A stretch of DNA of 64,000 bases from the NCBI GenBank assembly GCA_043754535.1, contig JAYUUN010000048.1, positions 64,484 through 128,483 of the forward strand, read 5' to 3'. The notes beneath the pieces were generated by a model. The model did no database searches, was not told where the DNA came from, and saw only the letters and a program-made list of their open reading frames with translations. Position numbers and translations under genes: made by a program. The stretch is from Chloroflexota bacterium (lineage in GTDB: Bacteria; Chloroflexota; Chloroflexia; QHBQ01). Numbering within the stretch: position 1 is the first letter of the stretch; the number at the start of each line of letters is the position of its first letter. This document shows positions 1 through 64,000 of this stretch, one piece after another.

Positions 1-1274
1 ATGGCTACTGTATCAACTGCAAACGTTACGCCCAAACCAGCCCCACCCAGGGCGACAACAGCATGAGCGACTTCAGCGGCTACCAAGAATACGACGACTA
101 CTCGATGGGCAGCGGTGGCGGCAACGCCAGCAACGACGAGGAGTTCGACCCAATGACTCTCGTCGCTGCCGAGGCGAACGTACTGGAACGCCTCTACTAC
201 GACCTGCGGGCCACACTGCCCAGTGAAGACCTGCCTATCGCCGAGTACCTGATCGGTAGCCTGGACGACAAGGGCTTCCTCTCTGCCAGCGTGGTCGAAA
301 TATCGCGCGTGTTTGAGACTACCCCAGAGCGGGTAGAGGAAGTGCTACACCAGTTGCAGCGGCTTGGCCCGCCGGGGCTGGGCGCACGTGACGTGCGTGA
401 GTGCCTGATGCTCCAGATCGAGTACATCGCCGAACTGGGTGCAGATGCAGCAGAGAACGTAGTTGCAGTTCCCCGTCTCGCTCATCAGATCGTGGACAAG
501 TACCTGACTGAACTGGGTGAACACAAATACGGCTTCATCGCCCAAAAGCTGGCGGTGAGCAATGACGAGGTTGGCAAGGCCCGCGAGTTCATCAAAGAAC
601 ACCTCAGCCCCTATCCCGTGATGGACGGTGGCGAAATCCAGACCTGGGGCAGCCGCAGTCGCGCCCAGTATGTGCAGCCCGATGTGCGTATCCGCGAGGA
701 CGAAGGCGGTAGACTCAGCATGGAGGTGATCGAGTCGCAACGCTTCTACCTCAAGCTGAACCCAATTTACCAGCAGTTGACCAGCGACATGAAGGTGCAG
801 AAGGCCAGTTTCAGCGACGACGACAAGAAGCACATCCACCAGTATGTCAGCCGCGCCCGCCTGTTCATCAGCAACATCAACCAGCGGCGCGAGACGATGG
901 GCAAGATCGCCCGCTGCCTGCTCGATTGCCAGGAGGAGTTCATCCGCCATGGGGTGCGCGTCCTCCGCCCGCTAACCAGGGCGCAGGTGGCTGAGATGAC
1001 TGGGCTGCACGAGTCCACCGTCAGCCGCGCCACCGCCGGTAAGTTCGTGATGCTGCCCTCGCGCCAGGTAATCCCCTTCAGCGACTTCTTCACTGCCAGC
1101 CTCAGCGTGAAGGACGTGATCAAAGAGATCATCGTCAAGGAAGCCGCGCAGGGTAAGCCATTGACCGACCGCGAGATCGTCAGCCGCCTGAAGAAGGAGG
1201 GCATCCGTGTGGCCCGCCGCACTGTCGCCAAGTATCGCAGCCAACTGGGTATCCTGCCCAGCACTCTGCGCTAA
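1..1274 (+). CDS. rpoN: RNA polymerase sigma-54 factor; the frame is open to the left window edge, so the 5' end is probably outside the window
   Basis: Sigma-54 core-binding region (LIGSLDDKGFL...GARDVRECLMLQIE) and C-terminal RpoN box (ARRTVAKYRSQLGILPS). There is no stop in this frame between nt 3 and the ATG at 63. Confidence 0.85.
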   Translation, partial: GYCINCKRYAQTSPTQGDNSMSDFSGYQEYDDYSMGSGGGNASNDEEFDPMTLVAAEANVLERLYYDLRATLPSEDLPIAEYLIGSLDDKGFLSASVVEISRVFETTPERVEEVLHQLQRLGPPGLGARDVRECLMLQIEYIAELGADAAENVVAVPRLAHQIVDKYLTELGEHKYGFIAQKLAVSNDEVGKAREFIKEHLSPYPVMDGGEIQTWGSRSRAQYVQPDVRIREDEGGRLSMEVIESQRFYLKLNPIYQQLTSDMKVQKASFSDDDKKHIHQYVSRARLFISNINQRRETMGKIARCLLDCQEEFIRHGVRVLRPLTRAQVAEMTGLHESTVSRATAGKFVMLPSRQVIPFSDFFTASLSVKDVIKEIIVKEAAQGKPLTDREIVSRLKKEGIRVARRTVAKYRSQLGILPSTLR

Positions 1275-1864
1275 TGGTTGAGGAAAGCAAATTGGCAAGC
1301 ACCAACGTCCTTGCCTTCGTCGGCAGCCTGGGCAGCCGCTCTGCGAACCGATTGGCCTTGATCGCTGCGCAGCAGCTAGCCCCCAGCGGGATGCAGATCA
1401 GCCTGGCCGACCTCACACCCATCCCCTTCTACAATCCCGATGATGAGGCTGAGGAGCGGCTGCCAGCAGCAGTACGGGCCTTGAGAGCGCAGGTGGCTGC
1501 TGCCGACGGCCTGCTGTTCGCCACCGCTGAGTACAACCATACGGTGCCAGCGGTGCTGACCAACATGATGGATTGGCTGTCGCGCAGCAGCCCCCCACCC
1601 TTTGCAGGCAAGCCCGCCGCCATGTTCGGCGCAGCAAGCGGACAGACTGGCACAGCACGGGCGCAGATGCACCTGCTGGTGATCGCCCGCAGCCTCGGTT
1701 TGCTGGTTATGCCGCAGCCAGAACTTTACATCCGCGAGGCGCAAAGCAAGTTTGATGCAGCGGGGCGGCTGAGCGACGCACAGACCGAGGCGGAGTTGCG
1801 CTCCTTCCTGACCGCCTTCGACCACTGGCTGCGCCGCTTGCTTTTGGGGGCGCACAGGGCGTAA
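1274..1864 (+). CDS. NADPH-dependent FMN reductase family oxidoreductase
   Basis: FVGSLGSRSANR...LLFATAEYNHTVPAVLTNMMDWLSR...GKPAAMFGAASGQTGTARAQ matches the FMN_red family pattern. The start overlaps the rpoN stop (TAATG). Confidence 0.75.
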   Translation: MVEESKLASTNVLAFVGSLGSRSANRLALIAAQQLAPSGMQISLADLTPIPFYNPDDEAEERLPAAVRALRAQVAAADGLLFATAEYNHTVPAVLTNMMDWLSRSSPPPFAGKPAAMFGAASGQTGTARAQMHLLVIARSLGLLVMPQPELYIREAQSKFDAAGRLSDAQTEAELRSFLTAFDHWLRRLLLGAHRA

Positions 1865-1909
1865 AATAGGGGCATCCTCTCAACGATGAGCCAGCGACAA
1901 GGAGCAACG

Positions 1910-3616
1910 ATGACCAGCACGATCAACCCCCCTGCTAGCAGTCCCGCCGACCCGAACGCTCCGCGCACGATCCGCGCCCACAGGGGGACGCAACTGCACA
2001 CCAAAGGCTGGCTGCAAGAGGCTGCCCTGCGGATGTTGATGAACAACCTCGACCCAGAGGTGGCCGAGCGGCCAGAGGAGTTGATCGTTTACGGTGGCAG
2101 CGGCAAAGCCGCCCGCAACTGGCCCGCACTCAACAAGATCATGGCGATGTTGAGCGAACTGGAAGCCGACGAAACGCTGCTGGTGCAGAGTGGCAAGCCA
2201 GTTGGCGTGTTCCACAGCCACCCCGATGCTCCCCGCGTGCTGATCGCCAACTCCAATATAGTGCCAGCCTGGGCCAACCGCGAGACCTTCAGCAAGCTGG
2301 AGGCCGAGGGGCTGACCATGTACGGGCAGATGACCGCTGGCTCCTGGATTTACATTGGCACCCAGGGTATCTTGCAAGGCACCTACGAGACCTTCGCGCA
2401 GGCGGCCAGGAAGCACTACGGTGGCGATCTTGCGGGCAGGCTGGTACTGACTGCGGGCCTGGGTGGCATGGGTGGGGCGCAACCGCTGGCGGTGACGATG
2501 AACGGCGGGGTGGCGATCTGCGTGGAGGCCGATCCCACTCGCATCCAGCGACGGTTGGACACCCGCTATGTGGACGTAAGCACAGACTCTCTAGACGCGG
2601 CGATGGGGCTGGCGAAGGATGCGATGCGCGAGGGTAGGCCGCTTAGCATAGCCTTGCTCGGCAACGCCGCCGAAGTCTACCCAGAGTTTGTGCGGCGCGG
2701 GATCGTCCCTGACATGGTGACAGACCAGACCTCGGCCCACGACCCAGTGCGCGGCTACATCCCCGCGGGCCTGGACGTGGCGGCGGCCAACGAACTGCGG
2801 GGCCGTGATGTGGATGAGTATGTGCGCGAGAGTATGCACAGCATGGCAGTCCACGTGCAGGCGATGCTCGACTTGCAGAAGGCAGGCAGCATCGTCTTCG
2901 ACTATGGCAACAACATCCGCCAGCAAGCCTTCAAGGAGGGGGTGGCGGACGCGTTCAAGTTCCCTGGTTTCGTGCCAGCATACATCCGCCCGCTGTTCTG
3001 CGAGGGCAAGGGGCCGTTCCGCTGGGCTGCCCTCTCTGGCAACCCGACTGACATTGCCAAGATTGATGACATGGTGCTGCGCGAGTTCGCCGACAACGAG
3101 AGCATTGTGCGCTGGATCACATTGGCCCGCCAGAAGGTGGCCTTTCAGGGACTACCCGCCCGCATCTGCTGGATGGGCTATGGCGAACGCGCTCACTTTG
3201 GCGAGATCGTCAACCGCATGGTGCAGAAGGGCGAACTGGAAGCTCCCATCGTAATTGGCCGCGACCACCTTGACTGCGGCAGTGTTGCCAGCCCCAACCG
3301 CGAGACCGAAGCGATGAAAGATGGCAGCGACGCAATCTCTGACTGGCCCTTGCTCAACGCGATGATCAACGCGGTCAACGGCGCGACTTGGGTGAGCATC
3401 CACCATGGTGGCGGGGTGGGTATTGGTTACAGCCAGCACGCGGGTATGGTGATCGTAGCAGATGGCACGGATGCTGCTTACCCCCGGCTAGAGCGGGTGC
3501 TAACCAGCGACCCCGGTATGGGCATCATCCGCCACGCCGATGCAGGCTACGACGAGGCTATCGAAGCTGCCACACAGTTTGGGGTGCGCATACCAATGCG
3601 CGAGTTAGCGGCTTGA
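1910..3616 (+). CDS. hutU: urocanate hydratase
   Basis: Full-length urocanase-like sequence ([21 protein letters not shown]..., [28 protein letters not shown]). I preferred the ATG at 1910 (AAGGAG 5 nt upstream) over the track start at 1886. Confidence 0.95.
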
Positions 3617-3621
3617 GGGAC

Positions 3622-3644
3622 GGGCGCAGGAACTAGCTGCGCCC
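3622..3644 (+). terminator. GC-rich hairpin downstream of hutU (GGGCGCAG-N7-CTGCGCCC), with no T-tract
   Basis: An 8-bp perfect inverted repeat lies immediately after the hutU stop. Confidence 0.3.
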
Positions 3645-3710
3645 GCCGCTACAGTGGTATAGGGGTTAAGAGGCACAAACTTCTCTACAATGAGGTCAAA
3701 GCGAGGATAC

Positions 3711-4268
3711 ATGGACAAACTGATTGGCGCACAGCAGTTGGCGGCTTACACTGAGATGCTTGAGCACGAGCGGACGCACAAAGATGACTACTTTCGGCGT
3801 GGTGCCGACTCGCCAATCCGACAGAAGGGGCGGGCTAGCTTTACGGGACTACGCTACTTCCCGGCTGACCCCAACCTGCGCTTCACCCTACCCCTCACCC
3901 CGTTCGCAGAGCAGGCAGAGGTGATCCTCACCGCCACCCAGGGCGATGAGCGGCCCTTCCTGCGCTACGGCACTGTCAACTTCACGGTTGAGGGGCAGGA
4001 GTGCCAGCTAACCGTCTATCAGGATACCCTGGCTCACAGCTTCTTCCTACCCTTCCGCGATGCAACCAGCGGGCAGGAGAGTTACGGCGGCGGTCGTTAC
4101 CTGGACGTAGAGCAGAACGAGGATGACAGCCTGACCCTCGACTTCAACCTGGCATATAACCCCTGGTGCAACTACAACGATCTCTATAGCTGCGTGCTGC
4201 CCCCAGCCGAGAACTACTTGGCCGCCCCGATCCGCGCTGGCGAGATGACCTATGGGGACGCACATTGA
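3711..4268 (+). CDS. DUF1684 domain protein
   Basis: FTGLRYFPADPNLRF and AYNPWCNYNDLYSCVLPPAENYL motifs are typical of DUF1684. The ATG at 3711 has GAGG 4 nt upstream. Confidence 0.8.
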   Translation: MDKLIGAQQLAAYTEMLEHERTHKDDYFRRGADSPIRQKGRASFTGLRYFPADPNLRFTLPLTPFAEQAEVILTATQGDERPFLRYGTVNFTVEGQECQLTVYQDTLAHSFFLPFRDATSGQESYGGGRYLDVEQNEDDSLTLDFNLAYNPWCNYNDLYSCVLPPAENYLAAPIRAGEMTYGDAH

Positions 4269-4417
4269 GGCAGCGGCACTGCTTAGATACACCTGAAGGC
4301 GGATGCAACTGCACTCCTAACCTGCTAAGATTGCTACATCTTATTGGCGGGGCGCACTTCCGCGCCCCTCGCAGGGAAGGACTACTGCTTACGAGCAAGC
4401 AAAAGAAGCGTCAGCCA

Positions 4418-5521
4418 ATGCCTGACGCAGCTATAGTAGCAGACGAGGAGCCGATTGAGGAGGCCGCCCCAGCGGATATACCCCTGGTCGAAGGGATCGT
4501 CGTGGACGGCAGTCGCGGGCAGTATCGCGTGCAAACCGAGGGTGGCATCCTCCTCTGTAGCCTGCGCGGTCGCCTCCGCAAAGAGTTGATTTACCCGGTT
4601 AACCAGTATATGCGCCAGAAGGTTTGGATAGAGAAGCACAAGGCTCGCGACCCCCTATCGGTCGGCAATCGGGTCAAGGTGCTACCTACCGGCGGCAACA
4701 GCGGCGTAATTGAAGAAGTGACTAAGGAGCAGAATGGCAGCTTCACGCGGGGCGACAGTGACAAGGGGAACATCACCTCGGTCGCGGGCCTCGATCAGGC
4801 CGTGCTAGTCTTCTCCGCCCGCAACCCCGAACCGCACCTGCGGATGCTCGACCGCTTCCTGGTCATCGCTGAAGCGCAAGCTCTACCAGCGATCATCTGC
4901 CTCAACAAGGTAGACCTCGGCCTCAGCGCAGAGTTGGAAGATCGCCTCGAAGTCTACCGCAACCTCGGCTACCGCGTGCTACTGACTAGTGCCGATGAGG
5001 GCTGGGGCATTGGTGACCTACGCACGGCACTGGGCGGTCATACCAGCGCGTTGCTGGGGCCATCAGGGGTAGGCAAGTCCAGCCTGCTCAACACAGTGCA
5101 GGACGGCCTGGCCGAGCGAGTCAGCGCAGTCAGTGACGCAACCAATAAGGGCCGCCACACGACGACTGGCAGCCGCCTGATCGCCCTCGAAGGGCCGGGA
5201 GGTGGCTACATCGCCGATACCGCTGGTATCCGCGCGCTCTCTCTCGGCGGGGCAGCAGCGGGCAGGCTCGCCTGGTGCTTCCGCGAGTTCCGCCCCTATC
5301 TCGGCCAGTGCAGGCTGGGTGACTGCCAGCACATCGGCGAGCCTGAGTGCGCGCTCCGGGCAGCAGTGCAGCGGGGCGCACTAGACCGCGAACGCTACGA
5401 GAGCTACCGCAGCCTCTATAAGGAGGGTGCGAACGAGCAGGGCATCCGCTGGCAGGATACGGTCAGCAGTACTAACGTCAACGCCGAACACCGCAGGGCT
5501 GTTCGCAGCGGTAGCGGCTAG
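4418..5521 (+). CDS. rsgA: ribosome small-subunit-dependent GTPase A
   Basis: LNKVDL (G4), GPSGVGKSSLLN (G1) and the C-terminal zinc motif CRLGDCQHIGEPECA. I chose the ATG at 4418 instead of the TTG at 4265. Confidence 0.9.
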   Translation: MPDAAIVADEEPIEEAAPADIPLVEGIVVDGSRGQYRVQTEGGILLCSLRGRLRKELIYPVNQYMRQKVWIEKHKARDPLSVGNRVKVLPTGGNSGVIEEVTKEQNGSFTRGDSDKGNITSVAGLDQAVLVFSARNPEPHLRMLDRFLVIAEAQALPAIICLNKVDLGLSAELEDRLEVYRNLGYRVLLTSADEGWGIGDLRTALGGHTSALLGPSGVGKSSLLNTVQDGLAERVSAVSDATNKGRHTTTGSRLIALEGPGGGYIADTAGIRALSLGGAAAGRLAWCFREFRPYLGQCRLGDCQHIGEPECALRAAVQRGALDRERYESYRSLYKEGANEQGIRWQDTVSSTNVNAEHRRAVRSGSG

Positions 5522-6651
5522 AGAACGATGTTGATCACCGCCGCCCAAAAGACGATCTGTACCGCTGCGGCCCCGGCGTAGAGGAAGCGGGCCACCATGC
5601 GCTCACGCCGCGCCAGCCAGAGGCCCACCGCTATGTCGGTGACGAGGGCGACCAAGCCGTAGAGCGGCAAGCGGAACAGGTCAAGGCGGCGACCGATCAC
5701 ATCGGGTTGGCCGTCGGTGTTCCAGTGCAACTCTACGTTTGGTGGCAGGTCGAAGAAGCTCGCACAGAGGTAGGCGAACAGCGCGATGTTGATCGCCAAT
5801 GCTAGCAGGATCACCGCCTGGGCTACCCTGTCGTCCCAGAAGGGGTTGCCGCGCAGCCCGCTGTGGTAGACAGCCTGCGCCACCTCCTCGGTTGGGCCTA
5901 GCGACTGGCGTATCCTCACCTCCTCAGCGAATTGGGCGGGGTTGCTCGGCGATATAGCATATACTTGACTCGGCGTACAGACGTAGAGCCAATCGGCCAG
6001 CGGCCTGCTGGCGTAGACCAGCACTGGCTGCGGGTTGGCTAGTGCGGGCGGCGGGTTGGTGGATGGTACTGCCACCTGCGCTGCCGTCGCCTGCGTCGCG
6101 CCACCCTCAAGGGCGAGGGTGACATTGGCAGGCGAGGCGGCAAGGGCAAGGGTGCTGAGGTCAACTTCGCCGCTGGCAGTCACGGGTGTGGGGTAGAGTG
6201 GTAGGGGCAAGCCGTGCAGGGTGGCAGTGCCGGCGTAGTAGCCGGGCCAGTGCACACCCCGCCAGCCGGTCCGGCGCACCGCCTGACCTTCAAGTTCGTT
6301 GCTGGTGAGGATTGCAGCGGCCTGGATCGGGATCACCTGGCGCACCTCTCCCCATTGGACAGTGATTGCGTTGCGATCTGCGGCATAGCGCAGGCCACGC
6401 AAGGCAGCCAGCCAGTAGCCCAGTAGCCCTGCAACCAGCAGCAACAGTCCTGTAAGCAAACCGAGGGCAAATAGCAGTAGGGAGACCTGCCCTGCTGCTG
6501 CACGCTGGGCAAAGGTCACGCCCACACCGACCGCCAGCAGCAGCATTGTGGCGAGCAGCAGTAGCCCGACCACACCCCCGGCTGAGGGAGCGGCTGGCTG
6601 GCTGGCACTGGCAGCACTCGGGGGCTGCCCACGGTTAGGGAGACGCGCCAC
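5518..6651 (-). CDS. membrane protein, with a possible bacterial PH-like segment and a DUF1648-like C-terminal TM region
   Basis: Multiple hydrophobic helices. The LRYAADRNAITVQWGEVRQVIPI and HWNTDGQPDVIGRR motifs support the domain guesses. No enzymatic motifs were recognised. Confidence 0.5.
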   Translation of the reverse strand: MARLPNRGQPPSAASASQPAAPSAGGVVGLLLLATMLLLAVGVGVTFAQRAAAGQVSLLLFALGLLTGLLLLVAGLLGYWLAALRGLRYAADRNAITVQWGEVRQVIPIQAAAILTSNELEGQAVRRTGWRGVHWPGYYAGTATLHGLPLPLYPTPVTASGEVDLSTLALAASPANVTLALEGGATQATAAQVAVPSTNPPPALANPQPVLVYASRPLADWLYVCTPSQVYAISPSNPAQFAEEVRIRQSLGPTEEVAQAVYHSGLRGNPFWDDRVAQAVILLALAINIALFAYLCASFFDLPPNVELHWNTDGQPDVIGRRLDLFRLPLYGLVALVTDIAVGLWLARRERMVARFLYAGAAAVQIVFWAAVINIVL

Positions 6652-6662
6652 AGCGTTGGCTT

Positions 6663-7646
6663 CTAGTACGTGGGGGTCAGCCAGTGTTTATACTGGGCGA
6701 CCTTGCCACGCACTACATCAAAGTAGAGCAGTTGCAGCTTGCGACTGATCGGGCCGATCTTGCCGTCGCCAATCTGACGATGGTCAACTTCGCCGACCGG
6801 GGCGATCTGCGCGCCCGTGCCAGTGAGGAAGATTTCGCTCGCCGAATACATCTCGGTGCGATCAATCGAACGTTCTACCACATCAAGGCCCAGCACGCGC
6901 TCTGCCAGTTCGATCACTGTCACCCGCGTTACCCCCTCCAACAGGTTGTCCGTCACTGGTGGGGTGATCAGCTTGCCATCACGCACCATGAAGAAGTTCT
7001 CCGCGCTACCCTCGGAGACGTGGCCTTCATGGGTCAGCATGATCGCCTCATCAAAGCCGTTCTGCATCGCTTCGGTCTTGGCAAAGGCCGAGTTGATGTA
7101 GGCTCCAGTGATCTTGGCGCGGGCTGGCACGGCATTGTCATCCACCCGCCGCCAGGATGAGACCCCAACATGAAGGGCGCGGTCAATGTCAATATAATTG
7201 CCGAAAGCCTGGATGATGATCGAGGTATCATGCTGCAAGTTGTGCAACCGCACGCCGATCACCTCAGAGGACTTGTAGGTGCAGGGGCGGACATAGCAAT
7301 CCTGACGAATGTTGCTGCGACGGGCTAGTTCGATATTGAGGGCGATCAACTCCTCCACCCCCAGGGTCATCGGCATCAGCAGGATTTTGCTCGACTGGTG
7401 CAGCCGCTCGTAGTGTTCCTGGAGGCGGAAGAAATAGAGTTGCTGGTCGCTCTCTGACCAGTAACCTCTGATCCCCTCGAACACGCCAGTGCCGTAGGCG
7501 AAGCCATGGGTCATGATGCTGATTTTGGCTTCGGCCAGCGGGACGAACTGGCCCTGGAAGTAGCTATAAACCGGCTGGTTGCTGGGCGCATCGGGTGCCT
7601 GGTCGGCACTGGGGATGCTTACTGGCAACTTCTCGGCAGTAGTCAT
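6663..7646 (-). CDS. ilvE: branched-chain amino acid aminotransferase
   Basis: Fold-type IV aminotransferase pattern (FEGIRGY, AKITGAYINS, LEGVTR, EIFLTGTGAQIAPV). AAAGGAG lies 8 nt upstream of the ATG. Confidence 0.9.
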   Translation of the reverse strand: MTTAEKLPVSIPSADQAPDAPSNQPVYSYFQGQFVPLAEAKISIMTHGFAYGTGVFEGIRGYWSESDQQLYFFRLQEHYERLHQSSKILLMPMTLGVEELIALNIELARRSNIRQDCYVRPCTYKSSEVIGVRLHNLQHDTSIIIQAFGNYIDIDRALHVGVSSWRRVDDNAVPARAKITGAYINSAFAKTEAMQNGFDEAIMLTHEGHVSEGSAENFFMVRDGKLITPPVTDNLLEGVTRVTVIELAERVLGLDVVERSIDRTEMYSASEIFLTGTGAQIAPVGEVDHRQIGDGKIGPISRKLQLLYFDVVRGKVAQYKHWLTPTY

Positions 7647-7753
7647 GCTCTGTTCTCCTTTTGTGCTGCCCGGTTATCCTCATCGTCGAAGATAGGTTGG
7701 CCCTGGGCAAGCGAGCCAGTGGGCGGCGCAACGGTGGGCCACCTCAAGCATCC

Positions 7754-7782
7754 ATTATACGCCGCTGGTTGCCACTTTTCAA
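7754..7782 (-). promoter_or_regulatory. sigma-70-type promoter candidate for ilvE (TTGAAA-N17-TATAAT), implying a leader of about 100 nt
   Basis: On the minus strand the -35 is at 7782-7777 and the -10 at 7759-7754. Confidence 0.4.
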
Positions 7783-7803
7783 GCCGCTAGCTTCGCAAGG
7801 GCG

Positions 7804-7845
7804 CAACAAACGCGCTCCCCCGTTAGATCAAACACAGGGGAGCGC
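7804..7845 (-). terminator. rho-independent terminator candidate after the PPIase gene
   Basis: Minus-strand GCGCTCCCC-N16-GGGGAGCGC followed by GTTTGTTG. Confidence 0.5.
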
Positions 7846-7866
7846 AGATTCGTTACTTAGCCGTTG

Positions 7867-9336
7867 CTACTTTTTGGGCGTGGCGGCGGCAGTCTGATTG
7901 GTGTTGCTCGTGCTGACGGTGTTGGTGATCACTGGTGCATCGGTGGGGGCAACAGTGGGGGCGGGTGGCAGGGTGGGAAGCGGCTCACTGGTGGCGGTCG
8001 GCTGCACGCTGCGGCTGATGTTCGCACTCTTTTTGAGGTTCGCTAGCCAGTTGTCGTAGACCTTACCCTTGAGGCTGCTAAGCTGGCTGCCGTCGAGCGG
8101 CCTGTTCTCCTGCACCGCAGTGACTCGCACCACGTGCCAACCTGCGCTGTCCTTAAAGGGGCCGATCAGGTCGCCAGCCTTGCGGCCTGGGGTGAACACT
8201 GCTGCGTCAAACTCGGTGGTCTGCACGCCAGCCGGGGTGTAACCCATGTCACCGCCCTTTGTCTTGGTCGATTCGTCAGTAGAGCGTTTCTGGGCGACGG
8301 TGGCGAAGTCAGTGCCAGTCTGCACCTCGGCGAGGGCGGCCTTTGCCTCATTCTCGTCGGCAGCAAGGACTTGGGCCAGTTGCAGTTGCAGGGTGCTGGT
8401 TGGTACCTTCTCCTCCAGCTTCTTGGTCACTTGCTGGCGCAAGTAGTCCGGCTCGGCTACGATCTTGTAGTAGTCGCTTTCGCTCAAGTTGGGGCAACTA
8501 TAGCGGCAGTACGAGCTACCGCTGCTGACTGGATCGCTGCCCTGGATGTCCTTGAGGAACTTGCTGTAGCTGGCCTCAGCGGTTGCGCTGGCCCCAACCA
8601 CGGGGATGTAGGTGGCGGTGGGCGTAGGGGTCTGGGTGGGAGGGCCACCAGGGGTGATCGTCGGTTGCAGAGTGGGGGTCTGGGTGGGCGACAGCGGCAC
8701 GGTCGAGGTTAGAGCGGTGGGGGTTAGAGCGGTAGTGTTGCTGACGGTAGTACTGTTGGTGGCGGTGATCGTGGGCGAAGGGGTGGGCGGCTGGGCGGCT
8801 GGCTCGTACTGCTTGAGCGTGCTACTTAGCACCTCGGCACGGTTGAGGCTGATCTGGAAGTCGCCCATGTGCTGGCGCAACAGTTCGGCCTCCACTAGCT
8901 TCTCCAACGAGTCCGAGTCGAGAGGGTCGGTGCTAACCTTCTTCATCCCACTGATCAACTGCTGCACGCTGGGGTTATCGAGCGGATTAGTGGCAGCAGC
9001 CTGGCCCTGGTTTTGCAGGCCGCTGAAGTAGACGAGGCGTTCAACCTGGTTGTAGATGTCCCAGCGACGTTGCTTGTCGTAACTGGCCCGGCTGATCGTG
9101 GTGCCGTTCACGCTAGCGACCCCCTGGTTGGGCAGGATCAGCAGGTTGACAACGATGGGGATCAGCAGGATAGCGACGCAGAGCGCAGCGACGACGAAGA
9201 TGGCCTGCCTGATCTGGCGGATGCGCCGTTGCTCATCTACGTAGCGGATATACTGGCGGCGGGTGAACTGGGCGGGGTTAGCTGCGCTCGGCTTGGCCCG
9301 TTCCGGCGGCGTGGGCGGTCTCTTATTGGTAGACAC
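7867..9336 (-). CDS. membrane-anchored parvulin-type peptidyl-prolyl isomerase (SurA/PrsA-like) with Thr/Pro-rich linkers
   Basis: N-terminal TM helix, then a C-terminal rotamase region (FATVAQKRSTDESTKTKGGDMGYTP...GDLIGPFKDSAGWHVVRV). GTG start with GAGGAG 11 nt upstream. Confidence 0.8.
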   Translation of the reverse strand: MSTNKRPPTPPERAKPSAANPAQFTRRQYIRYVDEQRRIRQIRQAIFVVAALCVAILLIPIVVNLLILPNQGVASVNGTTISRASYDKQRRWDIYNQVERLVYFSGLQNQGQAAATNPLDNPSVQQLISGMKKVSTDPLDSDSLEKLVEAELLRQHMGDFQISLNRAEVLSSTLKQYEPAAQPPTPSPTITATNSTTVSNTTALTPTALTSTVPLSPTQTPTLQPTITPGGPPTQTPTPTATYIPVVGASATAEASYSKFLKDIQGSDPVSSGSSYCRYSCPNLSESDYYKIVAEPDYLRQQVTKKLEEKVPTSTLQLQLAQVLAADENEAKAALAEVQTGTDFATVAQKRSTDESTKTKGGDMGYTPAGVQTTEFDAAVFTPGRKAGDLIGPFKDSAGWHVVRVTAVQENRPLDGSQLSSLKGKVYDNWLANLKKSANISRSVQPTATSEPLPTLPPAPTVAPTDAPVITNTVSTSNTNQTAAATPKK

Positions 9337-9433
9337 TAAGCCTGGACTCCTCTAGCTAAGGTAATATGCAGCAAGCAGCGCGAGAGTAACGGGTGCGCTG
9401 CTTGCCAGGATGATGTGCGAGGTGGCCTGCTAA

Positions 9434-10024
9434 CTAGCGGCTGTGGGGGCCAACGAAGGGCAGCAGGGCCATGTGGCGGGCGCGCTTGAGGGCAACAGCA
9501 AGGGCGCGCTGGTTTTTCGCCAGGGTGCCAGTTTTGCGGCGCGGCTCGATTTTGGCGCGCTCCGAGAGGTAGCGGCGCAGGCGGCTGATGTCCTTGTAGT
9601 CAATGTACTTGACGTGATCGGCAGCAAACTGGTCTACCTTACGCTTGGGCATATAGCCGCGCCCACCAGGGCGACGCGGACGGCCACCTTCGCCGCCACT
9701 ACTACGCGGGCCTCCGTAGCGTGGGCCACTGCCACCACCGCTACCGCCTTCGCGGTTGCCACCGTAGCCGCCGCCACCGCCGCCGCCACCACCCTGGTAG
9801 CCGCCACTGCCGCCACCACCCTGGTAGCCACCGCCGCCACCTTCGCGGGGCGCACTGTTGTAGCCACCTTCGCGGGGCGCACTGTTGTAGCCACCTTCAC
9901 GCGGGCCGCTGTAAGGGCGCGGGGCGTAGCCACCCGTGCGTGGTGCGCCGCCGTCACCCTGCGGCTGGGGAGCCGCCTCGGTAGGGGCTGGCTGGGCTTG
10001 TTCGTTCCTCGTTTCGTCGGACAA
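9434..10024 (-). CDS. rpsR: 30S ribosomal protein S18 with a roughly 124-aa Gly/Arg-rich N-terminal extension
   Basis: The C-terminal 72 aa are canonical S18 ([27 protein letters not shown]...[19 protein letters not shown]). The TTG start at 10024 has GAGGAG 8 nt upstream. An alternative internal ATG lies at 9652. Confidence 0.85.
9837..9890 (-). repeat. perfect 27-bp tandem duplication encoding REGGYNSAP twice, followed by a degenerate third unit
   Basis: ccaccttcgcggggcgcactgttgtag occurs twice back to back on the + strand. Confidence 0.9.
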
Positions 10025-10086
10025 AGCAACTTCTCCTCTAAGTGGGGGCGGACGATACCAGCCCCTACGTGGTTATGAGCGTGTGT

Positions 10087-10614
10087 TTAGAACGGAATAT
10101 CTTCAGCGTCTTCTTCGTAAGTGCTGCGAGCCGGTTGGGGGCGGCGGCCCTGCGACTGCTGGGCGGGCGCGGCCTGATTGGGGCGGCGGGTGGGCTGCGG
10201 TGGGGCGGCATCGTCGTCATCGTTGCTGTCCTGGCTGCCAGCCCCACCGCCATAACCGGCTTCGCTGTTGTTGTCACGCCGCGAGTCGATCAACTGCACG
10301 TCGTTGACGATCACATCAGCACTGGTGCGGCGCACGCCATCCTTATCATCGTACTGGCGTATTTGCAGGCGGCCTTCGATGTAGACACGGCTACCCTTCT
10401 TCAGGTAATCCACGATCACCTTGCCCTGATTGCCGAAGGCGGTGCAGTTGAACCAATCGGTTTCCTCAACCTGGTTGCCGTCAGCACCGCGCGATACGCG
10501 GCCACAAGCCAGACTGAAACGGGTCGTCTCTGTGCCACTTTGCGAGTAGCGCACCTCTGGGTCTTTGCCGAGGTTGCCGATCAACTGTACCTTAGCCATG
10601 CCACGATTAGCCAT
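10087..10614 (-). CDS. ssb: single-stranded DNA-binding protein
   Basis: OB-fold N-terminus (VQLIGNLGKDPEVRY...TDWFNCTAFG), a Gly/Pro-rich tail and the acidic C-terminal tip DIPF. Confidence 0.93.
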   Translation of the reverse strand: MANRGMAKVQLIGNLGKDPEVRYSQSGTETTRFSLACGRVSRGADGNQVEETDWFNCTAFGNQGKVIVDYLKKGSRVYIEGRLQIRQYDDKDGVRRTSADVIVNDVQLIDSRRDNNSEAGYGGGAGSQDSNDDDDAAPPQPTRRPNQAAPAQQSQGRRPQPARSTYEEDAEDIPF

Positions 10615-10669
10615 CGCTGTTCCTCCTGGGCTGCAACTAGGGGTTGAATGGGGCGGGTCGAAGGGGTTA

Positions 10670-10966
10670 CTACTCGTAGGGCTTGATCAGCATATGGCGT
10701 AGCACGTCATCAGTGTACTTGATGTTACGCTCCAGGTCGCGGGCCACCTTGGGGTCAACCGAGACATAGGAGAGGACGTAGTAGCCATCCTGGTTGTTTT
10801 CGATGGGGTAGGCGAGGCGACGGCGACCCCAGGGCGAGGTCTGGTTTACCTCATGTACCTGGCCGCCAAGGTTGGTCACAAAGGTGCCAACTCGCTCGAT
10901 GATCGTTGCGGTCTCTTCTTCGCTGAGATTAGGGCGGATGATATACATCAATTCGTAACGACGCAA
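10670..10966 (-). CDS. rpsF: 30S ribosomal protein S6
   Basis: RRYELMYIIRPNLSEEE is a typical S6 N-terminus. I preferred the TTG at 10966 (GGAGG 11 nt upstream) over the GTG at 10978, which is 1 nt from the SD. Confidence 0.9.
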   Translation of the reverse strand: MRRYELMYIIRPNLSEEETATIIERVGTFVTNLGGQVHEVNQTSPWGRRRLAYPIENNQDGYYVLSYVSVDPKVARDLERNIKYTDDVLRHMLIKPYE

Positions 10967-11144
10967 AAAATCACACACTCCTTCCTACGGGTATGCAAAC
11001 CAGGGTCATCGGTCAGCCGGGGCGTGTGAGTTCCTCGCGCAGCCTACCTGGGGCAGAAAGGTCAGGGCGGCAAAGTTGCCGCGCAGACAATATGTACTTC
11101 AGAGGCGACACGCTGCCGCCCCTTGCCATCTTTGCTGGCAACCG

Positions 11145-11174
11145 ATTATACCACATTAAAGCGGTGCAGCGCAA
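11145..11174 (-). promoter_or_regulatory. sigma-70-type promoter candidate for rpsF-ssb-rpsR (TTGCGC-N18-TATAAT), implying a 5' UTR of about 170 nt
   Basis: Hexamers read on the minus strand. Confidence 0.35.
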
Positions 11175-11222
11175 GCGTTGCCGCGCCCAGCGAGGATTGA
11201 GGGTGGCCCTGCTCGTTGTTGC

Positions 11223-11251
11223 TTGCTACATAGGGGGTAAACTGTTATAAT
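11223..11251 (+). promoter_or_regulatory. sigma-70-type promoter candidate (TTGCTA-N17-TATAAT)
   Basis: Hexamers lie upstream of the 11299 gene. This argues against the track start at 11251, which lies within the -10 element. Confidence 0.45.
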
Positions 11252-11298
11252 TGCTGAACTTCAGCTACAACCGTCATCTTCAGGAGGAGTCCGCTTCA

Positions 11299-11937
11299 AT
11301 GAGTCTGTATGCCATCTTCGGTAGCGCACTGGCAGCGGGCAGCAATGCCGCCCAGTTGCTCCAGGCCAACCCAGTGTCCAACACCAACCAGATCACCCCG
11401 GTAGCACCTGCTCCCATCCCCCCTGCTCCAGCTGCTGCTAGTGGCTTCAAGTTCAGCCCCTTTGAGCAGGCCGACCCTGGCATGGGGCCACTGGCCTGGG
11501 CCTTCTTCGCCCTCAGCCTGGCAATGTTGATCGGGGCGATCTACGTGCTGACTACCCTACGCAAGCGGTACAAGGGGGTGAACAACATCGCCTACCGCCA
11601 GTACACCCGCTGGGGCGAGATCTTCGTCACCATCGGTGCAATCGGCCTGTTCCTCTGCGTGCTACGCTTCCCGATCTGGCCGACCGCTATCCCGAACGTC
11701 TCCGGCCCCTTCGAGTACGGTGGCCAGCGCATCTGGATTTACCTGATGTTCCTTTTCTACATTGGCTACGCAGCCTGGGCCTACTACGACTTCACCCGCA
11801 ACTACCCGCCGAAGATCGCTGCCTGGCAGGCCAGACAGGCCAAGCGGCAGTACGACTCGGCAGCGATCCGCCGCCACGGGATTACCACCACCCCGAAGGG
11901 CAGCCCCACTGGGGTTAAGCGGCGCGCTCGTCGCTGA
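11299..11937 (+). CDS. hypothetical membrane protein (3 predicted TM helices, basic C-terminus)
   Basis: ATG with GGAGGAG 9 nt upstream. Hydrophobic segments are present and no family was recognised. Confidence 0.5.
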   Translation: MSLYAIFGSALAAGSNAAQLLQANPVSNTNQITPVAPAPIPPAPAAASGFKFSPFEQADPGMGPLAWAFFALSLAMLIGAIYVLTTLRKRYKGVNNIAYRQYTRWGEIFVTIGAIGLFLCVLRFPIWPTAIPNVSGPFEYGGQRIWIYLMFLFYIGYAAWAYYDFTRNYPPKIAAWQARQAKRQYDSAAIRRHGITTTPKGSPTGVKRRARR

Positions 11938-11958
11938 TCGGGCTTTAGAGGAACACGG

Positions 11959-11986
11959 AGAGGGAGGCACCCGCCCCCTCTTTTTT
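11959..11986 (+). terminator. rho-independent terminator candidate
   Basis: AGAGGG-N10-CCCTCT followed by TTTTT. Confidence 0.5.
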
Positions 11987-12225
11987 GTTGCCCGTCAGCA
12001 TAGGGGGCGCAGGGCCACGAGGGAGAGAGTACGGTCTTGTGTCCGTTCATGGTAGCAGCGGCGGCTATGGCTGGCGGGTTGGGCCAACGGATAGTAGGGC
12101 TGTGGGTCTGCCTGGGCTAGCTTGATATACTAATAGCCAGACCGCAATCCGCTGCTGCTAACCACTTCTGCAACCGTAACCAACCCGCCCCAGCCGTTGC
12201 CCTCCACCAGCCACCCCTGGGTAAG

Positions 12226-12265
12226 GCAAAAGGAAAGCGGGCCGCCTCCGAGGAGACAGCCCGCT
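12226..12265 (-). terminator. rho-independent terminator candidate after the giant SLH gene
   Basis: Minus-strand AGCGGGC...CTCC-TCG-GAGG...GCCCGCT nested hairpin followed by TTCCTTTTGCC. Confidence 0.6.
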
Positions 12266-12284
12266 CTGCGCTGGAGTGCAAGGC

Positions 12285-15200
12285 TTAGGGAACGAAGGGG
12301 GTGTCCATACTCTTTTTCAACACCTTACTCAGTTCGCCACGGCGGATGTTTTCGTTCGGGCGGAAGCACTGGCCGCCACCGCTAGTGCAGGCTGCCCCGC
12401 TGACTATGTTGTAGTGGGCAGCGGTTTCGATGAACAGGTAGAAGGTGCTGTTGGTCGGCACGTCGCTGAAGCTGCCACCAGCGGTCGGGGTGAAGCGCAG
12501 CCAGTTCCAGGACTTGACCGCGATTTTGGCGACCTCGCCACGCGTGATGTTGACATTGGGGCCGAAGCAGGGGCTAGCCACCCCCAGGGCGGTGCATTGC
12601 CCCGCACTGAGGCCGCTGATCACGTTCTGTCCCTTCAGCGTCTCAATGTACTTGTAGAAGATGTTGCTCGACGACACGTCGCTGAAGCTGGGGGTACCAG
12701 GCGTAGGGATCACTGGGAAGCCCCGCGCAAGCACGGTCATCTTGCTGAACTGGGCGCGGCTCGCATTGTAGTTCGGGCCGAAGGTGCTGCTGGTCAGGCC
12801 GTTGACGATGCCGTGGCAGTAGAGATACTGGATGTAGTTGGTGAAGAACGAGCCACCCAGGTCGAGGAAGGGTACCACACAGGGGGTACCGGGTGTGGTG
12901 GTGCCGTTGGGAGTTTCGGTCGGCAAAGCAGTATTGCTGGCGACGGGGGTGTTGGTTGGCCCCGTGGTGGCGATCTGTGTCGCCGTGCTGCTGCGGATCG
13001 GGGTGGGGGTCAGAGTGGGGCCACCGGGGGTGATTGTCGGGCTGGGGGTGGCAGTAGTAGCCGGGGCGATCAGGTCGGGGGCGGCTGGCCCAGGTTGGCC
13101 GTGTCCATCCACCAGTGCTACCCGCCAGTAAATCGGGTCAGAGAGCGTGAACCGCTCCTCTGTCCAACAGCGGTTGACCGTCCGCAGCGAGCGGCGGTTG
13201 ACGGTGAAGTTAGGGTCGGTAGCCATCTCCAACTGGTAGCCGAGGATGGTAGTGCTGATTTGCAGCGAGTTGGCGAGTGGGGTGTTGATCGCATCCCAGC
13301 AGAGGTTGACGCTGCGGGTGGTACCCTGGCGAGTGGCGGTCAAGCCACGCACGTTGTAGTAGGCTTTGGTGAAGGTGTAGATTGGCGAGTAGTAGCTCTC
13401 CACCTGGCGGGCTGTACCCTGGTAGACGGCGTTGAGGCGATAGAAGTATTCGCGCCCGTTGACCAGGCCACCGCCGATATCGAGGGCGAAGTCAGTGGCG
13501 AAGATGCTGCTGTTGTCGAGGGTGAGTGGAGCGTTGAAGTTGCGGTTGTCGGCGACTTGCAGGTGATAGCGGGTGGCAGAGAGGGTTGGGTTGACGGCAG
13601 GCACCAGCAGCGGTGACCAGCGGATGATCGGGTCAATGCGGGTAATCTCGTTGATTGGCCCAATCACGGTTGGCACTACCAGTTGCACGGTGTGGGTTGT
13701 CACCCCCGCCCGCCAGTCGAATTGCGAGTCCTGGTTGTTGTAGCTCTCCTTCGCCTTGAGGTGGTACCAGTGATCCTGCTGCGTCAGCGGGCTAGGCGGA
13801 GTCCAACTGAGGTTGTACGAGACAACGGACTCTGGGATGTCGCTGAAGTTGGCGTTGCGGCTGACCTCCAGCTTGTAGGTAGCTGCGCCCTCGGTGCGAA
13901 GCCAACTGTAGGTTGGCACCCCATTGTCGAGCGTGACACTGGGTGGGTCAACCTGAATGTTGGCCTTGAGGAAGCGGCTAGCTCTGCTGTAGGAGCCGCG
14001 CAAAGCACAGGCCTCGTAGCCGAGTAGACCTCCACGACAGATACGCACGTGCCAGTAGTAGCTATTGAGGCCACTGAAGGTTGGTAGACCCTGACCCTGC
14101 TCGAAGCTATTGACCATATAGCCCCAGGCTGTACCGTTGCCAAAATATGGGTTGGGTACTACAAGACGGTGGCCGTAATAGCCACCACCGAGTGCAGGGG
14201 GGAAGGTGGTGAAGCTGCGTTCGTTGGCGATCTGGAGGTCGTAGCCGTTCATCAGGGTGGTGCTGGGTACAGTAGACCAGACCAGGAGGCTGTTGTAGAG
14301 GATGCGGGTCTGGTTGGCTATGTCGGTGTTGTTGAAGTCAAGGTTGGTGTCGAAGGGATAGATAATGTTTGGCGCGTCGGTGGCGGCCAGCGACTCGTTG
14401 AGGGTGCGCGGCCCTGTGCCAATCGCGCCGGGGTCGTTCGGCACGGTGTCGCGCACGGCACCGCTGCTATCAACGGTGAAAGCCTCCACACCGAGGAAGG
14501 GCAGGAAGCCAGGCACATAGTTGGAGTCGCCGCCGAGATAGTTAAAGTCGCCAGTACGGGGCAAGCGAAACTCCAGGTAGCCAGCTACCGACGTGGTGTA
14601 GGCGGCCCCAGCGATAATATCGAAGGGGCGGGCCGAAGCGAAGTTGGTGCCGTCCCACTTACGGAGCAGCGGCATCGTCCAGCTACCATCGCCCCGGTGG
14701 CTGATTTGCAGCACGTACTCTGGGCGGAAGTTTGGCCCGGCCTGCACGTTGGTGTAGATTGGGTCGGTGGGTGCGCCAGAGGGGATCAACACCCCAGTGT
14801 TGGAGTCGTTGCTGCCGTAATCGGCGTTGATATGTAGGCTGTAGGTGATGGCGGTGCTGGCCCCTACGGTGCCAGTATCCAGACCGATGTGATAGCCAGC
14901 CTGGTACTGGCCGTTCGGCTGCAAGGCATAATCTTCGCTCAGGTAGAGGGCGTGCAGGTCATACTCGTTGCCGGTCGGGGCTTCCTCAACGATCTTTGCG
15001 TTGCTCAGGTCGCGGATTATCTGGGGGCCGCCGTAGTAGAGCGGCGGCTGGCCGCCCGGTAGGTAGCCACTGGGGAAGGCGAACCAGGCGTGGATGAAGA
15101 AGGTGGCGGTTTCGCTCCAACTACCAAGCTGGGTGCCACTGCCGTCGCGGGCTGCTACCCTCCAGAAGTAGCGTTCGGGGGCGAGGTTGGTTCGCAGGCT

Positions 15201-17090
15201 GCCAACAGTGAACTTACTAGTAAAGTCGGCCACCGTTGTACTGAAGTCGCTCTTGAGGCTGACTTGCAAGCGGTAGCTAACTGCGCCGCTCAGTGGCTGC
15301 CAGCGGAAGACCGGCACCTCACGGGTACTGGCCGTGTAGCTAACCGGGTCGAGAGCCTGGATGGAGCTATTAGTGGGCGGCGCATTGAGGCTGCTGCTAA
15401 CGCGGGCTGCCCACACCTGGCTCGGCACTCCATACTGGGTTCCCCCAGCGAGGTAAGCTGTCACCCGCCAGTACATCCTCTGCGCGCTGTTGATGCCACA
15501 GGGGGCATTGTCGAACTCAGTACCCTGGGGGGCAACACTTAGTTGGGTAGTGGTCAGGGTAGCGAAGGGGTTGGTGATCAGGTCATCGCAGGCGAACTCC
15601 ACCTTGTAGTAAGCAGGTGCGCCCAGGTCACCATCCACTCGCTGCCACTCAAAGATGGGCAGGGGTGAGCTAGTGGTGATCGGCCTGGAGATTTCGGGGT
15701 GGGGGTCATAAGCGTAAACCGGGTAAGAGGCTTCAGGGGCAAGGATGTTACCAAGTGGGCCATTGTCGAAGCGAAACGAGTTGGCGGCACTAGTACGGCC
15801 ACGGAATGGTGCGCCAGCAGCGCGGTAGGGTGTTACCCGCCAGTAGTAGTCGGTACCAGCGTAGATGGGGTCAAGGTTGTCCACCATGACGTAGGACTGC
15901 GAAGTAATCTTGGTAAGGTACTGCGAGGTAAAGCCGTCGTTGTGAGCAAACTCGAACATATACTCGTAAGCACCAGGTACTGCCGTCCAACTGAAGATCG
16001 GCTTGTAGGCGTGCTGATAGCCCTGGGTGGGCGTGAGCAGGGTGGGCAAGTAGTCCCAGGCCATACGGAAGACACGCGGGGCCGGGGGTGGGCGGTAGAA
16101 GCTATTGGAGTCCATCACCTGCACTGACCAGTACCAGTCCCGGTCATTGGGCAGAGCTTCCACTGGGGTGTAGCTGGTGGCATAAGTCTCGTAGCGCACG
16201 ACACCCTGGCTGAGGTTCTGGTCGTTGGCGTAGACTAGCCGGTAGCGCAAGGCACCCTTGACCGCCGACCACTTGAAGGTAGGCGTGAACTTGACGGTGA
16301 TGCTGTTGTCGGGGCTGAGCAGAGTAGGGGTGGCCGCGAAGCCGAGACTGAAGGTGCCAGGGTCAGCCCACGCTCCACAAGTATTGCTGCTGTCGGCTGC
16401 ACAAACCCGCCAGTAGTAGGTATTATCGGTCAGGCGTTGAGTAGGGATGTAGCTGTTGCCATAGACGCTGATGTTGATCACCAGGTTGCCCTGGCCGAAG
16501 TCTAGCGAGTTGGCAACCTGGAATTTGTAGATTGCCGCCCCGGAGACGGTAGACCAACTGAAGGTGGGGTACTCGAAGTAGCTGATGCTAGAGGGTACCG
16601 GGGTCAGGGTTGGGCGGTCGCTCCAGTTGCGGCGGAAGTGGCCGGAGTTGCCCCATGCGCCCACCACGCCAGCAGCACTGCGGCTCCGCACCTGCCAGTA
16701 GATGATAGAGTTGTTGTTGACGAAGGCCTCGTTGTGTGGGTCGGAGGGGGTAAAGCTGGTTGAGGCCAGCTGCACCACGGTGTATGTGTTGGCTGGGGCG
16801 TAGTTGGGGTCGGGGCTAAACTGCACGTCGTAGGTTGCCGCATCGCCCACCGCACTCCAGGTGAAGGTAGGGATGCCGAGGGGTGGGTAGTTGGTACTGG
16901 TTGCTACTTCGTTTTCGGCGGGGGTAATCAGTACATCCGGTGGCAGCGGGCCAACCTGCGGCTGGGTGGCTGCCTGGCTGATCGGTGTGCCAACCATGGT
17001 CAGTAGCAGCACTGCGGTTAGCATCAAAAGCAACCCCCGGCGGGCTGGCTGGCCCTCAAGGGAGCGCAACCCACTCTTACGTCTGGTCAT
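12285..17090 (-). CDS. giant secreted cell-surface protein (about 1600 aa): signal peptide, at least 9 copies of a roughly 100-aa beta-sandwich-like module, a Thr/Pro linker and three C-terminal SLH domains. S-layer/envelope protein candidate.
   Basis: Three SLH motifs are present (FLDLGGSFFTNYIQYLYCHGIVNG, FSDVSSSNIFYKYIETLKGQNVISG, FSDVPTNSTFYLFIETAAHYNIVSG). The recurrent module signature is P(T/I)FxWSAVxGAxxYxxQV...YYWRV. The ATG at 17090 has AAGGAG 9 nt upstream. Confidence 0.85.
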   Translation of the reverse strand: MTRRKSGLRSLEGQPARRGLLLMLTAVLLLTMVGTPISQAATQPQVGPLPPDVLITPAENEVATSTNYPPLGIPTFTWSAVGDAATYDVQFSPDPNYAPANTYTVVQLASTSFTPSDPHNEAFVNNNSIIYWQVRSRSAAGVVGAWGNSGHFRRNWSDRPTLTPVPSSISYFEYPTFSWSTVSGAAIYKFQVANSLDFGQGNLVINISVYGNSYIPTQRLTDNTYYWRVCAADSSNTCGAWADPGTFSLGFAATPTLLSPDNSITVKFTPTFKWSAVKGALRYRLVYANDQNLSQGVVRYETYATSYTPVEALPNDRDWYWSVQVMDSNSFYRPPPAPRVFRMAWDYLPTLLTPTQGYQHAYKPIFSWTAVPGAYEYMFEFAHNDGFTSQYLTKITSQSYVMVDNLDPIYAGTDYYWRVTPYRAAGAPFRGRTSAANSFRFDNGPLGNILAPEASYPVYAYDPHPEISRPITTSSPLPIFEWQRVDGDLGAPAYYKVEFACDDLITNPFATLTTTQLSVAPQGTEFDNAPCGINSAQRMYWRVTAYLAGGTQYGVPSQVWAARVSSSLNAPPTNSSIQALDPVSYTASTREVPVFRWQPLSGAVSYRLQVSLKSDFSTTVADFTSKFTVGSLRTNLAPERYFWRVAARDGSGTQLGSWSETATFFIHAWFAFPSGYLPGGQPPLYYGGPQIIRDLSNAKIVEEAPTGNEYDLHALYLSEDYALQPNGQYQAGYHIGLDTGTVGASTAITYSLHINADYGSNDSNTGVLIPSGAPTDPIYTNVQAGPNFRPEYVLQISHRGDGSWTMPLLRKWDGTNFASARPFDIIAGAAYTTSVAGYLEFRLPRTGDFNYLGGDSNYVPGFLPFLGVEAFTVDSSGAVRDTVPNDPGAIGTGPRTLNESLAATDAPNIIYPFDTNLDFNNTDIANQTRILYNSLLVWSTVPSTTLMNGYDLQIANERSFTTFPPALGGGYYGHRLVVPNPYFGNGTAWGYMVNSFEQGQGLPTFSGLNSYYWHVRICRGGLLGYEACALRGSYSRASRFLKANIQVDPPSVTLDNGVPTYSWLRTEGAATYKLEVSRNANFSDIPESVVSYNLSWTPPSPLTQQDHWYHLKAKESYNNQDSQFDWRAGVTTHTVQLVVPTVIGPINEITRIDPIIRWSPLLVPAVNPTLSATRYHLQVADNRNFNAPLTLDNSSIFATDFALDIGGGLVNGREYFYRLNAVYQGTARQVESYYSPIYTFTKAYYNVRGLTATRQGTTRSVNLCWDAINTPLANSLQISTTILGYQLEMATDPNFTVNRRSLRTVNRCWTEERFTLSDPIYWRVALVDGHGQPGPAAPDLIAPATTATPSPTITPGGPTLTPTPIRSSTATQIATTGPTNTPVASNTALPTETPNGTTTPGTPCVVPFLDLGGSFFTNYIQYLYCHGIVNGLTSSTFGPNYNASRAQFSKMTVLARGFPVIPTPGTPSFSDVSSSNIFYKYIETLKGQNVISGLSAGQCTALGVASPCFGPNVNITRGEVAKIAVKSWNWLRFTPTAGGSFSDVPTNSTFYLFIETAAHYNIVSGAACTSGGGQCFRPNENIRRGELSKVLKKSMDTPFVP

Positions 17091-17457
17091 CAAGACTCTC
17101 TCCTTCTCTATCCTCCTGGTGAGGTACAACGCCTACTGACTACACAGCTTAGTAGTAGTGTACTACCTTTCTGTGCTAAGATCAAGTTCTGCTCCCTGGC
17201 TGCCCTGCTTGCAAGCAGGCTGGCAACCTTACCAGAACCTTACCGAACGTCAGGTCAACACCGCTATCCCTTACAACGCCACTACCAGCCACTGCCACTC
17301 TCCACTGGACAGTCACCGGTCTACAAGTTGAACGTATATAAACACGCTTTTATATAATAGCACAACTGGGTTGCAAACACAATAGCTGATCGATCAACGT
17401 CCGACTATGCGGACGGGTTCCATTGCTGCCATGCTTACAACCAAAATGGCTGGCAGG

Positions 17458-17487
17458 TTGGCACTAGCTGCCCAGTTGGTCTATAAT
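17458..17487 (+). promoter_or_regulatory. sigma-70-type promoter candidate for fhs (TTGGCA-N18-TATAAT)
   Basis: Hexamers at 17458-17463 and 17482-17487. RBS GAAGGAGG lies 6 nt before the fhs ATG. Confidence 0.5.
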
Positions 17488-17553
17488 CTAGCCCGTAGGG
17501 TTGCAGGACGGAGTTAGGCAAGCGGCTATACTGAAGGATGAAGGAGGCGGGCA

Positions 17554-19248
17554 ATGCAAAGTAACCTGGAGATAGCACAGGGAGCGCAGTTGCAACCGAT
17601 TGCGCTGGTGGCCGAACGGTTGGGGCTGCACGAGGATGACCTTGAACTTTATGGCCGCTACAAGGCGAAAATCAGCCTGGATGTGCTGCCGCGCCTGCAA
17701 GATCGCCCGCTGGCGAAGTACGTGGATGTGACCGCAATTACCCCTACCCCCCTCGGCGAAGGCAAGACGACGACAACGGTGGGCCTGGGCATGGCCCTCA
17801 ACTACATCGGCAAGAACGCGGTGATTGCCATCCGCCAACCCAGCCTGGGGCCAGTCTTTGGCATCAAGGGCGGGGCGGCGGGCGGCGGCTACGCCCAGGT
17901 GATCCCGATGGAGGACTTCAATCTGCACCTGACTGGCGACACCCACGCCGTTACTGCCGCCCACAATCTCTGTGCTGCCTTCCTCGACGCGAGCATCATG
18001 CACGGTAACCCGCTTGCGCTCGACCCGCTGGCGGTTAGCTGGCGGCGGGTGCTGGACATCAACGACCGCGCCCTACGCGATATCATAGTCGGGCTGGGCG
18101 GCAAGGAGAACGGCGTGCCGCGAGAGAGCGGCTTCGACATTACTGCGGCTAGTGAGGTCATGGCAATTCTGGCCCTGGCGACTAGCCTGGGCGACTTGCG
18201 CCAGCGGCTGGGCCGCATCGTCGTCGGCCTGACCGGCGCGGGTAAGCCTGTCACGGCAGAGGACTTGCGCGTGGCTGGGGCAATGGCCGTGCTGCTCAAG
18301 GACGCACTGAAGCCCAATCTATTGCAGACTCTCGACAACACCCCCGCCCTCGTGCATACTGGCCCCTTTGGGAACATTGCGCATGGCAACAGCAGCATCC
18401 TGGCTGACTTGATTGGGGTGCGTTGCGCCGACTACCTGGTGACGGAGAGCGGCTTTGCGGCAGATATGGGCTTCGAAAAGTTCGCCGACATCAAGTGCCG
18501 CTATAGCGGTCTGCGCCCTGACGTGGCGGTGGTGGTGGCGACGGTGCGCGCCCTGAAGATGCACAGTGGCCGCTTCAAGGTAGTGGCTGGCAAGCCGCTA
18601 GACCCTGCCCTGCTGCGCGAAGACTTGGCGGCGTTGGAGGCTGGGGCGGTCAACCTGGTGGCCCACGTAGAGAACGTGCGGAAGTTTGGCATCCCAGTGG
18701 TGGTGGCGGTCAACGTCTTTGGCGAAGATACGCTCGCCGAGATCGCCCTGATCCAGCGCATTGCCGAGCAAGCGGGGGCGTTTGCTGCCGTGCCAGCTCG
18801 CCACTTCGCCCAGGGGGCGGCGGGGGCGGCGGAGTTGGCGGCGGCAGTGGTCAGTGCAGCCAACCAGCCCAGCGACTTCCACTTCCTCTACGACCTCGAT
18901 CAGCCGCTCAAGGCCAAGATCGCAGCGATTGCCACCAACCTCTATGGCGCAGCGGATGTAGAGTACACAGGGGCAGCAGAGGCCAGCCTGCGTAGCTTTG
19001 AAGCGAATGGCTATGGCGGTCTGCCGATCTGCATGGCAAAGAGCCACCTCAGCCTCTCGCACGAGCCGACTTGGAAGGGGCGACCGACGGGCTACACCCT
19101 GCCCGTGCGCGAGGTCAAGCTGTCGGCGGGGGCAGGGTTCGTCTACCCGCTCTGCGGCACGATGCTGACCATGCCGGGGCTGGGCAGCAACCCAGGCGGC
19201 CAGAACGTGGACTTGGACGACAGTGGGCGGATAGTCGGGCTGTTTTGA
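17554..19248 (+). CDS. fhs: formate--tetrahydrofolate ligase
   Basis: PTPLGEGKTTTTVGL P-loop and full-length FTHFS-like sequence. Confidence 0.95.
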   Translation: MQSNLEIAQGAQLQPIALVAERLGLHEDDLELYGRYKAKISLDVLPRLQDRPLAKYVDVTAITPTPLGEGKTTTTVGLGMALNYIGKNAVIAIRQPSLGPVFGIKGGAAGGGYAQVIPMEDFNLHLTGDTHAVTAAHNLCAAFLDASIMHGNPLALDPLAVSWRRVLDINDRALRDIIVGLGGKENGVPRESGFDITAASEVMAILALATSLGDLRQRLGRIVVGLTGAGKPVTAEDLRVAGAMAVLLKDALKPNLLQTLDNTPALVHTGPFGNIAHGNSSILADLIGVRCADYLVTESGFAADMGFEKFADIKCRYSGLRPDVAVVVATVRALKMHSGRFKVVAGKPLDPALLREDLAALEAGAVNLVAHVENVRKFGIPVVVAVNVFGEDTLAEIALIQRIAEQAGAFAAVPARHFAQGAAGAAELAAAVVSAANQPSDFHFLYDLDQPLKAKIAAIATNLYGAADVEYTGAAEASLRSFEANGYGGLPICMAKSHLSLSHEPTWKGRPTGYTLPVREVKLSAGAGFVYPLCGTMLTMPGLGSNPGGQNVDLDDSGRIVGLF

Positions 19249-19403
19249 GGCAACCTTTAGCCCGGCTCATCCGTTATTCTATATAGGGTAGGACGATGCT
19301 CCTGCTTGACGCAAAGGAAGCTAGTGTGCGATAATGTTGGCGCACACCTCGCTGCTGAGCCGTGCTGTGCCTGGAAGCAAAAGAGAGGGAGAGCGTACCA
19401 CTG

Positions 19404-21581
19404 ATGAAGCGACTGTTCACCATAGCACTAATTAGCCTCCTGCTGATCGGGACTGGTCTGCTGATTTCTGGCACTACTGGGCCGCATGCGAAGGCTCAGA
19501 ACCAGCCGCTAGCTACTGTCACGCCGCAGGGCAACGCTCCCGAAGCAACCGTTACCCCCTTTGACTGCAACGCGAGCGTTGTGGGCGATGACCTCTATGA
19601 GGATGATGACGGCTATATCCAGGCCTTCCAGCGGGGCTTGTTCCTCAACGTAGGCGCACCCCAATCACACACCTTCTGCCCCTTCGGCGATCAGGACTGG
19701 ACCCAAATCACCCTCGACCCCTATACGATTTACCAAATCCAGACCCAGAACATTGGCCCCTCGGTAAGCACCACCCTGGAGATTTTCGCCACCAGCAACC
19801 CAACGGTGCGGGTCGCTCGCGGTGATGCCACCGCAGGCGGGGCTAGCATCATCACTACTACTGATCAGCTTACTACCTTCTACGTGCGCGTAGCCGATGC
19901 AGCAGGCAGGGGCGGCAGTCCAGACGCTTACCGCTACAATCTCTCCCTGCTCGTGATTGGCACCACCACCCCCGTGCCTACGCCGACCGTCACGACCACG
20001 CCGACCGCCAGTGCCACCTCAACCGCCATCCCTAGCGTCACCCCTACTGGTACTACAGTGCCGCTCTGCGTTGACCAGTATGAGCCAGACAACTCGCGGG
20101 TAGACGCTAAACCGATCCGCCTCGGCGAGTCGCAGCGGCACGCCTTCTGCCCAGCAGAAGACCGCCAGGACTGGGTCCGCTTCCAGGGAACTACCGGTGA
20201 CGACTACATCTTCCAGACCAGCGACATCGGGGTAGGGGTCAGCGGCGAAATTACCGTGTTCGCACCCAACGGCGCGATTTTCCAGAGTACCACCTTCTCA
20301 GGCGGTGGCCTCGCCCAACGAGTGGAGTTCATCGCGCCCGCCACTGGCTTGTATTATGTGCAAATCTTCAACCGGGCTGAAGGTGGGCTCGGCAGCACCT
20401 ACACGATCAACTTCACCAGCCCTGGCTTTGTGCCTGGCACTACGCCGACGATTACCGTCACCCCCTCGGTGACAGCCACGCCGCTGCCTAGCGCGACCCC
20501 CTGCCTTGACGCTTACGAAGATGACGGCGTGCCAGAGAACGCCAAGCTGCTGCTGGTTAATAGCACCCAGGATCACCTGTTCTGCCCGTCCACTGATGCC
20601 GACTGGCTCTACTTCTACGCCCGACCCGGCAAGATTTACCGGGTGATCCTCCAGGCTCAAACCAACCCCGCCGGTCTTGACCCATACATCTACATCTTTG
20701 ATAATGACCGCCGCACGATCATCGCCCAGAGTGACGACTTTAACGGTTCACTGTTCTCTGGTCTCGACTTCCTGCCGCCGCGTGATACCACCTACTATCT
20801 GCAAATCAAGAACTATGGCGACGTAGGAGGCAGTGCCATTGCCTACCGGGTATCGCTGATCGTGGCCCCAGTCGGCGCAACCCCACCCGGCTTCATGCAG
20901 ACAGCGACGGCCCAGGCTGGCGGCGCAGCTCCCACCTTCACCGCCCAAGCCCTGGGGCCAACCTTCACCCAGCCCCCCGCTAATCTAGCTACGCTGACTG
21001 CGAGCGCGACTACCAGCCTGACTCCCCTGGCGACAGTGACAGCGACCTTGACCATCAACGGGGCGCAGCAGACCGCGACGGCTGCTGCTCTGCTCACCCT
21101 GACCGCGACTGTTACCGCCAGCCCGACCATAACCGCAACCCGTCCTCCTGCCAACGTGCCACCGCTTGAGGTGTCGGTGATCGCGGCCCTGACCGAGCAG
21201 CCGTTGCCGACCGAACCACCACTGCCACCGCTACCCAACACTGGCAAGAACCTTGCTCAAGCTGACATGGTAGTGCAAGTTTACGTAGACCGCAATGGCA
21301 ACGGCCAGCCCGATCCTGGTGAGGGGCTGCGCGGTCTCAGCATCCTCTACTACGACCAGGAGGGTAAGCTGGACGCACAGAGCGCAACTGACCGCCAGGG
21401 CTATAGCAGCAGTGCGCTGTTCCCCCAGGCTGCCCACCAGGTGACAATCCCCTACCTCGGCATTGTGCGCTGGGTCTTCCAGAACGTGCAGCCACGCCTC
21501 GCCAGCAAGGGCGAACAGGCACGCGCTGTAGAGTGGAGCATAGGGCTGCCTGCGCCCATCCTCCCCCAGCGCATCCCTTAG
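19404..21581 (+). CDS. secreted protein with three pre-peptidase-C-terminal-like (PPC) repeats, Thr/Pro/Ala linkers, an internal LPNTG and a C-terminal beta-sandwich (SdrD-B/CarboxypepD_reg-like) domain
   Basis: Signal peptide MKRLFTIALISLLLIGTGLLISG. The pattern C..D.YE.D...A....G..Q.H.FCP..D.DW is repeated three times. LPNTG lies at 21231-21245. Confidence 0.65.
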   Translation: MKRLFTIALISLLLIGTGLLISGTTGPHAKAQNQPLATVTPQGNAPEATVTPFDCNASVVGDDLYEDDDGYIQAFQRGLFLNVGAPQSHTFCPFGDQDWTQITLDPYTIYQIQTQNIGPSVSTTLEIFATSNPTVRVARGDATAGGASIITTTDQLTTFYVRVADAAGRGGSPDAYRYNLSLLVIGTTTPVPTPTVTTTPTASATSTAIPSVTPTGTTVPLCVDQYEPDNSRVDAKPIRLGESQRHAFCPAEDRQDWVRFQGTTGDDYIFQTSDIGVGVSGEITVFAPNGAIFQSTTFSGGGLAQRVEFIAPATGLYYVQIFNRAEGGLGSTYTINFTSPGFVPGTTPTITVTPSVTATPLPSATPCLDAYEDDGVPENAKLLLVNSTQDHLFCPSTDADWLYFYARPGKIYRVILQAQTNPAGLDPYIYIFDNDRRTIIAQSDDFNGSLFSGLDFLPPRDTTYYLQIKNYGDVGGSAIAYRVSLIVAPVGATPPGFMQTATAQAGGAAPTFTAQALGPTFTQPPANLATLTASATTSLTPLATVTATLTINGAQQTATAAALLTLTATVTASPTITATRPPANVPPLEVSVIAALTEQPLPTEPPLPPLPNTGKNLAQADMVVQVYVDRNGNGQPDPGEGLRGLSILYYDQEGKLDAQSATDRQGYSSSALFPQAAHQVTIPYLGIVRWVFQNVQPRLASKGEQARAVEWSIGLPAPILPQRIP

Positions 21582-21635
21582 AAGCCCACGCTGACCCCTC
21601 TTACGGGGTGGCAGGATCAACAGAAAGGAGCAATC

Positions 21636-22490
21636 TTGAGCCACGATTCGCATGGCGCACCCGCCGAGGAGGCAACGGTCGAGCAGCCGATGGTACTGGC
21701 CCCCGCCCGCAACTACATAGCACCGCTGCTACTTACTGTGCTGGTAGCAGCCCTGGTCATCTACCTGATGGCGATCAGCCCACCCACACTACACAAGGCG
21801 GAGGAGCCACACACAGAAGGCACCAACCCTACAGTAGTCATCGCCGCCAGCCCAACAACGCTGGCGGTTCTCATTCCCCCCACCACTACAGCCACTGCCC
21901 CCACTGCCACTGCCTCAACGACCGTTGCACTAACCGCCGCGCTGACCGCCGCCAGCGAACCGCCAACCGCCATTAGGCTGGCAACCACTGTGGCGCAAGC
22001 AGCCACCACCGAAGAAGCCACTGCCAGCAGCGTGCCACCCACCACCACTGCTAACCCACAGCCAACTGCCAGCAGCAATCTAGCCAGCAGCCCAGCGGCC
22101 ATCTATGCGGCGGTGCTAGCTCCGAAAGCGGTCGCAGTGGGCGGGCGACGCTTCCCAGTCGCGGCCAGCGTCTATCTTGCCGAGTGGCAGCCGGGTGGCG
22201 AGGTAAACGAGGCAGTCTGGGCGCAACGCTCGGTCGCCCCCTACGTGCTGGGCATCCCCTACAGCCCAGGCAACGCTGCTGTCTTCAACACAGCAAAAGT
22301 AGGCGACAGCATCAGCCTGCGGACGAGCGACGATGCGCTAGCCCTCTACCAACTCAGCGAGAGCAGGCGGGTGCCAACCAACGACCTCAGTGCGTTGCAG
22401 GAGACCGCTCCTGGCCTCGTGCTGCTGCTGATCGGTGACCCAGCAAGCGACCGCCTTATGCTGCGCGCTCTGCCAATCAGCGGGCAGTAG
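21636..22490 (+). CDS. membrane-anchored protein with a Thr/Ala/Pro linker and a C-terminal sortase-like domain lacking the catalytic His and Cys
   Basis: TTG start with AGGAG 5 nt upstream and one TM helix. The C-terminus PGNAAVFNTAKVGDSISLRTSDDALALYQL...GLVLLLIGDPASDRLMLRA parallels the sortase pattern GH..AVF..L..L..GD.I.L....Y.V...LTLITC.P....R.vv.A. Confidence 0.45.
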   Translation: MSHDSHGAPAEEATVEQPMVLAPARNYIAPLLLTVLVAALVIYLMAISPPTLHKAEEPHTEGTNPTVVIAASPTTLAVLIPPTTTATAPTATASTTVALTAALTAASEPPTAIRLATTVAQAATTEEATASSVPPTTTANPQPTASSNLASSPAAIYAAVLAPKAVAVGGRRFPVAASVYLAEWQPGGEVNEAVWAQRSVAPYVLGIPYSPGNAAVFNTAKVGDSISLRTSDDALALYQLSESRRVPTNDLSALQETAPGLVLLLIGDPASDRLMLRALPISGQ

Positions 22491-22534
22491 AGGCCGCCAG
22501 CTACGCTGAAAGACCGATCTTGGAGCCAAAACCT

Positions 22535-22564
22535 TTGACAGCCGGGGCTGAAGTGGGTTATAAT
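22535..22564 (+). promoter_or_regulatory. sigma-70-type promoter for the tRNA cluster (TTGACA-N18-TATAAT)
   Basis: Consensus hexamers. The -10 element ends 10 nt before the tRNA-Gln 5' end. Confidence 0.6.
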
Positions 22565-22574
22565 ACGCACGCGA

Positions 22575-22648
22575 TGGGCTATCGTCTAACGGCAGGACGG
22601 CTGATTCTGGATCAGTAAGTTGGGGTTCGAATCCCTGTAGCCCAGCCA
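22575..22648 (+). tRNA. tRNA-Gln (anticodon CTG), CCA encoded
   Basis: Cloverleaf folded by hand: acceptor TGGGCTA/TAGCCCA, anticodon arm GCTGA-TTCTGGA-TCAGT, T-loop TTCGAAT, 3' GCCA. Confidence 0.9.
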
Positions 22649-22702
22649 ATCCATACGCTTCCAGCTTCCCTGCGGGGAAGGGTCGGGGCCAGAGCCGCAC
22701 AT

Positions 22703-22776
22703 TCGGGTATCGTCTAACGGCAGGACGGCTGACTTTGGATCAGTAAGTTGGGGTTCGAATCCCTGTACCCGAGCCA
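22703..22776 (+). tRNA. tRNA-Gln (anticodon TTG), CCA encoded
   Basis: Acceptor TCGGGTA/TACCCGA and anticodon loop CTTTGGA. The body is nearly identical to the preceding tRNA-Gln. Confidence 0.9.
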
Positions 22777-22779
22777 CCC

Positions 22780-22808
22780 TTGCACTGGCAGGCGTTTTCT
22801 TGTATAAT
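22780..22808 (+). promoter_or_regulatory. sigma-70-type promoter candidate directly upstream of rnpB (TTGCAC-N17-TATAAT)
   Basis: Hexamers at 22780-22785 and 22803-22808, starting 4 nt after the second tRNA-Gln. Confidence 0.5.
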
Positions 22809-22842
22809 TGCAACGCACAAGCACGTACCGTCGCAAGGCGGC

Positions 22843-23213
22843 ATGGTGGGGAGCAGGATGACTGCTGGTCGCGAGACTAGAGGAAAGTCCGGGCTACACA
22901 GAGCAGGGTGCCTGGTGAAGAACCAGGGCAGCGGTGGGCAACTGCCGTTGACAGTCCAAATTGGCGTTCAGCCGCGAGGTTGGGCGAGAGCAACAGAGAC
23001 AACCGCCATTAGCCTGGTGCGAACTGGACTGGTGGAGTGAAAAGGGTAATCCTCCCTGTAGCAATCTCCGAGACGACCGCAAAAGTCGGTGGCTCGCCGA
23101 GTCGGTCGAAAGTCGAGAGCAGCCCTGGAAGCGATGAAGGGGCTGACCCGCCTGCAACGGGTCAAGATAGATGGTCATCTAGAACAAAATCCGGCTTACT
23201 CGCTCTCTATCAT
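22843..23213 (+). ncRNA. rnpB: RNase P RNA, bacterial type A
   Basis: Universal P4 strands GAGGAAAGTCCGGGC (22880-22894) and AAAATCCGGCTTAC near the 3' end. A 12-bp P1 helix pairs 22843-22854 with 23202-23213. Length is about 371 nt. Confidence 0.9.
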
Positions 23214-23252
23214 CGGTGCTAAGTATCGTTGGCAGGTCGCAAGGCTCAATAT

Positions 23253-23325
23253 GGTGGTCGTAGCTCAATGGCAGAGCACCTGATTGTGGATCAGGACGTT
23301 GCGGGTTCGAGCCCCGTCGATCACC
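23253..23325 (+). tRNA. tRNA-His (anticodon GTG) with a genome-encoded G-1; CCA not encoded
   Basis: G-1 pairs with C73. Acceptor GTGGTCG/CGATCAC, anticodon loop TTGTGGA, T-loop TTCGAGC. Confidence 0.9.
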
Positions 23326-23330
23326 CCCTT

Positions 23331-23367
23331 GGGGCGGCAGCTTAACTAGCTGCTGCCCCTTCTTTCT
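23331..23367 (+). terminator. rho-independent terminator after the tRNA/rnpB cluster
   Basis: GGGGCGGCAGC-ttaacta-GCTGCTGCCCC (one G-U pair) followed by TTCTTTCT. Confidence 0.7.
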
Positions 23368-23381
23368 GTCCGCCCGGCATA

Positions 23382-23404
23382 CAAAAAGGACGCTAAATGC
23401 GTCC
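23382..23404 (-). terminator. weak rho-independent terminator candidate after the TPR gene
   Basis: Minus-strand GGACGC-attta-GCGTCC followed by TTTTT. Confidence 0.4.
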
Positions 23405-23428
23405 TTTCGTTGTCTGCTCATGCTGTGG

Positions 23429-24172
23429 CTAAACTGGGAAGTGCATCAGGGCAAGGCTGCGGTAGCTATCGGCCTTGTCGGGGCGCAGGCTAAGGATGCG
23501 GGCGCGCTCCAGCGGTGGCACATTGAAGCCAGCAGCAGCGAACAGTGGAGCCGGGCGCAACTCGCCTGGGCTGCTGACGCTTAGGCGCGAGCGGATCAGC
23601 GATCGGTTGATGTAAGCGACCGCACACTCTGGGTCGAGGCGGACTGCCTGATCATAGTCGCTCATAGCCTTGCTACTCTGGCCCATACTGTGGTAGAGGT
23701 CAGCACGGTTGACGTAGGCCGCAACCAAGCGACGGTCGAGCGCAATCGCCTGCTCGTAGTCGGCCATCGCCATCTCTGGCTGACGCAGCAGGGCGTAGAT
23801 GTAGCCCCGATTGTTGTAGGCGGTAGCATAATCTGGCTCAATCGAAATGGCAGTGCTAAAGTCTGCGAAGGCGTAGTCGAGGTCGCAACGCGCCTCCTGG
23901 GCGATGCCACGCTTGTTGTAGGGTAGGGCAGTGTTGGGGGCAAGGCCAACCATGCGGTCGCAGTCGGCCAGCGTGTAGGCGTATTGGCCGAGCAGGTAGT
24001 GGCAATCTGCCCGCTGATCATAATAGTCAAGCGCGCAGGGGTTGGCACTAAGAGCGCGTGTGTAGCAGTAGATCGCCTGCTCATAGTCGTCCACACGCAT
24101 AGCAGCTTCGGCTTTGGCCTGCCAGCTCTCGGCCTGGCTAGTGAACATCTTAACTGTATCCATGCAGACCAT
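23429..24172 (-). CDS. tetratricopeptide (TPR) repeat protein
   Basis: About 5 consecutive 34-aa TPR-like units (YEQAIYCYTRALSANP, AFADFSTAISIEPDYATAYNNRG, AMADYEQAIALDRRLVAAYVNRA, AMSDYDQAVRLDPECAVAYINRS). Confidence 0.8.
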   Translation of the reverse strand: MVCMDTVKMFTSQAESWQAKAEAAMRVDDYEQAIYCYTRALSANPCALDYYDQRADCHYLLGQYAYTLADCDRMVGLAPNTALPYNKRGIAQEARCDLDYAFADFSTAISIEPDYATAYNNRGYIYALLRQPEMAMADYEQAIALDRRLVAAYVNRADLYHSMGQSSKAMSDYDQAVRLDPECAVAYINRSLIRSRLSVSSPGELRPAPLFAAAGFNVPPLERARILSLRPDKADSYRSLALMHFPV

Positions 24173-24468
24173 TGGCGCAACCCCATCGTTAACATTATTG
24201 TTGTAGCTTCGTTGTTAGCTCCCACCTGGATGCTTATATCATAACACAGAAAGGGCGATTTGTGTGTAAACTTTTTGACATATATCTAACTTTCCGCTGT
24301 CTTCAACGTTTATTGGGTGATCCAGATAGGGCGCAACCTGTTTGGTTGGTAACTCGATTATAGCACGATTCGTACCACCTTGTCTAGTAAGCGGAGAGAC
24401 AAAGATGCGCGCGAGCAGCGTACCCGAAGTACCCACGAACGTGCTATAATGCGCCAGAGGAGGTGAGC

Positions 24469-24732
24469 ATGACCGACAAAGAGCGTTACCAGCTTATGGT
24501 GGGTGACGAGCAGTATACGGTGGAACGCTGGCCTGCGGAGAACTTTCGTGGCTGGCACGTCCAGATTAGCGGTGGCAGCCTGGCTCTGCCTATCGAGAGC
24601 CTGGTAGACAATCCCAGCCTGGTTGAGGATTATGGCTTCCAGATGGTCAGCACCGTAGCGGTAGGCGATAGCGACTTGTGGAGCGAAGTGGTAGCCGATT
24701 TGCTGCATGACCGCAGCCTCGGCCTCAAATAA
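24469..24732 (+). CDS. hypothetical small protein (87 aa)
   Basis: ATG with GAGGAGG 6 nt upstream. TATAAT at 24445-24450 suggests a short leader. No family was recognised. Confidence 0.45.
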   Translation: MTDKERYQLMVGDEQYTVERWPAENFRGWHVQISGGSLALPIESLVDNPSLVEDYGFQMVSTVAVGDSDLWSEVVADLLHDRSLGLK

Positions 24733-24742
24733 GGAGGAACAA

Positions 24743-25444
24743 GTGCAGATCAATTTCTACCTGCCCAGGCGGGCAATAGTTGGCGGGCTAGCGGTGCTGA
24801 TGCTAGCCTTGATGCTGGTCGGGGGCGGCAGCACTCTGGCCCAGAACAACAGCCGCACCTTCCCAGAGACGGGCAAGACGGTCAGTGGCCGCTTCCTGCA
24901 ATACTGGAGCGAGAACGGCGGCCTGCGTCAGCAGGGCTATCCGATCAGCGACCCGATCACCGAGGTCTCCGACCTGAATGGACAGTCTTATACAGTGCAA
25001 TACTTTGAGCGCGCCGAGTTCGAGGCCCACCCGGAGAATGCAACCCCTAACGACGTACTCCTCAGCCAGCTTGGTACCTTCCGCTATCGGGCGAAGTACA
25101 GCGGTGGCGGGCAGCCTCAGCCCACTGCCCCCGCAACTGCCACCACCAACACCTTGACGGTCAGCCTGGTGATCGCCTACAGCAACGTCTCACGGGGTGA
25201 CCAGCAGGAGATGACGGTCAACACTACGCCGGGGGCAAAGGTCGAAGTAAGCTGCTCCTACACTGGTGGCAGGCTGGCAACGGGCTGCATCAACCGCAGT
25301 GGTGGCTTTGCCAACGCCAATGGCAACTATGATATCAACTGGACGATTGAGGCGGACGCGCCGCTCGGCCCGGTGATCGTGGACATCCTGGTGTCTAAGG
25401 ACGGCAAAACGGCAGGCGCACGCGGCAAGTTCGCCGTCCGCTAA
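24743..25444 (+). CDS. secreted hypothetical protein (signal anchor, FLQYWSENGGLRQQGYPIS module, C-terminal Ig-like region)
   Basis: GTG start with AAGGAGG 5 nt upstream and a hydrophobic N-terminus ending in TLAQ. Confidence 0.55.
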   Translation: MQINFYLPRRAIVGGLAVLMLALMLVGGGSTLAQNNSRTFPETGKTVSGRFLQYWSENGGLRQQGYPISDPITEVSDLNGQSYTVQYFERAEFEAHPENATPNDVLLSQLGTFRYRAKYSGGGQPQPTAPATATTNTLTVSLVIAYSNVSRGDQQEMTVNTTPGAKVEVSCSYTGGRLATGCINRSGGFANANGNYDINWTIEADAPLGPVIVDILVSKDGKTAGARGKFAVR

Positions 25445-25550
25445 CCGCCAGCGCACTAGCCCCTCTTGCCGCTCAAGGGGGGCTTTTGCCGCCTGTACAG
25501 TAGCTTGCCTCTGCTGGTACAATAAGGCAGCAACAGGAGGGTTGGCGCAG

Positions 25551-26825
25551 ATGAGCGTAGCGGCAGATGAGGATGCAGGGCTGAGGGTGAGCGAGCAGCT
25601 AAAGGATGAGGCGAAGGAGTTGCCGCCGCTACAGTCCTGGCAGTTGGTGGCAGCCCTGTTCTTGTTCGTTTCCTTCGTCGAGGCGTTCGTAGTCAGCCAC
25701 ATGGTTAGCTCGTTCCTGCCGCTCTACCTGGAGCAGTTGGGGGTAGCACGGGCAGACGTGCCGCGCTACACCGGCTTTGTCACTCCGCTCGTGTTCATCG
25801 TCGGGCTGCCGCTGATCCCCTTCTGGAGCGTCTGGGCCGACCGCTTCAGCCGCAAGCTGGTGATCGCCCGCAGCGCGTATGTTGAGGCGTTGGTATTCCT
25901 TTGCATCGCCAGCAGCCAGAATGTCTGGCAACTGGCGATCAGCATCTCCCTCAGTGGGCTGCAACTGGGTAACAGTGGGGTAATGCTGGCTGCACTGCGT
26001 TCGGTGACACCAAAGGCGCGCGTGGGCTTTGCCCTATCGGTGCTGGGGCTGGCGGGGCCACTCGGCTTCGCGGTTGGCCCTGCCCTCGGTGGCCTGCTCC
26101 TCAGCACCAAGCTGCTAGACTACCGTGGCCTCTACCTGCTCGACGCAGCCCTGTCGCTGCTGGCGGGCGTAGTGGTCAGCCTCGGCTTCCGCGAGAGGCG
26201 GCGGCTAGTCAAGGCAGAAGGGCGCATCCTCGGCGAGGCCTGGGCGGCCCTAAAGAGCATCGTCACCTTGCGCTTCACCCTGATCATCTTCGCCATCTTC
26301 AGCCTGCTCAACTTCGCACAGATCACGGCGCGGGCCTACCTGCCCCTGCTGGTGCAGCGCGCCAACCCCGACCCGGCTAACGAGGCCAGTGCTATTGGCT
26401 TCGTCGTCGGCACCGCTGCGCTAGTGGGCGTGCTGTTCACTCCACTAACCGGCTGGCTGGGTGATCGCCTCGGCTATCGGCCCGTACTGGGGGCTTCGCT
26501 GGCCCTGGTTGCGCTCTCTATTGCGCTGCTGCCCTTTGCACCCACCCTATGGCTGCTAGCGGGCTGCTCTGTCCTCTTTGGCGCAGCTGGCAGCACGGCA
26601 GCTAGCATGGTCTACGCTCTGCTAGCGACCGAAACCCCAGAGGAACGCCGCTCCTCGACCCTCAACCTCGTCTACGTGCCGGTCTACATTGGCGGCATCG
26701 TCGGGCCAATCCTGGCAGCAACCATGGTCGGCTTCGGCCTGACCGCCGTGCTGCTGCTTTGCGCGGCAGGTGCGGCAGCCACCCTCCTGCTCTGGGCGCG
26801 CATCCGACAGAAGCTGGCAGCTTAG
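25551..26825 (+). CDS. MFS transporter (12-TM type)
   Basis: Multiple TM helices and an MFS-like loop motif (WSVWADRFSRK). The ATG is 10 nt after AGGAGG. Confidence 0.8.
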   Translation: MSVAADEDAGLRVSEQLKDEAKELPPLQSWQLVAALFLFVSFVEAFVVSHMVSSFLPLYLEQLGVARADVPRYTGFVTPLVFIVGLPLIPFWSVWADRFSRKLVIARSAYVEALVFLCIASSQNVWQLAISISLSGLQLGNSGVMLAALRSVTPKARVGFALSVLGLAGPLGFAVGPALGGLLLSTKLLDYRGLYLLDAALSLLAGVVVSLGFRERRRLVKAEGRILGEAWAALKSIVTLRFTLIIFAIFSLLNFAQITARAYLPLLVQRANPDPANEASAIGFVVGTAALVGVLFTPLTGWLGDRLGYRPVLGASLALVALSIALLPFAPTLWLLAGCSVLFGAAGSTAASMVYALLATETPEERRSSTLNLVYVPVYIGGIVGPILAATMVGFGLTAVLLLCAAGAAATLLLWARIRQKLAA

Positions 26826-28051
26826 GGCAGTATGCCCGCTGAGCCTTCAGCCGCCGCTTTTTCCTCTACGCAGATGTACATCATTGGCTGGTTGCCGACG
26901 CGGATGAGGATGATAGTGCGGCTGTGCGGGCCAGAGAGCTTCAGCCGCTTGCGGAGGTCGTCGGGGTCTATGTCCAGGCCGCGCTTCTTAATCTCGGCAA
27001 CACCCACGTGCAGTTCGCGCAATCTGGCGGTCAGCCGCTTGAGGCTGTAGGGGGCTGCCTCCTCTACGTAGAAGGCGCGCACTCCCACTAGCAAGTGGTC
27101 GCCACTGAGGTAGGCGATCAGCGGCTCAAGCTGCCAAAGGCCATGCTGGTGGGCGTAGTGGCGGACGAGGCCAGCACGGATGATTGCCCCATCTGGCTCG
27201 TACAGGTAACGACCAACTGGCCCTACTGGGCAGTCGGGGGGCGCATCTGCATCGGTGAAGGAGACGGACGTTTGCAGGCAGAGGTTGGGGCTGGCAGTGA
27301 GGGTGGTAGCCCGGCGGCGCACCCCAGTGGTTGCCAAACCCCCTGTCCACAGCACCGCTTCCTTCACCTCACCGTTGAGTGAGACGATCTCTACTTCGTC
27401 CACCCAGGCAAGCTGCTCGTAGTCGATCCCCGGTGCGACCTTCAGCCCCATCGCTACCCCACGATATGTGGATAGGAGAGTGGCGAGGGGTGGGTTGTAG
27501 TCGCTGGGGACAAAGATGCGCCGCGCACCGCTACGCCTGCCAGGGTCAGCAAAAATCGCGTCCAACCCAGCCAGCTTGAGCGGCAGCCGCAGCGCATCGG
27601 CCTGGATCAGACGAGCAGCCAGACCGTAGGCGGCCAGGTTGTGGCGGGCAAGTCGCAGGCGGGTGTGGTCAAGATCGCAGGCGTAGAGTATAGCAGCCTG
27701 CGCCCCGATACCCAGGCTGTCGCCACCGATGCCGCAGGTGAGGTCGGCTACCCGCAGGCCAGCAAAGCGGCTGGCCCGATGCTGGCCCACCACTTCGCTG
27801 GTCGCCTGTTGCAAAGCTGCGTCGCTAAAGAGCATCTGAGCGGCCCGACTGAACTTTGCAGTGGCCCGGCGGCGCAAACTGGCCTGCTCCAACACCGCAG
27901 CCGCAAGGTTGGCAGGCAGACCAACCCGCAACTTCGCCAGGTCAGACAGACGGCTGGCAGCGGTCAGGGGCAGGCGTTCAGCCGTCGCCAGCCAGCCCTG
28001 CCCCTCGCTACCAAGTAGGAAAGCGACTGCTGCTGCGTCAGGTTCGTACAT
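26822..28051 (-). CDS. class I SAM-dependent methyltransferase with a THUMP-like C-terminal domain
   Basis: SAM motif I VADLTCGIGGDSLG and C-terminal LKRLTARLRELHVGVAEIKKRGLDIDPDDLRKRLKLSG. The start overlaps the upstream gene's stop by 1 nt. Confidence 0.7.
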   Translation of the reverse strand: MYEPDAAAVAFLLGSEGQGWLATAERLPLTAASRLSDLAKLRVGLPANLAAAVLEQASLRRRATAKFSRAAQMLFSDAALQQATSEVVGQHRASRFAGLRVADLTCGIGGDSLGIGAQAAILYACDLDHTRLRLARHNLAAYGLAARLIQADALRLPLKLAGLDAIFADPGRRSGARRIFVPSDYNPPLATLLSTYRGVAMGLKVAPGIDYEQLAWVDEVEIVSLNGEVKEAVLWTGGLATTGVRRRATTLTASPNLCLQTSVSFTDADAPPDCPVGPVGRYLYEPDGAIIRAGLVRHYAHQHGLWQLEPLIAYLSGDHLLVGVRAFYVEEAAPYSLKRLTARLRELHVGVAEIKKRGLDIDPDDLRKRLKLSGPHSRTIILIRVGNQPMMYICVEEKAAAEGSAGILP

Positions 28052-28857
28052 TATTGCAGCGAACCAAGCACCTTGATACCGTTGAGAGCCATGTGGTAGA
28101 GGAACAGGTGGTGCATGAGGTTGCCGTCGTGGGGCAATGCGCCAATACCCTGGGCGACCGCCACTGGCAGATCGTAGGTTTCGACCATGTTGGCGGGTAG
28201 GTAGAGCTTGACTGGCTCCATGTTGCCCTGGTTGGCCCGCAGCCGCACATACATCGCCATCTGGTATACACAGAGGTCGGTGCAGTCACCCACGATGATG
28301 AAGTTGGTTACTTCAGGATGTTCGCGCAGCCAACCCTCGAAGCTAGTGCCGATAGCAACGTTGAGGTTGTTCTTTGGCACGGTGACGAACAGATCGGCGA
28401 AGGGTAGGCTGGCGAGTTCGGCGATGTTGTCCGCCTCATCAGTCCCTGCGATGCAGTGCGGGCCATACTGGTGAAACTCGGTGGCCTGGGGGTGGTGTGC
28501 GTCCTGGGCAAGGACGAAGTGGCGCACACCCAGGTTGTAGGCGTTCTGGAACAGGCCGACTACCGCTGGCACCAGCCCAGCGATACGCGGGCTGGCGAGG
28601 TTGCCGCGATAGCAGAAGCCCACTACCATGTCGGCAGAGAGGATCGCCACGCTCTCCGGGCGCAGGTTGTGGTCGCGCATCAGGGTGCCGAGATCAAGCT
28701 GGGGCAGGCTGGCCTCCCACTCCATCAACCAGTTGAAGAAAGGGCGGCTCTCCTCGATCAAGCGGCTGGCAGGGTCGATCATGGTCAGCGGGTTAACCTC
28801 TGGCATGGTGGCCGGTGTGCCTACTTCTGGCGCAGGGGTTAGCATATCGTCGTTCAT
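28051..28857 (-). CDS. pncA: isochorismatase-family cysteine hydrolase, probably nicotinamidase
   Basis: FIIVGDCTDLCV catalytic-Cys motif and VAILSADMVVGF N-terminal strand. It sits immediately downstream of an NrtR-type regulator. Confidence 0.6.
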   Translation of the reverse strand: MNDDMLTPAPEVGTPATMPEVNPLTMIDPASRLIEESRPFFNWLMEWEASLPQLDLGTLMRDHNLRPESVAILSADMVVGFCYRGNLASPRIAGLVPAVVGLFQNAYNLGVRHFVLAQDAHHPQATEFHQYGPHCIAGTDEADNIAELASLPFADLFVTVPKNNLNVAIGTSFEGWLREHPEVTNFIIVGDCTDLCVYQMAMYVRLRANQGNMEPVKLYLPANMVETYDLPVAVAQGIGALPHDGNLMHHLFLYHMALNGIKVLGSLQ

Positions 28858-28869
28858 CGTAGTTTCCTT

Positions 28870-29601
28870 CTAGTCCACTCTGGACTTGTCTTTGTAACGA
28901 AAGAGGCGGGCCGGGCGGTGGGTGCCGATCATCCGCTTCTTGCCGGTCTCCAACAGGGGGCTGGGGTCGTTCGCCAGGGGGCTGCCGTCGCGGGCGTAGC
29001 GCGGCTCCATCTTCTTGCGAAAGTTGCGTTTGTCGAGCGGGCGATGGAGGATGATCTCGTGGTAGCGTTGCAGTTCGCTGAGGCTAAACTCCTCTGGTAG
29101 CAGTTCACTGACAATGTTGGTGTAGTCGAGCTTGCCGCGCAAGCGAGTGAGCGCGTAGTCGAGGATGCGAGCGTGGTCGAAGGCAAGGTCAGGCAGGTCG
29201 TACATACTAAACCACTGCACGGCTTGCGCGTCGGTGGTGGCCCGCAGTTGCTGGCCGCGCAACAGGTCGGTACTAACCAGCGCGAAGTAGGTGACGGTGA
29301 TCACGCGGGAGCGCGGGTCACGGTCCGGTTCGCCAAAGGTGTAGAGCTGTTCAAGGTAGACCCCACGCAGCCCCGTTTCCTCCTCCAACTCGCGGCGGGC
29401 GGCGGCCAGCAAGTCTTCATCTATGTGGACGAAGCCACCAGGGATCGCCCACACCCCCCGAAACGGCTCGGCCTTGCGCTGCACCAGCAGCACTCTAAGA
29501 TCGTCGGCCATGATGGTGAAGATCACCACGTCAACCGTCACTGATGGCCGCGGGTAGCGGCTCAGATCGTGCTTCTCCGCCTGCGGATTTTCTTTGGTCA
29601 T
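28870..29601 (-). CDS. nrtR: NrtR-family regulator (Nudix domain plus C-terminal winged-helix DNA-binding domain)
   Basis: Nudix box GGFVHIDEDLLAAARRELEEETG, then LAFDHARILDYALTRLRGKLDYTNIVSELLPEEFSLSELQRYHEIIL...DKRNFRKK, which is typical of NrtR. Confidence 0.8.
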   Translation of the reverse strand: MTKENPQAEKHDLSRYPRPSVTVDVVIFTIMADDLRVLLVQRKAEPFRGVWAIPGGFVHIDEDLLAAARRELEEETGLRGVYLEQLYTFGEPDRDPRSRVITVTYFALVSTDLLRGQQLRATTDAQAVQWFSMYDLPDLAFDHARILDYALTRLRGKLDYTNIVSELLPEEFSLSELQRYHEIILHRPLDKRNFRKKMEPRYARDGSPLANDPSPLLETGKKRMIGTHRPARLFRYKDKSRVD

Positions 29602-29611
29602 CTCCGCTCCT

Positions 29612-29630
29612 TAGTGTTATCTAGACACTA
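29612..29630. promoter_or_regulatory. inverted repeat TAGTGT-N7-ACACTA, a candidate NrtR operator next to the nrtR RBS
   Basis: Perfect 6-bp arms lie 11 nt upstream of the nrtR start codon in the divergent intergenic region. Confidence 0.4.
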
Positions 29631-29686
29631 TTATAGCATGGTAAGAAGGCAATGTCAAGAGTTTAGTGACAATTGTAGCATCCGCG

Positions 29687-29700
29687 TTGCCAATTGGCAA
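29687..29700. promoter_or_regulatory. perfect 14-bp palindrome TTGCCAATTGGCAA, candidate operator
   Basis: Self-complementary 14-mer between the divergent nrtR and MFS genes. A second 8-bp palindrome, ACAATTGT, lies at 29669-29676. Confidence 0.35.
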
Positions 29701-29764
29701 AACCTACCAGCCAGGCACCCCTTGTAGCCACCCTTGCTGCTAGCTATGGGCGCAGGTTTGCCCT

Positions 29765-29770
29765 TATAAT
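29765..29770 (+). promoter_or_regulatory. TATAAT -10 box 6 nt upstream of the MFS ATG (leaderless-type arrangement)
   Basis: TATAAT-aggtct-ATG with no SD sequence. Confidence 0.4.
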
Positions 29771-29776
29771 AGGTCT

Positions 29777-31309
29777 ATGAACACGACTGAGAGCGCAGCA
29801 GAGCTAGAGCAGGGGCAGATGGAGACGAGCGGCAGTTGGGGGTTGGTGGCAGCCCTGATGCTAGTCATCTTCCTGGCGGCCCTGGACGTGACTATAGTAG
29901 CGACCGCAGTACCAACCATCGTCGGCGAGTTGCGCGGCTTTGAGTTGTATAGCTGGCTGATCCCTGCCTATCTGCTCACCTCCACCGTCGTCGTGCCGCT
30001 CTACGGCAGTCTGGCCGACAGTTATGGGCGCAAGCCGCTGCTACTAGCCGCGCTAATTCTGTTCGTCAGCGGCTCGGCTCTGGCAGGCTTCGCCGGTAGT
30101 ATGGAGCAACTGATCCTCTTTCGGGCAGTGCAAGGGCTGGGGGCGGGTGGCATCTTCCCCATCACCCTGACGATCATTGCGGACAACTTTCCGCTGGCGA
30201 TGCGGGCGCGTATCCAGGGGCTGGGTAGCGCGGCCTGGAGCATAGCCGCGCTACTCGGCCCGTTGGCAGGCGGCTTCCTGGTTGCCTTCAACTGGCGGCT
30301 GGTCTTCTACATCAACGTGCCTATCGTCCTCATCGCCATGTTTGTGATCGGGCGCGTGCTGCATGAACCAGCGCGGGATCGCACGGTGCGAGTGCAGATA
30401 GACTACCCTGGCGCGGCTATGCTCAGCACGGCAGTGACGGCAATCCTGCTGGCGACGATCCTGGTTGGGCAGGGGCGCGATTTCGCTGACTTGCTGGTGC
30501 TGACCCTGCTGGTAGGTGGCTCGCTTGCGCTCGGCCTGTTCCTCGTGGTCGAGCGGCGGGCCGCCAACCCTATTGTGCCGCTACCGCTCCTTGCCAACCG
30601 TACCGTGGCAGTGGTGTTGATCTGGGAGGTACTGGCGGGGGTAGTGATCTTCGCTGGAGACAACTACCTGCCGATGTATGTGCAGGGGGTGCGCGGCGGC
30701 TCTCCGCTGCTGGCGGGGCTGGCCTTGCTGCCGATCTCCCTCGGCTGGCTGACTGGGGCGACGATCAGCGGACGGCTGTTGCTGCGCTGGGGTTATCGTC
30801 CGCTGCTGATTGCAGGCAGTGTCCTCCTGCTGATCGGGGCAACCCTGTTCTCGCTGCTCGCCCTGGACAGCAGCGTGCCATACTTCCTTGCGGCAGCCCT
30901 GGTGATCGGCCTGGGCTTTGGCACAACCGTAACGGTGACGATCATCGCCATACAGGATGGCGTGGCTGCCCAACAACGTGGCACCGCCACCGGGCTGGCC
31001 CAGTTTGCCTACAACATGGGCGGCAGCCTCGGCCTCAGCTTGCTTGGTATCCTGCTCAACAGCAGCGTCCGCGACCAGATCGCAGCGGCTGCCAGCCGCG
31101 ACCCACAGCTAGCGGTGGCGGGCAAGCTGGAGGTAAACAGCATCCTTGACCCCAGGATATTCGGTAAGCTGGCAGGCACCACCCAGGCGGTGCTACAAGG
31201 CGCACTGTTCGATGGCCTGCACCTGATCATGATCGTTGAGGGGGGGGTCGCACTCCTTGCCTTGCTGGTGCTGCTTACCTTCCCTCGGCAGAGGACTGGT
31301 ACGGACTAG
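29777..31309 (+). CDS. MFS transporter, DHA2 (14-TM, EmrB/QacA-like) drug:H+ antiporter family
   Basis: About 510 aa with 14 hydrophobic segments. LDVTIVATAVPTI and GSLADSYGRKP motifs are present. Confidence 0.85.
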   Translation: MNTTESAAELEQGQMETSGSWGLVAALMLVIFLAALDVTIVATAVPTIVGELRGFELYSWLIPAYLLTSTVVVPLYGSLADSYGRKPLLLAALILFVSGSALAGFAGSMEQLILFRAVQGLGAGGIFPITLTIIADNFPLAMRARIQGLGSAAWSIAALLGPLAGGFLVAFNWRLVFYINVPIVLIAMFVIGRVLHEPARDRTVRVQIDYPGAAMLSTAVTAILLATILVGQGRDFADLLVLTLLVGGSLALGLFLVVERRAANPIVPLPLLANRTVAVVLIWEVLAGVVIFAGDNYLPMYVQGVRGGSPLLAGLALLPISLGWLTGATISGRLLLRWGYRPLLIAGSVLLLIGATLFSLLALDSSVPYFLAAALVIGLGFGTTVTVTIIAIQDGVAAQQRGTATGLAQFAYNMGGSLGLSLLGILLNSSVRDQIAAAASRDPQLAVAGKLEVNSILDPRIFGKLAGTTQAVLQGALFDGLHLIMIVEGGVALLALLVLLTFPRQRTGTD

Positions 31310-31412
31310 CTTTGCCGCGGCGGGCTGCAACTCTCACCATCCTCTCATCCGCCTGGCCCTATTTGGCTAGTACCTGACAGTACCCCTGTATCCGTGATTT
31401 ATCTCACAAGTT

Positions 31413-31421
31413 TGGTATAAT
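31413..31421 (+). promoter_or_regulatory. extended -10 promoter candidate (TGgTATAAT) for the efflux operon
   Basis: TG lies 1 nt upstream of TATAAT. A leader of about 55 nt ends in the GAGGGG RBS. Confidence 0.45.
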
Positions 31422-31480
31422 CAGCCTAAATGCGAGGCGATGTTACGATCAGGTGCAGAGTAGAATGAGGGGATAGCTAA

Positions 31481-33858
31481 ATGCAAGTGATTCGCAAGCG
31501 ATGGTGGCAACTACTAGTTGCGGTAGCGGTGGTGGCCGTGCTGGTGTTGGTGCTGAAGCCGTTCGGGGGACAGGCGAGTGCGCCACTCTACCAGCTTGAG
31601 ACGGTCAAGCGCGCTGACTTGCTGGCAACGGTGGACTCTAGTGGCACGGTGCAGCCGGGGGCGGATGTGGCCGTCACCTTCCAGGCGGCAGGGCAGGTAG
31701 TAGAGATCAAGGTGCAGAACGGGCAGCGGGTGAAGAAGGGCGAGTTGCTAGCCCGCATCGATGCGCGGGAGCTAACCTTGCAGAACGCGCAGGCTCAGGC
31801 GGCTTTGCGCCAAGCGCAGGCTAACCTCACTCGCCTGCAAGGGGGAGCCAGCGCGAAGGACATCGCCAACGCGCAATCGCAACTGGCAGCGGCACAGGCG
31901 AAGTTCGCGGCGGTCAAGAGCGGCACTGCCAGCAGCCAGGACGTAGCCGCAGCCCAGGCTGCCCTCGACTCGGCACGGGCCAACTACAACAAGGTTAAGG
32001 CTGGCGCAACTGCCCAGGACGTGGCGGCGGTGCAGGCCCAACTCGATCAGGCGCGGGCTAATTACAACAAGGTTAGGGCTGGCGCAGGGGTGCAGGATGT
32101 GGCCGCTGCCCAGGCCCAGGTCAACCAGGCGCAGGCTCAACTCGACAAGCTGAAGCGCGGAGCGCGGGCAGAGGACGTAGCCGCCGCTCAAGCCCAGGTC
32201 GATCAGGCGCAAGCCAATCTCGCCCGCCTGAAGCAGCCAGCCAATGCTGCCGACCTCACTGCTGCGCAAGCAGCCCTCGACTCGGCGCAGAAGAACTACG
32301 AACGGGTGCAGGCCGGCCCCGATGCAGGGACGATCAGTGCGGCCCAGGCGCGAGTGGCGACAGCCCAGGCTAACCTCGACAGCACCCGAGCTAGTACGGA
32401 GAACAACATTAAGGCAGCGGTTGCCAGCCGCGACCAGGCTGACAACGCCTTGCGTAATGCGCAGGCCCAACGCGAAGACGCTTATCGCCAGACGCACGAT
32501 GGCAACGGCAACTTCAAGGATGACCCAGTAAACCAGCCCAACTACTGGAGGGGCATCTACGACCAGGCTTTGCGGGCCGAGCAGGACGCGACCAGCAACC
32601 AGGCGAAGGCGGCCAGTGCATACGATGCGGCGATCCAGGCTCAGAAGGCCAGTCTGGAGCAGGCTCAGGCCCAGTTGACCGACGCGAAGAAGCAGTTGAC
32701 CGAACTCCAGATCGGCCCCACTGCCGCCGCTCTTGCCACCACTCAGACCCAGGTCGATCAGGCAAGAGCTGCTCTGGACAAGCTAACGCGCGGGCCGGGC
32801 AAGGACGACCTGGCGGCGGCCCAGGCCCAGGTCGATCAGGCGCAAGCCAGCCTCAACAAGGTGAAGGCTGGCCCGACCCAGGACGACCTCGCGGCGGCTC
32901 AGGCCCAGGTCGATCAAGCAGCAGCGAACCTTGCCAAGCTGAAGGCTGGCCCAACCCAGAACGATATCGCAGCGGCTCAGGCTCAGGTCAACCAGGCGGC
33001 GGCCAATCTCGCCAAGCTGAAGACTGGCCCAACCCAGGCCGACCTCGCAGCGGCCCAGGCTCAGGTCGACCAGGCGGTTGCCAACCTCGACAAGGTGAAG
33101 CGTGGCGGCAGCGACAGCGACGTAACCCAGGCCCAAGCGCAAGTCGATCAGGCGCAAAATACGCTCAACGACCTGCTCAAAGGGGCGAAGGTAGAGGATT
33201 TGGCGGTCTCGCAGGCGGCCCTAGATCAGGCGCAGGCCGGTGCCGACCTCGCAGCCCTACGCCTCACCTACGCCACCCTGACTGCCCCGTTCGACGGCAT
33301 CGTAGCCCAAGCTCCCCTCAGCCTCGGCCAGAATGTTGGTCTCAACACCCTGGCGTTCACCGTGATTGACGATAGCCGCTACCACATTGACGTGTTCGTG
33401 GGCGAGAGCGAGATCAGCGGGATACAGGTTGGCGCAGAGGTCAGTGTCACTTTCGACGCGCAGCCCGACGTGAAGCTGATGGGCAAGGTGATCTTCGTTT
33501 CGCCGAAGGCCACCACCCAGGCGGGCAATGTCGTCACCTACCTGGTCAGCATTGGTGTACCGGGTGATGACGCACGCAAAGTAATGCGCCCCGGCCTGAC
33601 CGCCAACACCTCGGTCGTGCGCGACACCCGCAGTGGGGTGGTCGTCATCCCCGCCGCCTTCGTGCGCGCCGAAGATGAGGCAAACGTGGTCTACCTGCTC
33701 AAGGATGGCAAGCAGCAGCGCACGGTGATCAAGCTGGGCCTCAGCAACCAGGAGTACACCGAAGTGGTCAGTGGGCTGCAAGAGGGTGATCAGGTGATCA
33801 AGAACCCCAGCGTACCGCGCACTAGCCAGGTCAAACTGAACGGCGGAGGGGGTCGCTG

Positions 33859-33859
<1 letters not shown>
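31481..33859 (+). CDS. HlyD/MacA-family periplasmic adaptor (membrane fusion protein) with a repeat-expanded helical insertion, 792 aa
   Basis: N-terminal TM anchor. The lipoyl halves ([24 protein letters not shown] and [11 protein letters not shown]) are separated by about 500 aa of Ala/Gln-rich repeats. Beta-barrel and MP domains lie at the C-terminus. The stop overlaps the ABC ATPase start. Confidence 0.85.
31769..33266 (+). repeat. about 14 tandem 26-27-codon repeats (consensus [26 protein letters not shown]) in two blocks flanking a non-repeat apex
   Basis: The units can be read directly in the translation. Near-identical DNA units occur at 32790-33110. Confidence 0.85.
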
Positions 33860-34617
<758 letters not shown>

Positions 34618-34649
34618 CCAGAGCAGCATCATACCAGGGGAGGTGAGTA

Positions 34650-34736
34650 GTGGACAAGGCAGCGGTGACGGAGCGGGATATGCAGTTGCTGGCCGAGATC
34701 GGTATGCTAAAGGGGTCGGCGCAGAAAGAGACATAG
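34650..34736 (+). CDS. candidate unannotated small ORF (28 codons, VDKAAVTERDMQLLAEIGMLKGSAQKET) coupled to the permease start
   Basis: GTG start with GGAGG 6 nt upstream. Its TAG stop directly abuts the permease ATG (TAGATG). It is absent from the ORF track. Confidence 0.3.
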   Translation: MDKAAVTERDMQLLAEIGMLKGSAQKET

Positions 34737-35999
34737 ATGAACCTGGTAGAAACAATGCGGATTGCCCTGCGCGCCCTCAACGCGAACAAGTTGCGGGCAG
34801 TGCTGACCATGTTGGGGATCATCATCGGCGTGGGGGCGGTGATCGCCCTGCTCGCGGTCGGCAAGGGGGCGCAGAAGAAGCTGCTCGATCAGGTGGGTGG
34901 CCTGGGTAGCAACCTGGTGGTTGTCTTGCCCGGCAACCTGAACCAGACCAGCGCAAACAACGTGGCGAAGAATGCGGGCGTGTTGACTGCTGAAGACGGC
35001 AAAGCTCTGATCAGCAGCAGCGTGCCGCACGTGGTTGCCGTCGCTCCCCAGTTCGACCGCTTCGCCCAGATCGTGCGCGGCAAGACCAACATCAACGCCC
35101 GTGTGGTTGGCACTACGCCAGATTACGCGCTCGTCCGCAACATGAACCCAACCCAGGGGCAGTGGTTTGGCCGCAAAGAGCTTGAGACGCTGGCGAACGT
35201 GGTCATGCTCGGCCCTAACGTCGCCGACAGCCTCTTTCCCGAAGCGCAGAACGGTGAGAACTACGCGGCGGTGATCGGCAAGACGCTGCGGATCAACAAC
35301 GCTACCTACCGGGTAATTGGGGTGATGGAGAGGAAGGGCAGCGGCATCTTCGGCTCGCCCGACGACTACCTCTACGTGCCACTCAGTAACGCTCAGGTCA
35401 AGCTATTCGCCAGCCGTGCTATTGGGGTGTACGGGCGCAACGTCAGCGCACTCAATGTGCAGCTAGACGACGCTGGCGACCAGGCTCTCAGCGAGGCCAT
35501 CGAGGGATCGAGCCAGGTGCTGCGCCAGCGGCACAAGATTTTGCGCCAGCAGGACGACTTTAGCATCATCACCCAGGCGGAGGTGCTAGGGACGCTGGCA
35601 ACGATCACCGCCACCCTCACCTTCTTCCTCGGCGCAATCGCGGGCATCAGTCTGCTGGTCGGCGGTATCGGCATCATGAACATCATGCTGGTCAGCGTCA
35701 CCGAGCGCACGCGGGAGATTGGCTTGCGGAAGGCGGTGGGGGCGAAGCGGCGCGACATCCTCACCCAGTTCCTGGTAGAAGCTATTGTCCTCAGCGTGAT
35801 AGGCGGCGCGATAGGCATCATCCTGGGCATTACTATCGGCAAGCTGGTTGATCTGACTGGCATCATCGAAACTATTGTCTCACCCGATTCGATCATCCTT
35901 GCAGTCGGCTTCAGCATCGCCGTCGGCTTGTTCTTCGGCATCTACCCCGCCCGCCGCGCTAGCCGCCTCAACCCCATCGAAGCCCTGCGCTACGAGTAA
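34737..35999 (+). CDS. ABC transporter permease, MacB/FtsX family
   Basis: MacB_PCD-like periplasmic domain between TM1 and TM2. C-terminal FtsX domain with RTREIGLRKAVGA and GIYPARRASRLNPIEALRYE. Confidence 0.92.
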   Translation: MNLVETMRIALRALNANKLRAVLTMLGIIIGVGAVIALLAVGKGAQKKLLDQVGGLGSNLVVVLPGNLNQTSANNVAKNAGVLTAEDGKALISSSVPHVVAVAPQFDRFAQIVRGKTNINARVVGTTPDYALVRNMNPTQGQWFGRKELETLANVVMLGPNVADSLFPEAQNGENYAAVIGKTLRINNATYRVIGVMERKGSGIFGSPDDYLYVPLSNAQVKLFASRAIGVYGRNVSALNVQLDDAGDQALSEAIEGSSQVLRQRHKILRQQDDFSIITQAEVLGTLATITATLTFFLGAIAGISLLVGGIGIMNIMLVSVTERTREIGLRKAVGAKRRDILTQFLVEAIVLSVIGGAIGIILGITIGKLVDLTGIIETIVSPDSIILAVGFSIAVGLFFGIYPARRASRLNPIEALRYE

Positions 36000-36018
36000 C
36001 GGCAAGAGAGTAGTGAGC

Positions 36019-36054
36019 TAAAAGGGAGCGGGCCAGTGGCTGCGCTCCCTTCAT
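36019..36054. terminator. hairpin between convergent genes (AGGGAGCG-N12-CGCTCCCT); the T-tract is on the minus-strand side
   Basis: 8-bp inverted repeat at 36023-36030 and 36043-36050. Confidence 0.45.
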
Positions 36055-36084
36055 CGTTGGCCGTTCCCACAACAGTTTTCTACT

Positions 36085-36630
36085 CTACTCCTGGTAGTCG
36101 CCAGCAAGCATAGCAACGAAGCTGGCGAGGGCTGCCAGGGCAACCCCGAACTCCTTGCGGTCAAAGCTGGTCGCCTGAGGACTACGCAGGCGAGAGATCG
36201 CCTTGCCGAAGTACAGGGCGTAGAGGCTAGTCTCAAAAGCCTGGTTGAAGTAGTGTTCATAACCTAGTGGAGTCCACCGCCAGGGGTGGGGCATTTGCCA
36301 GTTGACTGCCCCGCTACGAGCCTGGGCTATGTGTGCCGCACTGGTCAAAGCAAAGCCAAAGGCCAGAGCGCGGGCAACTGCCACTCGACTGGGTGGATGG
36401 CGATCCAGGTGGTCTGCGATCAACGCATCCAGCAGGGGTAGGTGCAGCGCGTCGCCCACAACCGCCGAGGTATAGTCAAGGCTGGCGCGATAGTTCTGCA
36501 CCAGCGGATCGCGGCGCAGCTTCTTGATCACGTTCGCCCCGATGGGGATCAGCCACCCGCTAACGAAAAAGGTTCCCGCCACTGCCAGCATCGCCCGCCG
36601 GTTAGTGGTTCGCTTGCTGCTCTGGCTCAT
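36085..36630 (-). CDS. hypothetical membrane protein
   Basis: Hydrophobic N- and C-terminal segments with no family recognised. The start is uncertain and overlaps the end of the upstream cyclase gene. Confidence 0.4.
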   Translation of the reverse strand: MSQSSKRTTNRRAMLAVAGTFFVSGWLIPIGANVIKKLRRDPLVQNYRASLDYTSAVVGDALHLPLLDALIADHLDRHPPSRVAVARALAFGFALTSAAHIAQARSGAVNWQMPHPWRWTPLGYEHYFNQAFETSLYALYFGKAISRLRSPQATSFDRKEFGVALAALASFVAMLAGDYQE

Positions 36631-37987
36631 AACTCGCCGTCGGCGCAACTCCTGTCTGGTAGCGGGTGAGGCGGCTACCGCTTGCGCCGGGATGGTAGAG
36701 GTAGGCGGTCAGTGGGGTTTGTCGCCCACGAACCTGCATCTCTACCCGCTGCTGATAGCCACGAGGTGAACCAGCCGCCAGCCATACGTCTTCAGTTGCC
36801 AACACCGTGTCGGGCAGGGTAAGCTCCTGCAAGCGACTGGCAACGTTGACTGCATCACCGATATGGGTGCGGTCGGTGCGCGTACTGTCGCCGATATTAC
36901 CCAGGATCACACTACCTTTGGCGAGACCAACTCGCGTCTGCAATGTCGGTCGCCCTTGCGCCTGCTGGTTGCGGTTGAAGGCCGCGTTGGCGGTCAGTAG
37001 TGCCTCCGCTGCCAGCAGAGCGGAACGCGGGTCGTCAAAGACTACCATCATGCTGTCGCCAATGTATTTATCGATCTCGCCTCCGTAGGGATAGATCACC
37101 GCGGCTAGCAGGTTGAAGTAGTCGTTGAGCAACTGCACAACCTCAATAGGGGGTAGCTTCTCGCTCAGGCTGGTGAAGCGCACAATGTCGCTGAACAGGA
37201 TCGTAGCCTCGCGCACTTGCGGTTCAATCGTGGTGCGACCTTCGGTGGCTGCTCTGCTGATCGCCGCCCAGGTGCCGCCTGCAACGTAGCCACGCAAGAG
37301 GTCTTGGAGGCGGCTGTTCTCCTGCTGCAAGGCGGCCAGTTCGATGTTAGCGGTGTTTAGCTGGTCGTTACGCTCCTCCAGTTTGCCCAGTACCAGGCGG
37401 TTCGCCAGCATCTCTCGCTCACGCTGGCGGGCATAGTTGCTGGCAGTGCGGCTGATCGGGCGGTAGAGCGGTTGGTCGTCGGGCAGCAGGCGACTGGCAG
37501 TTAGCGCGTCCGCAAGAATGCGCTCGGCTTGCTCTACCAGGCTGACATCAAAAGTCCAGACTGCCTTGAAGCAGCGTTCCTCCTCTGGCAGATCGAAGCC
37601 GCTCACATCGGTGGCGATCAGGGTGCTGAAGAAGTCAGGGCTATCATAGACGATGAACCACTCGTCGGCCAGTGGGGCATCCTCGCGCAGCGGCACGTAG
37701 GTCAGGTTGGGGATTCGTGGCAGTTCCACGTCATCAATGCCGAAGACGTAGACATGGCGGCAGCGCGAGGCCAACCGTCGGTAGCGGTTTATATGTGGCG
37801 GGAAATAGGAGAACTTCTGGAAGCCCGCATAGAAGATTGTGCTATCGGCAGTCTGCAAGGCTCCGTCTTCTAGTGCCTTGCTAATCGTCTGCATCGTGCG
37901 TTTGCCGCTGACCAGCCATTGCTGCTCAGCTACTTCTTTGCTGATCGTGGGGAAGGATATCATGTTGACATCTTGCTGAGTTTGCAT
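36602..37987 (-). CDS. class III adenylate/guanylate cyclase with a DICT-like N-terminal sensor domain and a coiled-coil linker
   Basis: Cyclase motifs ILFSDIVRFTSLSE, YGGEIDKYIGDSMMVVF and HIGDAVNVASRLQ. The N-terminal FYAGFQKFSYF...RYRRLA...EWFIVY resembles DICT. Confidence 0.8.
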   Translation of the reverse strand: MQTQQDVNMISFPTISKEVAEQQWLVSGKRTMQTISKALEDGALQTADSTIFYAGFQKFSYFPPHINRYRRLASRCRHVYVFGIDDVELPRIPNLTYVPLREDAPLADEWFIVYDSPDFFSTLIATDVSGFDLPEEERCFKAVWTFDVSLVEQAERILADALTASRLLPDDQPLYRPISRTASNYARQREREMLANRLVLGKLEERNDQLNTANIELAALQQENSRLQDLLRGYVAGGTWAAISRAATEGRTTIEPQVREATILFSDIVRFTSLSEKLPPIEVVQLLNDYFNLLAAVIYPYGGEIDKYIGDSMMVVFDDPRSALLAAEALLTANAAFNRNQQAQGRPTLQTRVGLAKGSVILGNIGDSTRTDRTHIGDAVNVASRLQELTLPDTVLATEDVWLAAGSPRGYQQRVEMQVRGRQTPLTAYLYHPGASGSRLTRYQTGVAPTASYEPEQQANH

Positions 37988-38175
37988 TCTAACACCACCT
38001 ATAACTAGAACATTGGACCGCTATCCAGGCACGACCACAAGCCAGCGCACCCTTGTTCGTATTATACTACATTTCGCGTGCCACGATTAGCCTCAAACCA
38101 TTGGATTGACTAGCAGTTACCTCTTTTGGCCGATCAGATGCACCTGCCGCCGTTTATATGCAGGAGCGATACAAG

Positions 38176-38910
38176 CTAGCTGCCCTCCTCGGCTTCGATC
38201 TCGGCCACTAGCTTGCGGTCAGTGGGCGACAGGTCGGCCCGCGCCAGCAGGTCGGGGCGCAGGGTGCGAGTACGGCGCAACGACTCCTTGCGCCGCCACT
38301 TCTCGACCTCGGCATGGTGGCCGCTAAGTAGCACCGGTGGCACGGCCACCCCGCGAAACTCTGGCGGGCGGGTGTAGTGAGGGTATTCTAGCAAGCCAGC
38401 CGCGTGCGACTCCTCGTGTGGTGAGGCACTGGCAAGTACGCCGGGGATTAGTCGCGCTACTGCGTCTACGATCACCATTGCGGGCAGTTCACCGCCGGTC
38501 AGCACGTAGTCGCCAATGCTGATCTGGTCGCTGAACAGGGGCATGGCGCGCTCATCCAAGCCCTCATAATGTCCGCAGACCAGGATCACGCGGGGGTAGG
38601 CCGCCAGCTCCGCCGCCACCGCCTGGCTGAAGCCGCGACCCTGGGGCGACATCAGGATGGTCGGCACACCCACTTCGTCGTCCACGGCCTCTACAGCGCG
38701 GCTCAGCACATCCACCTTCAGCACCATGCCAGCCCCTCCGCCGTAAGGGTAGTCGTCCACCACCTTGTGCCGCCCCTCCGCCCAGTCGCGGATGTTGTGC
38801 AGGCGCAGGTCAAGCAGGCCAGCCTGCACTGCCCGCTTGACGATGCTCTCGCCGAACGGCCCAGCGAACATGGCGGGAAAGAGGGTGAGGATGTCGAAGC
38901 GGATGCTCAT
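38176..38910 (-). CDS. trmD: tRNA (guanine37-N1)-methyltransferase
   Basis: [13 protein letters not shown]-type N-terminus, [31 protein letters not shown] and LEYPHYTRP. Confidence 0.95.
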
Positions 38911-38951
38911 AGCTGACTTTCTGCTGCTCGCCCAAAAGAGCGGCTGGCGGT

Positions 38952-39395
38952 TCAGAGCCGCGAAGTGAGGTAGACTGCGACGGCAATGCCGAGGATCGCC
39001 CCAGCGAACACCTGGGTTGGCGTGTGGCCGACCAGTTCGCGCAGGCGTTGGCTGTCAGGTGGGCGGCCCCGGCCCATGTCGTCAAGTATCTGGTTGAGGA
39101 TCACCGCCTGCTTGCTGACAGCCAGGCGCACCCCCGCAGCGTCGTACATGACGATGCTGGCGAGAACGACCCCAGCGGCGAACTCCGGCGAACCCAGCCC
39201 CTTATCGTAGCCCAGGCTAGTTGCCAGGCCGCAGACATAGGCGGCGTGCGAACTGGGCCAGCCACCAGAGCTTACCATATAGCGCAAGTCCAGCCGTCGG
39301 TTCCGCAACAGGTTGACGATCATCTTGATCACCTGGGCGGCCAGCCAACAAACGCCGGGGATGGTGAGGGTATGGTTGTTGAGGATTTCGTTCAA
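38952..39395 (-). CDS. divergent PAP2 / DUF212 family membrane protein
   Basis: [17 protein letters not shown] and [15 protein letters not shown] motifs. Confidence 0.75.
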
Positions 39396-39398
39396 GTG

Positions 39399-39737
39399 CT
39401 AGAAGCCAAGACCTTCATCTTCATCATCTTCGCCAGCAGGGGTAGAGCGGCCAGCGACAGTCAGCGGGTGTCGGTCGCCAGCCAGCAGATCGACCTGGTA
39501 GAGGGCCGCCGACTCGCGCACGCTCGTGCCTCTGGCATCCAGCACAGAGACCTGCAACTCCGCCGCCTCCAACAACTGCTGACAGCGGTCGCCCAACGCC
39601 TGGATCAGCTTGTAGACCGCAAGTGCGTCCTTCAAGCGTACCTCGCTGCGCTCAAGGCGATCTACCAGGGTCTCCATCATCGCCAGTGCGTCCTCAAAAT
39701 CAAGCTGCTCAATATCCTGGGGGCTAGGGTTGGTCAT
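39399..39737 (-). CDS. xseB: exodeoxyribonuclease VII small subunit (long form with an acidic tail)
   Basis: FEDALAMMETLVDRLERSEVRLKDALAVYK; it lies immediately downstream of xseA. Confidence 0.85.
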   Translation of the reverse strand: MTNPSPQDIEQLDFEDALAMMETLVDRLERSEVRLKDALAVYKLIQALGDRCQQLLEAAELQVSVLDARGTSVRESAALYQVDLLAGDRHPLTVAGRSTPAGEDDEDEGLGF

Positions 39738-39746
39738 CTTTTTTCC

Positions 39747-40949
39747 TCATTCTTTGCGCTTCGCCAGCCGCCGGGCAATAAAGCTGCTGCCGCCAAGCTC
39801 TATCTCAATCATACTGTAGGGAGCAACCTGATCGGCGGTCGTGACGATCTCACCGCTTTGCTGGTTGCGAATGATGGCGTAGCCGCGTGCCAGCACCGCC
39901 GTCGGGTCTAGAGCCTTCGCCCGCGCCCGCAGGGTAAGCAGCCGCAGCTTGCCGAGATTGGTCGCTCCCTGGAGGCGGTTGGCCGCCCGCGTTGTGTCCT
40001 GATCCAAGCGCAAGGTGCCATTGATAATCAGCTTGCGTGGAGAGAGCCGCTGGCCGCGCAACTGGCTGAGCAGCAGGCGACGCTTGCTCGTCTCATAAGC
40101 ATCCAGCAAGTAGCTAGCCGCGACCGCCCGTAGCTCCTGCACGTGTGCTGCGATGTCGCGGAAGTCAGGGCTGACCAACTCCGCCGCCGCCGAGGGGGTG
40201 GGGGCGCGCAGGTCGGCCACGTAGTCAATGATCGTGCTGTCGGTCTCATGACCTACGCCGCTGACCACTGGCAGGCGGCTGGCGAACACGGCGCGGGCCA
40301 CCCGCTCATCGTTGAAAGCAGCCAAGTCCTCAGCAGAGCCACCGCCGCGAGCAACAATGATTACTTCTACCCCCGGCTGGCGATTCAGTTCGGCAAGGGC
40401 AGCGACGATAGCGGCGGGCGCACCCTCCCCTTGCACGATGGTAGGGCTGAGAATCACGCGGGCGAGGGGGTAGCGGCGGCCCAGGACATTGAGGATGTCC
40501 TGGTAAGCGGCGGCCTGGGCCGAGGTAACGATGCCGATCACGCGAGGCTGCGGCGGTAGCGGTCGCTTGCGCTCTAGCGCGAACAACCCTTCCGCCTCCA
40601 GCTGCGCCTTCAACTCGTCAAAGGCGAGAGCCAGGCGGCCTACCCCCTCCTCCTGCACCTCATCGGCCACGATCTGCAAGCGGCCCGTCTCGGCGTAGAC
40701 GCTGACCTCTCCATGCACCACCACCGACAGGCCGTTGCGGAGGCGGCTGGTCTGCCAGAGGGCGTGCTGACGAAAGAGGACGGCACTAAGCTGCCCCTCC
40801 TCGTCTTTGAGCGAAAAGTAGATGTGGCCTTTGGCCGACTGGCTGTAGTTGCTGACTTCACCCGCGATCCAAATGTCGTTCAGTTCTTCAACATTACTGA
40901 TCAGCAGTTTGAGGAAGCTGCACACCTCGCCGACGCGGAAAATCTGCAT
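39747..40949 (-). CDS. xseA: exodeoxyribonuclease VII large subunit
   Basis: OB-fold N-terminus (VWIAGEVSNY...GHIYFSLKDE), IGIVTS, RGGGSAEDL and GVGHETD motifs. Confidence 0.93.
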   Translation of the reverse strand: MQIFRVGEVCSFLKLLISNVEELNDIWIAGEVSNYSQSAKGHIYFSLKDEEGQLSAVLFRQHALWQTSRLRNGLSVVVHGEVSVYAETGRLQIVADEVQEEGVGRLALAFDELKAQLEAEGLFALERKRPLPPQPRVIGIVTSAQAAAYQDILNVLGRRYPLARVILSPTIVQGEGAPAAIVAALAELNRQPGVEVIIVARGGGSAEDLAAFNDERVARAVFASRLPVVSGVGHETDSTIIDYVADLRAPTPSAAAELVSPDFRDIAAHVQELRAVAASYLLDAYETSKRRLLLSQLRGQRLSPRKLIINGTLRLDQDTTRAANRLQGATNLGKLRLLTLRARAKALDPTAVLARGYAIIRNQQSGEIVTTADQVAPYSMIEIELGGSSFIARRLAKRKE

Positions 40950-40960
40950 GATGGGTTTCT

Positions 40961-41515
40961 CTAGGCTGCATCCTGACCGGAGTCGGGGTCGATCAGCATG
41001 AGGGTCTGGCCGTACTCCACTGGCTTGCCGTTCTCGGCTACGAGCCGCACGACGCGCCCGCTGATCTCGGCCTCAATTTCGTTCATCATCTTCATCGCCT
41101 CGATCAGGCCAATCGTCTGACCCTTCTCCACCAGCGCACCCTCAGTGATGTAGGGCTTCTCAGTAGGCGAAGAAGAATGGTAGAAGGTACCAACCATCGG
41201 GGCGATCAGCGGGCGCAGGTGACTAACCTCTGCTGGGGCGGGGCTGGCGGCTGGCGCAGGGCTGGGTTGGGCGAGTGGAGCATATTGTGGCTGGGCGTAC
41301 TGTGGCTGGGCGTACTGTGGTTGGACGTACTGTGGCTGAGCGTACTGAGGGCTGGTGGCCCGCTTGATCACCAGGCGGGTGTCACCCTTCGCAAGTTCCA
41401 GTTCGGTTACGTCGGTTTTGGTGATCAGGTCGATCAGGGCGCGGGCCTCCGCAGTGAGGGCGGCAAAATCGCCCTCAATCTGCGGCAAGGTGCTTTGTTC
41501 ATCATGATCAGGCAA
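40961..41515 (-). CDS. accB: acetyl-CoA carboxylase biotin carboxyl carrier protein
   Basis: Biotinyl-lysine motif EAMKMMNEIEA with a Pro/Ala/Gln linker. Confidence 0.9.
   Translation of the reverse strand: MPDHDEQSTLPQIEGDFAALTAEARALIDLITKTDVTELELAKGDTRLVIKRATSPQYAQPQYVQPQYAQPQYAQPQYAPLAQPSPAPAASPAPAEVSHLRPLIAPMVGTFYHSSSPTEKPYITEGALVEKGQTIGLIEAMKMMNEIEAEISGRVVRLVAENGKPVEYGQTLMLIDPDSGQDAA
41284..41348 (-). repeat. 15-bp tandem repeat (about 4.3 units) encoding (Q)PQY(A/V) in the AccB linker
   Basis: gtactgtggctgggc-like units are repeated on the + strand. Translation gives QPQYVQPQYAQPQYAQPQYA. Confidence 0.85.
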
Positions 41516-41536
41516 GGAGGCTGCCCCCTTCCCCCG

Positions 41537-42094
41537 CTAGACGCGGGTAAGGTACTCGCCGGTGCGGGTGTCAATCTTCAGAGTATCGCCTTCGTTGACG
41601 AATAGCGGCACGTTGACCGTGAGGCCGGTCTCCAACGTGGCGGGCTTGCGACCGCCAGTAGCAGTGTCGCCCTTCAGCCCAGGGTCAGTCTGGCTAACGC
41701 GCAGGTTGACTGAGGTGGGCAGTTCCACATCAATCGGCTCCTCGCCATAGAACAGGACATCCACGCTGTCGTTCTCGCGAATGTAGTTCACCGCATCGCC
41801 CAGGTTGGCCTCGCTGAGGGGGAACTGATCATACGTTTCGGTGTTCATGAAGATGCGGCTGTCACTGTCCTCATAGAGGTACTGGGCAGTGACGCGCTCC
41901 AGGCGTACGTCCTCAAAGCGTTCGCCCGCCATGAAGGTGCGCTCGGTGTTCGAGCCGGTTCGTAGGTTGCGGAACTGGATGCGGATCACCGCGCTGCCAC
42001 GCCCCTGCTTGTTGTGCTGGTAGTCAAGGATTTTCTGCAACTCGCCGTCGAGGACGATAGTCAGACCCTTACGCAGATCGCCAGTAGTGATCAT
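41537..42094 (-). CDS. efp: elongation factor P
   Basis: MITTGDLRKGL... start and KPATLETGLTVNVPLFVNEGDTLKIDTRTGEYLTR C-terminus. Confidence 0.95.
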   Translation of the reverse strand: MITTGDLRKGLTIVLDGELQKILDYQHNKQGRGSAVIRIQFRNLRTGSNTERTFMAGERFEDVRLERVTAQYLYEDSDSRIFMNTETYDQFPLSEANLGDAVNYIRENDSVDVLFYGEEPIDVELPTSVNLRVSQTDPGLKGDTATGGRKPATLETGLTVNVPLFVNEGDTLKIDTRTGEYLTRV

Positions 42095-42131
42095 AAGTAG
42101 AAACAATCTCCTTTGCTTGTAGAACCCGGTT

Positions 42132-43328
42132 TTAGAGGGGGATGAGGCTCTGGCGGCTTGCCAGGGTCAGTACTTCGCAGTCCTTGTCACGCACGAGTAC
42201 GAGATCTTCGATCCTCACGCCGCCCCAGTCGGGCAGGTAGATGCCTGGTTCGATGCTGTTGATTACCCCAGGGGCAAGGATGTCCTGCGACCGACGGCGC
42301 ACCGACGGTGGCTCATGAACCTCCAGCCCGGTGCCATGACCGAGGCCATGACCAAAGAAGTCGCCGTAACCTTGCTGGGTGATGTAGTCGCGGGCGATAG
42401 CATCCACCGCTTCGCCAGTCATCCCAGCGTGGCAACCCGCTTCGGCCAGCCGTTGGGCCTCAGCGACGATCTGGTGGATGGTGGCAAACTTCTCGCTCAC
42501 CTCACCCAGGCAGATAGTACGGGTCATGTCGGAGCAGTAGCCTGCATAGAGTGCGCCCATATCGATCACCAGCGGTTCGCCCGTCTGCACCTCGCGCTCA
42601 GAGGGGATGGCGTGCGGCTGTGCGCCGTTCGGCCCAGCCGCAACGATAGTTTGGAAGCTCGGCCCGTCAGCCCCGAAGTCGCGCATTGCCTTCTCGATCT
42701 CCCAGGCGATCTGCCGCTCAGTCATGCCAGGGCGGATGGTGGGGGCTACCCGATCAAAGGCGGCATCGGAGAGGGCGATCACTCGCCGCATCAGTTGCAG
42801 TTCAGCCGCATCTTTGCAGTAGCGTTGAGCCTCGACCACGCCCTGGGTTGCCACCAGTTCAGTGCCAGGCAGCAGCTCGCCAAGCTGGGCGTAGTAGAGG
42901 TGCAGCAGGTGCGCACTCTCGAAGCCTAGCCGCTTGACCGCCGGCAGCCCAGCCAGCAACTCGACTAGGCCATCGCTCATTCGCTTGTCAGTCCGCAGCT
43001 TGATCTGCCACGCGCCGCTCAACTCGTGGCGGGCCTCCTCTAGATAGCGGAAGTCGGTGAGCAGAGTGGGGGTGCTGTCCTCGTTCGCATGGATCAACAG
43101 CCAACCAGCGGTGTCCAGCGGCGGCAGGTCAAAGCCAAGGTAGCCACTCAAGTAGCGGCGGTTCTGCGGGTGGGAGACAATCAATGCATCAAGCTGCGCC
43201 GTCCTTAGCTGGTCACGCAGGGCAGCCAGGCGGCGAGTCAACACCTCGTCGGTGTAGGCGAGCGGCAAGGCCACGCTAAAGTCGCGGGCATCGGCGATCA
43301 ACTCAAGCGGCTGGTAAGTACTAGTCAA
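42132..43328 (-). CDS. pepP: M24-family Xaa-Pro aminopeptidase
   Basis: Creatinase-like N-domain. Metal ligands occur in DMGALYAGYCSDMTRT, HGLGHGTGLEVHE and IEPGIY...GVRIED. I chose the TTG at 43328 with GAGGAG 9 nt upstream. Confidence 0.85.
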   Translation of the reverse strand: MTSTYQPLELIADARDFSVALPLAYTDEVLTRRLAALRDQLRTAQLDALIVSHPQNRRYLSGYLGFDLPPLDTAGWLLIHANEDSTPTLLTDFRYLEEARHELSGAWQIKLRTDKRMSDGLVELLAGLPAVKRLGFESAHLLHLYYAQLGELLPGTELVATQGVVEAQRYCKDAAELQLMRRVIALSDAAFDRVAPTIRPGMTERQIAWEIEKAMRDFGADGPSFQTIVAAGPNGAQPHAIPSEREVQTGEPLVIDMGALYAGYCSDMTRTICLGEVSEKFATIHQIVAEAQRLAEAGCHAGMTGEAVDAIARDYITQQGYGDFFGHGLGHGTGLEVHEPPSVRRRSQDILAPGVINSIEPGIYLPDWGGVRIEDLVLVRDKDCEVLTLASRQSLIPL

Positions 43329-43745
43329 CGGGGGTTGCTCCTCGTGAAGTTCGGCAAAACAGCAGGCCAGCACCCTTGCGGGGAGGGCGGACGCGTTCTA
43401 TTCTACCACAAAAGCGCAGGTCAGGGCAAACGGATCGCTGAGCGGCAAGCGTGCCTGGTTGGAGCAAGTAGCTAGCAAACTCGTAAAAGCGGGCAAGCGG
43501 ACAGAAGCTGAGTGGCAACTAGCCCTGCGTCTGTAAACTGCTTTATAGCGAAGCTACTGATGCTGGGGTACAATAGGGGAGTTGCAGGCTTGCCAGGCTC
43601 CCCCTGCCGAACATGGAGCAGCGGAAGTGCGAACCGAACTATGGCAATCTACTGTATAATATCAAGGGCGCAGAGTTGCTGGCCTGTTTATGGACGAAGC
43701 ACAAGTAGTTAGTCTATCTTAACGTAGATGATGGTGGAGTGAACA

Positions 43746-46700
43746 ATGCGTTGTGCGAACTGCAATACTCCTGCCCCACCCGGCCAACGCTTCTGCGGCG
43801 AGTGCGGTAGTCTCCTTGCTGCTTCAGTTGCCGAAAGCAACAGCCCGCTGCCACAGGATGAGCGGCGGCAGGTGACGATCCTCTTTGCCGACATCGCGGG
43901 CTTCACCTCCCTCTCTGAAGCCCTCGACCCAGAGCAGGTGACCTCGATCATCAACGACTGCTTCGCCGCTCTTGCCGAGCCAGTAGCCCTCTATGGTGGC
44001 ACGATTGACAAGTATATTGGCGATGAGATGATGGTGCTATTCGGTGCGCCTACTGCCCACGAGGACGACCCCGCCCGTGCTATCCACTGCGCCCTTGCTA
44101 TGATCGAAAGGATTGCCAGCTTTAATATAGCAAAGGGCGGCATCTTGCCCCGCCCGCTCGCTCTACACGTGGGCATAAACAGTGGGCTGGTGGTGGCTGG
44201 GCAGATGAGCGGGGCGGGGCGGGGCTACACTGTGGTTGGGGATGCGGTGAGCGTGGCCGCTCGGCTAGAGGAGATGTGCGGCTACAACGAGGTGCTAGTC
44301 GGTGAGACTACCCATCAGGCCGCCGCAGCCATCTTCGCCTGGGAACGCACTAGTAGTTTGCAGATGCGCGGCAAGGCTGGCGAGATGAGCGTCTATCGCG
44401 TGCTGGGGCTGCGGGCGGGTGAGCAGGGCCAACGTGACGTGCTGGGGGTTCCACTGGTAGGCCGCGAAGAAGAACTGACCACTCTTGAGCGGCTGGCGCG
44501 GGGGCTAGAGGAGCAAGGCGGTTTCGCAGCGATCTTTGGCGAGGTGGGCATTGGCAAGAGCCGCCTGCTAGCCGAACTGCACCAGCGGTTGGGCGAGGGT
44601 AGCAATGTGCGTTGGGTGGCTGTAGCAGGCCAGCAGGTTGGGCAACAGTTCGACTACCAGCCCTGGCGCGAGGCGATCCAGGCAATTTGCCGCCTGGAAC
44701 TGGGCAATGTCACCTGGGCGCAACTGCACCTGCGGAACCTGCTAGAAGACCTGGCGGTGGCCGAGTTGGAGGAGACTTATGCTGGATTGGCCCGCTTGCT
44801 CGGCATCAGTGGGGAGGGCAGCCACGGCGAGGAGGTGCTAACCCTCACCCGCAGTGTAGAGCGTCTGCTGCGGGCAATGGCAGCTCGCCAACCGATCATC
44901 CTCGTCCTCGACGATCTGCACCAGGCCGACTCTGCATCGCTCGAACTGCTCAAGGCCGTTGCCGCTGCACCAGAGATCAGCGGGCTGCTGCTGATCGGCA
45001 GTTGCCGCTCAGATGGGGGCGCGGGGGAGCAGGCGTTGCGCCGGGCGGTAGCTGCCGCCGAAGGCACCTACCGGGCGCGCAGTCTCGTGTCCCGCTTGCC
45101 CGCCCTGAGCAACGCTGAAAGTGTCCGCCTGATCACCGCCCTCTTTGAGGTAGAAGGCCTGCCAGAAACGGTGCAGCAGTTGCTTGTAGAGCGTGCAGGT
45201 GGCAACCCCCTCTATATCGAAGAAGTGATCCGCAGCCTGATCGATGGCGGCCAGATTCACCAGCTAGTCTACCGCGAGGGGCTAGTTTTCCGCCCACATA
45301 CAGAGCAGTTGACAGAGGTGTTGGCGGTGCCGCTTTCGCTAGAGGGGGTAATTAGCGCACGGATCGACCGCCTGCCTGCTTCTGCTCGCCAGGTTTTGCA
45401 GGTGGCCGCCGTGCTGGGCCGCCGCTGTGAAGTGCCAGTGCTGGCCTACCTGTTGCAGCGCGAGGGACAGGCAGTAGACTTGCTGCCGCTGTTGCAAGAG
45501 TTGCAGCAACGCGAACTGCTGACCCTCAGCCGTGGCAGCCTTACCTTCCGCCACGTGCTGACCCAGGAGGTGGCCTACAACCGCCTGCTGCTCAATACCC
45601 GCAGGCTATACCACCAGACCGCTGCCAACTACTATGCTGCCTTGTCGCTCCCGATGCCGCTACGCGCCCGTGCTGACCTCGGCAGCCTGTTCGCTACCTT
45701 CTACCACCTGACCCAGGCACAGGAGTACACGGCAGCCTACGCCCTGACCAACCTCCCCCTGCTACTGGGCGACCAGCCACTGACCCTTGACACGCTGCTA
45801 GATCGCTGGGGCGAGAACGCCAGCCGCCGCACCTTCTACCGCCAACTCGCTCCCCACCTGAGTGGCGCGGAGCAGATCGAGGTGCTGACCCGACTGGGGC
45901 GGGCTAGCTACTACCTGGGCGAACTCCGCGAGTCGGGCGTAGCCTACGAGGAGGGGCGCAGGCTGGCGGCGGAGCAGGGCGATCTTGCCCGTCAGTCCTT
46001 CTTCGTCGGCTTGCTGGGCAATACCTATCAGGCGATGGGCGACTACCAGGCCGCCCTCGACTGCTACGACCAGGCACTGCCAGTGGCGGTGCTACAAGGC
46101 GACCGGGGGTTGGAGGGCCGCTGGTTGAACAACATCGGCGTGATCTACATAAACAGCGGGCAGAAGGAGCGAGCTGAGCCATACTTCCAGCAAGCCCTAG
46201 CTATCGCCCGTGAGATCGGTGACCGCCGTGCTGAGGGGATGAGCCTGGGCAACCTGAGCATCGTTTACAAAGGCAGCGACAACGAGCAGGCGATTGCTGC
46301 TGCTCTTGCTGCCCTGACGATCACGCGTGAGCTGGGCGACCGCCGCGCCGAAGCGATCTGGCTGGGCAACCTGGGCAACTGCTACGATGAGGTTGGTGAC
46401 AGGACGCTGCAAGCTCAGTACCTTGAACAGGCGGTCAGCCTGGCCCGCGAAGTCGGTGATCAGCAGACGGAGAGCCGCTTCCTAGCTAACCTGGGCTTGA
46501 TGTACTGCCATCTGGGACGCAACAGCGAAGCGCATGACCATCTGAACCAGAGTCTGATCATCGCCCTGCGGATCGCGGATCGCTCTTGCGAAGCGACGGC
46601 TCGCGGCTACCTGGGTCTCACCGCCCAGACCGAGGGTGATCTTGTCCAAGCCGAAGACTACCTGCGGCAAGGGGCTGCCATAGCAACCCGAAACGGCGAT

Positions 46701-47093
46701 CACTATTATTCGGCGCGCTTCATGGTCGAGCTAGCTGGGGTGTTGCTCACAATGGGGCGCGTGGCGGAGGCGCAGGTTGGGCTGCAACAGATAGCAGATG
46801 ACGATCAGCAGAACAAGGAGTCGCTGACCAGCCTGGTGCAAAGTCTCCAGGCTCGCATCGCTGCGAGAGGGGGCAAAGTGGTGGCGGCTCGCGAGTGGAT
46901 AGAGGCAGCAAAGAACGGACAGGGCGGCTTGCGCGAGGAGCAGGCAATGGTCAGCTACAATCTTGCCTGCGCGCAAGCCAGGCTTGGCGACTGCACGGCG
47001 GCAATGGCGATGCTGAACCAGGCAATAGAGATACTGCCGCGCTACCAGGCGATCAGCAAGGTTGAGGAGGATTTGGCGGGCTGTCTGCCCTGA
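43746..47093 (+). CDS. zinc-ribbon / class III nucleotidyl cyclase / AAA (STAND-like) ATPase / TPR multidomain signalling protein
   Basis: CANC...CGEC ribbon. Cyclase motifs ILFADIAGFTSLSE, YGGTIDKYIGDEMMVLFGAP and VVGDAVSVAARLE. P-loop GEVGIGKSRLL, Walker B ILVLDDLHQAD, and C-terminal TPR units. Confidence 0.85.
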   Translation: MRCANCNTPAPPGQRFCGECGSLLAASVAESNSPLPQDERRQVTILFADIAGFTSLSEALDPEQVTSIINDCFAALAEPVALYGGTIDKYIGDEMMVLFGAPTAHEDDPARAIHCALAMIERIASFNIAKGGILPRPLALHVGINSGLVVAGQMSGAGRGYTVVGDAVSVAARLEEMCGYNEVLVGETTHQAAAAIFAWERTSSLQMRGKAGEMSVYRVLGLRAGEQGQRDVLGVPLVGREEELTTLERLARGLEEQGGFAAIFGEVGIGKSRLLAELHQRLGEGSNVRWVAVAGQQVGQQFDYQPWREAIQAICRLELGNVTWAQLHLRNLLEDLAVAELEETYAGLARLLGISGEGSHGEEVLTLTRSVERLLRAMAARQPIILVLDDLHQADSASLELLKAVAAAPEISGLLLIGSCRSDGGAGEQALRRAVAAAEGTYRARSLVSRLPALSNAESVRLITALFEVEGLPETVQQLLVERAGGNPLYIEEVIRSLIDGGQIHQLVYREGLVFRPHTEQLTEVLAVPLSLEGVISARIDRLPASARQVLQVAAVLGRRCEVPVLAYLLQREGQAVDLLPLLQELQQRELLTLSRGSLTFRHVLTQEVAYNRLLLNTRRLYHQTAANYYAALSLPMPLRARADLGSLFATFYHLTQAQEYTAAYALTNLPLLLGDQPLTLDTLLDRWGENASRRTFYRQLAPHLSGAEQIEVLTRLGRASYYLGELRESGVAYEEGRRLAAEQGDLARQSFFVGLLGNTYQAMGDYQAALDCYDQALPVAVLQGDRGLEGRWLNNIGVIYINSGQKERAEPYFQQALAIAREIGDRRAEGMSLGNLSIVYKGSDNEQAIAAALAALTITRELGDRRAEAIWLGNLGNCYDEVGDRTLQAQYLEQAVSLAREVGDQQTESRFLANLGLMYCHLGRNSEAHDHLNQSLIIALRIADRSCEATARGYLGLTAQTEGDLVQAEDYLRQGAAIATRNGDHYYSARFMVELAGVLLTMGRVAEAQVGLQQIADDDQQNKESLTSLVQSLQARIAARGGKVVAAREWIEAAKNGQGGLREEQAMVSYNLACAQARLGDCTAAMAMLNQAIEILPRYQAISKVEEDLAGCLP

Positions 47094-47097
47094 CCGC

Positions 47098-47805
47098 TCA
47101 ATCCCGCTCGAAGCGGCGCACGCCTGTTGGCCCAGCCACAATCGCTAGAGCGGCCACGCCGACGAACAGACCGTGTTCGACCACACCAGTCATTAGCTTG
47201 ATCTGCTGGGCTAGCTTGAGCGGGTCGGGGATCGCGCTGAAGCGGCAGTCTAGCACGTAATTGCCGCCGTCGGTGATGTATGGCTGAGCGGTCGCCAACT
47301 GGCCTGGGGCGGCAGGTCGCAGCACAGGTTCGCAGCCCAGCGCACGTAGCAGGCCTGCTACATACTGCCAGCCGAAGGGGATCACTTCGACAGGCAGCGG
47401 CAGGTGGGTGCCGAGGGCGGCCACCAACTTGCCCTCATCCGCAATGATCACTTCGCGGTCAGTAGAGGCGGCCACTAGCTTCTCGCGCAGCAACGCCCCA
47501 CCACGGCCCTTAACCAGGGTGAGGCTAGGCAGCAGGATTTCGTCGGCTCCATCAATGGTGATGTCCAGGTGTGGCTGCTCGACCAGGCTGGCAAGAGGGA
47601 TGCCGAGGTCGCGGGCGAGGGTGGCAGTACGTTCGCTGGTTGGCACGCCAACCACACGCAGGCCCGCCCGCACTCTAGCAGCCAACGGCGCAAGCAGCAA
47701 CTCTGCTGTGCTGCCGCTACCCAGGCCGACGGCCATACCATCGGTGATCAACTCTAGGGCAGCGTCTGCCGCCGCTTGCTTTAGCCTGTTAGCCTCTCCA
47801 CTCAA
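47098..47805 (-). CDS. rpiA: ribose-5-phosphate isomerase A
   Basis: GLGSGST, IDGADE and KGRGGALLREK motifs. The TTG start has GAGGAGG 7 nt upstream and overlaps the upstream stop. Confidence 0.9.
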   Translation of the reverse strand: MSGEANRLKQAAADAALELITDGMAVGLGSGSTAELLLAPLAARVRAGLRVVGVPTSERTATLARDLGIPLASLVEQPHLDITIDGADEILLPSLTLVKGRGGALLREKLVAASTDREVIIADEGKLVAALGTHLPLPVEVIPFGWQYVAGLLRALGCEPVLRPAAPGQLATAQPYITDGGNYVLDCRFSAIPDPLKLAQQIKLMTGVVEHGLFVGVAALAIVAGPTGVRRFERD

Positions 47806-48329
47806 CTCTGAGCCTCCTCAAGGTTGCCCTTCAACAAAGCCACCTGCTGCTCAATTACTTGCATTGGTGGCAGGTCGTCACGGCCACTGCCGATGTAGAG
47901 CCAGCGGATCACAGCTTGCTGATCGATCAGCAGTGCCGCCGGGTGGGTGGTCTTGGCTCCGCTGCTGCTGAAGATGCGTGCATCCAGGCCGGTACGAAGC
48001 AGACCATAATTAGTGATTACCGTCAGGTCGCTATCGAGCAGGTAGGGGTAGCTGAGGGGTTCGAGGCGGAAGTAGCTGGCTACAATGTCAGCCCGCTGGT
48101 GGGCAATGCCTGCAATCTGTACCCCCTGCCGCTGGAAGCTACGATAATTAGCTTCCAGGGTCTTCATCTGACTGCGGCAGCTAGGACACCAGGTGCCACG
48201 GAAGAAAAAGAGGAGCAGCGAGCCAACCTTGAGCATTTCAGTCAAGTTCTGCACGTTCCCCTTCAGGTCAGTCAGGGTAAAATCCGGGGCGTAGTCACCA
48301 ACACTTAGTCTAGTTTCACTCTGCGGCAT
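47802..48329 (-). CDS. thioredoxin-fold CxxC protein, PRX-like2/AhpC-TSA family, paralog 1
   Basis: FFRGTWCPSCR and IAHQRADIVASYFRLEPLSYPYLLD. The ATG at 48329 (MPQSETRL) has AGGAG 5 nt upstream. Confidence 0.8.
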   Translation of the reverse strand: MPQSETRLSVGDYAPDFTLTDLKGNVQNLTEMLKVGSLLLFFFRGTWCPSCRSQMKTLEANYRSFQRQGVQIAGIAHQRADIVASYFRLEPLSYPYLLDSDLTVITNYGLLRTGLDARIFSSSGAKTTHPAALLIDQQAVIRWLYIGSGRDDLPPMQVIEQQVALLKGNLEEAQS

Positions 48330-48445
48330 GGTTACTCCTGGTTTTGCTAAAGTCAGTCCGTCCAGCCTTTTTGCCAAGATGCTTTGGTGGCCGCTGCTCC
48401 AGGGGCAGCATCCACGGTTGCCTGCTTGAAGGGCTTACTCCAAGC

Positions 48446-48985
48446 TCAACCCTCCTCCATTGTGCCTTCCATCTGGGGGAGGCCGACTGCGCTTAGTTGT
48501 GCGACGATCAATTCTACCGACGGCAGATCATTTTTGTCGCTGCTGACGTAGGCCCAGCGGATTATGCCCGCCTGGTCGATCAGGAAGGCAGCAGGGTGTG
48601 TGGTTTGCGCCCCCATGCGGCTGACGAGCAGCGCACCGAGGGCAAAGCTGTGAACCAGCCCATAGCTGGTGATCACTGTCATGGTGGAGTCCAACAAATA
48701 GGGGTAGCTGATCGGTTCGAGGCGAAAGTAGCTAGCTACAATGTCGGCTCGCTGGTGCGCCACCCCCGCCAGTTGCAGGCCACGTTGCAGGAGGTCTTCG
48801 TAGCTGCTCTCCAACACCCTCATGTAGCTGCGGCACTCGGCGCACCAGGTGCCACGAAAGAAAAAGAGCAGTAGTGGCCCATGCCTTAGCATCTCTGCCA
48901 GGCTGTACTGCCCTCCCTTGAGACTGGGTAGGCTAAAGGCCGGGGCGGGGTCGCCCACCTGCAATTGGCTGTCAACCTGCGGCAT
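48446..48985 (-). CDS. thioredoxin-fold CxxC protein, PRX-like2/AhpC-TSA family, paralog 2
   Basis: FFRGTWCAECR and VAHQRADIVASYFRLEPISYPYLLD. The start overlaps paralog 3 by 14 nt. Confidence 0.8.
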   Translation of the reverse strand: MPQVDSQLQVGDPAPAFSLPSLKGGQYSLAEMLRHGPLLLFFFRGTWCAECRSYMRVLESSYEDLLQRGLQLAGVAHQRADIVASYFRLEPISYPYLLDSTMTVITSYGLVHSFALGALLVSRMGAQTTHPAAFLIDQAGIIRWAYVSSDKNDLPSVELIVAQLSAVGLPQMEGTMEEG

Positions 48986-49520
48986 GATCTACCTTTGGCG
49001 CAGCGGCTGGGCGGTCGAAACCCGCCAACGCGATCTGCTCAGCAATCTCGTCACTGTCGGGCCGATCACTAACCTCGCTACCGACATAGAGCCAGCGGAT
49101 CGTTCCCTTTGGGTCAAGCAGCAGCACCGCTGGGTATGCCGTGCGCGGGCTGCGACTGTAGGCCACTTCCTCGGCTGGCACGCTGTCCACCAGGCCGTAG
49201 TTAGTGATCACCTTCAGGTCGCTGTCGAGTAGGTAAGGGTAGCTGATCGGTTCGAGCCGAAAGTAGCCGCCCACGATCTCAACCCGCTGATGAGCAATCG
49301 CCACCAATTGCACCCCTGCTGCCTGGTAGCTGGCGTAGTTGCGCTCTAGCATCTTGAGGTAGGCCCGACAGGTGGGACACCAGGTGCCGCGTAGGAAGAC
49401 CAAAAGCAGAGGGCCAGCCGCGAGCAGCGTTTGTAGCTGCTGGCTCTGGCCCGCAATATTAGGCAGAGTGAAGGCAGGTGCCTGCTCACCCACGTGCAGC
49501 TTTGTCATCTCCTGCGGCAT
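48972..49520 (-). CDS. thioredoxin-fold CxxC protein, PRX-like2/AhpC-TSA family, paralog 3
   Basis: FLRGTWCPTCR and IAHQRVEIVGGYFRLEPISYPYLLD. The ATG lies 2 nt after the paralog 4 stop. Confidence 0.8.
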   Translation of the reverse strand: MPQEMTKLHVGEQAPAFTLPNIAGQSQQLQTLLAAGPLLLVFLRGTWCPTCRAYLKMLERNYASYQAAGVQLVAIAHQRVEIVGGYFRLEPISYPYLLDSDLKVITNYGLVDSVPAEEVAYSRSPRTAYPAVLLLDPKGTIRWLYVGSEVSDRPDSDEIAEQIALAGFDRPAAAPKVDHAAG

Positions 49521-49522
49521 GA

Positions 49523-50092
49523 TCAGCCTTCCTGGTAGCGTGACGGCTGCTCGGTAGTGGGCAGGTAGATAACTCCAGCAGTAGACAAGCCGGTGTTTAG
49601 CACCTCTTGCTCTATCTGTTCGCCAGTTGGCAGGTCGCCATAATCCTCACCAATATACTCCCAACGGATCAATCCTGCATGGTCAAGAATAAAGACCGCT
49701 GGGTAAGTGGTGTGGCTAGTGCCACTCTTGAGTACGTCTTCTTCTTCGGGGTGTTCGATGCTCAGGCCGTAGCTGTCTATTACCCGCCGCTCTGTATCGA
49801 GCAGGTAGAGGTAGTTGACTGGTTCGAGGCGGAAGTAGCCAGCCACGATGTCTGCCCGCTGGTGCGCGATGCCAACCAGTTGCAGACCGCTAGCCTTAAT
49901 ACGGGGCAGGCGGTGTTCTAGCATCCGCATATAAGCACGACAGGTACCGCACCACGTACCGCGAAAGAAGACCAGCACCAGCGGCGCGCTAGCCAGGAGG
50001 GTATTGAGTTGGTGAGGATGCCCACTTATATCCTTCAAAGTGAAGTCGGGGGCATGATCGCCAAGCCGCAGTTTTGTTTGGATTTGTGGCAA
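49523..50092 (-). CDS. thioredoxin-fold CxxC protein, PRX-like2/AhpC-TSA family, paralog 4
   Basis: FFRGTWCGTCR and IAHQRADIVAGYFRLEPVNYLYLLD. I propose the TTG at 50092 (giving MPQIQTKL, like the other paralogs; GGAGG 9 nt upstream) over the track start at 50167. Confidence 0.75.
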   Translation of the reverse strand: MPQIQTKLRLGDHAPDFTLKDISGHPHQLNTLLASAPLVLVFFRGTWCGTCRAYMRMLEHRLPRIKASGLQLVGIAHQRADIVAGYFRLEPVNYLYLLDTERRVIDSYGLSIEHPEEEDVLKSGTSHTTYPAVFILDHAGLIRWEYIGEDYGDLPTGEQIEQEVLNTGLSTAGVIYLPTTEQPSRYQEG

Positions 50093-50189
50093 CTTCCTGT
50101 GCCTCCAATAAGATAAGCTGTATAGCATCCACTCTGAATCCGACTGTCTATCTGCTTTGTACCGCACACTTAGAGCTAGCAGGTTTGTG

Positions 50190-50305
50190 CTAGGTGTTGC
50201 TCGTTACTGGCTGGTCGCTGATAAGTAGCTGGCGGATATGTTCTGCAATCTGTTCACCACTGGGCAAATCATCGTAGCTGTTGCCTATGTACCGCCAGCG
50301 GATCG
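50190..50305 (-). pseudogene. C-terminal remnant of a fifth PRX-like2 paralog
   Basis: It translates to IRWRYIGNSYDDLPSGEQIAEHIRQLL..., which aligns with LIRWEYIGEDYGDLPTGEQIEQEV of paralog 4. An in-frame TGA lies two codons upstream and no N-terminal part is present. Confidence 0.7.
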
Positions 50306-50336
50306 ATCACTCGATGCTATTGTACTTCTTCCTGAC

Positions 50337-51080
50337 CTACTTTGTCAACCCAGTGGCGGCTACTTCGTCTAGCATGAAGATCAGCTTGCCCGCTTGGGGG
50401 GCAACCAACTGTGAGGGGTAGAGGTCAGAATTGACCGCACCCTCAAGCACTTCGCGCACTGCTGCTGCCTTATCTGCGCCCGCAACCAGGAAGACCACGC
50501 AGCGGGCGGCATTGATCAGGGGAGCAGTGAAGGTCAATCGCTCCACTGCTAGCTTCGGCACGTAGTTGGCAACCACGAGGTCGCTGCTGTTGTGCAAGGC
50601 AGCGGTGCCAGGAAAGAGGCTGGCGGTGTGGCCGTCCGGCCCCATGCCGAGGAGGATCAGGTCGAAGCTGGGGAACTCGCCCACGCCCTTGTGAAAGTAG
50701 CCACGTAGCTCCTCCGCATAGGCGGCAGCCACCTGCGCTGGCGTACCAGTTTCGGTCAGGTAGCGGTGGATGTTTTCGCGCTCGATTGGCACCTCCGCCA
50801 GACCCTCTGCGGCCAGCTTGTAGTTGCTGTCCGGGTGGTCAGGAGGAACAGGCCGTTCATCGCCCCAGAACAGGTTGATTAGCGACCAATCTAGCTGCGT
50901 CTTGTACTCTGGGCTACTGAGGAAGCGGTAGAGGGCTTTGGGTGTGCTGCCGCCAGAGAGGGCAACGTTGAAGGGGCTGTCTTCACTGGTTTGGGTCGCA
51001 GCAAGCTGGATGAACAACTTTGCTGCCGCCTCTGCCACTGCGTCCAGGTCTTTGTATACCTGTACTTCTCTATCTGCCAC
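50337..51080 (-). CDS. pgl: 6-phosphogluconolactonase
   Basis: LSGGSTPKALY, WGDERPVPPDHPDSNY and LLGMGPDGHTASLFPG. Confidence 0.92.
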   Translation of the reverse strand: MADREVQVYKDLDAVAEAAAKLFIQLAATQTSEDSPFNVALSGGSTPKALYRFLSSPEYKTQLDWSLINLFWGDERPVPPDHPDSNYKLAAEGLAEVPIERENIHRYLTETGTPAQVAAAYAEELRGYFHKGVGEFPSFDLILLGMGPDGHTASLFPGTAALHNSSDLVVANYVPKLAVERLTFTAPLINAARCVVFLVAGADKAAAVREVLEGAVNSDLYPSQLVAPQAGKLIFMLDEVAATGLTK

Positions 51081-52338
51081 CGCGCACCCCCTTGTCTACC
51101 TTCTTTGTGCCAGTAGTACTGCTCATCCAAACTGCCATCTGCAAGGCCTGCTCGAAGGCAGAGTCGTGGCCGAGATTGCCGAGCGCATTACCAACCAGTT
51201 GCGCCCAGGCTTGCTTACCCAGTGGCACGACGCGCTCGATCCTGTTCTGGCCCTGCACCTCAATGATAGTACGGATGTGTTCGGCTGGCGGTTTGCTACC
51301 ATCGGCCTGCGGTTGCTCGTCGAAGGCGATCCTCTCCAGGGTGAAAGTGGCCGCCACCCCGTTGTAGCTTCCCTCCATTACTACTTCGGCAATATCGCCC
51401 GCCCAGATGTTGTCGGCGGCAGTAGTCAACACCCCGGCGTAGAGTTGGCTGCCAGTGCTAGAACGCAAGGTGATCGCCGAATTGCCACTCTCCTGCGGGC
51501 TGATCTCGCTGGGCCGCCAACTCATCTTGTCGCTCAGCCACCCCAGGTAGAGCAGAGCCTGGCAGGGGTTGAGCGGGCGGTCATCCTGAACTACGTAGCG
51601 CACAGTAATTTTGCTCAGGTTGGGCAGGTATGAGCGCAGGCTGGGCGAGTCGAAGACCTGGGCGGTCAGTTGCCGCCAGGTGAGCAAGCGCAGCCAGTTG
51701 AGGTCGGTGATCGCTATCGATGGGTAGTCCTGCTCGTGCAGAGCTTCCAGGCGCACAAGATTGCTGTTCGGCTTGCCAAAGCGCATCGAGTCCACGATCA
51801 AATGGTCGGCACTTTGCAGCAGCGGGGTAAAGAGGGCCGGGTCAAGCGACCAGCCATCCGCTGCCAATGCGCCGCTCGGCCAGTCGGGCCAACCCAGGGC
51901 CACTGGCAGGTCGGAGGTGAGTAGGGGGATGACAGTGCCAGGCAGGATGGCGGCAGCATCGCCCCCACTAGCAGTGATGTTGATCTGTTCGCCGCAGACT
52001 GGCATCCCCCCACCGACTGGCAAGCGGCAGTGGGCGGCTACCGTCGCTTTGACCGTGCTTGCCCCTTCCCCACCCTCGTTGACCAGCAAGATAGCACGGC
52101 AGGGGTGCTTCATAGTCAGGTCTATGATCTGGCTGGTCAGCGGCTCAAGCTGCTGGCTGTTGCGGGCCATGACGATCAGGTTGAGAATACTGAAGCGCAC
52201 CACTGCCTTACTCGGCTCTACCCCCGTGCGGGCTGCTGCCCACAACGCAGTCAACTCACGGTCAATAGAGCGCGGGTCAACATCCAGCGGCGTACCGTTG
52301 ACAAAAGTCTGGAGCCTCTGTTCTTCCTGCGTGTTCAT
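51070..52338 (-). CDS. opcA: glucose-6-phosphate dehydrogenase assembly/allosteric protein OpcA
   Basis: Position between zwf and pgl. OpcA-like features include IDRELTALW, NLIV and HPCRAILL, with a C-terminal OpcA_G6PD_C-like half. Confidence 0.8.
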   Translation of the reverse strand: MNTQEEQRLQTFVNGTPLDVDPRSIDRELTALWAAARTGVEPSKAVVRFSILNLIVMARNSQQLEPLTSQIIDLTMKHPCRAILLVNEGGEGASTVKATVAAHCRLPVGGGMPVCGEQINITASGGDAAAILPGTVIPLLTSDLPVALGWPDWPSGALAADGWSLDPALFTPLLQSADHLIVDSMRFGKPNSNLVRLEALHEQDYPSIAITDLNWLRLLTWRQLTAQVFDSPSLRSYLPNLSKITVRYVVQDDRPLNPCQALLYLGWLSDKMSWRPSEISPQESGNSAITLRSSTGSQLYAGVLTTAADNIWAGDIAEVVMEGSYNGVAATFTLERIAFDEQPQADGSKPPAEHIRTIIEVQGQNRIERVVPLGKQAWAQLVGNALGNLGHDSAFEQALQMAVWMSSTTGTKKVDKGVRGGR

Positions 52339-52355
52339 CTTTACCTCCTGGGTCG

Positions 52356-53927
52356 CTAGGGCCGCCGCCAGACGAACCCATCACGACTGAGCATCTCGTG
52401 GGCCTCACGTGGCCCCCAGCTACCCGCTTCGTAGTTGGGGAACTGGGGGGGGGGCAGTACCTTCCAACCATCAAGGATCGAAGTGACGATGGTCCAGGCC
52501 GCCTCCACCTCATCGGCGCGAGTAAAGAGGGTGGAGTCACCCAGCATACAGTCCAGGATCAGCCGCTCATAAGCGTCGGCGGGCTGGGTGCCAAAGGCGG
52601 TGTTGTAGCGGAAGTCCATGTTGACTGACCGAATCTGCATTCGGGTGCTGGGTACCTTCGACTCGAACTTCATGCTGATCCCCTCGTCCGGCTGGATTTG
52701 CAGGGCCAGGATGTTGCGGTCAAGCTGCGTCACCCCAGAGTCGCGGAACAGCATCAGCGGCACCGGCTTGAAGGTGATCGCGATCTCGCTGCTGCGGACT
52801 GGTAGCCGCTTGCCAGTGCGGAGATAGAAGGGGACACCCTGCCACCGCCAGTTTTCGATAAACAGCTTCATGGCGACGAAGCTCTCCGTGTTGCTGGTCG
52901 GGCTAACCTTCGGCTCTTGGCGGTAGCCAGGTACTTGCTGGCCCCCACTGCTGCCCGGCCCGTACTGGCCGCGCACCACGCGCTCGGCTACCTCACGCGG
53001 GTCTAGCGGCTTGATCGAGCGGAATATCTTCACCTTCTCATCACGGATCGCGTCGGCCTCAAAGTCGCTGGGCGGCTCCATCGCGGTCAGGGCAAGCTGC
53101 TGCATCAGGTGGTTTTGTACCATATCGCGCAGTGCGCCTGCCCCTTCGTAGTAGCCAGCCCGCTCCTCTACCCCCAGCGACTCGGCAACGGTGATCTGCA
53201 CACTCTCAACGTAGCGGCGGTTCCAGATAGGCTCGAAGATCGTGTTGGCGAAGCGGAAGACGAGGATGTTCTGCACCGTCTCCTTACCCAGGTAGTGGTC
53301 GATACGGTAGGTCTGGCTCTCGTCAAAGACCTCATGCACCTTGCTGTTGAGGTGGCGGGCCGTTGGCAGGTCAGTGCCGAACGGCTTCTCGATGATGATC
53401 CGCGTCCAACCACTACCCGCCCAGTTCTGGCGGGCGATGCCAGCCGCCCCAATGTTGGCGATGATCTCCTCGTAGGTAGAGGGAGGAGTGGAGAGGTAGA
53501 AGACACGGTTGCCGCCCGTATTACGCTCGCGGTCAAGGTCACTGAGCAGGCTGGCTAGGGTCTCAAAGGCGCGCTCGTCGTTAAAGTCGCCTTGCACATA
53601 GTGCATCCCTTGCAAGATCGACTCCCAGGTACCCGGCTCCAGAGGGCGGCGAGAGAACTGCTTGATCGCCTCCTCCATCTCGGCCCGAAACTGCTCGTCG
53701 GTATAAGGCCGCCGCCCAAAGCCAACGATAGAGAAGCCGGGTGGCAGCAGGCGATCCACCGCCAGGTTGTAGAGCGCGGGGATCAGTTTGCGGTGGGCCA
53801 GGTCACCCGTCACGCCAAAGATCACCATCGCGCACGGTTCGGGCGTGCGTTGCAGACGCATCCCTTCCCACAGTGGGTTACTGGCTAGCTGTTCTTCAAG
53901 CAGCCCTGCCGCATTCAGCGTGGTCAT
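52356..53927 (-). CDS. zwf: glucose-6-phosphate dehydrogenase
   Basis: [25 protein letters not shown] and EKPFG motifs across the full length. Confidence 0.95.
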
Positions 53928-54048
53928 CTAGCAAACTCCCTCCTTCATGGCGCCGTCAAGATTGAGAACGGAAGTCCGCACCACAGTGTGCGCTCGTAGC
54001 ATGATGCCAATCTTGGTTGGTTCAGCTTACCACCGCTGATTTGATTGG

Positions 54049-54063
54049 GCATTTTGTGTGCCA
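54049..54063 (-). promoter_or_regulatory. sigma-54-type -24/-12 promoter candidate (cTGGCACacaaaATGCc) upstream of zwf
   Basis: GG and GC are spaced as in the consensus TGGCAC-N5-TTGC. The site is intergenic, in the correct orientation, and about 120 nt upstream of the zwf ATG. Confidence 0.3.
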
Positions 54064-54175
54064 GAAGTAGGAAATAGGAAAAAGGTTAAGGATAGCGGGT
54101 GAGGGAGGAAAAGAGGGGGCTGGTAGCAGCGCAAACTGCTTAACACATCAAACCTCCCATCTCTTGTACGCTCCT

Positions 54176-55162
54176 TTAGCTCTGCTCCTTAGCTGCGCCA
54201 CCGTCCAGGGTTGCCGGGGCGTGGCGTTCCTCAACGAACTGACCGCTCTCGTTCATCACCGCGTGGCCGCCAAACTGGTTGCGTAGGGCTGACAACACCT
54301 TTGCGGAGAACGACTCCGGCTGGCGGCTGCTGAAGCGGGCCATCAGGCTGAGGGTGATGATCGGGGCGGGTACGTCCTCGTCAATCGCTGCCTGCACCGT
54401 CCAGCGGCCCTCGCCGGAGTCTGGGACGAAGCCCTTGATCTCGGTCAGGTCGGTACCATACTGGTAGAAGGCGCGCTCAGCCAGTTCCAGCAGCCAGGAG
54501 CGTACTACGCTGCCGTTGTTCCAGAGGCGGGCGATCTGATAGAGGTCGAAGTCCGCGCCGTAATCCCGCGACTGCTTAAGAATCTCGAAGCCCTCACCGT
54601 ACGCCTGCATCATGCCATACTCAATGCCGTTATGCACCATCTTGACGAAGTGGCCCGCGCCGTGCAGCCCCATATAGCCGTAGCCGTTCTCTGGGGCCAG
54701 CGTCTTGAAGATCGGCTCGAAGTGGTCGAACATCTCCTTCTCGCCGCCGACCATGGTGGCGTAGCCGATTTGTAGTCCCCACACGCCGCCGCTCACGCCC
54801 GCGTCCATGTAGTGCAGGCCAGCAGCCTCTACCCGCACTTTGCGCGTGATGCTGTCGCGGAAGTTGGAGTTGCCACCGTCCAGGATGGTGTCTCCCTTGC
54901 TGAGTAGAGGGATCAGTGCGTCGATCTGGTCGTCCACCGGCTTGCCGCTCGGCACCATGATCCAGAGCAGCTTCGGCCCCTCCTTGAGGCTACCGACCAG
55001 TTCCTCCAGGGTGCGGGTAGCGGTGATCTCTGGGTGTTGGCTGCTGATCCCCTCGGTGACGCTGTAGGTGCGGTTGAAGGCGTAGACCTTGTGGCCGCCT
55101 TGCGCCAGGCGCACAACCATGTTGCCGCCCATTTTGCCCAGGCCGATAAATCCAATCTCCAT
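54176..55162 (-). CDS. gnd: 6-phosphogluconate dehydrogenase (decarboxylating), short-chain form
   Basis: IGFIGLGKMGGNM Rossmann motif, GGNSNFRDS, GVSGG and HNGIEYGMMQAYGEG. The ATG at 55162 has GAGGAGG upstream; the track start at 55273 is probably too long. Confidence 0.9.
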   Translation of the reverse strand: MEIGFIGLGKMGGNMVVRLAQGGHKVYAFNRTYSVTEGISSQHPEITATRTLEELVGSLKEGPKLLWIMVPSGKPVDDQIDALIPLLSKGDTILDGGNSNFRDSITRKVRVEAAGLHYMDAGVSGGVWGLQIGYATMVGGEKEMFDHFEPIFKTLAPENGYGYMGLHGAGHFVKMVHNGIEYGMMQAYGEGFEILKQSRDYGADFDLYQIARLWNNGSVVRSWLLELAERAFYQYGTDLTEIKGFVPDSGEGRWTVQAAIDEDVPAPIITLSLMARFSSRQPESFSAKVLSALRNQFGGHAVMNESGQFVEERHAPATLDGGAAKEQS

Positions 55163-55414
55163 TGCTTTAACTCTCCTCCTCGCGGTGGCGATCCATTGAT
55201 GTCGATCTGCTGAAGTATAGCACGAAAGCGCGCCCTGCGGCTGGGGGCTCCCCGCCACCGTTCTTGCTAGCATGGCACGTGCCAGCCCACGGCCCAGCCT
55301 CTATAACTGCCCTATTCTACCACAAAGCGGCTCTATCCGCATAGACTCCGATCAAATGTGCGTGTTTGCGCGGGTGACTAGCCTGAACCTGAGCAGCTAC
55401 CTTCTACAAGTCAG

Positions 55415-55442
55415 TTGACAAATACAAGAAGCGCGCTATAGT
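55415..55442 (+). promoter_or_regulatory. sigma-70-type promoter candidate (TTGACA-N16-TATAGT)
   Basis: Consensus -35 and near-consensus -10, about 70 nt upstream of the small ORF at 55514. Confidence 0.5.
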
Positions 55443-55513
55443 GAAGCTGGATGTGTAGCAAAGATGCTACGGTGGTGTGTAGTATCTTGAGCAAGCCACA
55501 AGGAGACAAGAAG

Positions 55514-55687
55514 ATGAGCATTCGCGTAGACGTGTATCTGGTCCTCAACCGCAACATCACCCTCGAACTAAACAGTTCCGCCGTAGATGGTGCCTGGCTG
55601 ATCGCCCCACCCGCCGAGATCAGCTACAGCAAGGAAGGCGTAGGCGATGTGGGTAGCCCACCCAGCGTGACCTTCACCATCGGCTGA
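55514..55687 (+). CDS. hypothetical small protein (57 aa)
   Basis: ATG with AAGGAGA 7 nt upstream and its own promoter candidate. No family was recognised. Confidence 0.4.
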   Translation: MSIRVDVYLVLNRNITLELNSSAVDGAWLIAPPAEISYSKEGVGDVGSPPSVTFTIG

Positions 55688-55688
55688 T

Positions 55689-58574
55689 CTATGTAGCGGC
55701 CAGGGCGTAGGCCACCGCCTGCGCCCTACTCATCGTCTGCCCGGCGGCCCAGGCAAGTCCAAACGCCGCTTCACCCAACCGCTCACGGCAGCGGGTAAGG
55801 GTACGATCATAGTGCGCCCGCTCAAGCGGCAGCCAGGCATTCTGCTCGAACAAGGCCTCACCGCTACTCAACAACTGCACGGCGCGCCTGCTATCAGCAG
55901 TGCCACCCTCGGCGGCCAGCAGGCCAAAACTGGTCAGTGCATCCACTATGGTGGCTAGATCGTCTATGCTGGCAGCCAGCCGCAGACCTTGAGTGAGTAG
56001 TCGCTGTGCCTCTAGCTTGCTATCCTGGACACGCTTCAGGTTGCCAAGCCGGAGCAGAGCAATAGCCTCCAACGACTGGTAGCCGCAGTCGTGGCTGAGG
56101 GTAAAGGCGGCCTGGTAGAACCGCTCGGCCTCTATTAGCTCCCCCTCCGCATAGGCCACCCGACCCAGGCCATCAAGGGCAATGGCAGTAGCTATTTTGT
56201 CGTTGAGCTCGTGGGCGATAGCCAGGTTTTCCATGTACAGGGCGCGGGCTTGCTGGTAGTTACCATGCCACAAGGCGATGCCAGCCAGGCTCAGGGCTAC
56301 ATCAGCGGTGGCTTGCTTGTCACCCCGCTGCTGGCTGATCGCCCTGCTCTCCTCCAACAGCGGGGTTGCAACCGCGTAATCTTTGGCGACCAGCGCAATG
56401 TTGCCCAGGTTGTAGAGGCCAGTACCGATCAAACGCTGATCGCCCAATTCGCGGGCTATCGCCAGGCTCGTCTGGTAGCGGGCGGTGGCGGTGGGGTAGT
56501 CGCGAGCTTCGCCTGCGACATTGCCCAGGTTGTTGAGCGAAGCCGCTTCGCCACGGCGGTCGCCCAGTTGCCGCCGCAGCAGCAATGCCTGCTCGTAGCA
56601 GCTAGTAGCGGCGGGGTGATCGCCCTGCCAAAAGGCGAGGTTGCCCGCACCGTTGAGGGCTTTGGCCCGTGCGGCAGGGTCGCCGTCGGGAGTAGCAGCA
56701 AGGGTGGCGGCCAGCAACTCGCGGCCCAGGCTGAGGTGGCCGTGGCCCTCCCAGAACCGCCAGAGTGCGCCCGCCAGCCGCAGGGCGAGCGGGGGGTCGT
56801 TGCTTAGCCCCCAGGTAATCGCCTGCCGCAGGTCGCTATGCTCGGCTTCGAGGGTGTTGAGCCAGTAACCTTGACGGCTGCTCCGCAACTCCGGCTCGGC
56901 GGTCTCGGCCAGCCACAGATAGTAGGCAGCGTGCCGCTCGGCGCAGGCGACAGCTTCACCGCTAGCAGCTAGCTTCTCGGCAGCAAACTCCAGAATGGTT
57001 TGCAGCATGGTGTAGCGCAGGTCTGCCGCCGTCTCAACTCCAGCAGGGGGGATCAGGCGGCGCAGCAGGCTCTTGTCGGCCAGGGCATCGAGGGTGGCGG
57101 CCAGGTCGTCGCCCGCATTGGGGCTGACCGCACTGGCAGCGGCAACGGTGCAGCCCGCACTAAAGACGGCGAGGCGGCGGTAGAGTTGCTGCTCAGCCGG
57201 GGAGAGCAGGTCGTAGCTCCAGGCTATCGTCTCGCGCAGGCTGCGCTGGCGGGGGTCGCTAACCCGCAGTTGGCTGACCAGGGCCAGCCTGCTACCCAGC
57301 CGCTGCTCCAACTGGGGGGCAGTGATCAGCTTGCAACGAGCGGCGGCCAGTTCAATAGCCAGCGGCAAACCGTCTAGCCGCACGCAGATCGCCGCTACCG
57401 CCGCTGCGTTCTCCTCACTCAAGCGGAAGTGGGGATTGACTGCCCCAGCCCGGCTGACGAACAGGGCGACCGCTGGGCCGCGTTGCAGTTCGGCGAGGGC
57501 AGGCAGTTGCTTGAGGTCGGGCAGCGGCAAGGGCGAGAGCGGGTACTCCTGCTCGCCCGCCAGGTGCAAGGGTTCGCGGCTGCTGACCAGCAGGCTGAGG
57601 GTGGGGGCGGCGGCCAGCAGGTCACCTAGTAGGGGAGCGGCTTCGAGCAATTGCTCAAAGTTGTCTAGCACTAGCAGCAACCGCCTACTCTGCACAAAGC
57701 CACGCAGGGTCTCCTCCAGGCTACCGCCCGCCTGCTCGTTCAGGCCCAGGGTGGCGGCCAGGCTGCCCAGCAGGTCGGCCCGATTGCTGCTGCTAGCTAG
57801 CGGCACAAAGTACACGCCCGCGCACTCGTCCACCAATCCGGCGGCCACCTGCAAGCTGAGGCGCGTCTTGCCTACCCCCCCCGGCCCAACGATGGTCAGC
57901 AAGCGAGCATTGTGCTGGCGCAGGCAGGCACGGATAGCGGCTACCTCCACCTCGCGGCCCACGAAACTGGTAAGCTGAGCAGGCAGGTTGTGGGGGCGCG
58001 GGTCAAGCGTGGGCAGCGGAGGGAAGGTGTCGAGCAGGTCTGGGGCAGCCAGGCGGTAGAGCCGCTCGGCAGGCAAGTCGCGCAGTAGCCGTTCGCCCAG
58101 GTCTAGCAGGCTAAGGCCCTTCGCCAGCCGTCCAGCCAGGGCGTGATTAAGCGCGGCAGAGACAAGCATCTGACCGCCAGCGCAAACCGCCAACATCCGC
58201 GACAGGCGGTTGAGAGTGAGGGGCGCATAGTAGTCTTCGCCGCGCTGCTCGGCAGGGCCACAGTGCAGGGCCATCTTCACCCGCAAGCTGCCAACCCCCC
58301 CCCAATCCTCGGTCAGCAAAGCGCGTTGAGCGGCGGCGGCGGCAGCGAGAGCAGCAGCGGAGTCGGGAAAGGCAATACAGCATTGGTCGCCGATTACCTG
58401 AAAGATAGTGCCACCGCCTGCAGCTACCGCTTGCTGCAAGATCGCATGGTGACGATCCAGGGTGGGCTGCATCAGGCGCGGCTGCATCTCCCAGTAGCGG
58501 GCAGCACCCTCAATGGCTGTAAAGAGAAATGTATAGGTAGCCCCAGTATCCTGCTGCATAGCTGCCCCTCCCAC
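55689..58574 (-). CDS. STAND-type ATPase (NB-ARC/AAA) with a degenerate N-terminal cyclase-homology domain and C-terminal TPR repeats
   Basis: N-terminal YTFLFTAIEGAARYWE (first metal Asp replaced by Ala) and VIGDQCCIAF. P-loop GPGGVGKTRL, Walker B LLVLDNFEQ, and at least 8 TPR-like units. Confidence 0.8.
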   Translation of the reverse strand: MGGAAMQQDTGATYTFLFTAIEGAARYWEMQPRLMQPTLDRHHAILQQAVAAGGGTIFQVIGDQCCIAFPDSAAALAAAAAAQRALLTEDWGGVGSLRVKMALHCGPAEQRGEDYYAPLTLNRLSRMLAVCAGGQMLVSAALNHALAGRLAKGLSLLDLGERLLRDLPAERLYRLAAPDLLDTFPPLPTLDPRPHNLPAQLTSFVGREVEVAAIRACLRQHNARLLTIVGPGGVGKTRLSLQVAAGLVDECAGVYFVPLASSSNRADLLGSLAATLGLNEQAGGSLEETLRGFVQSRRLLLVLDNFEQLLEAAPLLGDLLAAAPTLSLLVSSREPLHLAGEQEYPLSPLPLPDLKQLPALAELQRGPAVALFVSRAGAVNPHFRLSEENAAAVAAICVRLDGLPLAIELAAARCKLITAPQLEQRLGSRLALVSQLRVSDPRQRSLRETIAWSYDLLSPAEQQLYRRLAVFSAGCTVAAASAVSPNAGDDLAATLDALADKSLLRRLIPPAGVETAADLRYTMLQTILEFAAEKLAASGEAVACAERHAAYYLWLAETAEPELRSSRQGYWLNTLEAEHSDLRQAITWGLSNDPPLALRLAGALWRFWEGHGHLSLGRELLAATLAATPDGDPAARAKALNGAGNLAFWQGDHPAATSCYEQALLLRRQLGDRRGEAASLNNLGNVAGEARDYPTATARYQTSLAIARELGDQRLIGTGLYNLGNIALVAKDYAVATPLLEESRAISQQRGDKQATADVALSLAGIALWHGNYQQARALYMENLAIAHELNDKIATAIALDGLGRVAYAEGELIEAERFYQAAFTLSHDCGYQSLEAIALLRLGNLKRVQDSKLEAQRLLTQGLRLAASIDDLATIVDALTSFGLLAAEGGTADSRRAVQLLSSGEALFEQNAWLPLERAHYDRTLTRCRERLGEAAFGLAWAAGQTMSRAQAVAYALAAT

Positions 58575-58827
58575 CAGACTCCGTTTCCCCTATTATAACA
58601 TAGCAGGGCAGGTGGCAGGAGGGTGGACGGTTCAGGACAGCCGCCCTATGGTCAACAGAGGCTGCTGAATGGAAGAAAAAGTGGCTAGCGCAAGTTAGGC
58701 CTTGCTAGATCAGCCACGGTCTGCATCGCAGGGCGGGTGTGGCTGGACAGCAGCTAGCCACACTCTCGCTGGCAAGAGCGGCGATTGGTAGAGAGGAGAC
58801 CAGCCCTGGTGCGCTGACCTCAGCCGC

Positions 58828-59163
58828 TTAGTCGTTGGTGGAGGTTGGATGTGGAGTCGGCATAGGGTGCCGTGTTGGGAGTGGGCAGGGAGTGCCAGTG
58901 TGGGTTGGCTGTGGTGGTGGGGTGCCATGCCAGGTCGGGTGCGGGGGGGGCGTGCCATGCCAGGTTGGGTGCGGTGGCGGGGTCAAGTTCCAGGTCGGGT
59001 GCGGCGGTGGCGTGCCGCTCCAGGTTGGGTGCGGCGGCCTACGGTGGTCGCTGCTGGCGGTGGCACTCTGCGCGGTCACGGCACCAGCCAGCATCACACC
59101 AAAGCAGCCAACAACCAGCAGCATCACAGCCAAGTGTACAAGTCTCGATTTTTGGGTGGGCAT
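58828..59163 (-). CDS. small secreted Pro/His/Trp-rich decapeptide-repeat protein (111 aa)
   Basis: The ATG at 59163 has AAGGAG 7 nt upstream. Signal peptide LVHLAVMLLVVGCFGVMLAGAVTAQS, then PPHPTWSGT-PPPHPTWNLT-PPPHPTWHGT-PPPHPTWHGT-PPPQPTHTGT... Confidence 0.6.
   Translation of the reverse strand: MPTQKSRLVHLAVMLLVVGCFGVMLAGAVTAQSATASSDHRRPPHPTWSGTPPPHPTWNLTPPPHPTWHGTPPPHPTWHGTPPPQPTHTGTPCPLPTRHPMPTPHPTSTND
58864..59040 (-). repeat. 30-bp tandem coding repeats (about 6 units, the first four well conserved)
   Basis: ccaggt(c/t)gggtgcgg(n)ggcgtgcc(n) units are visible on the + strand. Confidence 0.85.
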
Positions 59164-59400
59164 CGAACGACTCCTTCTTTCTTCCGGGTACGATTTCACC
59201 TGACCCCTTGATCTAGAGGTGAATACAAGCATAGCACAGCTTGTATCAACTGGCAAGTGGTGAGGAACAAAATAGTACCAATGGCTAGAGGGACGGCAGC
59301 TAGTCCCAGATGGTACTACGCTGTAGAGGAGGCTTATGCGGCACTCTGTGGGTTGGGCCTTACGGTCATCATGTATAATAGGCGCAAGGGAGGGCGGCCA

Positions 59401-59946
59401 GTGGTCAAGAAGTGGCAGATCATCGAGCGGCGGCTGGTGGTGGATAACCCCTGGTTGCAGGTCTATGAAGACGATATGTTGACTGGCACCGGGGTGCGGG
59501 TGGACGGCTACTATACGGTACGTAAGCGCGACTTTGCCGCCGTCGTGCCGCTAACCAGCGACGGCCAGGTGTTGCTGATCCGCGAGTACAAGCACGCAGT
59601 TGGCGAGGTGGTCTGGTCGCTGCCTGCTGGCATCGTAGATCAAGGAGAGGATGCAGCAACGGCAGCAGCCCGCGAGTTGCACGAGGAGACTGGCTACGTT
59701 GCTGCTAGCCTGGAACACCTCGGCACCTGGGTGGTATCGGACGCGTTTGTGGCTGACAAGGCGCACCTGTTCGTCGCCTACGATGTGCAGGCTAGTGGAG
59801 CAGCACAGCTGGAAGCGAGCGAGGAGATCGAGTGCCAACTCATGCCCTTTGCAGAGGCGATCCGAGCAGTGGAGGCGGGTGGTCTGTTCAGCGGGGTAGG
59901 GTTGGTGGCCGCCTTGCTGCTGGCAGCGCGGCGGGTGGGCTTGTAG
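59401..59946 (+). CDS. NUDIX hydrolase, ADP-ribose pyrophosphatase-like
   Basis: Nudix box GIVDQGEDAATAAARELHEETGY. The GTG at 59401 has AGGGAGGG 6 nt upstream, and TATAAT lies at 59374-59379. The track start at 59257 is probably too long; the ATG at 59371 is an alternative. Confidence 0.75.
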   Translation: MVKKWQIIERRLVVDNPWLQVYEDDMLTGTGVRVDGYYTVRKRDFAAVVPLTSDGQVLLIREYKHAVGEVVWSLPAGIVDQGEDAATAAARELHEETGYVAASLEHLGTWVVSDAFVADKAHLFVAYDVQASGAAQLEASEEIECQLMPFAEAIRAVEAGGLFSGVGLVAALLLAARRVGL

Positions 59947-59952
59947 GCGCGC

Positions 59953-59981
59953 TTGACGCAAGCGCGCCAGGCAGCTATAAT
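59953..59981 (+). promoter_or_regulatory. sigma-70-type promoter (TTGACG-N17-TATAAT) placed for a leaderless tmk transcript
   Basis: The -10 element ends 6 nt before the ATG at 59988, with no SD in between. Confidence 0.5.
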
Positions 59982-59987
59982 GCGCCC

Positions 59988-60764
59988 ATGTCTGCACGTT
60001 ATGTCAAAGAGGTAAGGATCAGGCAGATGGGGGAAGAAGCAAGTGCGGTCAGGCAAGCAGGCGGCCAGCCCAGGCAGGGGCAGCCCTTGCCTGGGCTGTT
60101 GATCGTCTTCGAGGGGCTGGATGCTAGCGGCATCTCTGGGCAGGTGGCTCGCCTGACCGAGGCGATCAAGGCTCACGGTGGGCGGGCGGCCAAGACCAAG
60201 CAGCCAAGTGATGGGCCACTGGGGGCATTGCTGCGCCTGGTGCTGCAACGCCGCCTGACCTACGCTCGCGCCGAGGACGAGGACCCCGCCCCGGCGATAG
60301 AGCCGACTACGGTCGCCATGCTCTATGCCGCCGACCGCCTGGATCACCTTGTTAACGAGGTTGAACCACGGCTGGCTAGGGGCATCCACATGGTTTGCGA
60401 CCGTTACGTACTTAGCAATCTGGCCTACCAGGGGATAGATGTGGAGCGCGAGTGGCTGCGCCAGATCAACGCGCAGGCCCGCCATGCCGACATCACCTTC
60501 TTCCTTAGTGTGCCGCCAGAGCAAAGTAGCCAGCAGATTGCTGAACGCCAGCGGCATGGCTACAGTAAAGAACTGTTTGAGGATCAGGTGAAGTTGGAGA
60601 AGGTCTGGCGCAACTTCCAGGAGTTGATTGTCGAGGAGCAGGCAGCGGGGCGGCAAGTCGAGGTGGTGGATGGTAGCCAGACGGCGGACGCGATCCACCA
60701 ACAGATCAGGGATAGAGTATTGGCGATCATCACAGAGCGCGAGGCGCAGAAGCAGGAGCGTTGA
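59988..60764 (+). CDS. tmk: thymidylate kinase family protein with an atypical P-loop
   Basis: LIVFEGLDASGISGQ (family position of GxDGxGKST), DRYVLSNLAYQG and ADITFFLSVPPE. The track start at 59832 overlaps the Nudix gene and is unlikely. Confidence 0.7.
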   Translation: MSARYVKEVRIRQMGEEASAVRQAGGQPRQGQPLPGLLIVFEGLDASGISGQVARLTEAIKAHGGRAAKTKQPSDGPLGALLRLVLQRRLTYARAEDEDPAPAIEPTTVAMLYAADRLDHLVNEVEPRLARGIHMVCDRYVLSNLAYQGIDVEREWLRQINAQARHADITFFLSVPPEQSSQQIAERQRHGYSKELFEDQVKLEKVWRNFQELIVEEQAAGRQVEVVDGSQTADAIHQQIRDRVLAIITEREAQKQER

Positions 60765-61750
60765 TGACACACATCCTGGCCCAGGCGAGCGGCGGGGCGG
60801 TCAACACCGGCCAACTGGTGATTACCATCCTCGGCTTCGTCGCCCTGATCCTGATCGGCGCGGGCCTCAAGACGGTGGTACCCCAGAGCGCGGCGGCTGG
60901 CCCAGCGATCAACCTGTTCGTCCTCAATCTCACCTTGCCCGCCAGCGTCTTCCTGGCCGTGCGAAAGGCGGCGGATACTGGGGCGACTCTCGGTGCCGAC
61001 GAGATCAAGATGGTACTGATCGCCCTGCTAGTGATCCTGGTCTCTGCCGTGCTGGCGGTGGTGACCGCCCGCCTGCTCCACCTGCCACGCCGCACCGAAG
61101 GCACGTTCGTGCTAGTGACGATGTTTGGCAGCACGGCTACTATCGGCTTGCCAGTGATCACCGGGTTGTACCAGAACAGTGGCAAGGCCAGCCTGCTCCA
61201 CATCTTCTACAGCGAGGTTGGTACACTGATCCCCCTGGTGGTCATCGGCGTGCTGATCGCCTCCTATTACGGGGAGAGCGACGAGAGCAACCGCTTCAGC
61301 CTCCGCACCTTCCTGGCGATCCCTAAGGCGGCTCCCTTCGTCGCCCTGATGCTGGGTCTGCTGTTCTACAACGACCCAATCCCCGAGTTCATCACCGACC
61401 TCTTGAACAGGTTGCTGCTCGCCAATGCACCATTTGTCTTCCTTGCTCTCGGCCTGATCATCAACTGGCGCAACCTCAGCCGCTACGTCCGTTCGCTGTT
61501 GGCCCTCAATGTGATCAAGCTGCTGGCAGCCCCGCTGGTCGCTGCGCTGGTGGCCGTCCTCTTTGGCGTAGACGACATGGGGCGCAACGTGGCGGTGGTC
61601 GACTCGGCAGTGCCAGCGGTTTTGCTTGGTATCGCCTACTCGGCCCAGTACAAGCTGGACGTAGAGTTCGCCTCGGCAGCGGTGTTCTCCAGCTTCATCG
61701 TCTCGGCTGTCACCTTGCCGCTCACCTTCGTGCTACTCGGCGCGCACTGA
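60761..61750 (+). CDS. AEC (auxin efflux carrier) family membrane transporter
   Basis: About 10 TM segments in two halves, with the AEC-like pattern of N- and C-terminal 5-TM bundles. The start overlaps the tmk stop (ATGA). Confidence 0.7.
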   Translation: MMTHILAQASGGAVNTGQLVITILGFVALILIGAGLKTVVPQSAAAGPAINLFVLNLTLPASVFLAVRKAADTGATLGADEIKMVLIALLVILVSAVLAVVTARLLHLPRRTEGTFVLVTMFGSTATIGLPVITGLYQNSGKASLLHIFYSEVGTLIPLVVIGVLIASYYGESDESNRFSLRTFLAIPKAAPFVALMLGLLFYNDPIPEFITDLLNRLLLANAPFVFLALGLIINWRNLSRYVRSLLALNVIKLLAAPLVAALVAVLFGVDDMGRNVAVVDSAVPAVLLGIAYSAQYKLDVEFASAAVFSSFIVSAVTLPLTFVLLGAH

Positions 61751-61871
61751 GCTAGCTATGGCCTGAAAGTACCATCGCTCACCCCTTGACAGCGGCGGTT
61801 GGCTGACCCATACTTGTCCCATTGCTATCATCTTCTGTTAGCCGCCCAGACTGGGCGAAAGGACGAGTATC

Positions 61872-64000
61872 ATGCGAACAACCAACCCAGTGCAGCGAGG
61901 GCGAGTAGCCCCGCTTACCCTCATCCTTACCCTCCTGCTTGTGCCGCTGGCCGGGCTGGTCAGCCTGCCAGCCCAGTCCGTGCAGGCAGCAGCCGTGCCT
62001 GTCGGTCAGGGCAGCTACACCGATACCTTCCCCACTGGTGCAGCGGGGGTACCTGGCCCTACCGCCAGCCCGCTACGCACCAGTAATGTCACTGGCCCGG
62101 TGCCAACCAATGACTGGTGGACTTCACTGGTCTGGCGCACCAGTAGCACCAACACCAGTGGCACCCTCTACGCCCACCCGCTGGCGGCAGTCGCCCGCTC
62201 GACCGCTTTCGCCCTCGGCTACCCCGATGTATACACCGTGACGGCCACTGGCGACTACGCCTACCCCTACGCGGAGGATGTCGCCCTCGGTGTGGAGGGC
62301 TTTACCAGTACCGCCCAGATGTTGCTCGACGGCTACTCCGACTGGTCGGCAACGGAGGTTTGGACTGACTCGGTGCGGACGATGCGGGCGACGATCACGC
62401 GCGGCTCCCCCTTCGTCTACCTCACCCGCAGGGGCGGGGATGTGATCGTCACCTTCAGCACCACCCCCACCCTCTCGGCCCTGAGCGGCAATGTGCTGAC
62501 TGCGACGGTCAACAATCACACCTATGCGATCTTTGGGCCAACTGGGGCAAGCTGGAACCAGCCCAGCAGCCGCCTGCTCACTTCTACACTCAATGGCCTG
62601 GACTACTACTCGGTTGCGCTGCTGCCTGATAGTTCGCTGGCGACCCTCAACTTCTACAAGACCTACGCCTACTCATTCGTTACCGACACACGGGTGGGCT
62701 GGAAGTATGACCCGGCCACTGCGCACGTGACCAGTGCCTATACTGTAACGACCGTGCCGAAGGAGGGGCCGAACGCTGGCACGTTGATGGCTCTCTACCG
62801 CCACCAGTGGCTAAACGGCGCGAGCGTAAACACGGCCTACAGCTACCTGTCGTCGCGTGGCACGATGAAGGTGCGGAGTGGCTCCTCGTTCAGCACGGTG
62901 ATGACCTACACTGGCGTGCTGCCGATCCTGCCGAACGTGGGCGATGGCGACCGCACGCGGCTGCAAGCCTACCTGAACGAGGCTGCCACCACTCTGTTTC
63001 CCACCCCACCACCGGGGTCTTACCAGGTGTATTGGGCGGGCAAGAACCTCAACCGCCTCAACCAACTGATCTGGATCGCCGACCAGCTTGGCGACACCAC
63101 CACCCGCGACCGCATCATTAACGCGGTCAAGGAGCATCTGCAAAACTGGTTTACTGCCGACGCGGGCGAGATCGCCAACCTTTTTTACTACAACAGTACC
63201 TGGGGGGCGATGATCGGCTACCCAACTAGTAATGGTATTGACAGCAACCTCAACGACCATCACTATAACTACAGCTACTTCATCCAGGCTGCCAGCACTG
63301 TCGCCCACTTCGACCCAGTTTGGGCGCAGGACAGCAACTGGGGGGGGATGGTACGCCTGCTGATCCGCGATGTGACCAGCCCCGACCGGGCCGATCCGCT
63401 CTTTCCCTTCCTGCGAACCTATGAGCCATATAGCGGCCACAACTATGCGGCTGGCAGTTATGCCAGCGGCAACACCGGCAACAACGAGGAGTCTAGTTCG
63501 CAGGCCAACTACTATGCTGCGTCGCTGATCAACTGGGGTTCGGAGAAGGGGGATAATACCATCCGCGACCTCGGCATCTTCATGTACACCAACCTGACGG
63601 TGGCGGCCCAGCAGTACTGGTACGATATGGATGGGCAAGTGCTGCCTCCTGGCTACCAGCACGACATGATCAGCCTGCTGTGGGACAACGGTGGTCGCTA
63701 CTGGACCTGGTTTGGCAACCACAACCAGCCAGAGTACGTGCGCGGCATCCACTGGCTGCCAATCACGGGCGCGTCGCTGTTTATGGGCGCACGGCCAGGC
63801 TACAACACGCTCAACTACAACGAACTGATCTCCGAGACAGGTGGCACACTCAACTATTGGCCCGACCTGGCCTGGTCGTTCCTTGCCCTCGACGACCCCA
63901 ATCGGGCAATCGCTGCCTTCGACGCGAACAGCAACTACGTGCCAGAGTGGGCGGAGAGCAAGGCGAATACGTACCACTGGCTGCACAACTTGCGTACCCT
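61872..64000 (+). CDS. secreted glycoside hydrolase family 81 endo-beta-1,3-glucanase; the 3' end is outside the window and the gene is not in the ORF track
   Basis: I translated by hand from the ATG at 61872. It has a signal peptide (LTLILTLLLVPLAGLVSLPAQSVQA), PTNDWW, and the GH81 catalytic-region motifs LNDHHYNYSYFIQAAS and NNEESSSQANYY. No stop occurs before nt 64000. Confidence 0.8.
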   Translation, partial: MRTTNPVQRGRVAPLTLILTLLLVPLAGLVSLPAQSVQAAAVPVGQGSYTDTFPTGAAGVPGPTASPLRTSNVTGPVPTNDWWTSLVWRTSSTNTSGTLYAHPLAAVARSTAFALGYPDVYTVTATGDYAYPYAEDVALGVEGFTSTAQMLLDGYSDWSATEVWTDSVRTMRATITRGSPFVYLTRRGGDVIVTFSTTPTLSALSGNVLTATVNNHTYAIFGPTGASWNQPSSRLLTSTLNGLDYYSVALLPDSSLATLNFYKTYAYSFVTDTRVGWKYDPATAHVTSAYTVTTVPKEGPNAGTLMALYRHQWLNGASVNTAYSYLSSRGTMKVRSGSSFSTVMTYTGVLPILPNVGDGDRTRLQAYLNEAATTLFPTPPPGSYQVYWAGKNLNRLNQLIWIADQLGDTTTRDRIINAVKEHLQNWFTADAGEIANLFYYNSTWGAMIGYPTSNGIDSNLNDHHYNYSYFIQAASTVAHFDPVWAQDSNWGGMVRLLIRDVTSPDRADPLFPFLRTYEPYSGHNYAAGSYASGNTGNNEESSSQANYYAASLINWGSEKGDNTIRDLGIFMYTNLTVAAQQYWYDMDGQVLPPGYQHDMISLLWDNGGRYWTWFGNHNQPEYVRGIHWLPITGASLFMGARPGYNTLNYNELISETGGTLNYWPDLAWSFLALDDPNRAIAAFDANSNYVPEWAESKANTYHWLHNLRT

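Follow-up and report, generated by a model that had tools for sequence, protein, structure and literature searches.

Four tandem CxxC redoxin genes within a pentose-phosphate gene string of a Chloroflexia bacterium

Why do four paralogous redoxin genes lie between pgl and rpiA, in a string of pentose-phosphate genes, and what could their products do there? We analysed a stretch of 64,000 nucleotides from a Chloroflexota bacterium (the window, to which all the coordinates refer). The reading that we prefer, with a probability of about 0.55, is that the four proteins, here called Rdx1 to Rdx4, are cytoplasmic thiol-disulfide oxidoreductases, encoded by an array that was inserted in a pentose-phosphate operon and is co-expressed with the supply of NADPH. 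The locus is a tidy lineage-specific arrangement of an uncharacterised redoxin, not a new kind of system.

Gene order and mutual similarity of the paralogs

Three pentose-phosphate genes, confirmed by Pfam, are located upstream of the array and on the same (minus) strand. The farthest of them is gnd (54176..55162), which codes for a short-form 6-phosphogluconate dehydrogenase of 328 aa (NAD_binding_2, E 3e-39; 6PGD, E 1e-23); its open reading frame reaches 55273, and identical contigs annotate 328 aa. It is followed by zwf (52356..53927), coding for glucose-6-phosphate dehydrogenase (G6PDH; G6PD_N and G6PD_C, E 2e-128), and by opcA (51070..52338), coding for the G6PDH partner protein (OpcA_G6PD_assem and OpcA_G6PD_C; PDB 9emm_E, E 2e-23). 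The array itself is bordered, also on the minus strand, by pgl (6-phosphogluconolactonase, 50337..51080; Pfam Glucosamine_iso, E 9e-71) and rpiA (ribose-5-phosphate isomerase A, 47098..47805; Pfam Rib_5-P_isom_A, E 3e-59).

The four co-oriented paralogs that a preliminary description had placed between these two genes were confirmed on the minus strand by open reading frames, tblastn and Pfam. In the direction of transcription, they are Rdx4 (49523..50092, 189 aa, CGTC; AhpC-TSA E 6e-22, Redoxin E 1e-17), Rdx3 (48972..49520, 182 aa, CPTC; AhpC-TSA E 3e-22), Rdx2 (48446..48985, 179 aa, CAEC; AhpC-TSA E 1e-23) and Rdx1 (47802..48329, 175 aa, CPSC; AhpC-TSA E 2e-24). The start codon of Rdx4 is TTG, with GGAGG just before it, and that of Rdx1 is an internal ATG yielding the common MPQ N-terminus, identical contigs also annotating 175 aa. 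The proteins are 45-57% identical (mutual tblastn E 1e-50 to 1e-66) and, at the DNA level, the genes share a 141-nt block present four times with 68-73% identity. The signature originally given for the paralogs is present in all of them, as their alignment has 59 invariant columns, including MPQ, RGTWCxxCR, AHQR, YFRLEP, YLLD and IRW.Y.

Translational coupling had been suggested from the tight junctions, and these are indeed compatible with it: Rdx3 and Rdx2 overlap by 14 nt (48972-48985), only 2 nt (49521-49522) separate Rdx4 from Rdx3, and the Rdx1 stop overlaps the start of rpiA (TTGA, 47802-47805). By contrast, the gaps are not small throughout the string, as copies 2 and 1 are separated by 116 nt, and pgl and copy 4 by 244 nt. 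Purifying selection acts on all four genes, with dN/dS values against the sister species of 0.095 for Rdx4, 0.16 for Rdx3, 0.18 for Rdx2 and 0.30 for Rdx1 (dS is about 0.16-0.23).

Fold and active site

An AhpC/TSA fold with a thioredoxin-type CxxC had been proposed for these proteins, and both Pfam and PDB alignments support it. In the profile search that had been suggested, all four matched AhpC/TSA (PF00578; 78-87 bits, cutoff 26) and Redoxin (PF08534; 61-68 bits, cutoff 26.6) above the gathering thresholds, with E-values from 1e-16 to 1e-24. Each protein has two cysteines, both in the invariant FFRGTWCxxC motif and none elsewhere. The C48-x-x-C51 motif is common to the four and, in the AF2 model of Rdx2 (pLDDT 88), which has a thioredoxin fold, a helix (49-67) begins there. 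This model is about equally close to the structures of ResA (4nmu) and of Bcp4/PrxQ, with query-normalised TM-scores of 0.62-0.78.

The Rdx proteins might be read as atypical peroxiredoxins (Prx), i.e., PrxQ/BCP-like thiol peroxidases whose direct role would be to detoxify peroxides, Cys51 being the peroxidatic residue and Cys48 the resolving one. In fact, PrxQ/BCP proteins (2ywn, E 8e-30; 2cx3, E 4e-27) of similar length and secondary-structure order give the best full-length matches to the profile in the PDB, the highest TM-score (0.78) is that of Sulfolobus Bcp4, Cys51 aligns with the peroxidatic Cys, and automatic annotations of family members include “peroxiredoxin family protein” and “peroxiredoxin Q/BCP”. 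However, the three non-Cys catalytic residues are replaced. In the profile-to-PDB alignment, Arg44 is found at the position of the Prx Pro, Cys48 at that of the Thr and Pro130/131 at that of the catalytic Arg (“iarPalfiid” in the Rdx profile aligns with “LAKRAVFVID” in Prx). Of the PxxxTxxC motif conserved in PrxQ (2ywn, 2cx3), the Rdx proteins retain the Cys alone, and they lack the conserved catalytic Arg with which beta-strand 3 begins. These Pro/Thr/Arg to Arg/Cys/Pro replacements are invariant, or nearly so, in 125 family members; additionally, the scores with the NCBIfam peroxiredoxin models are all well below the cutoffs. We consider this peroxidase activity unlikely.

The replaced residues resemble those of another group. 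Thioredoxins and cytochrome-maturation proteins have a cis-Pro where peroxiredoxins have the Arg (PMC2757866), and P130/131 of Rdx aligns with the “LPDTF” proline of the TlpA-like 3hdc, at this position before beta-strand 3. As in ResA/TlpA/CcmG proteins, this proline is conserved; the Rdx CxxC superimposes on that of ResA in the alignment, GTWCxxC agrees with ResA residue for residue, and ResA 4nmu is both the best single-sequence PDB match (E 5e-9) and the top Foldseek match. Unlike ResA, TlpA and CcmG, the Rdx proteins have no signal peptide or anchor, and their genes neighbour pentose-phosphate instead of cytochrome c maturation genes. Their C-terminal half is also longer than that of ResA and PrxQ-like, and they score 46-60 bits with the NCBIfam ResA model, whose cutoff is 170. 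These alignments give Rdx a scaffold like that of PrxQ and an active site of the thioredoxin/ResA type.

The N-terminus (MPQ..T.L.VGD.AP) leads straight into the first strand, and none of the four has a signal peptide, a membrane anchor or an N-terminal extension. As the fold begins at about residue 7, the proteins are probably cytoplasmic. On this sequence evidence, the likeliest activity of the four is that of a cytoplasmic thiol-disulfide oxidoreductase and not of a peroxidase.

The PRX-like2 pattern noticed earlier is borne out by the alignment. Rdx shares with PRX-like2 (PF13911; eukaryotic PRXL2A/B/C; SelL) a peroxiredoxin-like scaffold and a CxxC whose second Cys is at the peroxidatic position, as well as the loss of the Prx Thr and Arg. 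Many members of the wider family carry PF13911, including distant Rdx homologs (32.2 bits in one of them, L014; cutoff 27). The NCBIfam model for SelL-related redox proteins (NF040769) is also among the top matches, with 55-62 bits for distant homologs and 48-61 bits for Rdx, below its curated cutoff of 120. Nevertheless, Rdx1-4 do not match PF13911 at E<=0.01, and they form a clade, very small and confined to Chloroflexia, that is marked by particular motifs (AHQR, YFRLEP and IRW) and by an insertion of about seven residues. The CDD entry cd02970 is, presumably, this same PRX-like2 group.

In four homologs from Methylomirabilota, Tectomicrobia and Poribacteria (33-36% identical), an in-frame TGA takes the exact place of the first Cys codon. 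The similarity carries on downstream of it, and a hairpin of 6-7 bp begins 17 nt past the TGA in three of the four (L013, L015 and L019). Because these distant homologs have selenocysteine at that position, the first Cys is probably the catalytic redox residue. UxxC is the motif of the “Prx-like thiol:disulfide oxidoreductase” selenoproteins, while selenoprotein peroxiredoxins have T/SxxU (Zhang et al. 2006, PMC1794560), which also argues against the peroxidase reading. The wider Rdx family includes UxxC members, likened to those selenoproteins by motif and not by sequence, from which Rdx1-4 differ in being Cys forms.

Origin and persistence of the array

A remnant of a fifth copy was also reported in the preliminary description, and the present results bear it out. 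It is a pseudogene of 38 codons, plus the stop (50190..50306, minus strand), that translates as SIRWRYIGNSYDDLPSGEQIAEHIRQLLISDQPVTSNT and aligns to the C-terminus of the paralogs, the best match being copy 4 (61% over 23 aa, tblastn); additionally, it is the fifth instance of a 42-nt DNA repeat. In the sister species, the remnant is 125 nt longer than in the window, and this better retention supports the idea that the array has gone through duplication and decay. The paralogs themselves are ancient and not recent duplicates. Gene birth and death seem to shape the array: one of its copies is a pseudogene in decay, and three copies of partly different type are present in a more divergent relative.

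In related Chloroflexia, zwf-opcA-pgl-rpiA are contiguous, with pgl directly followed by rpiA (L076-L078), and the Rdx subfamily is found elsewhere, in ADI-pair-DUF711 and infB-rbfA-Rdx arrangements. For instance, the MAG of L076 has its Rdx pair between ADI and DUF711 (L011), and none of the nearest relatives with the subfamily has it beside pentose-phosphate genes. Consequently, the array is a lineage-specific insertion; an ancestral zwf-opcA-pgl-rpiA operon of this Chloroflexia lineage would have received it, as an array, at the pgl-rpiA junction. The expected link of such genes to the pentose-phosphate cluster is, thus, not subfamily-wide. It does recur in a more divergent contig (L082), where three Rdx copies are directly upstream of an rpiA whose product is 75% identical, and, loosely, in several genomes of an Armatimonadota clade, where a distant homolog precedes gnd-zwf in the same orientation, the interval being occupied by TPR, DoxX and FMN-reductase genes.

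Expression and possible role

A candidate sigma-70-like promoter (TTGACA-18-TACAAT; 50319..50348, minus strand) that matches 11 of the 12 consensus positions lies over the pgl stop codon. In the sister species both hexamers are identical, and two of the 18 spacer bases are changed. Such a strong and conserved site suggests that the array and rpiA may have their own promoter, and control of the array could be independent of that of zwf-opcA-pgl. As there is no room for an rpiA promoter, rpiA must be transcribed through at least Rdx1, and the anatomy of the locus therefore suggests that at least some of the pentose-phosphate genes are expressed together with the redoxins.

It could be argued that this position has no functional meaning: a mobile tandem array of general housekeeping redoxins might have landed there and been tolerated thanks to read-through into rpiA. 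The presence of the subfamily at the other Chloroflexia loci, the heterogeneous gene contexts of the wider family and the promoter-like site before the array agree with this possibility, as does the finding that no regulatory motif is common, beyond chance, to the sequences upstream of gnd, zwf, Rdx4 and Rdx1. Nevertheless, the Rdx-rpiA arrangement has outlasted the turnover of copies in three lineages, the lowest RpiA identity being 75%; a distant homolog has independently come to lie upstream of gnd-zwf in Armatimonadota, and inspection of the neighbouring genes and of DNA repeats revealed neither a transposase or integrase nor flanking repeats. We regard an accidental position as improbable.

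Another proposal, by analogy with cyanobacteria, is that the Rdx proteins are dedicated redox regulators of the OpcA-G6PDH complex or of further enzymes of the pentose-phosphate pathway. In cyanobacteria, thioredoxin (thioredoxin-m) controls OpcA as a switch for G6PDH; in Synechocystis, the controlling disulfide is C410-C416, in a C-terminal loop that contacts G6PDH (PMC11648896). As with that thioredoxin-m, a thiol-disulfide protein would be tied to the oxidative pentose-phosphate pathway, and the array shares a gene string with opcA and zwf. OpcA in the window has cysteines only at 80, 104, 115 and 259, the first three of which, in the N-terminal domain, align with Synechocystis cysteines (9emm_E). 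However, it has no counterpart of the C410-C416 pair and no Cys past residue 259, which weakens the idea, and modulation of the cyanobacterial kind, as initially proposed, is not supported. G6PDH has two cysteines only (32 and 460), the opcA operons of relatives have no redoxin, the subfamily being located elsewhere, and the Armatimonadota redoxin/gnd-zwf loci have no opcA. Moreover, Rdx proteins are not thioredoxins, their tie to the pathway is a genomic one, and a single target would hardly be expected to have four different regulators. A regulatory role of this type seems very unlikely to us.

If the Rdx proteins are, as we favour, four non-redundant cytoplasmic thiol-disulfide oxidoreductases, homology suggests that the first motif Cys would act as the nucleophile and the second would resolve the mixed disulfide, each protein shuttling between dithiol and disulfide. 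Electrons would flow from NADPH to the redoxins through a reductase encoded outside the locus. No gene for a thioredoxin reductase or another electron donor lies within 10 kb, which counts against this reading. The most likely physiological sense would be that a group of thiol reductants is expressed jointly with NADPH production, as a defence against oxidative or disulfide stress, and a coupling of Rdx to NADPH supply is plausible.

A far more speculative idea, to which we give little credence, is that the four divergent proteins make up a dedicated system tied to the oxidative pentose-phosphate pathway, either a graded redox relay or a hetero-oligomer. Proteins of the pathway, for instance OpcA at its conserved N-terminal cysteine cluster, might have their thiol redox state sensed or set by it. 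This would represent a new, thioredoxin-independent coupling of NADPH production to thiol redox state in a non-cyanobacterial lineage, and the Armatimonadota neighbourhood might then reflect the same coupling. The CxxC dipeptides differ among the four proteins (CPSC, CAEC, CPTC and CGTC), three of these dipeptides being unchanged in the sister species.

The redoxin array and its fifth-copy remnant

The four paralogous CxxC redoxin genes, Rdx1 to Rdx4 (numbered from the rpiA end), form part of a minus-strand string that reads gnd (54176-55162), zwf (52356-53927), opcA (51070-52338), pgl (50337-51080), Rdx4 (49523-50092), Rdx3 (48972-49520), Rdx2 (48446-48985), Rdx1 (47802-48329) and rpiA (47098-47805). 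Every gene flanking the array was confirmed with Pfam, and all four redoxins match AhpC/TSA (E values of 2e-24 to 6e-22) and also Redoxin. Their pairwise identity is 45-57%, 59 alignment columns are invariant (among them those of MPQ, RGTWCxxCR, AHQR, YFRLEP, YLLD and IRW.Y), and the four genes are visible at the DNA level as a 141-nt block repeated in four copies. ORFs, Pfam matches and identities thus bear out the preliminary description of four homologous minus-strand genes between pgl and rpiA, and the tight junctions that it listed are also found (Rdx3 and Rdx2 overlap by 14 nt, 2 nt separate Rdx4 from Rdx3, and the Rdx1 stop shares TTGA with the rpiA start); Rdx2 and Rdx1 are separated by 116 nt, and pgl and Rdx4 by a 244-nt spacer. 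Opposite-strand ORFs over the array (e.g., 47859-48308, plus) were set aside because all domain matches and the conservation across species fall on the minus strand.

In the spacer, a remnant at 50190-50306 (minus), whose in-frame translation is SIRWRYIGNSYDDLPSGEQIAEHIRQLLISDQPVTSNT followed by a stop, can be aligned with the C-termini of the Rdx paralogs, best with that of Rdx4, and a 42-nt DNA repeat also marks it as a fifth copy. The sister species, a close relative with the same gene string (L001/L008; NCBI MAG JBBROH010000007, labelled Chloroflexia bacterium), has kept 125 nt more of this copy, from a YGL motif to the stop, while the remnant of the window has suffered a further internal deletion. 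Consequently, the proposed decayed fifth copy is a pseudogene, seen at two stages of decay in two sister species. The GC content is 0.54-0.59 over the remnant and Rdx4, against about 0.60-0.63, a dip too small to argue for a foreign origin.

Near-identical contigs are present in several metagenomes (L002-L007, L083), and comparison with the sister species allows selection to be estimated. The Rdx proteins are 91-95% identical between the two species, every gene of the string has a dS in the range 0.16-0.23, and dN/dS is 0.095 for Rdx4, 0.16 for Rdx3, 0.18 for Rdx2 and 0.30 for Rdx1, with values of 0-0.12 for the pathway genes. Rdx1-4 are therefore all maintained by purifying selection, somewhat less tight than that on the pathway enzymes. 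In a neighbour-joining tree (without support values), sequences from other genomes intermix with the paralogs of the window; as these are not mutually closest to the exclusion of other genomes, the duplications are old.

Active site and family

Neither Rdx1-4 nor four distant homologs score above the cutoff of any curated NCBIfam model; the best scores of Rdx1-4 were those with ResA (46-60 bits, cutoff 170) and with "SelL-related redox protein" (48-61 bits, cutoff 120). Little was found on SelL/Prx-like2 in the literature. By single sequence, the closest type of solved structure is ResA (4nmu, E 5e-9), with GTWCxxC aligned residue for residue, and the best full-length matches of a family profile of 125 sequences are PrxQ/BCP peroxiredoxins (2ywn, E 8e-30). 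An AlphaFold2 model of Rdx2 (pLDDT 88, pTM 0.85) has a thioredoxin fold, to which Foldseek finds ResA and Sulfolobus Bcp4/Bcp1 about equally similar (TM 0.62-0.78, normalised to the query).

It has been described that peroxiredoxins use a T/S-x-x-C motif and carry an arginine at the position where thioredoxins and cytochrome-maturation proteins have a cis-proline (thioredoxin-fold atlas, PMC2757866). In profile alignments with the peroxiredoxin PxxxTxxC motif, Arg44 of the Rdx proteins occupies the Pro position, Cys48 that of Thr and Cys51 that of the peroxidatic Cys; additionally, Pro130/131 takes the place of the catalytic Arg and is aligned to the proline of "LPDTF" in a TlpA-like protein. 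Each protein has exactly two cysteines and lacks an N-terminal extension, from which Rdx1-4 are predicted to be cytoplasmic and to combine the scaffold of PrxQ-like proteins with catalytic residues of the thioredoxin type. This combination corresponds to the description of PRX_like2 in CDD. The redoxin assignment made from the first reading was, in view of the Pfam matches and the active-site alignment, essentially right, with AhpC-TSA_2 (PF13911) matched by more distant homologs only.

Further indications of mechanism come from four homologs, 33-36% identical and encoded in Methylomirabilota, Tectomicrobia and Poribacteria genomes, in which an in-frame TGA is aligned with Cys48 (L013:3614-3616; L015:10142-10144; L019:10142-10144; L024:10142-10144) and homology runs on downstream to the normal C-terminus. 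A 6-7-bp hairpin starts 17 nt after the TGA in L013, L015 and L019, as expected of a bacterial SECIS, and L024, from Poribacteria, has no second Cys. These homologs are probably UxxC (UxxS in L024) selenoproteins, which gene callers would truncate. Selenocysteine/cysteine pairs mark catalytic redox residues, and selenocysteine at the first, not the peroxidatic, position favours a thioredoxin-like mechanism, with an N-terminal nucleophile and a C-terminal resolving Cys, over peroxidase chemistry. Published bacterial selenoproteomes include a "Prx-like thiol:disulfide oxidoreductase" with such motifs, while selenoprotein peroxiredoxins carry T/SxxU (PMC1794560). Rdx1-4 could instead be atypical peroxidases, as their full-length likeness to PrxQ/BCP might be taken to indicate, but the place of the selenocysteine makes this unlikely.

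The wider FFRGTW[C/U]xxC family is extensive, with over 3,800 members among the matches listed at E<=1e-10. Although most of them are automatically named "peroxiredoxin", the active sites of this CxxC/UxxC family argue against peroxidase chemistry. The clade with the additional motifs of the window is much smaller: among 5.8 billion proteins, a word-indexed search gave 13 clusters at E<=1e-5, and exhaustive HMMER on 1.84 billion 50%-identity representatives only eight proteins at E<=1e-30, two of them at E<1e-60. It holds Chloroflexia-type sequences only (neighbour-joining tree, without support values). Rdx is a new, uncharacterised subfamily with a new gene arrangement inside a well-known superfamily, and the arrangement, restricted to a few metagenome-assembled Chloroflexia, opens no long-standing question. 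Among the best remote matches of the Rdx profile there are also long proteins (P0132-P0135, P0145 and P0148; 366-1430 aa) with two to five redoxin-like stretches, so that tandem duplication of this kind of domain is also seen as gene fusions.

Gene neighbourhoods in relatives

In three related loci whose OpcA is 46-49% identical (L076-L078), the order is gnd-zwf-opcA-pgl-rpiA and pgl is directly followed by rpiA. One of them, L076, belongs to the same MAG as L011, which carries an Rdx pair elsewhere; on this comparison of gene order, the ancestral operon is interpreted as zwf-opcA-pgl-rpiA, into which the array of the window was inserted. A conserved neighbourhood, in which Rdx genes are flanked by those for arginine deiminase and DUF711, holds the pair of L011 (neighbourhood at 8008-12414), those of two other Chloroflexia MAGs (L010:8332-12419; L052:6883-11800) and the single copy of L009 (100-3395); in a further locus, L012, the Rdx gene follows infB-rbfA. 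Arginine deiminase and DUF711 genes are absent from the window and have no apparent functional link to Rdx; an arginyl-tRNA synthetase gene is found upstream in L010 and L052.

In a more divergent organism, represented by a contig of 2.1 kb (L082; RpiA 75% identical), rpiA comes directly after three Rdx genes: one Rdx4-like, one Rdx1/2-like and one of a further type with kinship to L012. Hence, the place in front of rpiA was retained even as the number and the types of copies changed. The locus offers a compact case of birth and death within an operon, with four old, selected paralogs, one pseudogene and, in a third lineage, another set of copies.

Independently, six loci of Armatimonadota type (L014, L021, L027, L030, L060, L066) encode a distant homolog with a CPFC motif (about 30-37% identical), in the direction of gnd-zwf and 1.6-3 kb upstream of these genes, with TPR, DoxX and WrbA-like FMN-reductase genes in between and no opcA at any of the six. 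The order in these loci (in L021, 7133-13275), all on one strand, is the CxxC redoxin, one or more TPR proteins and/or a small membrane protein, DoxX, the WrbA-like FMN reductase, gnd and zwf. This neighbourhood looks like an oxidative-stress/NADPH cluster, and zwf is duplicated in L014, L021, L030 and L060.

The insertion might be functionally meaningless. The wider family has no conserved partner gene (contexts vary by locus and include S41 peptidase/PDZ and Roadblock/LC7, among others), and no reductase gene was seen near its members in the contexts examined. Nevertheless, by a rough estimate, two independent cases of such proximity in a few dozen lineages are more than expected by chance, at roughly 1% per locus, which is suggestive, and we consider a meaningless insertion a doubtful explanation, somewhat more so than peroxidase activity.

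Transcription and the possible link to NADPH production

The terminator scan gave no candidate in the pgl-Rdx4 spacer or the remaining gaps, the terminator-like matches being inside coding sequence, and an Rfam scan of 44-58 kb returned no RNA family, that is, no riboswitch or leader. A sigma-70-like site (TTGACA-18-TACAAT, 50348-50319, matching 11 of 12 consensus positions) lies across the pgl stop codon; the sister species has the same two hexamers, and two bases of the 18-nt spacer differ. Consequently, transcripts of the array may come from read-through of zwf, from a promoter of the array itself, or from both. At the other end, rpiA overlaps the Rdx1 stop, and in relatives it begins within 3-17 nt after pgl. 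From this anatomy we infer that rpiA is transcribed through at least Rdx1 and, thus, that one or more enzymes of the pentose-phosphate pathway are expressed together with the redoxins. No shared operator was detected upstream of gnd, zwf, Rdx4 and Rdx1: there are no long palindromes, and the one shared 12-mer, AGCAGAT(A/C)GACA (minus strand, 50156-50167 for Rdx4 and 55201-55212 for gnd, one mismatch), is at chance level, about one such match being expected across the region pairs compared.

It had also been put forward, as one possibility, that the redoxins are redox modulators of OpcA/G6PDH. In Synechocystis, redox control of G6PDH depends on the OpcA disulfide C410-C416, in a C-terminal loop that contacts G6PDH (PMC11648896). 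The OpcA of the window aligns with this protein (9emm_E, E 2e-23), but its only cysteines are 80, 104, 115 and 259, and the last 160 residues contain none; three cysteines of the N-terminal domain have counterparts in the Synechocystis protein, where this domain lies away from the G6PDH interface. In addition, the array is missing from relatives with OpcA, and opcA from the Armatimonadota loci. Taken together, a dedicated role as OpcA/G6PDH regulators is unlikely, more so than the two alternatives above.

We consider it slightly better than an even chance (about 0.55) that Rdx1-4 are four non-redundant cytoplasmic thioredoxin-like thiol-disulfide oxidoreductases, inserted in a pentose-phosphate operon and co-expressed with part of it. 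NADPH supply might then be physiologically coupled to these proteins. If this coupling is real, the locus would be a clear genomic case of NADPH production packaged with thiol reductants, and would offer a first clue to the function of a large CxxC/UxxC "peroxiredoxin-like" family that is so far uncharacterised.

Several minor features of the window may also be mentioned. The gnd ORF reaches 37 codons (55163-55273) upstream of the gene-caller start (328 aa, identical contigs), and an extended -10-like sequence, TGGTAGAAT, is found further upstream (about 55315-55323). Two large STAND-like signalling proteins, each kept in the sister species, flank the pentose-phosphate string: one of 1115 aa (43746-47093, plus), with a cyclase domain, an AAA ATPase and TPR repeats, and one encoded by a 961-aa ORF (55689-58574, minus), with NB-ARC/AAA and TPR. 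Finally, a tRNA cluster at 22575-23328 (plus) contains tRNA-Gln(CTG), tRNA-Gln(TTG) and tRNA-His(GTG).
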